From: an uncultured Candidatus Saccharibacteria bacterium | GTDB lineage: Bacteria; Patescibacteriota; Minisyncoccia; Minisyncoccales; UBA10102 | Reading direction: 5' to 3' | DNA: 24,914 nt | Assembly (NCBI GenBank): GCA_964372895.1 | Contig: CAYJRT010000001.1 | Location: 1 to 24,914, forward strand | Shown: positions 1-24,914 of the stretch, in pieces | How the letters are laid out: the number at the start of each line of letters is the position of its first letter | Numbering within the stretch: position 1 is the stretch's first letter | Made by a program: the position numbers and the translations under genes | Notes under the pieces: model-generated | Seen by the model: only the letters and a program-made list of their open reading frames with translations | Told to the model about the DNA's origin: nothing | The model's database searches: none

Positions 1-163
1 TGATAACCTCAATAATGCGTTTTTCCGCTTCTTCATCTGCTTGCGTGGCGAGTGTGTTGTCGTCTTTAAATCTTCTTTCGAGCAATGACGACTGGAAATA
101 TTTTTGCAGCACTCCTCCACCCTCTTTCGCTGCTTTGGTGGCAGTGTCAAATAAAGTAGCCAT
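1..163 (-). CDS. Inositol monophosphatase-family protein, N-terminal fragment (runs off the window)
   Basis: Not in the ORF track. Manual translation from ATG at 163 gives MATLFDTATKAAKEGGGVLQKYFQSSLLERRFKDDNTLATQADEEAEKRIIEVI, matching the IMPase/SuhB N-terminal pattern (AAxxxG..l..yF...K.D..l.T.AD..aE..I). It starts 1 nt after the upstream gene's stop. Confidence 0.72.
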   Translation of the reverse strand, partial: MATLFDTATKAAKEGGGVLQKYFQSSLLERRFKDDNTLATQADEEAEKRIIEVI

Positions 164-164
164 C

Positions 165-1121
165 TTAATCAAAGACGTCCACGAGATATTCATCAATTTC
201 ACGCTGATCTAAGTCGTAAAAATATTTGTTTTGGTCGTGAAGATACGTGGCAAGCTTCACTCCCACAAACCTCCAGTGCCACGGCTCAAAAATATAAGCG
301 CCATTATTTTGGGGATAAGAGAGAACAAAGCCGTATTGAAAAACAGAATTCTGCAACCATTGGTATGGTTGTGTTTTTTCAAAACCAGTTAATTGGCCGC
401 CAAGACCGGTAGTGATGAAGTCAACCGTTGTTCCGAGTTGGTGCTCTGAATATCCTTGATCGGCAGAGAATTGGTTTGCGGTGCCAGTACCGTATGTCAC
501 CGTGTAAGAAGATTTGAGCGACTTCTGTTCGTCGAATGAACGGTATGCGGATTTTACATAAAGGGCTATACCGTCTGCTTTTGCGGCGTCAAGAAGTTTC
601 TTAAGGTATGGCCAAACTTGTATGTGTAGTCGTTCGGGCGAGCGATCGCTGTAGCGATATTCGCTGTCAATTTCAACAAGGCGTTCTGGCACGTAATGTT
701 CGTTTAGAAAATATACTTTTGAATATTTCTGCAGAAGTTCCGGGTCGGTTTTGCTTAATTTCTCGAGCGTGCCCACGGTGCCTGAAATTTCTCCCACTGC
801 TTGTTCAAAACTCCCAATGCGCGACTGCACTGCTTGCTCTGAAGTAGTGAAAAAATGAGCGAGTTCTCCAAAGTTCTGCTCCAAATCTGAAAGTTTTTGC
901 GTGAGGCGCTCGTTTTTTTCAGAAAGCGCAGAGTTGCTCTGACTAAGTTCTTCTTTGAGAATTCGTAGTTCTTGCGAAAGGTACACAATGCGCCAAAAAC
1001 TATAAGCAAAAAGTCCGCTCAAGATAAGAAGGGCGATCGTAGAAAGTTTAAGATTTGCAAAAAAGCGCTTGAAATGAAAAATTTTTGGTTTCATATGGCT
1101 TGGCGGTATCGCTTCGCACAT
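165..1121 (-). CDS. Membrane-anchored M15-family (VanY-like) D-Ala-D-Ala carboxypeptidase with coiled-coil stalk
   Basis: N-terminal TM helix (STIALLILSGLFAYSFW), heptad coiled coil, then M15B motifs SAYRS, SEHQLG..VD and EPWHW. The start is either 1121 (TAATG overlap with the upstream stop) or ATG at 1094. Confidence 0.85.
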   Translation of the reverse strand: MCEAIPPSHMKPKIFHFKRFFANLKLSTIALLILSGLFAYSFWRIVYLSQELRILKEELSQSNSALSEKNERLTQKLSDLEQNFGELAHFFTTSEQAVQSRIGSFEQAVGEISGTVGTLEKLSKTDPELLQKYSKVYFLNEHYVPERLVEIDSEYRYSDRSPERLHIQVWPYLKKLLDAAKADGIALYVKSAYRSFDEQKSLKSSYTVTYGTGTANQFSADQGYSEHQLGTTVDFITTGLGGQLTGFEKTQPYQWLQNSVFQYGFVLSYPQNNGAYIFEPWHWRFVGVKLATYLHDQNKYFYDLDQREIDEYLVDVFD

Positions 1122-1834
1122 TAACCGAGAATTTCGATTGTTCCTTCTGCGCGGAGTTGGTCGATAAGAGCATTCATTGACTGTCCAATTTTTTGTTGGC
1201 GGAGTTGACTCTCAATATCAGACTTCACTTCCTCAAAAGGTGGCACTTCTGCGCCTTCGGCAACAGCGTTGTCATACACTTTCTGCATTTCTTCTTCTGA
1301 AATCTCAATCGGCTGTTCTGCGACTTTTTGATCTATAATCTGCTGCACAATAAGCTGTAAAGAAATTACCGATCGCACATCCTCTGGCGTAGCTTTTTGA
1401 TTAGCGAGATGTTTTTGAAACTCGTCTTCGTTTGGAAATTGGGCAACGATTTTTTGATATTCGTTTTCAAGCGCTTCATCACTAACTACTATTCCTTGCT
1501 TCTTGCTATACTGGACGAGCAATACTTCATTGATCATATCATCCAAAACCTGCTGTTTTACCAACTCTATGTCCTTCTCTTGTAAGGTTGCTCCTTGCGC
1601 CTCGTAGACGTTTTTTCTTTGTTCAAAACGTATCTCAAACAAAGCTTTTTGGATGGTTTCCCCATTTACTTGAGCCATGAGTTCTTTGGAGGGAAGATTG
1701 CTTTGAAAATGAATAACATTTTGAAAACGACTAAGGTCAACTACGCCAGATATCGCAGCGCCATATCCCGTTCCTCCCAGAAGCAACAGCGCAACAACCC
1801 ATGCAAAAGGATTTTTCAATAGTTGTTTTTTCAT
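1121..1834 (-). CDS. SurA N-terminal-domain / PrsA-like membrane-anchored chaperone, no parvulin PPIase domain visible
   Basis: Signal anchor AWVVALLLLGGTGYGAA, then the SurA_N pattern MAQVNGETI...VLDDMINEVLLVQYSKKQGIVVSDE, ending PPFEEVKSDIESQLRQQK...LIDQLRAE. Start moved from 1903 to the MKKQ ATG at 1834. Confidence 0.75.
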   Translation of the reverse strand: MKKQLLKNPFAWVVALLLLGGTGYGAAISGVVDLSRFQNVIHFQSNLPSKELMAQVNGETIQKALFEIRFEQRKNVYEAQGATLQEKDIELVKQQVLDDMINEVLLVQYSKKQGIVVSDEALENEYQKIVAQFPNEDEFQKHLANQKATPEDVRSVISLQLIVQQIIDQKVAEQPIEISEEEMQKVYDNAVAEGAEVPPFEEVKSDIESQLRQQKIGQSMNALIDQLRAEGTIEILG

Positions 1835-1850
1835 AAAAATCGCATAATTG

Positions 1851-1982
1851 TTATTTGGGTTGGGGGCGTTCGAGGCGCTTGGCACGATTTTGAACGCGCA
1901 CAATGTTGCGGTATCGAAAAGATGAGGGTGTGCGATACGCCGGTTTCCCCTTCTGATTTCCTACTTTCGCATAGTTTTTCAT
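1851..1982 (-). CDS. Putative 43-aa basic small protein (MKNYAKVGNQKGKPAYRTPSSFRYRNIVRVQNRAKRLERPQPK)
   Basis: Open ATG..TAA frame filling the gap between a candidate extended -10 (2002-2010) and the SurA-like gene. Below the ORF-track cutoff; no homology recognised. Confidence 0.3.
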   Translation of the reverse strand: MKNYAKVGNQKGKPAYRTPSSFRYRNIVRVQNRAKRLERPQPK

Positions 1983-2001
1983 ATGATGCAAATCTTTACT
2001 C

Positions 2002-2010
2002 ATTCTACCA
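2002..2010 (-). promoter_or_regulatory. Candidate extended -10 promoter (TGGTAGAAT) for the leftward operon
   Basis: The minus strand reads TG-G-TAGAAT, about 20 nt upstream of the small ORF ATG. The -35 is poor. Confidence 0.4.
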
Positions 2011-2039
2011 AAAAATTTACCTCCACACCAACTGGGGGC

Positions 2040-2068
2040 TGGACTTTGCGGAAAAATTGAGGTATACT
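2040..2068 (+). promoter_or_regulatory. Sigma70-type promoter for tRNA-Gln
   Basis: TGGACT (2040-2045), 17-nt spacer, TATACT (2063-2068), 20 nt upstream of the tRNA. Confidence 0.6.
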
Positions 2069-2088
2069 CAAAACTAAATCGAGTTTAT

Positions 2089-2159
2089 TGCGGGATCGTC
2101 TAATGGTAGGACAGAGGCCTTTGAAGCCTTTTATCGGGGTCCGAATCCCTGTCCCGCAG
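2089..2159 (+). tRNA. tRNA-Gln(TTG)
   Basis: Acceptor TGCGGGA/TCCCGCA, D-arm GTCT-AATGGT-AGGAC, anticodon arm GAGGC-CTTTGAA-GCCTT, T-arm CGGGG-TCCGAAT-CCCTG. CCA is not encoded. Confidence 0.95.
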
Positions 2160-2163
2160 CAAA

Positions 2164-3294
2164 TTACTCCGACTCCCCTATTCTGCACGATTGCACAATT
2201 GCAAGTTCTAAAGGAAGCTGGATAATGCTGGAATATTTCATTTTCTGTTCAGCTCCCATGAAATTTTCAACAATATCTAGCAAAAATTTTTCGTCAAATT
2301 GTTCTGCCTGTTGTTTCATGCGATCAATCTGCTCCTTTGTAAGTTCTGATTCAAACATGCGTTCCAGTTGCGGATTAATCTTGAGCACAAGCGTGTGGCG
2401 CAAATAGCGAACAAGGTTTTTGGCAAACTCATGAGGATCTAAACCCTGTTCCAAACTTCCATTGAGAAAATCAATCGCTTCGCCTGCTTTTCGATCTGCC
2501 AACAATTGAACAAATTCACCCACAAGATTAAGATCCACAATACCGAGCAAGTCCTTTACTGCGTCAACTCCAATCTCTTCTTTCGTATCAAGAACAGAAT
2601 AGAAAGTCAAAACTTTGTCAAGTAAACCTTCCGCGTCACGCAAAGCGCCGCCAGAATTGAGAGCTATCAACTGAAGCGGCTCTTTTCCAATTTTAACATC
2701 TTCTGCTTTTGCGATTTCTTTGAGTTTCTCTGTAATTTCAGGAACAGTGAGTTTGCGAAAATCGAAACGTTGGCATCTGGAAGCTATAGTAGGGATCATT
2801 TTGTGGGCTTCGGTGGTAGCCAAAATAAAGAGAGCGTGGCTCGGCGGCTCTTCCAAGGTTTTGAGCAAGGCATTTGCAGCTTCTTTGGTGAGTTGGTGTG
2901 CTTCGTCGATAATAAACACTTTATACTTGAGTTTGGTGGGGAGAAATGCAATTCCCTCGCGCAGCTGGCGCATTTCGTCGATACCTCTATTGGAAGCAGC
3001 ATCAATTTCGATAAGATCCATGGCGCGGCCCGCGTTGATTTCCTCGCACGAGGCGCATTTGTTGCACGGTTCTCCTTTATTTACCTCGAGCGCAGCCGAG
3101 GAGCAGTTTACCGCTTTCGCAAGCAAACGGGCTATGCTCGTTTTCCCAGACCCCCGAGGCCCTGAAAATAAATAGGCGTGAGAAAGCAAATCTCCTGCTA
3201 TTGCATTTTTGAGAGTCTGCACAATGTGTTCCTGCCCTGTAACTTCACTGAATGATTTCGGCCGATACTTTCTATAGAGCACAAGATTTGCCAT
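2164..3294 (-). CDS. dnaX: DNA polymerase III subunit gamma/tau (short, 376 aa)
   Basis: LYRKYRPKSF, Walker A GPRGSGKTS, zinc module C..EPCNKCASC, EIDAASNRG, KVFIIDEAH, NALLKTLEEPP and the SRC motif. Confidence 0.97.
   Translation of the reverse strand: MANLVLYRKYRPKSFSEVTGQEHIVQTLKNAIAGDLLSHAYLFSGPRGSGKTSIARLLAKAVNCSSAALEVNKGEPCNKCASCEEINAGRAMDLIEIDAASNRGIDEMRQLREGIAFLPTKLKYKVFIIDEAHQLTKEAANALLKTLEEPPSHALFILATTEAHKMIPTIASRCQRFDFRKLTVPEITEKLKEIAKAEDVKIGKEPLQLIALNSGGALRDAEGLLDKVLTFYSVLDTKEEIGVDAVKDLLGIVDLNLVGEFVQLLADRKAGEAIDFLNGSLEQGLDPHEFAKNLVRYLRHTLVLKINPQLERMFESELTKEQIDRMKQQAEQFDEKFLLDIVENFMGAEQKMKYSSIIQLPLELAIVQSCRIGESE
3079..3102 (-). repeat. REP-like hairpin in frame in dnaX (SSAALEVN)
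   Basis: Coding strand TCCTCGGCTGCGCTCGAGGTAAAT with a CCTCG/CGAGG stem, located between AVNC and KGEPC of the zinc module. Confidence 0.6.
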
Positions 3295-3297
3295 ATT

Positions 3298-3702
3298 CTA
3301 TTTTCCAAATACAAAGAATTTATACCCCGCAAAATTCCATGTCATAACCACGAGAGTGCCCGCGCCAGCTCCAATGTTTGCCCATAGTTGTTTGGCAATG
3401 CCAAATTGCGGTCCTATTATGTTTACGACAAGAGAAGCTGTGCCCACATTCAACAGCAATCCTATTGAACTTACGGCAAAGAATTGAATAAACACTTTTT
3501 TGTTTGAATGAAATGTCCAGCGTTTATTCCAAAAATAACTGTTGCTTACCGCAACCACAAACGAGATTGTTTTAAAGATTGTAAAAGGAAAACCCGAAGC
3601 AATCCCAGTCAAGAAAATAAAGATGTTGAGCACTGCTAAATCAACAGACGTGTTTGATATTCCCACTACCACAAATTTGATAATCTGCTTGAAAATCTGC
3701 AT
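3298..3702 (-). CDS. GtrA-family membrane protein
   Basis: 134 aa with 4 TM helices. Motifs QIIKFVVVGISNTSVD, SYFWNKRWTF and WNFAGYKFFVF are GtrA-like. Confidence 0.88.
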   Translation of the reverse strand: MQIFKQIIKFVVVGISNTSVDLAVLNIFIFLTGIASGFPFTIFKTISFVVAVSNSYFWNKRWTFHSNKKVFIQFFAVSSIGLLLNVGTASLVVNIIGPQFGIAKQLWANIGAGAGTLVVMTWNFAGYKFFVFGK

Positions 3703-3742
3703 AGACTCTATGGTATCATATATGCTACGATAGGGCTATCTT
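3703..3742. promoter_or_regulatory. 40-bp divergent gtrA/cysS intergenic region with back-to-back candidate -10 elements
   Basis: Plus strand TGC-TACGAT (3723-3731) lies 11 nt before the cysS ATG. Minus strand TATGAT (3720-3715) lies 12 nt before the gtrA ATG. Confidence 0.4.
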
Positions 3743-5176
3743 ATGGTTAGCATATACAGCACGCTTTCTAGGAAAAAAGAAGTTTTCAAGCCCAGAAAGA
3801 GTAAAAAAGTAAACTTTTTTGTGTGCGGGGTGACTACCTACGATTTTTCGCATGTAGGCCACGCGAGAACCTATATTGCCTTTGATATGATCGCAAAGTA
3901 TCTGCGCCAAAGAGGATACGATGTATGCTATTTGCAAAATGTAACTGACGTGGATGACAAAATTATCAAGCGCGCGCAAGAAGTCGGGGAAAGCTCAAAG
4001 AAGCTCGCGCGAAGATTTGAGAAAGAGTATTTGGCAGATATGAGGGCTTTGGGCGTGAATGCGCCGAATGCATACGCAAGAGCTACTGACTACATCCCAG
4101 AAATTATCAGCCAAGCGCAGCGCTTGCTTAAAAAAGGATATGCCTATGAAATTGAAGGCGACGGAATTTATTTCGATATTTCCAAATTCAAAGAATACGG
4201 CAAACTCTCCGGCCGCACTTCAGAGCAGGCACAAGATGCGGTATCGCGAATTGATGAATCGGTGAATAAACACAACAGAGGAGATTTTGCGTTGTGGAGA
4301 TATTCGAAAAAAGGAGAGCCCACATGGCGGCCCGCCCCGCAGGGGCGGGGGCCGTCCCGCCTGCAGGCGGGACGGCCTGGCTGGCATATTGAAGATACTG
4401 CTATCACCGAGAAATTTTTTGGGCCGCAATACGACATACACGGAGGCGCGCAGGATTTGATATTCCCCCATCACGAGGCAGAGGTCACGCAGATGGAATC
4501 GGTTTCTGGAAAGAAGCCTTTTGTAAAGTATTGGCTGCACACCGGATTTTTGACAGTGAAAGGGGAGAAAATGTCGAAGTCTTTGGGAAATTTTGTGACC
4601 ATCCGGGATTTTCTCAAAGTCCAATCCCCTCGTCTGTTGCGATACTTTATTTTGAAGACACATTATCGATCCCCCATCGATTACAGTGAGGAGCTGCTGA
4701 AACAAGCAGAGAGTGAATTAGGAAGGGTTGATGAATTTGTCGACCGCATAAAATCCGAAATTCGAAGCACGAAATCCCAAACAAATTCCAAATTCCAATT
4801 TCAAAAATTCCAAACTGCTTTTGCAAAAGCAATGGACGATGACTTCAACACTCCTTTGGCGATTTCTGTGTTGTTCGACTTGATTCGGGAGGGAAACGCA
4901 ATGCTGCATGAGCAAAGAATGACAAAAGCGAGCGCGAAAGAAATTCTCGATTTTCTCAAGCGAATAGACGAATTTTTTGGATTTATCTTTTGGGGTCGCA
5001 AAGAGCAACACATTCCAGCAGAGGTAAGGAGATTGGCAGAACAACGTAAGCAGTTGAGAGAGAGTCAAAACTGGCAAAAAGCAGATGAGCTGCGCAAAGA
5101 GATAGAAAAAAGAGGTTGGACTGTTGATGATACTCCCTCTGGCTGGAAACTAAAAAAGCTGGTATACCAAAAGTAA
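3743..5176 (+). CDS. cysS: Cysteine--tRNA ligase
   Basis: VCG.T.YD..HVGH (HIGH motif), QNVTDVDDKII, DFALW, GRPGWHIE, DIHGGAQDLIFPHHEAE, KMSKSLGN and a C-terminal anticodon domain (ADELR). Confidence 0.97.
   Translation: MVSIYSTLSRKKEVFKPRKSKKVNFFVCGVTTYDFSHVGHARTYIAFDMIAKYLRQRGYDVCYLQNVTDVDDKIIKRAQEVGESSKKLARRFEKEYLADMRALGVNAPNAYARATDYIPEIISQAQRLLKKGYAYEIEGDGIYFDISKFKEYGKLSGRTSEQAQDAVSRIDESVNKHNRGDFALWRYSKKGEPTWRPAPQGRGPSRLQAGRPGWHIEDTAITEKFFGPQYDIHGGAQDLIFPHHEAEVTQMESVSGKKPFVKYWLHTGFLTVKGEKMSKSLGNFVTIRDFLKVQSPRLLRYFILKTHYRSPIDYSEELLKQAESELGRVDEFVDRIKSEIRSTKSQTNSKFQFQKFQTAFAKAMDDDFNTPLAISVLFDLIREGNAMLHEQRMTKASAKEILDFLKRIDEFFGFIFWGRKEQHIPAEVRRLAEQRKQLRESQNWQKADELRKEIEKRGWTVDDTPSGWKLKKLVYQK
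4331..4377 (+). repeat. Two abutting GC-rich palindromes in frame in cysS
   Basis: CCCGCCCC-GCA-GGGGCGGG (4331-4349) followed by a perfect 28-bp palindrome GGCCGTCCCGCCTGCAGGCGGGACGGCC (4350-4377). Confidence 0.9.
4751..4815 (+). repeat. Degenerate heptamer tract (AAATYCS-like) in frame in cysS
   Basis: AAATCCG AAATTCG AAGCACG AAATCCC AAAC AAATTCC AAATTCC AATTTC AAAAATTCC AAAC, encoding KSEIRSTKSQTNSKFQFQKFQ. Confidence 0.75.
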
Positions 5177-5178
5177 CT

Positions 5179-6603
5179 ATGGCAGAAGCAGGAGATAGAA
5201 AATTTGAGAAACCCTTCGATAAAACTCAGGGCAAGTTACCGCCGCAGAGCCTCGAAGCGGAAATGTCTCTTTTGGGCAGTTTAATGTTGGACAAAGAAGC
5301 CATTGTAAAAGTTGCAGATTTAATCGAGCCTCGCGATTTTTACAAACCAGTCCATCAAATTATTTATGAAGCAATGCTCGATTTGTTCCAGAGAAATGAG
5401 CCGGTTGATTTGCTTTCGACCTCCAATCGCTTAAAAGATAAAGAAAAAATTGAGGAAGTTGGAGGCTCAAGCTACCTAACCGAGCTCATCAACACGGTGC
5501 CTACTGCCTTGCATGTGTTGAGTTACGCAAAAACGGTACAATCAAAACGTATTTTGCGTGATTTGATTTCCACATCCTACGAAATTGGTCAAATGGGATA
5601 TAACGAAAAAGAGGATCCCAATGTGCTTGTGGATCAGGCGGAGCAGAAAATTTTCGCTATTGCACAAAAATCTCTCGCCCATAATTTCATCCATATTAAA
5701 GAAGAACTCGAGGAGGCTTTTGAGAGACTCGATCGTCTGTCAAAGCACGAAAAAGCAACGCGCGGCATTCCTACTGGATTTACAGATTTGGATAACTTGC
5801 TTTCGGGGTTTCAGAAATCTGATTTAATTATTTTGGCGGCGCGTCCTTCTTTGGGAAAGTCTGCGCTTGCTTTAGACATTGCGCGGCGCGTGGCAGTGCA
5901 AGAACGAATTCCCGTTGGCATGTTTAGCTTGGAAATGTCCAAAGACCAGCTTATCGATCGTATGATTGCGGCTCAAGGCAGCGTGGATTCATGGCGTTTG
6001 AGGACCGGCAAGCTTTCTTCTCAAGGCGATGACAACGATTTTGTTCGCATTCAAGAGGCACTCGGAGTGTTGTCTGAAGCGCCGATTTATGTAGACGATA
6101 CCGCTTCTCAAACTGTGCTTCGCATGCGAGCTATGGCGCGGCGCTTGCAGGTAAATCACGGTTTAGGTTTGATTATTATTGATTATCTACAGCTCGTTTT
6201 ACCACCGAATAGCCAGACGAGCATTGTGCAGCAGGTTACGGAAATTTCCCGGCAATTAAAAGGGCTTGCGCGCGACCTCCATGTGCCTGTGCTTGCCATT
6301 TCTCAACTTTCGCGCGCCGTGGAGCAGCGTTTTCCTCCCCGACCACGGCTTTCTGACCTTCGTGAATCAGGCTCTTTGGAGCAGGATGCAGACGTAGTAA
6401 TGTTTATCTATCGCGAAGACAAATACAAAAAACAAGAGGCGGAACAAAATACAGGAAATGTGGCAGAAATTATTATCGCAAAACATCGCAATGGCCCCAT
6501 TGGTTCTGTAAAGCTTTATTTCAATCCCAATATCGTAAGCTTTTCCGATCTCGACAAAACGCGGCAATACGAAGAAGGCGCCGAACTCGTGGTAGATTTT
6601 TAA
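5179..6603 (+). CDS. dnaB: Replicative DNA helicase
   Basis: PPQSLEAEMSLLG, GIPTGF.DLD, Walker A ARPSLGKS, FSLEM, IIDYLQL and LSDLRESGSLEQDAD. No intein. Confidence 0.97.
   Translation: MAEAGDRKFEKPFDKTQGKLPPQSLEAEMSLLGSLMLDKEAIVKVADLIEPRDFYKPVHQIIYEAMLDLFQRNEPVDLLSTSNRLKDKEKIEEVGGSSYLTELINTVPTALHVLSYAKTVQSKRILRDLISTSYEIGQMGYNEKEDPNVLVDQAEQKIFAIAQKSLAHNFIHIKEELEEAFERLDRLSKHEKATRGIPTGFTDLDNLLSGFQKSDLIILAARPSLGKSALALDIARRVAVQERIPVGMFSLEMSKDQLIDRMIAAQGSVDSWRLRTGKLSSQGDDNDFVRIQEALGVLSEAPIYVDDTASQTVLRMRAMARRLQVNHGLGLIIIDYLQLVLPPNSQTSIVQQVTEISRQLKGLARDLHVPVLAISQLSRAVEQRFPPRPRLSDLRESGSLEQDADVVMFIYREDKYKKQEAEQNTGNVAEIIIAKHRNGPIGSVKLYFNPNIVSFSDLDKTRQYEEGAELVVDF
5212..5235 (+). repeat. REP-like element in frame at the dnaB N-terminus (PFDKTQGK)
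   Basis: CCCTTCGATAAAACTCAGGGCAAG, with a CCCT/AGGG stem, 24 bp (8 codons), just before the conserved LPPQ. Confidence 0.65.
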
Positions 6604-7217
6604 TGTATCCCAAACCAATCCAAAAACTGATTGAAATGTTTTCTCGTTTTCCTGGCGTTGGTCAGCGCACAGCCAGCCGTTTTGTTTTTTATCTGCTCAA
6701 GACTCCCGAGCTCGAAATTAATGAGTTTATTGCGGCGCTGCAAAATTTGCGAAAAGAAATTCATGAATGTTCGTTTTGCCTCAGTCCTTTTGAAGCTCAA
6801 GAAGACGAACAGCGCACAGGTCTTTGTGCAATTTGCCTCGATAAAACGCGCGACCACTCTGTTTTGTGCGTTGTGGAGAAAGAAAGCGACTTGGAAACAT
6901 TAGAAAAAACAAAACAATATCACGGCCGGTATTTTATTTTAGGGAAACTCAATGACATCTTAAAGAAAGAAGGATTTCAAACTATGCGAACACAGGAATT
7001 GAAAAATCGAATCGTTAATGAAATAAAGGAGATTATTCTTGCTTTAAATCCTACAACCGAAGGAGAAGTAGCTGTGCTCTATTTAGAGCGGCTGCTTAAG
7101 CCCTATGGCAAAAAAGTCACGAGATTGGCTCGAGGCCTTCCTGTGGGCGGCGAGTTGGAGTATGCCGATGAAGAGACTCTCCGCTCCGCTCTTGAAGGAA
7201 GACGTGAGAGTGTTTAA
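6603..7217 (+). CDS. recR: Recombination mediator RecR
   Basis: HhH motif FPGVGQRTASRFVF, C4 zinc finger, Toprim VVE, ALNPTTEGE and RLARGLPVGGELEYAD. TAATG overlap with dnaB. Confidence 0.95.
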   Translation: MYPKPIQKLIEMFSRFPGVGQRTASRFVFYLLKTPELEINEFIAALQNLRKEIHECSFCLSPFEAQEDEQRTGLCAICLDKTRDHSVLCVVEKESDLETLEKTKQYHGRYFILGKLNDILKKEGFQTMRTQELKNRIVNEIKEIILALNPTTEGEVAVLYLERLLKPYGKKVTRLARGLPVGGELEYADEETLRSALEGRRESV

Positions 7218-7236
7218 TGTACGATAGTAAACACGT

Positions 7237-7872
7237 ATGCAGATATTCTTTACTTCTCTATTCTGGTTTTTGGTGGCAATTATATTTGCCGCTGTGGAAA
7301 TTGAGGTTGAGGGAAAACATGGTTGGGCAGAGAAAACTTCTACTTGGTTTCGCACAAAAGGTTTTGCTGCAAAACTTTATGGGTTTGTAATGGGCGGCAG
7401 ACCGCTTACAGGCTACCACGGCTTTATGTTCTTTTTGCCTTTATTGGTATTTCACTCACATTTTGTAATGGGTGTGCCATGGTCGTTGGTAAAAGAGCTT
7501 TTGGTATTTGCAATATATTCTGCGTGGATGCCCACCTGGGATTTTCTCTGGTTTGTATTAAATCCGTATTATGGCGTGAAGAAATTCAAAAAACAAAACG
7601 TGTGGTGGCACAGACAAAGCCATTGGCTTTTTAATACCACACCGCTTGATTATCTTTTTGGCTGGGGGTTATCGATTGCGCTTGCAGGATTGGCTGCTTG
7701 GTTGGCATCTGATAATGCGTTACTCTTGAGGCACCTGCATTTCCTTGTGTGGTTTTTCTTTTACACGATTGTAACCATTTTCTTCATAGCGCCTCTTTAC
7801 AAGCGTTGGTATATCAATATGCGCCAACGCGACGACCGCCCAACCTCCGGCATCTTCCATAAGGGAGAATAA
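7237..7872 (+). CDS. Uncharacterised polytopic membrane protein (about 5-6 TM, Trp/aromatic-rich)
   Basis: 211-aa ORF following recR. Hydrophobic segments separated by polar motifs EIEVEGKHGWAE, LTGYH and DFLWFVLNPYYG. Confidence 0.75.
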   Translation: MQIFFTSLFWFLVAIIFAAVEIEVEGKHGWAEKTSTWFRTKGFAAKLYGFVMGGRPLTGYHGFMFFLPLLVFHSHFVMGVPWSLVKELLVFAIYSAWMPTWDFLWFVLNPYYGVKKFKKQNVWWHRQSHWLFNTTPLDYLFGWGLSIALAGLAAWLASDNALLLRHLHFLVWFFFYTIVTIFFIAPLYKRWYINMRQRDDRPTSGIFHKGE

Positions 7873-7884
7873 GTTATTTCGATC

Positions 7885-7920
7885 TGTCGTTAATAACAGC
7901 GATCGCTTGTATTAACGACA
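7885..7920. repeat. 36-bp palindromic repeat 1U (upstream of PaaX/Cas2-like gene 1)
   Basis: TGTCGTTAATA-AC-AGCGATCGCT-TG-TATTAACGACA. 16 of 18 symmetric positions pair; 29/36 identical to 8515-8550. Confidence 0.92.
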
Positions 7921-7934
7921 TGTAGTTTTATAAT
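7907..7934 (+). promoter_or_regulatory. Sigma70-type promoter with -35 inside repeat 1U, probably giving a leaderless mRNA
   Basis: TTGTAT (7907-7912), 16-nt spacer, TATAAT (7929-7934); the ATG follows 6 nt later. Confidence 0.6.
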
Positions 7935-7940
7935 GGAGAT

Positions 7941-8501
7941 ATGAAGCAGTACGGAGAAATTGCAAAACAAATTCTTCTTGTTGTTGGTATTACGGGTGTA
8001 GTGGTAATTGCTGCTGTAGCACCTGGCGCATTACTGGCCGCAAAACCATTTATGCAAAATCGTCAGCGATTTGCCGAAAGGCGTGAAAAGCAAAAAGCCG
8101 TGCGCGCCGTCCAACGACTCCAGAAAAACCGTCTTATCGCTATAAAAGAAGGGAACGGGAACTTTTCTGTTGAACTTACCAAAGAAGGTAAGCGGAAGTT
8201 CAAGGAAATTCAACTCGAAAAACTCAAAATCACAAAGCCTCCGCACTGGGACAAAAGATGGAGGCTTGTTATTTTCGATATTCCCGATAAATCCTTTAAG
8301 CAGGTCCGAGACGTACTGCGAGCGAAACTTAAACAATGGGAATTTTATCCTCTGCAGAAAAGCGTGTGGGTATGCCCATGGCCTTGCGAGAATGAGATAC
8401 AGTTAGTTGCGGAACTGTATGGGGTTGCGTCCTATGTTAACATCGTAGTGGCAGAAAAAATCATTGGTGATGCTTTGCTCCAAAAACATTTCGGTTTATA
8501 G
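7941..8501 (+). CDS. PaaX-like wHTH plus Cas2-like domain protein, copy 1
   Basis: Hydrophobic N-terminal segment, wHTH-like region (AVQRLQKNRLI...ELTKEG), then WDKRWRLVIFDIP..R..LR..L....F..LQKSVWVCP, typical of the PaaX central/Cas2-like fold. Ends HFGL. Confidence 0.8.
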   Translation: MKQYGEIAKQILLVVGITGVVVIAAVAPGALLAAKPFMQNRQRFAERREKQKAVRAVQRLQKNRLIAIKEGNGNFSVELTKEGKRKFKEIQLEKLKITKPPHWDKRWRLVIFDIPDKSFKQVRDVLRAKLKQWEFYPLQKSVWVCPWPCENEIQLVAELYGVASYVNIVVAEKIIGDALLQKHFGL

Positions 8502-8514
8502 CCCGCATTATGTT

Positions 8515-8550
8515 TGTCGTTAGTGACAGCGATCGCTGTTTTAAGCGACA
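8515..8550. repeat. 36-bp palindromic repeat 1D (downstream of PaaX/Cas2-like gene 1)
   Basis: TGTCGTTAGTGACAGCGATCGCTGTTTTAAGCGACA, with a perfect 14-bp core palindrome ACAGCGATCGCTGT and TGTCG/CGACA ends. Direct repeat of 7885-7920. Confidence 0.92.
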
Positions 8551-8583
8551 TAACGATATTTATTCTTCTCTTTTTTGTGCATA

Positions 8584-8647
8584 AGAAAACCGTCCTTTGA
8601 TTACAGTTCACCGCGAGTTCGCTGCAAGCTGCTCGGGACGGTTTTCT
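8584..8647. repeat. 12-bp inverted repeat enclosing 40 nt immediately after the rplU stop (REP-like or possible terminator)
   Basis: AGAAAACCGTCC (8584-8595) and GGACGGTTTTCT (8636-8647). Confidence 0.8.
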
Positions 8648-8968
8648 CTACTTTGTTTCGATAGAGGTGATTTGGATTTCAGAGTAAGGCTGGCGATGGC
8701 CTTTTTTGGTGCGTTCACGTTTTTTAGCTTTAAATTTAAATACTACGACTTTCTTGCCTTTTCCCTGCTCTAAAATTTTGCCTCTTACTTTAACACCTTG
8801 CACAAGCGGCGCACCAACCTCGAGGCCCTTGTCGTTTTGAAGCAATAATACCTCTGAAAATTCAACATCGCTCCCCTCTTCTTGAGCGAGTTTTTCTATT
8901 TTAATTCTTCTGCCAGGAGAAACTATGTATTGTTTTCCTCCTGTTTTTATAACCGCTATTTCTGGCAT
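8648..8968 (-). CDS. rplU: 50S ribosomal protein bL21
   Basis: AVIKTGGKQYIVSPG...GKGKKVVVFKFKAKKR..TKKGHRQPYSEIQITSI. Confidence 0.97.
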   Translation of the reverse strand: MPEIAVIKTGGKQYIVSPGRRIKIEKLAQEEGSDVEFSEVLLLQNDKGLEVGAPLVQGVKVRGKILEQGKGKKVVVFKFKAKKRERTKKGHRQPYSEIQITSIETK

Positions 8969-8977
8969 ACGAAATCT

Positions 8978-9005
8978 AGTATAGCTGAAATGGAGAGAAA
9001 GTCAA
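8978..9005 (-). promoter_or_regulatory. Sigma70-type promoter of rplU
   Basis: TTGACT (9005-9000), 16-nt spacer, TATACT (8983-8978); ATG 9 nt downstream of the -10. Confidence 0.7.
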
Positions 9006-9010
9006 CTGAG

Positions 9011-9084
9011 ATGGGAGCAGCCGGCTGAGCGAAGTTCGGGCTGGCGGTGGGTAGGGCGGACGAAGCGAAGACGGCTGCTCCCAT
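9011..9084. repeat. 13-bp perfect inverted repeat enclosing 48 nt with an internal REP-like hairpin, after the rmuC stop
   Basis: ATGGGAGCAGCCG (9011-9023) and CGGCTGCTCCCAT (9072-9084). The interior contains CTGAGCGAAGTTCGGG and CGAAGCGAAG. Confidence 0.82.
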
Positions 9085-9090
9085 GCTGTA

Positions 9091-10122
9091 TTATTCGTCG
9101 CTTTCTGGTTTTGGGAGTTGGAGAGTTTCTATTTCGCTGGATTGGCCGGTGATTTTAACAATATCTTTATCTACTTTGCCGAGTTCTTTGTAAGCAGTAT
9201 TGTACGTATTTACCGTAGTGCCCAAGTGATTGCCGAGCTTTTTCATGTAGCCCTCGTAAGAAGCTAAATGGCGCTGAAGATCTTCCACGCGCCTGCGAAT
9301 TTCTTTTGCAGATTCTTCAATTTGCAGTGCTTTTAACCCTTGGAGAACGGTTTGCAAGTACGCAAGAAATGAAGTGGGCGAAACAATGATTACCCGATAT
9401 TTGCCCGCCGCTCTTTGTACAAGATTTTCTGTATCGTCTTCAAGCGCGCCTATTTTGTTGATAAGAAGATCGTAATAAATGGCTTCGTGCGGTATGAACA
9501 TAAAGGCAAAATCAGTGGTGCCTTGTTCGGGTTGAATATATTTGGAAGTTTCGAGGATTCGATTTTTCAAATCGTTCACAAAGAGTTTTTCAAGGCGATC
9601 GCGCTCTACTTGTTCGTGTGTCTCGACAATGCGATTGTAATTCTCGAGAGAGAATTTAGAATCAATCGGTATGGTTTTGTCTTTCACAAACACTACTGCG
9701 TCCACAATGGTTCCATTGGGAAATCTATATTGCATTTGGTAAGAGCCCGGCGGCATCACGTTTTTAAGAAGGGTTTCCAAGTAGTATTCTCCCAACACTC
9801 CCCGCTGTTTTGGATTTTTCAAAATATCTTGAAGATTTTTGAGCTGGTCGGTAATGTTCATTACCTGTTTTTGCCCTTCGCTTACGCGCGTGAGCTCTTG
9901 GGTAATGCTCTGAATAAGCTTTGCCGATTCTGAATACTGTTGCTGGAACATTTGCGCAGAAGTGCCAAGTTTTTCGTCGATGGTTTTGCGCAAATCCTGC
10001 AATTGGTTTTGAATAAGCAGCATATCTTGGTCCCCACTCCCCTTTTTTGTGCTTCGCTGCCATATCAAAAACACCACAACTCCTAAAATGGCAATACCCA
10101 TAATGTACAAAATATCTTGCAT
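9091..10122 (-). CDS. rmuC: DNA recombination protein RmuC
   Basis: N-terminal TM helix and coiled coil, NPKQRGVLGEYYLETLL, VDAVV...IPIDSKFSL, DFAFMFIPHEAIY and VIIVSPTSFLAYL. Confidence 0.93.
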   Translation of the reverse strand: MQDILYIMGIAILGVVVFLIWQRSTKKGSGDQDMLLIQNQLQDLRKTIDEKLGTSAQMFQQQYSESAKLIQSITQELTRVSEGQKQVMNITDQLKNLQDILKNPKQRGVLGEYYLETLLKNVMPPGSYQMQYRFPNGTIVDAVVFVKDKTIPIDSKFSLENYNRIVETHEQVERDRLEKLFVNDLKNRILETSKYIQPEQGTTDFAFMFIPHEAIYYDLLINKIGALEDDTENLVQRAAGKYRVIIVSPTSFLAYLQTVLQGLKALQIEESAKEIRRRVEDLQRHLASYEGYMKKLGNHLGTTVNTYNTAYKELGKVDKDIVKITGQSSEIETLQLPKPESDE

Positions 10123-10130
10123 TGTTTTGT

Positions 10131-11117
10131 TTAAGACATAGTTCTTACAATAATTTCCCCAACCATAAATGCAATATACAAGGCTAAAAGAAATACTGCT
10201 TCTTTGCGCGTAATGGTATGTCCGGTGCGCAGAAATACAAGGAAAAAGAGCGCAGACGCGAGCAAGAAAATACGCGCCAAAGCAAAGGGAGAAAAGTTGT
10301 CTATGGAGATCGGGTGAATAAGCGCTACAATTCCTAAGACCAGCGTTGCCATTACAATAATAGACCCCAGTAAATCGCCCAAAATGATTCTACTATTTCC
10401 TCTTTTTGCAGCCACAATGGTAAAGTAAATTTCAGGTAAGGCCGAACCTAGTCCCAATACGAGAATTCCTACAGTTACCATGGGAATGCGGAATTCTGCG
10501 ACAAAAAACTGTATCGTGTGGACTATTCCTTGCGCAGATCCCACGAGAAGCAGGAGCGCTGCAAATGTTTTGAAAACGCTCTGGATAAATCGGTGAAAGC
10601 GCGCAAACGTTTCAACTTGTTTGTTGGGTGATTCTGTGCGGTTACTGGGGTTAAAGATTTGTGTATATTCCTGGCGATTGGAAAAAAGCCAGATGCTGTA
10701 GAGTATAAATATGAGCAAGAGCGCAAGAGCATCTCCTCTCCCCAATTCTTTATCTAAGATAAGCAAAAGCGGCAAGATCGCAATAAAAATAGTAAAGAGA
10801 AGAGATTTTTGAATAAGCGGACCGTCTGCTTTTAATTCTTTGCCTACGAATACGGCAATTGCCGCAACGAGCGTAAAGTCTACCACGCTATTGCCCACGA
10901 TATCGCCAAAAGAAAGCTCGGGAATGCCGTCGAACGCGGCAATAATGCCCACGAAAAGATTGGGAAATGAAGCCACAATTGCCATTACGAAAAACGTAAC
11001 AACAAATTCCTTCCATTGAAGGTATCGCGCAATTTGCGTAATACTCCCCACGAGCCAGCTTACGGCCCAAAGCAAAAGAAAGCCTGAAAAAAGAAAAAGC
11101 AGCGAATAAAACAACAT
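10131..11117 (-). CDS. Sodium:calcium (CaCA, YrbG-like) antiporter
   Basis: Two alpha-repeats (ASFPNLFVGI..GDIVGNS and GSALPEIYFTI..GDLLGS) and about 10 TM helices. Start moved to ATG 11117 because the track's TTG start overlaps a TATAAT. Confidence 0.9.
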   Translation of the reverse strand: MLFYSLLFLFSGFLLLWAVSWLVGSITQIARYLQWKEFVVTFFVMAIVASFPNLFVGIIAAFDGIPELSFGDIVGNSVVDFTLVAAIAVFVGKELKADGPLIQKSLLFTIFIAILPLLLILDKELGRGDALALLLIFILYSIWLFSNRQEYTQIFNPSNRTESPNKQVETFARFHRFIQSVFKTFAALLLLVGSAQGIVHTIQFFVAEFRIPMVTVGILVLGLGSALPEIYFTIVAAKRGNSRIILGDLLGSIIVMATLVLGIVALIHPISIDNFSPFALARIFLLASALFFLVFLRTGHTITRKEAVFLLALYIAFMVGEIIVRTMS

Positions 11118-11123
11118 AGTTCT

Positions 11124-11129
11124 ATTATA
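11124..11129 (-). promoter_or_regulatory. -10 hexamer TATAAT, 6 nt upstream of the antiporter ATG (leaderless-type)
   Basis: Perfect TATAAT on the minus strand. No convincing -35. Confidence 0.5.
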
Positions 11130-11168
11130 CAAAAGAAAGTTCCATTAGAAAACTTCGAGATTTTACGG

Positions 11169-11243
11169 CGCCCTTATGGGGATTCGAACCCCAGTTACCA
11201 GGTTGAGAACCTGGCGTCCTGGACCAGGCTAGACGATAAGGGC
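11169..11243 (-). tRNA. tRNA-Glu(CTC)
   Basis: GCCCTTA/TAAGGGC acceptor, CCAGG-TTCTCAA-CCTGG anticodon arm, TGGGG-TTCGAAT-CCCCA T-arm. Confidence 0.95.
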
Positions 11244-11295
11244 TTAAAGCAAACTGCTAAAATCGCCCAGGGTCAAGATATCACACTCCCCCGCT

Positions 11296-12966
11296 TTATT
11301 CAACCTGATAATCCGGCGGAATCTGATAGTAATCAATAATATATTTGGCGAGCTCGCGAAACAGAGGAACCGCAGAATATTCGGCAGTTTTTGTGGCAGG
11401 GTTGTCGAGTTTTACTACAATAAGAAATTTTGGGTCAAAGGCAGGCGTGTATCCCACAAACGATTGAATGGTTTTGTCTGAATAACCTGATTTTGCTACA
11501 CCCAAAGCAGACCAAGAAATTTGAGCAGTGCCAGTTTTCCCTGCGACATAATACCCGGGAATTTGGGCGGCTTTTCCAAACCCGTTTTGAACAACGTTGA
11601 CAAGCATAGAAGTAACTTGGGAGGCGGTTTTCGATTGTATAACTTGCTCTTGGCTTTTCTCATTTTGATGGCCTTTAACCACAAAAGGGGAGACAAGCAC
11701 TCCATCGTTTGCAATTGCAGAAAAAGCTTTTGCAAGTTGGAGAGGCGTCATTTCAATGCCCTGACCAAAAGAGGCAGTGGCAAAGTTAATTTCATATCCT
11801 TTCTTAAATTCTGCATTTCTTGAAAATACTTCTCCCGCAAGATCAACATTAACTGGCTCAAAAATGCCGAATTTTTCTATATATTCAAGAAAGTTTTCAT
11901 GCCCAAGTTTTCGTTCTGCAAACACTGCTCCTGTGTTAATGGAATATTCCAATACTTCGATCATAGTGCGTTCTCCCCATGTGCGCTGGTCGTAATTATA
12001 GATTGTTCTGCCGCCAATTTTCACCATACCTTTGTCTTGATACACTGTTTCGGGAGTTATTGCTCCTGCGTCGATAGCTGCTGCCATGGTAATTGGTTTG
12101 AACACAGATCCAGGTTCATGTATTTTTTGGATTGCGGGGTTTTGGAATATTTCAATGTTTGTTACCTTTGCATAAGAGTTCGGATCAAACGTAGGGGTAT
12201 TGGCGAGAGCAAGAATTTTACCTGTGCGAGGCTCCATAACAATAATTGTTCCTCCTTGAATTCCAAGATTTTCATGCGCTTTTCCCAAGAGCGATTCTGA
12301 TACCGATTGAATATTGTAATCAAGCGTGAGAATAATGTCTTTACCATCTTGGCTTCCATTGGCAAAAGTTGCCAAGAGATAATTTGCGGGGTTCTTTGCT
12401 CCAATTTTTACGCCTTCTTGGCCATCCAGTATGTTGTTATAGTATTCCTCGATGCCGTACTGGCCATTGCCGTCTTGATTGGTAAAACCTGTAACATGAG
12501 CAGCGAGTGCTTCTTGAGGATATGAACGCACTTGCTCTTCTCCTATATAGACACCTGGGAGTTTGAGATTTTGTATGTCTTGAACTTGGGTTTGTGAAAT
12601 GCGTTTTCTTAAAACTTCAAAAAGACTATCCTGGTTTTGAAGCTTGGAAAAAACAAAGTCTTGTTCGAGTTGGAGAATTTCAGCGAGTTTTACCGCAGTT
12701 TCTTGGTGATTTTTTACTTCTGCCGGAGAAACAAAAGCAAAAGGGATTCTCTGGTTGGAAGCCAAAGTATAGAGATTGTTATTTTTATCCTGCACATAGA
12801 GCGTACCTCTTTCGCCTTTCGCAAACAAATGTATGTTTTGTTGGCCTTGGGCAAGCGCTTTATAAAAACCTTCATGCACAATTTGCAAAAAAACAAGGCG
12901 CCCCACCATGAGTGCGCCAAATGCGAAGAGAAGCAATAATACAACATTTGTTCTCCAATACTTCAT
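11296..12966 (-). CDS. ftsI: Class B penicillin-binding protein (FtsI/PBP2-type)
   Basis: TM anchor, RG.(I)Y dimerisation domain, RSYP, GQYGIEEYYN, EPGSVFK (SxxK), SINTG (SxN) and KTGTAQ. Follows mraZ-rsmH-ftsL. Confidence 0.88.
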   Translation of the reverse strand: MKYWRTNVVLLLLFAFGALMVGRLVFLQIVHEGFYKALAQGQQNIHLFAKGERGTLYVQDKNNNLYTLASNQRIPFAFVSPAEVKNHQETAVKLAEILQLEQDFVFSKLQNQDSLFEVLRKRISQTQVQDIQNLKLPGVYIGEEQVRSYPQEALAAHVTGFTNQDGNGQYGIEEYYNNILDGQEGVKIGAKNPANYLLATFANGSQDGKDIILTLDYNIQSVSESLLGKAHENLGIQGGTIIVMEPRTGKILALANTPTFDPNSYAKVTNIEIFQNPAIQKIHEPGSVFKPITMAAAIDAGAITPETVYQDKGMVKIGGRTIYNYDQRTWGERTMIEVLEYSINTGAVFAERKLGHENFLEYIEKFGIFEPVNVDLAGEVFSRNAEFKKGYEINFATASFGQGIEMTPLQLAKAFSAIANDGVLVSPFVVKGHQNEKSQEQVIQSKTASQVTSMLVNVVQNGFGKAAQIPGYYVAGKTGTAQISWSALGVAKSGYSDKTIQSFVGYTPAFDPKFLIVVKLDNPATKTAEYSAVPLFRELAKYIIDYYQIPPDYQVE

Positions 12967-13247
12967 TGACTTTGAGCTACGAGTCCATTTGGCAATCTGA
13001 TGTACGTAATAGAGGTTACTTTTTCAAAGTTGCGAAACGAGGCTAACTCTTGGAGTTTTAAGAGCGGTACTGCCCGATACGCTTGGGTTTGAAGTGCCGT
13101 ATTTTGGTGTTTGAGTTGAACAACCTGTTGCTCTGTTTCTGCTATGCGCCATGCCAACGCAGTAGTTGAATTGAGTTGCACGACATAGAGAACGATTACC
13201 AGTACTCCGAACATCATTCCGCATGACAATACTATTTTCTTTTTCAT
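12963..13247 (-). CDS. FtsL-like bitopic coiled-coil protein
   Basis: 94 aa: basic N-terminus, one TM helix and a short coiled coil. ATGA overlaps with both rsmH and ftsI, in the canonical ftsL position. Confidence 0.7.
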   Translation of the reverse strand: MKKKIVLSCGMMFGVLVIVLYVVQLNSTTALAWRIAETEQQVVQLKHQNTALQTQAYRAVPLLKLQELASFRNFEKVTSITYIRLPNGLVAQSQ

Positions 13248-14122
13248 ATCTTTATAGCTGCGCGCAGCTTTGCAGATCGCGCTCTACGGTTTTTCTTTAT
13301 TTCGTCTTGCGACGGTGTAATCGGCTTTTTGGTCATTTGAGTGAGTTCCGGTGTTGATTTGAAGAATTCTTTTACGATTCGATCTTCTAACGAGTGAAAC
13401 GAAATAATCCCGAGCCTTCCTTGAGACGCAAGAATATCGGTTGCGCCTCGGAGTCCCTGTTTGAGATTTTCAATTTCGTTGTTTACTGCTACGCGAAGCG
13501 CTTGAAATGTTTTCGTTGCAGGGTGAATTTTCTTTCGGTGATACCACTTGGGCGTGGCTTCCTCTACGACGATCACTAATTGGGAAGTTTTTTGCAAATG
13601 CTCTTGCGCTCTGCTTTGCACAATGGCTTGCGCTATTTCTTTGGCAAATTGTTCTTCGCCGTATGTTTCTAAAATCTCCTCTAGTTGCGCTTTGCTGCTC
13701 CAGTTAAGAATTTTTTCTGCAGTAACAGGATTTGTTGGGTTATAACGCATATCGAGCGGTCCTTCTTTGCGAAAAGAAAATCCTCTTTGCCGGTTTTCCA
13801 ACTGATCAGAAGAGAGTCCTAAGTCGAACAAAATTCCGTGTACTGGAGAGAACTTTTCTTGGCGTGCAATTTCTCTAATGTCGGCGAAATTCCCTTCTCT
13901 TAATACGAGCCTGTTTTGGGATTTGGATTTTGGGATTTGGGTTTTGAGAAGCTGGATTGTACCGGGATCCCAGTCAATCGCCAAAACTTTCCCTTTTGGT
14001 GCCGTGCGTTCGAGTATCGCTAAGGTGTGTCCGCCACTTCCTGCTGTGCAATCAATAAAATTCTCATTGGGCTGGGGATCCAGATACTCCAGAACTTTTC
14101 CTTGTAATACCGGAATGTGCAT
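13244..14122 (-). CDS. rsmH: 16S rRNA C1402 N4-methyltransferase
   Basis: HIPVL, DCTAGSGGH, FDLGLSSDQL..RGFSF..GPLDMR, HPATKTFQALRVAVNNE, ISFHSLEDRIVK and RARSAKLR. Confidence 0.97.
   Translation of the reverse strand: MHIPVLQGKVLEYLDPQPNENFIDCTAGSGGHTLAILERTAPKGKVLAIDWDPGTIQLLKTQIPKSKSQNRLVLREGNFADIREIARQEKFSPVHGILFDLGLSSDQLENRQRGFSFRKEGPLDMRYNPTNPVTAEKILNWSSKAQLEEILETYGEEQFAKEIAQAIVQSRAQEHLQKTSQLVIVVEEATPKWYHRKKIHPATKTFQALRVAVNNEIENLKQGLRGATDILASQGRLGIISFHSLEDRIVKEFFKSTPELTQMTKKPITPSQDEIKKNRRARSAKLRAAIKI
13911..13945 (-). repeat. Five tandem degenerate heptamers in frame in rsmH
   Basis: Coding strand AAAACCC AAATCCC AAAATCC AAATCCC AAAACAG, encoding KTQIPKSKSQNR. Confidence 0.75.
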
Positions 14123-14142
14123 GGTGCAACCCTTCCAGACAT

Positions 14143-14574
14143 TTATATCCCTAGTTCTTTTAACCGTTCTGCCATATCCCCTATTTCTCTTTCAATTCGG
14201 TTTTTATACACCTCCCATTTTTGTTCGTCCCAGATTTCAATTCGATTGTACACGCCAGCGACAACAATTTTTTTCTGGAGCGACGCATATTCTTTTAAGT
14301 AATCAGGAACCAGAATTCTTCCGAGTTTATCCAGGTCTGCTTCCATTGCGCCAGCCAGCATTAATCGCGCAAATCCTCGAGCGTCTGCCTGCGCCAAGGG
14401 CAAGTTGCTTAACTTATTTGCCAGTATTTTCCACTCCCCAAATGAGTATACAAAAAGACATTGATCTAATCCGCGCGTCACTACTGCCCTTGCTCCAAGA
14501 GTTTTTCGAAATTTGGCGGGGATTGCAAATCGATTCTTTTCGTCTATGGAATATGTATATTCACCTAAAAACAT
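14143..14574 (-). CDS. mraZ: Division/cell-wall cluster transcriptional repressor MraZ
   Basis: MFLGEYTYSIDEKNRFAIPAKFR, RGLDQCLFVY, DKLGRILVP and GVYNRIEIW. Confidence 0.96.
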   Translation of the reverse strand: MFLGEYTYSIDEKNRFAIPAKFRKTLGARAVVTRGLDQCLFVYSFGEWKILANKLSNLPLAQADARGFARLMLAGAMEADLDKLGRILVPDYLKEYASLQKKIVVAGVYNRIEIWDEQKWEVYKNRIEREIGDMAERLKELGI

Positions 14575-14604
14575 GAGACTTTTCCACAGTTTAGCTTACT
14601 TTTC

Positions 14605-14629
14605 CCCACTTTTATCCACAATCATCCAC
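14605..14629 (-). promoter_or_regulatory. MraZ operator (three GTGG[A/G] boxes at 10-bp period)
   Basis: The minus strand reads GTGGA-TGATT-GTGGA-TAAAA-GTGGG, matching the known GTGGG-N5 repeat operator, just downstream of the predicted promoter. Confidence 0.8.
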
Positions 14630-14638
14630 CAATGCTTC

Positions 14639-14668
14639 AATATATCCCACCAATGACCCCCTCGTCAA
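14639..14668 (-). promoter_or_regulatory. Candidate promoter of the mraZ operon
   Basis: TTGACG (14668-14663), 18-nt spacer, TATATT (14644-14639). Confidence 0.55.
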
Positions 14669-14697
14669 CCACTTACTTTTCCACAGCGATTAAGATT

Positions 14698-14721
14698 AAA
14701 AGACCCGCTTTTTACGCGGGC
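14698..14721 (-). terminator. Candidate intrinsic terminator downstream of the Clp-like gene
   Basis: Minus strand GCCCGC-GTAAAAA-GCGGGT followed by CTTTT. Confidence 0.55.
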
Positions 14722-14771
14722 AAAATTGCGAGTGTATGTTTAATATGTTTAACGCCGGGCTTTAAACATTT

Positions 14772-17333
14772 TTAGAGTTTTATGACGCTGAATGTTGCAG
14801 GGTCAACCGCAATCCGATCCCCTCTTTTTATTGTATTGGAGAGAAGCGCGACGGCAAGCGAGTTTTCCACTTTGTCCTGCAGCACGCGACGCATATTGCG
14901 CGCGCCAAAAGTGGGATTATATCCGAGTTCTGCAATCTTTGCCTTGAGTTCTTCGGTAATTTTCAATTCAATTCCTTTTTCTGTCATCATGGTACTTTGC
15001 AGTTTTTTGAGCATGAGTCCTGCGATTTGAAGCAGATGCTCTTTGGTGAGCGGAGTGAACAAAATGACTCCGTCGAATCGATTGAGAAATTCTGGCCGAT
15101 AAATTCCTTCTTGGAACAAAAAGTCGAGCATTTGTTCTTTGAGATGTGCAAAATCTTGTTGTTGCTTGATTGCCTGCAGAATAAGCTGATAGCCCGCGTT
15201 GCTCGTTGCAATAATAATGGTATGGCGAAAATCAGTTTTGCGACCGAGACCGTCGGTAACATGGCCTTCATCCAACACCTGCAGGAAAAGGTTTAAAATA
15301 TTAGAATGAGCTTTTTCCAGTTCGTCGAGTAAAAGAAGCGAGAAGGGAGCTTCTCTTACACTGGTGGTCAACAACCCTTCTTGGGTTGGGGTTCCGAGAA
15401 GCCGGTCAATGTCTCTCACGTTTTGGAATTCCGACATGTCCAAACGTATCATGCGGGATTCAGATCCAAAATAAATTGCAGCCAACGCTTTGGCGGTTTC
15501 GGTTTTGCCTACTCCCGTGGGTCCCAAGAAAAGAAAGCTTCCCATAGGGCCGGATCGCGTTGCCACTTGCGCTCTGGCGCGCCGCAGAGCCGAAGCTACC
15601 TCCTTTACCGCTTCTTCTTGATTGACAATGCGCGTGTGAATGAGCTTTTCAAGGTCAAGCAGAGTTTGCCGTTCTTCAGTTTCAATATCACCTACGGGGA
15701 TTTGAGTGCGTTCCGTAACTACCGCAGCCACATGCTTTGGCAAAAGCACTTCGTCTGGAGTTTGCGCTAACCAACTCATTGTTTCATCGAGTAAGTCAGC
15801 CGCCTTTTTTGGAAAAGGCACTGCCTGAATATATTTGTCAGCATACGCCACGATTGTTTGCAACGCAGGATACGAAATGAATTTTTTATACGTTTTTTCA
15901 AACATGGGCACGGTTTCTTGCAAGACCTCGAGCGTTTCTGCTTGGGAAAGTTCCGCAACTTCTACCTGATCAAAGAAAGAAAGAAACGAAGGGTTTTGCT
16001 CCAAGTATCGGTGAAGTCCTGCGAATGTCGTAATGGCAATAAACGGAAATTGCGGGAGTTTTATATACGAAGAAAGAATACCTGTGATATTCATTCTTCC
16101 AGCTGCCTGCCCAAGCTCTTCTCCCACGAAATTGTGAAGGTCGTCGATTACTAAAATAATATTGCCTGCTGCAACAACTTCTCGAAAAATCTCGCTTAAA
16201 ACCGCCTCTGCTTCTTCCAAAGTCTGAATAGATGCAACGAGACTGGCGAGGTCAAGCTCCATAACGCGTTTGTAATTCAAATTTGGGTTGTGGCTCTCGC
16301 CCAGCATGCTTTGAGATGCCAAATTTTGAATTAAGCGCCGTCTTCCAGAGCCCGGGTTTCCAATGAGTAGCACATTGTTTGCTTGCTGGCGAGAGAGGAT
16401 GCGTTCTATGGCTTCTTTTTCTCTTTCGTGGCCTATCGCGCGAGGAAATCGTGCAGCCATGACTTCTTTCGAGATATCGTAACTAAACTGGTCGAGCATA
16501 AGAGCGTAACCCGCAGCCCAATCTTTTCCGAGTGTGCCGCGTCGCCTTAAATTTTTTTTGAGCCAAAACTTTTTTTGCTCCTCAACTTGGGTGCGAATTT
16601 TATAATGCCATTTGACAATATTGGGGATATCACGCTCTGGCAAAAAATTTTGCTCGATAAGATATTGCTTGAAAAAGGCGTCAGAATAAGCCAAAGCGCT
16701 TAGCAAATCTTCAACCTCTACTTTGGGGTGTTCCTGTTGTTTTGCGAGATCAATCGCTTTCGTAATGGTTGCTTGGAAATCTGGCGCAAAAGAGAGTTGA
16801 GTTGTCTTTCTTAAGCGAAGCACTTGAGATTTAAACTGTTTTTCAATGTTCTGTTTGAGCTCTTTGGGGGAAAGCAGCATGCGAGAGAGCATGAGTCCTA
16901 ACGAGGGGTTTTCTTGGAGAAGAACATAGAGAAGAGTTTGTGAATTCAAAGCGAGAAATTGCTGTTGTTGCGCGTATTTGGTTGCCTTTTGTGCGACATG
17001 CAGCGCCTGGAAAGAAAGAAATTCTGCAAAATTTCCTTTTGCAACTAAAGGCAGCGTGTTCTTTAAACTTTCACCGAAGCGTTCAAGCAAAAATATGGAT
17101 GCTCCATACGCAAACATAAGAAACGTAAGCCCAAGCAAGGTTCTACTTATTTGCTGTGAAACCACTCCTTCTGCTGGAATAAAAGTAAGAAGAAAAAGCA
17201 AGAACAGGAGCAAAAAAATCCACTGGGTTGCTCTTCGAATTTTTGAGAGAAAAGCAATATGAAAATGATTGTGAAACCACAATGCGCGCGCGAGAGAGGA
17301 ATCCTCAATATTAAAAGAGAAGGAAGATGCCAT
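14772..17333 (-). CDS. Membrane-anchored ClpA/B-like AAA+ protein with degenerate D1
   Basis: Two N-terminal TM helices, Clp-N-like repeats, D1 with GNPGSGRR and IDDLH, D2 with GPTGVGKTET, RLDMSEF, LLDELEKAH, RPEFLNRFD and GARNMRR. Confidence 0.88.
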   Translation of the reverse strand: MASSFSFNIEDSSLARALWFHNHFHIAFLSKIRRATQWIFLLLFLLFLLTFIPAEGVVSQQISRTLLGLTFLMFAYGASIFLLERFGESLKNTLPLVAKGNFAEFLSFQALHVAQKATKYAQQQQFLALNSQTLLYVLLQENPSLGLMLSRMLLSPKELKQNIEKQFKSQVLRLRKTTQLSFAPDFQATITKAIDLAKQQEHPKVEVEDLLSALAYSDAFFKQYLIEQNFLPERDIPNIVKWHYKIRTQVEEQKKFWLKKNLRRRGTLGKDWAAGYALMLDQFSYDISKEVMAARFPRAIGHEREKEAIERILSRQQANNVLLIGNPGSGRRRLIQNLASQSMLGESHNPNLNYKRVMELDLASLVASIQTLEEAEAVLSEIFREVVAAGNIILVIDDLHNFVGEELGQAAGRMNITGILSSYIKLPQFPFIAITTFAGLHRYLEQNPSFLSFFDQVEVAELSQAETLEVLQETVPMFEKTYKKFISYPALQTIVAYADKYIQAVPFPKKAADLLDETMSWLAQTPDEVLLPKHVAAVVTERTQIPVGDIETEERQTLLDLEKLIHTRIVNQEEAVKEVASALRRARAQVATRSGPMGSFLFLGPTGVGKTETAKALAAIYFGSESRMIRLDMSEFQNVRDIDRLLGTPTQEGLLTTSVREAPFSLLLLDELEKAHSNILNLFLQVLDEGHVTDGLGRKTDFRHTIIIATSNAGYQLILQAIKQQQDFAHLKEQMLDFLFQEGIYRPEFLNRFDGVILFTPLTKEHLLQIAGLMLKKLQSTMMTEKGIELKITEELKAKIAELGYNPTFGARNMRRVLQDKVENSLAVALLSNTIKRGDRIAVDPATFSVIKL

Positions 17334-17694
17334 AAAAGAAACTTACTCCAATGAGCACAGGTAATGCAAGCCAAAACAAAAGAAAAAGACTGCCCAACAC
17401 AAGAAGCACAACTTCTCCTATAAAGCCTACTCCAATAAGAAAACTTCGCATAATAGCTCCCAAAATTCGAGAAATCAAATTAGAGCCAAATATAAAAAGA
17501 TACCTTCCGATATCAAATCCTCTTCCATACTCCCATGTAATTCTTCGCCAAGGAGCAAAAAATGTTTTGAGCAAAAGCAAAACAGAAAAATAGTTGAAAT
17601 TAAACCAGAGGATATTCCCCCATCCTTTCAGAATATCCTGCATTGCTTCGAGATAGTGCCATTTCAGGTAGTGGAGCAGTAAAAGAGATTGCAT
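17311..17694 (-). CDS. Uncharacterised small membrane protein overlapping the Clp-like gene start by 23 bp
   Basis: 127 aa, aromatic-rich (WHY...FNYFS..LLKTFFAPWRR), with a hydrophobic C-terminal hairpin. Confidence 0.75.
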   Translation of the reverse strand: MQSLLLLHYLKWHYLEAMQDILKGWGNILWFNFNYFSVLLLLKTFFAPWRRITWEYGRGFDIGRYLFIFGSNLISRILGAIMRSFLIGVGFIGEVVLLVLGSLFLLFWLALPVLIGVSFFYGIFLLF

Positions 17695-17706
17695 GCACGC
17701 AGTATA

Positions 17707-18546
17707 TCACATTGCGCAATCAGAGCCCAGTTTTTGGAGGAATTGTTCAGAGAGCGTTTTTGCAAAAGCAAACGAAAAACCTGTCCACTGCCAGACGCGC
17801 ACGAGACACCAAGTGTCTCCTTTTTTGGCATAGGGAATTTCTTGTTCAGATTCAGAAGGCTCCCAACTTCGAGTCAACAATTCCACAATTTCTTTGTTGC
17901 CATCTCCACTTACATCGGAGACCTGAATGTCTTCGGTGTGAGTAACGGTGCCGCCCAAAAGAAAAATTGCGTCGCGCGTTTGGCCTTGTTTCTCTTGAAG
18001 CTGAATCCATGTAAGTTTTTTCTCTTGCGTCTCAAAGTTCAAAAACCCGTGGGCAACGTTTGAGGCTCCTCCAAATCCCAAAGAAAAGAAAAGCTCTGGA
18101 ATGCCGTCTGAAGTAATATCTTCAAGTTCTTTCACTGTAGGCACGTCGTGCAAGAGCTCTTGGTACTCAACCCTTCCTCTATTTTCGTATTCCCCTTCTT
18201 GGTTGAGCACAGTGAGCACTTGTATGGTTGCTGCGCGCGGTCTTGCAAAAGGATCTTGAGTTCTTTCCGCAGCGCCAATGAGTAATTCGGGACCACCTTT
18301 TCGATCAAGATTTGTTAACGTATAGGTCGCAGTTTCTGCATCGAATCTCGCTTCAAGAGCGTTTTTGAGTATGTTTTGCGCGAGTTGTTCTGAAATCTCG
18401 AAAGTTTCCTCCTGGTTGGACTTGAGAGTTTGCGTCTGTTTTTCTGGAAGGTTGGACAAAGACAAGGGTTCTTTTTGATCGGACACAACAAAAAGTCCTA
18501 CCCCGATAACCACAATAAGCGCGATAAATAAAAAAAGTAATTTCAT
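17707..18546 (-). CDS. Membrane-anchored extracellular protein with three FG-GAP/VCBS-like Dx(D/S)G..E loops
   Basis: N-terminal signal anchor; motifs NLDRKGGPELLIG, DITSDGIPELFFS and DVSGDGNKEIVE. Confidence 0.65.
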   Translation of the reverse strand: MKLLFLFIALIVVIGVGLFVVSDQKEPLSLSNLPEKQTQTLKSNQEETFEISEQLAQNILKNALEARFDAETATYTLTNLDRKGGPELLIGAAERTQDPFARPRAATIQVLTVLNQEGEYENRGRVEYQELLHDVPTVKELEDITSDGIPELFFSLGFGGASNVAHGFLNFETQEKKLTWIQLQEKQGQTRDAIFLLGGTVTHTEDIQVSDVSGDGNKEIVELLTRSWEPSESEQEIPYAKKGDTWCLVRVWQWTGFSFAFAKTLSEQFLQKLGSDCAM

Positions 18547-18551
18547 GAGTG

Positions 18552-18663
18552 CAGTCCCGCACCTTTTTCTCGGTGGGTGTAGAAGGTTTCGAACCTTCGG
18601 CCTCTTCGATGTGAACGAAGCGCTCTACCACTGAGCTATACACCCATAAAAGGTGCGGGGCTG
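18552..18663. repeat. 16-bp inverted repeat bracketing tRNA-Val
   Basis: CAGTCCCGCACCTTTT (18552-18567) and AAAAGGTGCGGGGCTG (18648-18663); 15/16 complementary. Confidence 0.88.
18574..18645 (-). tRNA. tRNA-Val(CAC)
   Basis: GGGTGTA/TACACCC acceptor, GCTC-AGTGGTA-GAGC D-arm, CTTCG-TTCACAT-CGAAG anticodon arm, GAAGG-TTCGAAA-CCTTC T-arm. Confidence 0.95.
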
Positions 18664-18681
18664 AACCAAATAACTGATACT

Positions 18682-18709
18682 ACTATAGCAGAAGTTGTGG
18701 GATTTTCAA
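18682..18709 (-). promoter_or_regulatory. Promoter for tRNA-Val and downstream genes
   Basis: TTGAAA (18709-18704), 16-nt spacer ending TGC, TATAGT (18687-18682); extended -10. Confidence 0.65.
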
Positions 18710-18741
18710 TGCATTGGCAATGCAGATAAGAGTAAACGATT

Positions 18742-18779
18742 TGTTCCATTTCATTGACGATCGTTAATTTTGTGAAACA
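18742..18779. repeat. 38-bp palindromic repeat 2U (upstream of PaaX/Cas2-like gene 2)
   Basis: TGTTCCATTTCATTGACGATCGTTAATTTTGTGAAACA; the first 27 nt are identical to 19348-19385. Confidence 0.93.
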
Positions 18780-18784
18780 ATAGA

Positions 18785-19342
18785 ATGTGTATGAGGTTTT
18801 TAAAAGAAAATTCTGTCCCCTACGAAATTTTGATGAGCCTTAGGGAACTAGGGAGCGATTATGTGTATTTTACATTTCACCCTCCGCGTTCTGTGCGTGG
18901 TGCCTTATATCAGATGGATCGAAGAATTAATGATCGTACGAGAGCGCAAGCGATAGGAAAACTTAAGAAACAAGGTTTGCTTGCAGAATATAAAAAAGGC
19001 GGTGAGCGGTATTTAAGGATTACTGAAAAGGGAAAGGTAGAAATTATAAGATATAAACTTAAACAAAAGAATGTAGAACAATGGGATAAAAAATGGCGAG
19101 TTATTATTTTCGATATTCCAGAGGTCACACGGAAAGACCGGAATTTTTTAAGGCAACAGTTAAAATGGCTCGGCTTCTTTGAACTCCAGAAGAGCGTATG
19201 GGTGTTCCCCTATGAGGTCAAAAAGGACTTGGAAGCGTTCATAAAGCTCTGCAATATTGAATTAAACGGTGACATTCGATTCTTGATTGTGGAGCAAATG
19301 GAAGATAAAGATCTACGGCGTCATTTTGGCTTGAAATCGTAG
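18785..19342 (+). CDS. PaaX-like wHTH plus Cas2-like domain protein, copy 2
   Basis: wHTH-like region (AIGKLKKQGLL...LRITEKG), then WDKKWRVIIFDIPE..RKDRNFLRQQLKWLGFFELQKSVWVFP, ending HFGLKS. The start may be ATG 18791. Confidence 0.82.
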   Translation: MCMRFLKENSVPYEILMSLRELGSDYVYFTFHPPRSVRGALYQMDRRINDRTRAQAIGKLKKQGLLAEYKKGGERYLRITEKGKVEIIRYKLKQKNVEQWDKKWRVIIFDIPEVTRKDRNFLRQQLKWLGFFELQKSVWVFPYEVKKDLEAFIKLCNIELNGDIRFLIVEQMEDKDLRRHFGLKS

Positions 19343-19347
19343 ATAAC

Positions 19348-19385
19348 TGTTCCATTTCATTGACGATCGTTAATAAAATGGAACA
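19348..19385. repeat. 38-bp palindromic repeat 2D (downstream of PaaX/Cas2-like gene 2)
   Basis: TGTTCCATTT-C-ATT-G-ACGATCGT-T-AAT-A-AAATGGAACA; 17 of 19 symmetric positions are Watson-Crick pairs. Confidence 0.93.
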
Positions 19386-19412
19386 GAAGGTTATCTCTCT
19401 TTGTTTACCTGT

Positions 19413-19441
19413 TTGTGTTTCCCTTGCGAATTTTTTATAAT
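19413..19441 (+). promoter_or_regulatory. Candidate promoter for the 19453 gene
   Basis: TTGTGT (19413-19418), 17-nt spacer, TATAAT (19436-19441); ATG 11 nt later. Confidence 0.55.
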
Positions 19442-19452
19442 GAAAAAACGCC

Positions 19453-21282
19453 ATGAAAATATTTGAATTTCAGTTTAATCCTAAAACAAAAGACGATAGG
19501 TTTTTCGGCGTGTTTTCATATGAAGCTCCAAAAGAGCAACAAGAGAAAGGCAACATGTACATGGTGGGAGAGCTTCAAAACGCGTTGCCAAACAATGCCC
19601 AATTTCTCAATCGGTTAGCAGAACTTATTCGCCAGGAATATTATAGTTCAGAAAAACAAAAGCAAAACGGTTTGCAACGATTAAAAAACGCACTCAAGAA
19701 AGCAAATACTTTTTTGACAGAAGAATCCAAAAAAGAAAACGTGAGCTGGCTTGGAAATCTGAATTTTCTGCTCTTGCTTTTTGTGCCTGCCTCGCGGCAA
19801 GGCGGGCCTGCTTCTCAAGGTTACACTCTTTATTTTGCTAAAGTTGGCTCCATGAAACTTTGGATAGCAAGGGGAGGTTCACTCGTTGACGCAGGAAAAA
19901 GCATTGAATCTGCGAAAAGCCAAGAAGTTGCCGGTAAGGTATTTGGAAACGTGGGTTCAGGCAAGGTAGTACCCCGAGACCGCGTTATTGGTGTTACTCA
20001 AGAGGCATTTGATTTTTTTTCGAAGGAAAACTTCTTGCAAACCATTTCGCAATTCAAAGAGCAAAAACAATTCAAAAGCATTTTTAAGTCCAAGCAAAAA
20101 GAAATGTCGCAGCTTCTAGGAATTTTGTTTTTCGTACTTGTGGAGGCTTTAGAACAAGCGCAGGAATCAAATGCGCACATACCTCAACTCAAACTGCCTA
20201 TTCTTCCTATACACATAGCGCTTCCTGCCCTGCCTGTGCCTCGAAAAATTCCTGTTCCTACCATATCTTTGCCCGATATTTCTTTTCTCAAGCAGAGACT
20301 TCCCTTCTTCACGGTTTCTGAAGCAAAGAAGCGCATAGGACTTCTTTCCCTTCTTTGTTTTCTATTGCTTTTGGGATTTGCAGTTGTGGGAAGGGAACGA
20401 ATAAAGAACAGCGAATCACTTTTGTCAGCTACAGGCTTTGAGCCAAAAGAAATGAGCGAGGAATTTCGAGTATTGCACAAAATCACAGAGATTTCAGAGC
20501 CAGAAGTTGCCGTGGAACTCAATTCATCTTTTGCTGCGGCAAATCTTGGAAATATAATTCATTGGGGAAGTCGATTTTATTTCTTTGACGTTTCTTCTCC
20601 CAATATTTTTGTGTTTGACAGCGCAGTGAATACTTCAGAAATTTTTGGCACAGGCAAAAATCTCAAATTCGGAACAAGTTTTGGAGATTCCGCATTGTTT
20701 TTTGCAGAGCCCAACACGATTGTGTCGATTGACGAACGAAACACCATACTCCAGCATACAATCGAACTTTTTTCGCAAGACTCCCAATTGGGAGGAATGG
20801 AACAATTTGCAGGCAATCTCTACTTTTTCGATTCGCGCAATGGAGAAATTTTTAAATCTGGTGTTCCTGCTTTTAGGCAGGTGAGACTTGAGCAATGGCT
20901 CGATCCCCTTTCTTCCAAAAAACCAATCAATGCTCAATCTATGAGCATTGATGGGAATATTTGGATTCTTACGTCAAAAAACGAGATCCAACGATATTTC
21001 AGAGGCAAATACCAGGAGAGTCTTGTGGTTTCTATAGTGCCCGCATTTCAACATGCAATTTTACTCAAGACAAGTTCCCAACTCCCCTATTTGTATATTT
21101 TAGAGCCAGTACAACAGAGATTAGTGGTATTGAACAAATCTGGTGAACTCATTCAACAATATCGCAGTGCTGTGTTCAAGGAGGTCAGAGATTTTGTTGT
21201 TTCACCAAACGACCAAACAATCTATCTGTTTTCTGGAACAAAACTCTATCAAATTTTGCCCGCAATAGGAGGTTCTATGTAA
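19453..21282 (+). CDS. Bitopic protein: degenerate PP2C/PPM-like cytoplasmic domain, Pro-rich linker, TM helix, extracellular NHL-like beta-propeller
   Basis: The N-terminal alpha/beta pattern (MYMVGEL; ALKKAN; [17 protein letters not shown]; [13 protein letters not shown]) follows PP2C topology. TM helix [18 protein letters not shown]; propeller blades [27 protein letters not shown] and YLYILEP..QRLVVL. Confidence 0.6.
19786..19806 (+). repeat. GC-rich hairpin in frame (PASRQGG)
   Basis: CCTGCCT-CGCGGCA-AGGCGGG, 21 bp (7 codons), in an otherwise AT-rich gene. Confidence 0.65.
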
Positions 21283-21706
21283 GCTGTACCGTAGCTCCAG
21301 CAGCCTCAAGCTTTTTCTTGAGATTTTCTGCCTCCTCTTTGTTTGCTCCCTCTTTGACAACTTGTGCGCCAGAAGCTGCGGCGTCGACAAGGTCTTTTGC
21401 GTCTTTGAGACCCTTTCCGGTGGCGTCTCTCACAACTTTAATCACCTCAATTTTCTTGTCCCCCACTGCGCCAAGCACAACGGTAAAGGAAGTTTTTTCT
21501 TCGGCAGCCTCTCCTGCGCCATTTCCGCCAGCAGTGGGAGCCGCGGCCACGGCAATGGGAGCTTGCGCAGACACGCCAAACTTGTCTTCAAGAATGTGTA
21601 CTAACTCGGACAACTCGAGTACGGAGAGTTTTTCGATGCTTTCCACGAGAGATTTAAATTTCTCGGGAACCTCAACCTCTTTTTTTTCTTTTGTTTCTTC
21701 TGTCAT
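21275..21706 (-). CDS. rplL: 50S ribosomal protein bL12
   Basis: [48 protein letters not shown] and [13 protein letters not shown]. Confidence 0.97.
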
Positions 21707-21742
21707 AATGGTAATGAAAAATTATCTTTACACTTGTTACTT

Positions 21743-22267
21743 TTAATTTTTAACGTACGTTTTGGCTTTAGACAAAACGTATAATAGACCTTTCAAATTT
21801 CCTTGCAATACGCTCGCAAAACCAGATAAGGGAGCCACCATAGTGCCGAGCGCTTGAGCTAAAAGCTCTTCTCTGCTCGGCAAATTGGCAAGCATTATTA
21901 TGCTGGCTGCGCTTTGCAATTCTTTTTCAAAATATCCACCTACAATTTTGAGATTCTCATTTGCCTTGGCAAAGGTATTTGCGGTTTTTATGGGAATCAT
22001 GGGATCTTCAAATGCGAAAATAGTTCCAATCTGCCCTTCTATATTTTTAAAATCAATTGCGATTCCTTTTTCTTTCATTGCTCGGGAAAAAAGGGTTTTT
22101 TTGGAAATCATAAATTTCGAACCTGCTTCTTTGAGTTGATTTCGTAGGGCTATCATATTCCCTACCTTCAAACCCTTGTAATCAACAAACACCATTGCTT
22201 TTTGTTTTTCAAGGTTTTCTGCGAGTTGATCCAGTATTTCTTTTTTCTGTTGTTTTGTTTTGGGCAT
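21743..22267 (-). CDS. rplJ: 50S ribosomal protein uL10
   Basis: MPKTKQQKKE, VDYKGLKV..M..LR, KKTL and LANLPSREELLAQ..G.M.AP. Start set to ATG 22267, downstream of the leader. Confidence 0.96.
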   Translation of the reverse strand: MPKTKQQKKEILDQLAENLEKQKAMVFVDYKGLKVGNMIALRNQLKEAGSKFMISKKTLFSRAMKEKGIAIDFKNIEGQIGTIFAFEDPMIPIKTANTFAKANENLKIVGGYFEKELQSAASIIMLANLPSREELLAQALGTMVAPLSGFASVLQGNLKGLLYVLSKAKTYVKN

Positions 22268-22280
22268 AAAAAATGCCTGC

Positions 22281-22416
22281 TTCCGCAGACAAAAACGTAC
22301 ACGGGGCATTTTTTAACGCTCACCTCGGAGGATTTCGCTAAAATGCCCGTCCGAGCCAAGCAGTTGGCTCGTACCTCGGTAAGTCTTATGCCAAAGGCTG
22401 CTTACGGTCTGCGGAA
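22281..22416 (-). ncRNA. Ribosomal protein L10 leader (cis-regulatory RNA)
   Basis: Closing stem TTCCGCAGAC/GTCTGCGGAA around CGTAAGC...TAAGACTTACCGAGG, resembling the L10-leader core, directly upstream of rplJ. Confidence 0.75.
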
Positions 22417-22431
22417 ATGCTGATGTACTCT

Positions 22432-22461
22432 TTTATACCATAGGGCGGCAAAGGGTGTCAA
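22432..22461 (-). promoter_or_regulatory. Promoter of rplJ-rplL
   Basis: TTGACA (22461-22456, overlapping the mltG stop), 18-nt spacer ending TGG, TATAAA (22437-22432). Confidence 0.7.
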
Positions 22462-23561
22462 TGGGCGTTAAGATAAAGCTGTTTAGCTGCTTTGTGTTCT
22501 TCAAAGTTCTTAGTAAAAATAGTGGCGCCGTCGGCTGCAGAGAGATAAAACCAATAAGGGCTTGCTTCAGGTTCCAATGCTGCCTGAATGCTTTCTAAGC
22601 CCGGATTCGATATGGGACCCAATGGCAATCCATATACCCGATAGGTATTATAGGATGATTCAATTTGGGTTTCTTCAATAGATACTTTGTAGTAATTTCC
22701 ATCACGAATATATACCACCGAAGCATCGGCTTGGAGGCGCATATCATTATCCATGCGTTTTTTGAGGACTCCGGCTACAAGTTTTTTATCTTCAAGTGTG
22801 CGCACTTCCTTTTCTATGAGCGCAGCAAAGTTAACTACTTCAAATATTGTTTTTTCTTGAGTTTGAATTGCTTCCACAATCTCTGGCGTAACATGAGTTT
22901 GAAAGTTTGCGAGCGCTCGGCGCACAAAACCCTCTGGCGTTTCAGCTTGCGTTATTTGATAGGTATCAGGAAATAGATAACCTTCCAAACTCACGTATGC
23001 AGGTTTGTCTTTCAGAAACGCAAATTCACGGGAAAAATCCTTGGGTGGCGCAAAATCTATTCTTTCACGATAATCCACCCCAGGATATCCGGTAACTTTA
23101 AAAAAATCCTCTGCAGTAAAAAGTCCTCGTTTTTCAAACTCTAAAGCTATATCGCGAAGATCCCACCCTTCTTTTATGGTAATTTCTTCTTTTAAGATAT
23201 CGCCGCTCGCAAGCTTTCGGATAATGATATGGGCGTTCATGGAAGGCGAAAGCAAATACTCGCCGGTTTGAAGAGCAAAAGCGTGGTCCGTGAACAAAAC
23301 GTAGAGAACAAAGCTGGTGCGTGAACGAATAAGGCCCATCTCTTTGAGATTTGAAGCGATGCGGTAACTCCCCTGCCCTTTTGCGACCGAAAAGATAAGA
23401 GGGCTGTGATCTTTATAATCAACCGGAATAAAAATGTTATTCACCAAAAAAACCGCGCCTGCCGCGCACAACGCAGCCGCAAGTTCAAAAACAACCCTCG
23501 CGTTAGACGAATGGAACAAAGACAAACCCAGGATATTCTTCTTGAGTAAACCTATGTTCAT
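22458..23561 (-). CDS. mltG: Endolytic transglycosylase MltG (YceG family)
   Basis: TM anchor, IASNLKEMGLIRS, LQTGEY, ITIKEGW, LEGYLFPDTY, ALIEKE, LQADASV, YNTY...GLPLGPISNPG and YWFYLS. The start is uncertain (23561 or 23603). Confidence 0.93.
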   Translation of the reverse strand: MNIGLLKKNILGLSLFHSSNARVVFELAAALCAAGAVFLVNNIFIPVDYKDHSPLIFSVAKGQGSYRIASNLKEMGLIRSRTSFVLYVLFTDHAFALQTGEYLLSPSMNAHIIIRKLASGDILKEEITIKEGWDLRDIALEFEKRGLFTAEDFFKVTGYPGVDYRERIDFAPPKDFSREFAFLKDKPAYVSLEGYLFPDTYQITQAETPEGFVRRALANFQTHVTPEIVEAIQTQEKTIFEVVNFAALIEKEVRTLEDKKLVAGVLKKRMDNDMRLQADASVVYIRDGNYYKVSIEETQIESSYNTYRVYGLPLGPISNPGLESIQAALEPEASPYWFYLSAADGATIFTKNFEEHKAAKQLYLNAH

Positions 23562-24120
23562 TTTCTTTGGTAAATTTCCAAATGGAATTCTGAATGGGAA
23601 CAACTATGCTGCCCCCGATTTTCAATTGCTGTTTCCATGATTCTGGCAATTCTTTGGTGGCAAGACTCGCAGATACCAAAATGCCATCATATGGCGCTTC
23701 TTTTTTGTATCCTTCAGCCCCGTTCTTGCACAGAAATGTTACGATGTCCTTCTTAATGAAATTATACTTTGCCACGTTCCGTTCGCCAAATTCTTTTAGT
23801 TCAGGGATAACTTCTATAGCTATAACTTTTCCCTCTTCACCTACAATGTGAGCCAGAAGAGCTGTAGTCCAACCCGAGCCCGAACCAATGTCCAATATGT
23901 TTTGTCCAGCTTTCGGCTGGAGTTTTTCCAACATAAAAGCAACCACGTATGGCTGGGAAATGGTTTGACCAGCTGCAATAGGAAGCGCTTCATCCATGCG
24001 CGCCAAATCTCTCATGTCGGGCGATACAAAATCTTCTCTGTTTACAGCAGAGAAAGCATGAATTATAGGCGGGGTTTGCAGAATTTTTTCTTGGATGAGA
24101 TGTTCAATGAGTTGCTTCAT
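23503..24120 (-). CDS. pcm: Protein-L-isoaspartate O-methyltransferase
   Basis: AFSAVNREDFV, DEALPI..GQTISQPYVVA, ILDIGSGSGWTTALLA, APYDGI and FVFVPFV. Confidence 0.95.
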   Translation of the reverse strand: MKQLIEHLIQEKILQTPPIIHAFSAVNREDFVSPDMRDLARMDEALPIAAGQTISQPYVVAFMLEKLQPKAGQNILDIGSGSGWTTALLAHIVGEEGKVIAIEVIPELKEFGERNVAKYNFIKKDIVTFLCKNGAEGYKKEAPYDGILVSASLATKELPESWKQQLKIGGSIVVPIQNSIWKFTKENEHRFTQEEYPGFVFVPFV

Positions 24121-24613
24121 TGAGTTGTTTGCGAAGTTTAAACTTTTTGAGCAGGTTTACGCGATCTACGATAAGTTTTCCATTCAAATGGTCGATTTCG
24201 TGCTGAAAAATTCTTGCGGTTAGCCCTCCTGCTTTCACTTTTACTTCTTTTCCTCGCAAATCTTGGCACACAAGTTCTATTTGTTCAGCTCTTTTTACAT
24301 TCACGAAAATTCCGGGAAGACTTAGGCATCCTTCTTCTTCCACGGCAGATTTTCTTGATTTTTTAGTGATAATGGGGTTGAGAAACGCAAAGACTTTACC
24401 CTTGATTTCCCGCGGATTCTTGGAAGTTTCCACGATAATAATTCTTTGGGATATGCCGATTTGCGGGGCGGCAAGTCCAATGCCCTGATTTTTGTACATG
24501 GTTTCAATCATTCGCAAAATGAGTTGCTTGATTTCAGAAGTAATACCAGAAACCTTACCTGCTTTGCGTTTGAGGATTTTTTCCGGGTACGTAACTATAG
24601 AGAGTGTTCTCAT
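24104..24613 (-). CDS. def: Peptide deformylase
   Basis: GIGLAAPQIG, EEGCLSLP and QHEIDHLNG motifs. Confidence 0.97.
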   Translation of the reverse strand: MRTLSIVTYPEKILKRKAGKVSGITSEIKQLILRMIETMYKNQGIGLAAPQIGISQRIIIVETSKNPREIKGKVFAFLNPIITKKSRKSAVEEEGCLSLPGIFVNVKRAEQIELVCQDLRGKEVKVKAGGLTARIFQHEIDHLNGKLIVDRVNLLKKFKLRKQLNEATH

Positions 24614-24624
24614 GGAAATACAAG

Positions 24625-24695
24625 CAGGGGTGGAGGGAATCGAACCCCCAATGAGGATTTTGGAGATCCTCGTGATACCACTTCACCACACCCCC
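24625..24695 (-). tRNA. tRNA-Trp(CCA)
   Basis: GGGGGTG/CACCCCT acceptor, GTGA/TCAC D-stem, AGGAT-CTCCAAA-ATCCT anticodon arm, GGGGG-TTCGATT-CCCTC T-arm. Confidence 0.93.
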
Positions 24696-24700
24696 AACAA

Positions 24701-24865
24701 CTATTTCTTTGTTTCCTTGTGCAATGTGCGTTTCTTGCAGTTGCTGCAAAACTTTTGCAATTCAAACTTTGTTTCGGCAATTCCTTTTGATTTGCGCATG
24801 TGATAATTAATTTTTTTGCACACTCCGCACTGAAATTTGGTAAATGGTTTTTTCTTTGTAGCCAT
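24701..24865 (-). CDS. rpmG: 50S ribosomal protein bL33 (zinc-binding C+ type)
   Basis: Not in the ORF track. Manual translation: MATKKKPFTKFQCGVCKKINYHMRKSKGIAETKFELQKFCSNCKKRTLHKETKK, with two CxxC motifs, upstream of tRNA-Trp. Confidence 0.92.
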   Translation of the reverse strand: MATKKKPFTKFQCGVCKKINYHMRKSKGIAETKFELQKFCSNCKKRTLHKETKK

Positions 24866-24888
24866 ACAATTGAATTAAATTTATCTTG

Positions 24889-24914
24889 AGCCCGAGGAGA
24901 GAGTCGAACTCTCT
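24889..24914 (-). tRNA. 3' end of a tRNA (T-arm plus acceptor strand), possibly tRNA-Thr; truncated by the window
   Basis: Minus strand GAGAG-TTCGACT-CTCTC-CTCGGGC-T. The anticodon is not visible; identity is guessed from the GC...GC-T acceptor and the position before rpmG. Confidence 0.7.

Follow-up and report, generated by a model that had tools for sequence, protein, structure and literature searches.

Why should a small bacterial gene be enclosed on both sides by a copy of the same long palindrome? This question is raised twice in the DNA analysed here (the window), a stretch of 24,914 nucleotides from an uncultured Candidatus Saccharibacteria bacterium. Two units in the window have the same organisation: a palindrome, a gene encoding a wHTH and a Cas2-like domain, and a second copy of the unit's own 36-38-bp palindrome. 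We consider it rather likely that each unit is a self-contained PaaX-type autorepressor cassette bracketed by two putative operators. Indeed, among the options raised in the original prediction, a two-operator autoregulatory unit fits best, with the geometry of the PaaX operator and an upstream copy that carries the -10 element.

In cassette 1, the upstream palindrome U1 (7885..7920, unstranded, 36 bp; outer boxes TGTCGTT/AACGACA, core GCGATCGC) is followed by mini-PaaX gene 1 (7941..8501, + strand, 186 aa) and by the downstream palindrome D1 (8515..8550, unstranded, 36 nt). U1 and D1 are 81% identical and lie 630 bp apart, with gaps of 20 and 13 nt to the ORF. Cassette 2 comprises U2 (18742..18779, unstranded, 38 bp; outer box TGTTCCA, core ACGATCGT), mini-PaaX gene 2 (18785..19342, + strand, 185 aa, with an alternative ATG at 18791) and D2 (19348..19385, unstranded, 38 nt); here the two copies are 87% identical, 606 bp apart and separated from the ORF by 5 nt on either side. 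The coordinates, repeat lengths, unit sizes and gaps given in the original prediction were all confirmed from the sequence, as was its description of the four repeats as starting with TGT, ending with ACA and centred on CGATCG. The motif TGT-N13-CGATCG-N13-ACA has two matches in the window and none in 100 shuffles of it. The four repeats had also been called palindromic, which holds except for the degenerate right arm of U2, a poor palindrome whose RNA fold reaches -8.3 kcal/mol (z -0.9) vs -19.6 for D2. At its own locus, each repeat type is present in only two copies. The cassettes are neighboured by RecR, an unknown ORF, ribosomal protein L21, RmuC, tRNA-Val and other unknown ORFs.

The predicted wHTH and Cas2-like domains were recovered in both proteins. 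Both match the PaaX_M profile PF20803 (protein 1: E 4e-22, 78.4 bits; protein 2: E 5e-21, 75.0 bits; cut-off 24), and their Cas2 matches are weaker: protein 1 scores 20.0 bits with PF09827 (cut-off 23.8) and 18.6 with TIGR01573 (cut-off 24.5), while protein 2, at 25.3 bits, lies just above the latter cut-off. With the PaaX equivalog TIGR02277 they score 35.1 and 51.1 bits, far below the cut-off of 264.55. The PaaX C-terminal domain is absent, as the proteins stop directly after PaaX_M and the profile search returned no C-terminal family match. In the AF2 model (pLDDT 86.5), a helix (47-62) precedes a two-strand wing (66-79), and the closest PDB fold is PaaX 8a39 (E 3e-5), followed by Cas2 chains. 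The PaaX of E. coli and Pseudomonas (PDB 8a39, 3l09; TIGR02277; PF20803), a repressor that responds to phenylacetyl-CoA and likewise has an N-terminal wHTH and a Cas2-like middle domain, is thus the best match by both sequence profile and fold; it differs by its length of 316 aa with a C-terminal effector-binding domain, against about 185 aa without it here. Mini-PaaX is a shortened PaaX: its N-terminal winged helix is joined through a linker helix to a Cas2-like domain for dimerisation, and the ligand-binding C-terminal domain is missing. Unlike PaaX, it is not linked to paa genes, none being found among the neighbouring genes inspected at either cassette.

The wHTH matches the profiles of AspA, TubR, MarR and PaaX. 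AspA, TubR and MarR are the best profile matches to the recognition helix and wing and bind palindromic sites, but they have no Cas2-like domain, another dimer architecture and a much shorter site spacing. With the Cas2/VapD-like proteins, mini-PaaX shares the ferredoxin-like strand-helix-strand-strand-helix-strand fold, an Asp ending strand 1 and a presumed dimeric state; it differs from Cas2 by its fusion to a wHTH, by the lack of Cas1 and of an array, and by the score of protein 1 below the Pfam Cas2 cut-off. Proteins 1 and 2 are 35% identical. They share the FDIP motif as proposed, but the proposed HFGL end applies to the last four residues of protein 1 only, since protein 2 ends with HFGLKS. 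In 36 sequences, G83 of the wHTH wing and D113, R123, R127, Q139 and S141 of the Cas2-like domain are invariant, D113 being at the end of strand 1, the position of the catalytic Asp in Cas2. These six residues would seem to exceed the apparent need of dimerisation alone, which leaves room for catalysis.

The layout is not particular to the window. The 0.5-Mb genome that carries it encodes 13 PaaX_M paralogues, nearly all with a cognate palindrome on both sides. With a flank-repeat score of at least 12 as the threshold for cognate flanking repeats, 73 of the 80 cassettes taken from 13 related genomes pass, vs 14 of 704 control genes. Distant families of the phylum contributed 21 full-length members, of which 15 share the layout. 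Judged from these genomes, the palindrome-bracketed layout is the rule for this mini-PaaX subfamily in CPR bacteria. In the literature searched we found no paper describing it, and as far as that literature goes it is undescribed. Unlike PaaX, mini-PaaX has expanded to as many as 13-14 paralogues in a single small genome, and every one of them has a site of its own.

The anatomy of the palindromes points to recognition of duplex DNA. Across 54 cassettes, self-complementarity is 94-97% at positions 1-4 from the dyad, only 54-82% at positions 5-13 and again 90-99% at positions 14-19; the dyad centre is even in all of them. The core of each palindrome is thus 8 bp long and self-complementary, and on either side a 6-bp outer box lies 14-19 bp from the dyad. 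A hairpin would leave the innermost bases unpaired, so that their symmetry points to duplex recognition by a symmetric dimer. The outer boxes have the spacing of the E. coli PaaX operator, TGATTC-N27-GAATCA, that is, 6-bp inverted boxes with 27 bp between (PMC9493321). Mini-PaaX sites depart from those of PaaX by the conserved 8-bp core at the dyad, which has no counterpart in the published operator, and by the second copy downstream of the gene. U and D are direct repeats in 32 cassettes and inverted repeats in 14, while another 43 cassettes are undecidable; such a mixture is expected if orientation is irrelevant to a symmetric binder. The U-D distance shows no helical phasing and so does not support a phased loop. 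The palindrome is most likely the binding site of the protein whose gene it brackets. Mini-PaaX would bind duplex DNA as a two-fold symmetric dimer, its two winged helices reading the outer boxes about 33 bp apart and its centre positioned over the core.

The two copies differ in their relation to the gene. A -10-like hexamer lies between the dyad and the ATG in 45 of 54 U copies vs 16 of 54 D copies; compared within each cassette, U has the better hexamer in 37 cases and D in 5. The -10 element is within or adjoins U, which places the upstream copy across the promoter of its gene. For gene 1, we read by eye a putative promoter (7907..7934, + strand; TTGTAT, 16 nt, TATAAT) whose TTGTAT falls within the right arm of U1, with a GGAG just 3' of it at 7935-7938; a strict promoter scan did not list it, its -35 element matching at only 3/6 positions. 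Within U2 lies a promoter-like site, TTGACG-16-AACAAT with TG (18754..18781, + strand). Since U overlaps the promoter, binding there should repress transcription. PaaX represses its own promoter by steric hindrance (PMC9493321), and the putative mini-PaaX site likewise overlaps the promoter that its protein would occlude. Mini-PaaX on the upstream palindrome would then block its own transcription, like PaaX at its promoter Px. The downstream palindrome, as a second copy of the site and probably also a 3' stem-loop of the mRNA, might close off the unit as a roadblock, a terminator or a second operator; a T-run follows D in only 9 of 54 cassettes.

The unit of palindrome, gene and palindrome is passed on vertically over long spans and disappears in one piece, and cassette 1 behaves in this manner. 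It occupies the same RecR/L21-RmuC site in distant relatives, with RmuC identities of only 65-66%. The upstream copy of one such relative is identical at 29 of 29 positions; in the other, the outer box has changed from TT to CC and the opposite arm from AA to GG, and the recognition helix has changed too, in line with the earlier suggestion that each protein is paired with its own site and that the two change together. The cassette is cleanly missing from a sister species (RmuC 87% identical), which retains an orphan copy of the cassette-1 palindrome at another place. As the cassette is kept across lineages with 65% RmuC identity, this absence is most simply a loss and not an empty target.

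It is nonetheless possible, although we judge it unlikely, that each cassette moves autonomously, in the manner of a transposon or as an excisable unit, with the palindromes as action sites and the Cas2-fold protein as the enzyme or essential cofactor that moves cassettes and solo copies. Several observations suggest movement. Five of the seven resolvable cassette sites are polymorphic between two species of the genus, and two genomes hold 13 and 19 solo palindromes vs 1-3 in shuffles. A solo copy of 42 nt is inserted in frame into uvrC, an NYN-like gene is bracketed by two identical 40-nt cassette-1-like copies, and a solo copy in the sister genome (G001:C5:11594-11629) is identical to U1 at 35 of 36 positions although DNA identity between genes of these species reaches only 70-80%. 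There are also a few candidate 13-16-nt target duplications (G000 C10, L018, L113 and one 64-nt solo insertion), and D113 is invariant at the Cas2 catalytic position. Finally, as the original prediction had noted for the window, no cas1, integrase or transposase is at hand: in the window, as in the remainder of the 78%-complete genome, there is no match to Cas1, a Y1 transposase, a tyrosine or serine recombinase or a resolvase that could act instead, and tyrosine recombinases number none in this genome (G000) and one each in G001 and G008.

On the other hand, cassette 1 is fixed at one site across deep divergence, target duplications are not enriched overall, the repeat ends at the palindrome border, and each palindrome type has only 1-5 solo copies. 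The excisable mini-cassette of the original prediction, expected to leave a single-palindrome scar, did not stand in that form: four empty sites in the sister genome have no scar, at a fifth polymorphic site, where it is G000 that lacks the cassette, there is a palindrome of another type, and 14 of the 46 cassettes with a decidable orientation have U and D inverted rather than direct. Of the junctions that it called for, no excision or circle joint was seen in the contigs of four runs, in which rare forms are dropped. If mobile, the element would resemble REP/RAYT but use a protein that is not related to RAYTs. That the units are such long-lived intragenomic replicators, in which a wHTH-guided, Cas2-fold enzyme nicks or joins DNA at its own palindrome, also seems doubtful; this enzyme would copy palindromes, and occasionally an entire gene with its brackets, to new places, among them in-frame positions within genes. 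For the autorepressor cassette that we favour, the solo copies between genes, around another gene and in uvrC suggest that the sites themselves spread in a REP-like manner.

Alternatively, the palindromes might act as RNA (or single-stranded DNA) hairpins, and it is there that the Cas2-like protein would bind or cut the transcript from which it is made. Cas2 relatives do include ribonucleases, and D1 and D2 fold at -18.1 and -19.6 kcal/mol (within -18 to -20), D2 being the strongest hairpin of the four (z -6.3). The sense-RNA fold of D beats the antisense in 33 cassettes and loses in 11 (p 4e-4), and mismatches in D are G-T rather than A-C by 48 to 19, a surplus compatible with G-U pairing; as local G+T skew downstream predicts a G-T excess of 1.65 to 1, this hairpin signal is only partly independent of composition. 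The upstream copy shows neither strand bias (22 to 22) nor such a surplus (44 to 41), and the original suggestion of RNA hairpins is partly supported, for D only. Moreover, in cassettes with the -10 element in or just past the right arm of U, most of U precedes the transcription start, and yet U is conserved like D. The innermost 2-4 bases, unpairable in a hairpin loop, are the most symmetric, the stem would be broken at positions 5-13, and the box spacing is that of a duplex PaaX operator. We therefore hold action at the RNA level to be improbable.

Nor do we find it at all probable that the family consists of ordinary transcription factors with small regulons, the flanking copies being two operators, the solo copies target operators, and nothing being mobile. 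Some solo sites match a cassette of the same genome and sit in tandem intergenic regions, the copies around the NYN-like gene could be read in this way, and the family is patchy yet vertically stable at one locus. However, 8 of the 19 solo sites in G001 are orphans that match cassette types absent from that genome, without a cognate protein, five solo sites are placed where two genes converge, and another is in frame within uvrC; it is difficult to see any of these as regulon operators. The number of mini-PaaX genes also varies from 0 to 14 within one family of genomes.

The proposed CRISPR relic, a repeat-spacer-repeat with the cas2-like gene as 'spacer', can be set aside as most improbable: the repeats are palindromic and 36-38 bp long and protein 2 barely exceeds the TIGR01573 cut-off, but the 78%-complete genome has no Cas1 match and no array, the wHTH and the PaaX_M profile far outscore Cas2, a third of the cassettes with decidable orientation have inverted copies, and the upstream copy is a putative promoter-operator.

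Among known mobile systems, insertion sequences and transposons have target duplications and fixed inverted ends; here there is no overall duplication excess but a few candidates of 13-16 nt, and both direct and inverted copies occur. Integron cassettes have an integrase and a single 3' attC, whereas the sites here are gene-specific and on both sides. The REP/REPIN-RAYT systems come closer, with a single gene flanked by its own cognate palindromes, which are also dispersed between genes, and long vertical inheritance with occasional loss. Mini-PaaX is not an HUH/Y1 transposase, and the genome has no PF01797 match. REP copies number tens to hundreds, against 1-5 solo copies per type here, and unlike REP, many palindrome types coexist in one genome as single 36-40-bp dyads with operator-like anatomy. 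In the sister genome, two RAYT-like genes are also bracketed by palindromes.

Two genes of the window, ORF 7941-8501 (protein 1) and ORF 18785-19342 (protein 2), each lie between two copies of their own palindrome, an arrangement that we call a cassette. In cassette 1, the upstream copy (U1, 7885-7920) and the downstream copy (D1, 8515-8550) are 36-nt near-palindromes that share 81% identity at a spacing of 630 bp; in cassette 2, the 38-nt copies U2 (18742-18779) and D2 (19348-19385) share 87% identity at a spacing of 606 bp. The pattern TGT-13 nt-CGATCG-13 nt-ACA has two matches in the window and none in 100 shuffles. Each ORF matches PaaX_M (PF20803), the Cas2-like domain in the middle of PaaX, at an E-value of about 1e-21; the two proteins are 35% identical and each has, in addition, weak Cas2 and winged-helix matches. 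The repeat-gene-repeat units of the original prediction, with their coordinates, spacing, shared pattern and wHTH/Cas2-like ORFs, were reproduced and accurately described. The window also carries a perfect 28-nt GC-rich palindrome with a CTGCAG centre (4350-4377) within a 477-aa ORF (3743-5176), and its sequence is unrelated to that of the cassette palindromes.

We found that this organisation is a rule for these genes, referred to here as mini-PaaX. Thirteen PaaX_M genes are present in the window's genome (502 kb in 86 contigs; completeness 78%), and almost all of them have a palindrome of their own on each side, with a core of CGATCG, GCGACCGC, GCTATAGC, CGTATATACG or CCATGG. When homologues were checked for flanking repeats, these proved to be typical of the mini-PaaX subfamily. 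Indeed, among 81 mini-PaaX genes from 13 related genomes, 80 had enough flank to be scored for a repeat common to the 140 nt upstream and the 140 nt downstream, and a score of at least 12 was obtained for 73/80 cassettes versus 14/704 other genes, these controls being from two genomes. In distant families of the phylum (39 loci), a repeat accompanies 15 of the 21 proteins that match the whole mini-PaaX profile but only 4 of the 18 proteins of other architectures, which indicates that the rule belongs to the mini-PaaX subfamily and not to every PaaX_M protein. Of 301 genomes sampled in the phylum, about one in four has a PaaX_M match, usually in one or two copies, and few have at least five; in the window's family, the number rises to 13-14, and 9 of 18 sampled genomes have none. 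No paper describing the palindrome-gene-palindrome arrangement was found in our literature search.

The anatomy of the site was established on 54 cassettes whose U (upstream) and D (downstream) copies could be aligned in register. All palindromes are centred between two bases and have arms of 12-23 nt. Counted from this centre, the dyad, positions 1-4 (core) are 94-97% self-complementary and 95-99% identical between U and D, positions 5-13 (spacer) 54-82% and 55-79%, and positions 14-19 (outer boxes) 90-99% and 76-97%, respectively. The alternative cores are nearly all self-complementary (e.g. CGATCG, GCTATAGC, GCATATGC, CTGCAG, CCATGG, CGGCCG, CGTACG, AAGCTT), a few being off at one position (e.g. 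GCGACCGC, GCTATCGC). In a hairpin, the innermost bases cannot pair. Since these very bases are near-perfectly symmetric while the mid-arm is only loosely so, a two-fold symmetric protein bound to duplex DNA is a better fit to the site than a stem-loop. The E. coli PaaX operator is TGATTC-N27-GAATCA (39 bp), and PaaX represses its own promoter by occlusion (PMC9493321); the 6-bp boxes are equally far from the dyad in the E. coli PaaX and mini-PaaX sites.

For the orientation of U and D, direct and inverted alignments were given separate scores: the copies are clearly direct in 32 cassettes and clearly inverted in 14, 43 cassettes are undecidable, and the copies of cassette 2 are direct. With such a mixture, no mechanism that always gives direct repeats can be general (examples are a repeat duplicated during insertion and a circle integrating at a solo site), nor can one that always gives inverted ends; the mixture fits orientation-free use by a symmetric binder. 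Neither a helical phasing of the U-D distance nor an extension of the repeat beyond the palindrome, as direct or inverted flanks, was found. Inverted arms of 63 nt and 51 nt at the window cassettes were rejected as a true extension, being only 73-75% complementary; over the 27 nt beyond the cassette-1 palindrome, 17 matches were counted by hand, near chance for AT-rich sequence.

The two copies appear to have different roles. A -10-like hexamer with at least five TATAAT positions lies between dyad and ATG in 45/54 U copies, versus 16 D copies scanned over an equal length, and a perfect TATAAT in 19 versus 3; the match is better in U in 37 cassettes and better in D in 5. Of the window copies, U2 contains a promoter-like site, and a putative promoter read by eye, TTGTAT-16-TATAAT, extends across the right arm of U1. 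Overlap of U with a promoter accounts for the asymmetry of the spacer and for its divergence between U and D. As for D, its sense RNA is more stable than the antisense in 33 cassettes and less stable in 11 (p 4e-4), with a balance of 22 against 22 for U, and its mismatches are of the G-T type 48 times and of the A-C type 19 times, compared with 44 and 41 in U. For the window copies, the RNA folding energies are -18.1 (D1), -19.6 (D2), -15.7 (U1) and -8.3 (U2) kcal/mol. A putative RNA role for D is likely, and we grade it no higher because the downstream G+T skew alone predicts a ratio of 1.65, which accounts for part of the RNA bias, and because a T-run follows D in only 9/54 copies. In one sequencing run (X3), a contig has CCTT in place of 80 nt downstream of D1 (window 8566-8647), which makes the large hairpin ahead of L21 shorter; this points to a variant of that terminator region in the population.

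The AF2 model of the protein (pLDDT 86.5) has, in order, a helix (47-62), a wing of two strands, a linker helix (81-94) and a ferredoxin-like domain (107-171). The best PDB fold match of this model is E. coli PaaX 8a39 (E 3e-5), next come Rv0674 and Cas2 chains, and the wHTH profile resembles AspA, TubR, MarR and PaaX; the Cas2-like domain alone gave no useful phmmer match in the PDB. Mini-PaaX differs from PaaX in that it ends after the Cas2-like domain and is therefore devoid of the PaaX effector-binding domain, and its score stays well short of the cut-off for the PaaX equivalog. Across 36 sequences, six residues never vary: one is in the wing (G83) and five belong to the Cas2-like domain (D113, R123, R127, Q139, S141). 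D113 is the Asp of the FDIP motif; it lies at the end of strand 1, in the place of the metal-binding Asp of Cas2. A catalytic role of this domain is possible, though rather unlikely.

In the genome of a sister species (G001; RmuC 87% identity), both cassette sites are empty: window 7860-8642 is replaced by about 40 nt holding only a terminator-like hairpin, the distance from tRNA-Val to the next gene is 64 nt versus 807 nt in the window, and neither of the intervals matching cassettes 1 and 2 holds a palindrome. Two much more distant organisms (RmuC 65-66% identity) have an orthologous cassette 1 between RecR and L21-RmuC, with a mini-PaaX 84% and 77% identical to protein 1. As these organisms carry the orthologue at the same site, cassette 1 is, judging from this comparison, old at that position, and G001 most probably lost it whole. 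At the two distant loci (L171 and L172), the mini-PaaX is more conserved than RmuC (66% and 65%) and L21 (72% and 76%). The palindromes of cassette 1 are conserved where the surrounding intergenic DNA has diverged. In one relative, U is 29/29 identical over the part covered by its contig, and the recognition helix is nearly unchanged; in the other, the outer box TGTCGTTAA has become TGTCGCCAA, matched by the mirror-image substitution in the other arm, in full in D and partially in U, and the recognition helix differs at four positions. Furthermore, in paralogues with 63-67% identity to protein 1, the GCGATCGC core is retained and the Cas2-like domain hardly varies, while their recognition helices and outer boxes differ from those of protein 1 and cassette 1.

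Altogether, the anatomy of the site, its agreement with the PaaX operator, the overlap with a promoter, the independence of orientation and the symmetric change of the site in step with the recognition helix give the best support to an autorepressor that binds duplex DNA as the core mechanism; we consider it reasonably probable, with binding and repression as its predictions.

Some palindromes are solo copies, without an adjoining mini-PaaX gene. As to the cassettes themselves, seven sites could be compared between the window's genome (G000) and G001: both genomes have the cassette at two of them, G000 alone at four and G001 alone at one. A strict core-plus-outer-box scan gave 25 palindromes in each genome, versus 1-3 in shuffles, of which 13 in G000 and 19 in G001 are solo; for these 32, orthologous sites are mostly unmappable, G000 being fragmented and the intergenic DNA diverged. 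They lie mostly between tandem genes (15), five being between convergent and one between divergent genes. A separate earlier scan gave a perfect 30-nt CGATCG-centred palindrome inside uvrC (G000:C57:338-367; extracted locus L001:250-279). It falls within 42 nt that are inserted in frame and add 14 residues compared with the sister species, and a near-copy of 43 nt lies at G001:C13:5148-5190; for two further in-ORF solo copies in G001, an insertion was not confirmed. At G000:C50:136-1039, two identical 40-nt cassette-1-like palindromes resembling D1 bracket a 167-aa gene (306-809, minus strand), read by eye as putatively NYN-like, and stacked beside one of these palindromes is a third (933-972), which is of another type. 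In G001, 8/19 solo copies best match cassette types found only in G000, and one is 35/36 identical to U1. Such orphan, misplaced and in-frame copies differ from what a simple regulon predicts and resemble REP elements. Five G001 solos have a CGTATATACG core (C3:12544, C3:33016, C6:21592, C13:8707, C18:7420); this genome (98% complete) has no cassette with that core, the matching one being in G000 (C71). G001 also has two genes read by eye as IS200/RAYT-like from an HYH motif (L075:1889-2611 on C7; L067:9471-10211, i.e. C4:29471-30211), both bracketed by their own short palindromes, so classical REP/RAYT-like units may coexist with mini-PaaX cassettes in the sister genome.

An excisable mini-cassette forming a circle and leaving a single-palindrome scar had been among the options of the original prediction and is not supported here. 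No excision or circle joints at the palindromes are present in the Logan contigs of four runs spanning both cassettes, which is weak evidence since contigs drop rare variants, and no scar was seen at four empty sites in the sister genome; in G000, one site that lacks a cassette carries a palindrome of another type. Target-site duplications show no overall enrichment in the 54 cassettes (2-4 candidates only). Y1 transposase, Xer-type tyrosine recombinase, resolvase and Cas1 have no match in G000 (78% complete), and G001 has exactly one tyrosine recombinase. The idea of a CRISPR-related relic is unsupported, no Cas1 being found in G000.

In the tiny genomes of CPR/Patescibacteria, recognisable regulators and mobile elements are scarce. 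In the window's genome, a single small protein family amounts to about 13 genes in 0.5 Mb, each with a private 36-40-bp site, and it may supply a large share of the proteins that bind DNA sequence-specifically in these lineages. The matched protein-site pairs offer a natural series for learning how a wHTH + Cas2-fold dimer reads DNA, and a possible source of orthogonal repressor-operator parts. Should the protein move its sites as well, this would be a new kind of mobile DNA and a functional link of the Cas2 fold to DNA mobility outside CRISPR. Annotation calls for caution, as the database labels of these proteins, 'hypothetical', 'PaaX' or 'Cas2', all fail to describe the genes. Finally, an exact direct repeat of 40 nt, which is not palindromic, lies on either side of a 207-aa gene at G000:C35:2808-3431. 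The contig also contains an N run, and the layout may reflect either an error of assembly or a further type of bracketed gene.

Follow-up and report, generated by a model that had tools for sequence, protein, structure and literature searches.

Two similar 38-nt repeats that enclose a single small gene beside a tRNA gene raise the question of whether the repeats serve to regulate that gene, to move it, or both. We addressed this question for one such unit, cassette 2, located in the 24,914-nt stretch of DNA analysed here (the window), which belongs to a source assembly of 502 kb in 86 contigs with an estimated completeness of 78% (genome G000).

Cassette 2 and the protein it encodes

The features of the locus, from left to right, are the following.

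18572..18645, - strand: tRNA-Val(cac), the left neighbour, identified with Rfam; its own promoter-like site lies at 18682-18709, - strand
18742..18779, no strand assigned: 2U, upstream copy of the cognate 38-bp palindrome and putative operator; outer arm TGTTCCAT, core TGACGATCGT, right arm GTGAAACA; aligned with 17 related sites
18791..19342, + strand: mini-PaaX gene, 183 aa, predicted winged helix plus Cas2-like domain (Pfam, NCBIfam, AlphaFold2, Foldseek)
19341..19396, + strand: extended hairpin, if transcribed, made of 2D and the flanking GATAAC/GTTATC; -22.3 kcal/mol, z -5.4, no T-run after it
19348..19385, no strand assigned: 2D, downstream copy of the palindrome, nearly perfect; arms TGTTCCAT / ATGGAACA; begins 5 nt past the stop codon
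19453..21282, + strand: downstream host gene of 609 aa, with its own TATAAT box at 19436-19441, outside cassette 2

A preliminary description of this DNA had reported 38-nt repeats with 27 identical nt at 18742-19385, and both our coordinates and a shuffle control agree with it. 2U and 2D (38 nt each, 606 nt from start to start) are 87% identical overall and completely identical over their first 27 nt, and this shared 27-mer has no further copy in the window besides a self-complementary match on 2D, with 0 matches obtained in 100 shuffles. 2D is a near-perfect palindrome in which 18 of 20 positions are complementary around a CGATCG centre. The symmetry of 2U is weaker (14/20), and identity between the two copies ends off-centre, 5 nt past the core on its right side. 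The divergently oriented tRNA-Val gene is 96 nt away from 2U, close to the 100 bp first estimated, and no tRNA-derived duplication is present, as had also been noted. The downstream 609-aa gene had been described as PP2C-like, an identity for which Pfam provided no confirmation; its TATAAT box is kept in relatives without the cassette. No recombinase genes were found in or beside cassette 2.

The open reading frame between 2U and 2D (18785-19342, + strand) encodes a product of 183-185 aa depending on the start, with the starts of homologs pointing to the second ATG, at 18791, as the likely one. This product, which we call mini-PaaX, matches the Pfam family PaaX_M (PF20803, “PaaX central Cas2-like domain”) at 5e-21 with 75 bits vs a cut-off of 24, as well as the NCBIfam cas2 model (TIGR01573) with 25.3 bits, just above the 24.5 cut-off. 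The match to the PaaX equivalog TIGR02277 is partial (51 bits vs a cut-off of 264.55), and Pfam returned no match to PaaX_C, the C-terminal helical ligand-binding domain, for this protein of 183 aa, as compared to 316 aa for PaaX. In an AlphaFold2 model (pLDDT 80), a winged helix (residues 9-77; H9-20/E23-25/H33-45/H48-60/wing 64-77) is followed by a linker helix and a ferredoxin-like domain (residues 102-178). The top Foldseek match of the model is E. coli PaaX (8A39; 2.3e-5, 186 aligned columns), while the C-terminal half matches Cas2 chains (probability 0.99-1.0) and the N-terminal half matches the winged-helix proteins F93 and AspA. Profile searches likewise matched PaaX, over residues 50-164, along with AspA and TubR. 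When 20 diverse members are aligned, variation is seen in the N-terminal half, and residues D108, R117, R121, Q133, and S135 are invariant. These are Cas2-type signature positions, namely an Asp ending strand 1 and an Arg/Gln/Ser motif, which E. coli PaaX has lost (FDIPE to SEGLD, and QKSVW to APSLM).

Mini-PaaX thus resembles PaaX, the phenylacetyl-CoA-responsive repressor of E. coli W (8A39; PaaX-like structures 3L09 and 3KFW), in having an N-terminal winged helix and then a Cas2-like domain. Unlike PaaX, however, it retains the Cas2 signature residues, lacks the C-terminal ligand-binding domain, and is not associated with paa genes, the neighbours of cassette 2 being tRNA-Val and the 609-aa gene and other members lying upstream of ftsK. 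It further differs by the 36-38 bp sites on both sides of its own gene, by its multiple copies, and by being part of a unit that is gained and lost. With Cas2 and VapD toxins, mini-PaaX shares the ferredoxin-like Cas2 fold, the conserved Asp, and the Arg/Gln/Ser motif, but unlike Cas2 it comes with neither Cas1 nor an array, its Cas2-like domain follows a winged helix in the same chain, and a nuclease role would be putative. Public annotations label genes of this family either “CRISPR-associated endonuclease Cas2” or “PaaX”, and both labels would be misleading under the reading favoured below.

The order of repeat, “spacer”, and repeat beside a Cas2 relative could also be taken for a degenerate or minimal CRISPR-like unit, given a Cas2-like fold that passes the NCBIfam cas2 cut-off and a repeat of ~38 nt with GTTCC...GAAAC ends. 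These ends, which had led 2U to be compared to CRISPR repeats, are nevertheless its only likeness to them: the repeats number just two and differ between cassettes, and a conserved coding gene of 568 nt takes the place of the “spacer”. Searches for Cas_Cas1 yielded no match in five genomes (G000, G001, G003, G008, and G016), with control genomes positive, and the tRNA was the sole match in an Rfam scan. We consider the likelihood of a CRISPR-derived unit to be practically negligible.

Two-part palindromes and a probable promoter within 2U

Across 103 sites, symmetry as a function of distance from the dyad is high at positions 2-4 (0.86-1.0), dips at positions 5-8 (0.63-0.71 complementary), climbs again to about 0.9 over positions 11-17, and falls to background from position 20 onward. 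The identity between upstream and downstream copies parallels this symmetry profile, which indicates a two-part site of 36-38 bp. In the cassette-2 subtype, for which 18 sites from 11 loci were aligned, there is little or no variation in the outer arms TGTTCCAT / ATGGAACA or in the core ACGATCGT, and the 3-nt spacers are variable and unpaired in more than half of the 18 sequences. Judging from these alignments, the two-part profile fits the selection expected from a symmetric dimer that would make two contacts per half-site on duplex DNA, and not from a continuous hairpin stem. A likeness of the outer arms TGTTCCA...GTGAAACA to parS was treated as a coincidence, since the arms of other paralogs are quite different.

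Alternatively, the palindromes may function as hairpins, either as stabilisers or terminators at RNA 3' ends or as single-stranded REP elements moved by Y1 (HUH) transposases, with mini-PaaX as a hairpin binder or a bystander. Consistent with this, 2D has a strong fold (-22.3 kcal/mol, z -5.4) whose stem extends past the site, many isolated palindromes (“solos”) are found at gene 3' ends, and Y1_Tnp genes are present in G001, G008, and G003. However, 2U does not fold (z 0.24), the spacers are mostly unpaired, symmetry dips at positions 5-8, and neither a T-run after 2D nor a terminator-like site was detected. The Y1 genes are flanked by their own, different GC-rich hairpins, none of which adjoins these palindromes, and a pure hairpin function needs no letters common to the upstream and downstream copies. 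While arm covariation is compatible with both duplex and hairpin, the spacer profile makes a hairpin function less likely, and we regard it overall as quite improbable.

The difference between 2U and 2D appears to be linked to transcription of the gene, given the following feature in the upstream copy.

18754..18781, + strand: promoter-like site inside 2U; -35 TTGACG (18754-18759, in the core), 16-nt spacer, -10 AACAAT

The -10 AACAAT is made by the right arm of 2U plus 2 nt. With 9 of 12 matches the site is not significant alone, and neither is the outcome of the promoter scan (2 sites found vs 2.4 expected). The promoter call is based on conservation, with the same geometry observed in orthologs as TACAAT (L061) and GACAAT (L060). 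L061, a syntenic ortholog with 71% protein identity and tRNA-Val upstream, bears the 2U-type right arm (…GTGATACA) on both palindrome copies, and the same type of arm is found on the upstream copies of L060, L063, and L197. Hence, the right arm of 2U, first described as degenerate, does not reflect decay: it is conserved in orthologs and supplies the promoter -10. We attribute the asymmetry between 2U and 2D to this promoter constraint, as the right arm of 2U would depart from symmetry because the -10 is formed there, with the -35 in the core. From the comparison with orthologs, it is the right arm of 2D, not that of 2U, that looks derived, having apparently been perfected in the window. A centre-crossover inversion or a pair of att hybrids were rejected as sources of the asymmetry, since the identity reaches 5 nt past the core and L061 has the 2U-type arm in both copies. 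The start codon follows within ~10 nt, which suggests that the mRNA would be leaderless or nearly so.

Promoter elements were also identified in a sister unit of the same window, cassette 1, where the -35 lies in the right arm and is followed by a TATAAT box.

7885..8551, + strand: cassette 1, with palindromes at 7885-7921 and 8515-8551 that have the same frame and different arms
7941-8501: mini-PaaX paralog gene of cassette 1, between its palindromes

Alleles at the tRNA-Val locus and the family beyond it

The tRNA-Val/609-aa gene pair is syntenic across the family, and the DNA between the two genes was found in five states.

Empty allele, 42-147 bp from tRNA to gene, no palindrome: G001 (same genus), G012, G004, G006, G009, G011, G013, G014, G015
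One solo palindrome of the cassette-2 type: L184, L196
Full cassette of the cassette-2 type: the window, L061, L197
Unrelated cassette of the mini-PaaX family, opposite strand, CCATGG-centred palindromes: G008
Third cassette type, CTATAG-centred: G016

L184, L196, and L197 were obtained from a pattern scan of metagenome contigs. The two solo alleles share homologous flanks with L197 on both sides, and the host-gene tree groups L196 and L197 as sisters (97/92), with L184 just outside (100/100) and G000 and G001 next. This placement implies that solo and cassette interconvert among close relatives, and do so precisely at the palindrome. The left half of the L184 solo is nearer the upstream copy of L197 at 2 of 3 informative positions, and the right half of the solos agrees with the downstream copy of L197 at 17/17 (L184) and 15/17 (L196) positions, the arm switch in L196 appearing to lie a few nt further right than in L184. 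As far as these few positions can tell, the pattern would fit equally well an att-like empty site or two independent deletions between direct repeats. Under the latter scenario, the crossover would have occurred in the longest identical stretch, which coincides with the core, and deletion between direct repeats requires no dedicated recombinase.

The preliminary description had likened the asymmetry between 2U and 2D to that of attL/attR hybrids. In the corresponding model, the palindromes would be sites for a tyrosine-type recombinase, possibly a host Xer-like enzyme, and a 606-bp circle would be excised and integrated at solos. Solo alleles that combine upstream-left and downstream-right arms, direct copies with a 6-bp centre between inverted arms, and the presence of one Phage_integrase-family gene in each of G001, G008, and G003 are in line with this model. 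Against it, each complete relative genome yielded a single Xer-like gene, no recombinase was found in G000 or G016 (both incomplete), L061 has the same right arm in both copies, and four cassettes face palindrome-free empty sites in G001. In addition, since arms differ between cassettes, one host recombinase could not read them all, and the symmetric centre gives no direction for recombination. Neither a circle nor a deletion joint was seen in contigs from 4 runs, and specifically no joint skipping cassette 1 or 2 was found between positions 7000 and 21000 in Logan contigs from these 4 metagenome runs, all of which contain this DNA, with the caveat that contigs drop rare variants. The part of the original proposal that held is therefore the arm combination seen in L184 and L196, and the part that did not is the residual site, as empty alleles in G001 and at least six other genera contain no palindrome. 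The comparison of gene-lacking relatives suggested in that description accordingly gave two outcomes, a single palindrome in L184 and L196 and none in G001, G012, and other genera, and the second of these is the one it had named as contradicting its reading. Altogether, we find the att-site model very improbable.

Cassette 2 is one member of a very large family in Patescibacteria. Within the source assembly, we identified 12 full-length paralogs and 2 fragments, and 11 of the 12 are surrounded by their own cognate palindrome pair. All pairs have a common frame (TGT..., a 6-bp centre, ...ACA) with arms private to each pair. Of 102 genomic CGATCG sites, ~30 are centres of long palindromes, and the distribution is cleanly bimodal. 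The paralogs share 28-39% identity within the genome, suggesting that they are old, with no sign of recent copying. This level of identity, the direct copies, and the lack of target duplication led us to reject a terminal-inverted-repeat transposon. Two cassettes in the genome hold cargo without a mini-PaaX gene, namely an NYN-like gene, bracketed by identical perfect palindromes, and a RelE/ParE-like pair.

Across genomes, the family is patchy and multi-copy, with matches in 13 of 31 related genomes, at most 14 in any one of them. Scanning species-representative genomes, we found at least 540 relatives, from which 80 loci were kept, nearly all of them from Patescibacteria. In 60 of these 80 loci, the repeat between upstream and downstream sequences is far above the locus-internal null. 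A majority of palindrome centres (81/120) are CGATCG, CGGCCG, CGGTCG, or CGACCG (i.e. CGRYCG), others including CTATAG, CTATCG, and CCATGG. The median distance is 29.5 nt from stop codon to downstream centre and 637 nt from centre to centre, and the copies are direct in 19 cassettes, inverted in 2, and of undecidable orientation in 31. Carriage by phages was rejected, as no relative was found among 2.9 million viral contigs, and full-text literature searches retrieved no published description of the mini-PaaX cassette family.

Evidence of gain and loss is not restricted to the tRNA-Val locus. For three further cassettes of G000, namely cassette 1 and those of contigs C57 and C10, the syntenic sites in G001 are empty and palindrome-free; two others, on C16 and C3, are common to G000 and G001 in synteny. 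Four pairs of loci in different contexts (L082/L109, L076/L121, L095/L105, and L077/L091; 74-82% identity) are homologous only from outer palindrome edge to outer palindrome edge, and no target-site duplications were seen at cassette borders. The cassette-2 subfamily also occurs upstream of ftsK (L060, L062, and L063), and solos of the TGTTCCAT type were detected at no fewer than 5 distinct loci in metagenome contigs, some in tandem with a solo of another type. G001 encodes 8 cassettes and ~20 solos, 5 of which are of one type, and a given intergenic site can hold different types in G000 and G001. Many solos are placed at gene 3' ends.

PaaX is a repressor that binds a palindromic operator. 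Mini-PaaX may similarly be an ordinary autoregulated transcription factor with two operators, of which 2U would repress the promoter and 2D would act as a roadblock, looping partner, or insulator, with the gene and its sites moved passively by general recombination and the solos elsewhere representing a regulon. The promoter inside 2U and the PaaX-like fold agree with such a function, as do solos found just upstream of genes (e.g. C61:3459, C7:10545, and C28:285 in G000) or kept at one locus across species (C24:903 and G001:C3:33084). Several solos, however, sit in promoter-free DNA between two convergent genes (C4:6498, C33:4010, and G001:C18:7439), and a conventional regulator would not readily account for at least 12 paralogs, each mainly self-bracketing, with a patchy distribution and in a genome of 0.5 Mb. 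The same is true of homology that stops exactly at palindrome edges in different contexts, of types that replace one another at the same intergenic sites, and of cargo cassettes (NYN, toxin-antitoxin) without a regulator gene. We consider this explanation doubtful, while giving it more weight than the hairpin and att-site models.

A probable case of a protein and its own sites gained and lost as a block

The explanation we favour, and which we deem probable if by no great measure, is that of a self-repressed protein and its cognate sites that are gained and lost as a block in the manner of a selfish repeat-gene element, with a REP/RAYT-like behaviour built on an unrelated protein. Mini-PaaX would act as a symmetric dimer bound to double-stranded DNA at the two-part 38-bp palindrome of its own cassette. 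In this dimer, the winged helices would read the outer arms TGTTCCAT / ATGGAACA, and the conserved Cas2-like dimer would sit over the core, CGATCG here and CGRYCG family-wide. Binding to 2U would occlude the protein's own promoter and lead to autorepression. Recombination between the direct copies would delete the gene and leave a solo and, more speculatively, the cassette's own protein might promote or control insertion, with its Cas2-like domain at the core.

Several elements of this explanation are established at the level of sequence comparison: cassette 2 is an insertion that separates the divergent tRNA-Val gene from the 609-aa gene, and the family includes a conserved palindrome-gene-palindrome unit, precise solo alleles, dispersed solos, and homology ending at the palindromes. 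The combination of insertion, solos, and edge-to-edge homology suggests a unit behaving like a REP/RAYT-style repeat-gene partnership. What the cassette 2 locus specifically contributes is the full range of alleles at one site (empty, solo, cassette, and foreign cassette), along with an embedded promoter that explains the asymmetric arm. Counted against the favoured reading are the absence of target duplication and, in the contigs, of joints skipping a cassette, the age of the paralogs, and the direct orientation of the copies, and solos can also arise by ordinary deletion between direct repeats.

The closest behaviour is indeed that of REP/RAYT systems (REPtrons, REPINs, BIMEs), in which a gene is flanked by cognate palindromes, several private types are found per genome, and solos occur in intergenic DNA, at gene 3' ends, and in tandem clusters. 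Mini-PaaX cassettes differ from these in a protein that is not a HUH/Y1 transposase, in their low copy number, in sites that resemble half-sites on duplex DNA with an unconstrained spacer, and in the orientation of the flanking copies, direct here and inverted for the REPs of RAYT genes. The protein family is PaaX-like, and the cassettes belong to neither group, having on the one hand no HUH/Y1 enzyme and direct flanking copies, and on the other no PaaX_C domain or paa context. Like pdif modules and integron cassettes, they are single-gene cassettes, including toxin-antitoxin cargo, with short imperfect palindromes and alleles with and without the cassette, but each cassette has sites of its own instead of sites common to one recombinase, no integrase or attI platform accompanies them, and empty sites are usually site-free. 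Similarities to IS200/IS605 elements include a size of ~0.6-0.7 kb, one small gene for a ferredoxin-like fold, hairpin-capable ends, and no target duplication, whereas mini-PaaX cassettes lack the HUH motif and catalytic tyrosine, have direct ends that are full palindromes, and exist as copies that are not near-identical.

A bolder version, which we view as unlikely, is that the winged-helix/Cas2-like proteins are themselves enzymes moving their own palindromes and cassettes, reading the private arms and cutting or joining at the CGRYCG core. If so, they would represent a new class of sequence-specific DNA-mobilising proteins on the Cas2 fold, and a free-living, selfish relative of the Cas2 of CRISPR adaptation, and the palindrome, duplicated in direct orientation on either side of the insert, would be reminiscent of the repeat duplication of spacer integration.

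If our favoured reading of a self-repressed protein travelling with its sites holds, a single undescribed family of self-bracketed proteins and sites would account for as much as ~2% of the genes in certain of the smallest known bacterial genomes, making it a major contributor to genome variation and assembly breaks in Patescibacteria. Since each protein would have its own 38-bp site, the family would constitute a naturally occurring collection of orthogonal protein-DNA pairs, numbering in the hundreds, that could serve in the study of recognition codes and in synthetic biology. A sequence-reading and possibly DNA-processing role outside of CRISPR would also be added to those of the Cas2 fold, which would bear on the origin of the adaptation module.

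Palindrome-bounded cargo without a mini-PaaX gene

In cassettes 1 and 2 of the window, a mini-PaaX gene (winged helix plus Cas2-like) lies between palindromes. Two cassettes elsewhere in the same genome, read from the assembly sequence, carry cargo without this gene, and a third palindrome adjoins one cargo unit (C, contig):

C50:136-1039, cargo cassette without mini-PaaX gene
C73:2045-2835, cargo cassette without mini-PaaX gene
C50:934-971, third palindrome, of a different type, adjoining the NYN unit

One unit of this genome carries an NYN/LabA-like gene bracketed by two identical, perfect 40-nt palindromes, the arms of which are similar to those of cassette 1, while a RelE/ParE-like pair (95 and 81 aa) has CGATCG-centred palindromes on either side. 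The octamer GCGATCGC, known as 'HIP1' in cyanobacteria, has 30 copies across the whole genome versus 4.6 expected from base composition, and most of them are found in the centres of the palindromes. The whole genome also shows strong avoidance of CTAG, with 259 occurrences versus 1902 expected. The assembly consists of 86 contigs, and many of their ends also lie at or next to cassettes or solos (lone palindromes without a gene), elements that seem to break it, through repeats or strain variation:

C8:10316-10449
C11:9321-9462
C31:60-93
C50:136
C28:285
C7:10545

Features of the encoded proteins and of the downstream hairpin

Most mini-PaaX paralogs, including L004, L006, and L010, have a strongly hydrophobic N-terminal stretch, at about residues 8-35 in the cassette 1 protein (gene at window 7941-8501), which may form a membrane helix or belong to the winged helix, as its buried first helix and strand. 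Unlike most paralogs, the cassette 2 protein lacks this stretch. Immediately outside the downstream palindrome of cassette 2, complementary GATAAC/GTTATC extend the hairpin to window 19341-19396, with overlap of the stop codon. In L061 and L197, two loci carrying a full cassette-2-type unit, no such extension is seen.

Insertion spots, solo palindromes, and transposase-like genes

In other genera, different small insertions occupy the intergenic spots where cassettes 1 and 2 lie: a methyltransferase-like gene in genome G012, a stretch of about 600 bp containing a long inverted repeat in G017, and an ORF of 106 aa together with a GC-rich hairpin in G003. These spots look like insertion hot spots shared across genera.

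L050:694-1554 (= G012:C9:120500-121360), other small insertion
L041:880-1510, other small insertion
L040:1006-1510, other small insertion

At three loci, solo palindromes of two different types are arranged in tandem with their centres 45-65 nt apart, which resembles BIME-like clusters or one insertion spot used repeatedly. In two related contigs, a SAM-methyltransferase-like gene has a TGTTCCAT-type solo within its reading frame.

L171:13016-13103 (= G001:C3:33016-33103), tandem solos
L191:398-482, tandem solos
L195:1139-1230, tandem solos
L187:317-356, intragenic TGTTCCAT-type solo
L192:789-828, intragenic TGTTCCAT-type solo

Relatives further encode Y1/HUH transposase-like proteins of about 240 aa with an NHYH motif (L173:9471-10211 = G001:C4:29471-30211; also on contigs C7 and C6 of G001, a same-genus genome), and every such gene is flanked by short GC-rich hairpins private to it. 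These genes and hairpins make up a RAYT/REP-like system of the conventional kind, present alongside the CGRYCG palindromes of the mini-PaaX family but separate from them.
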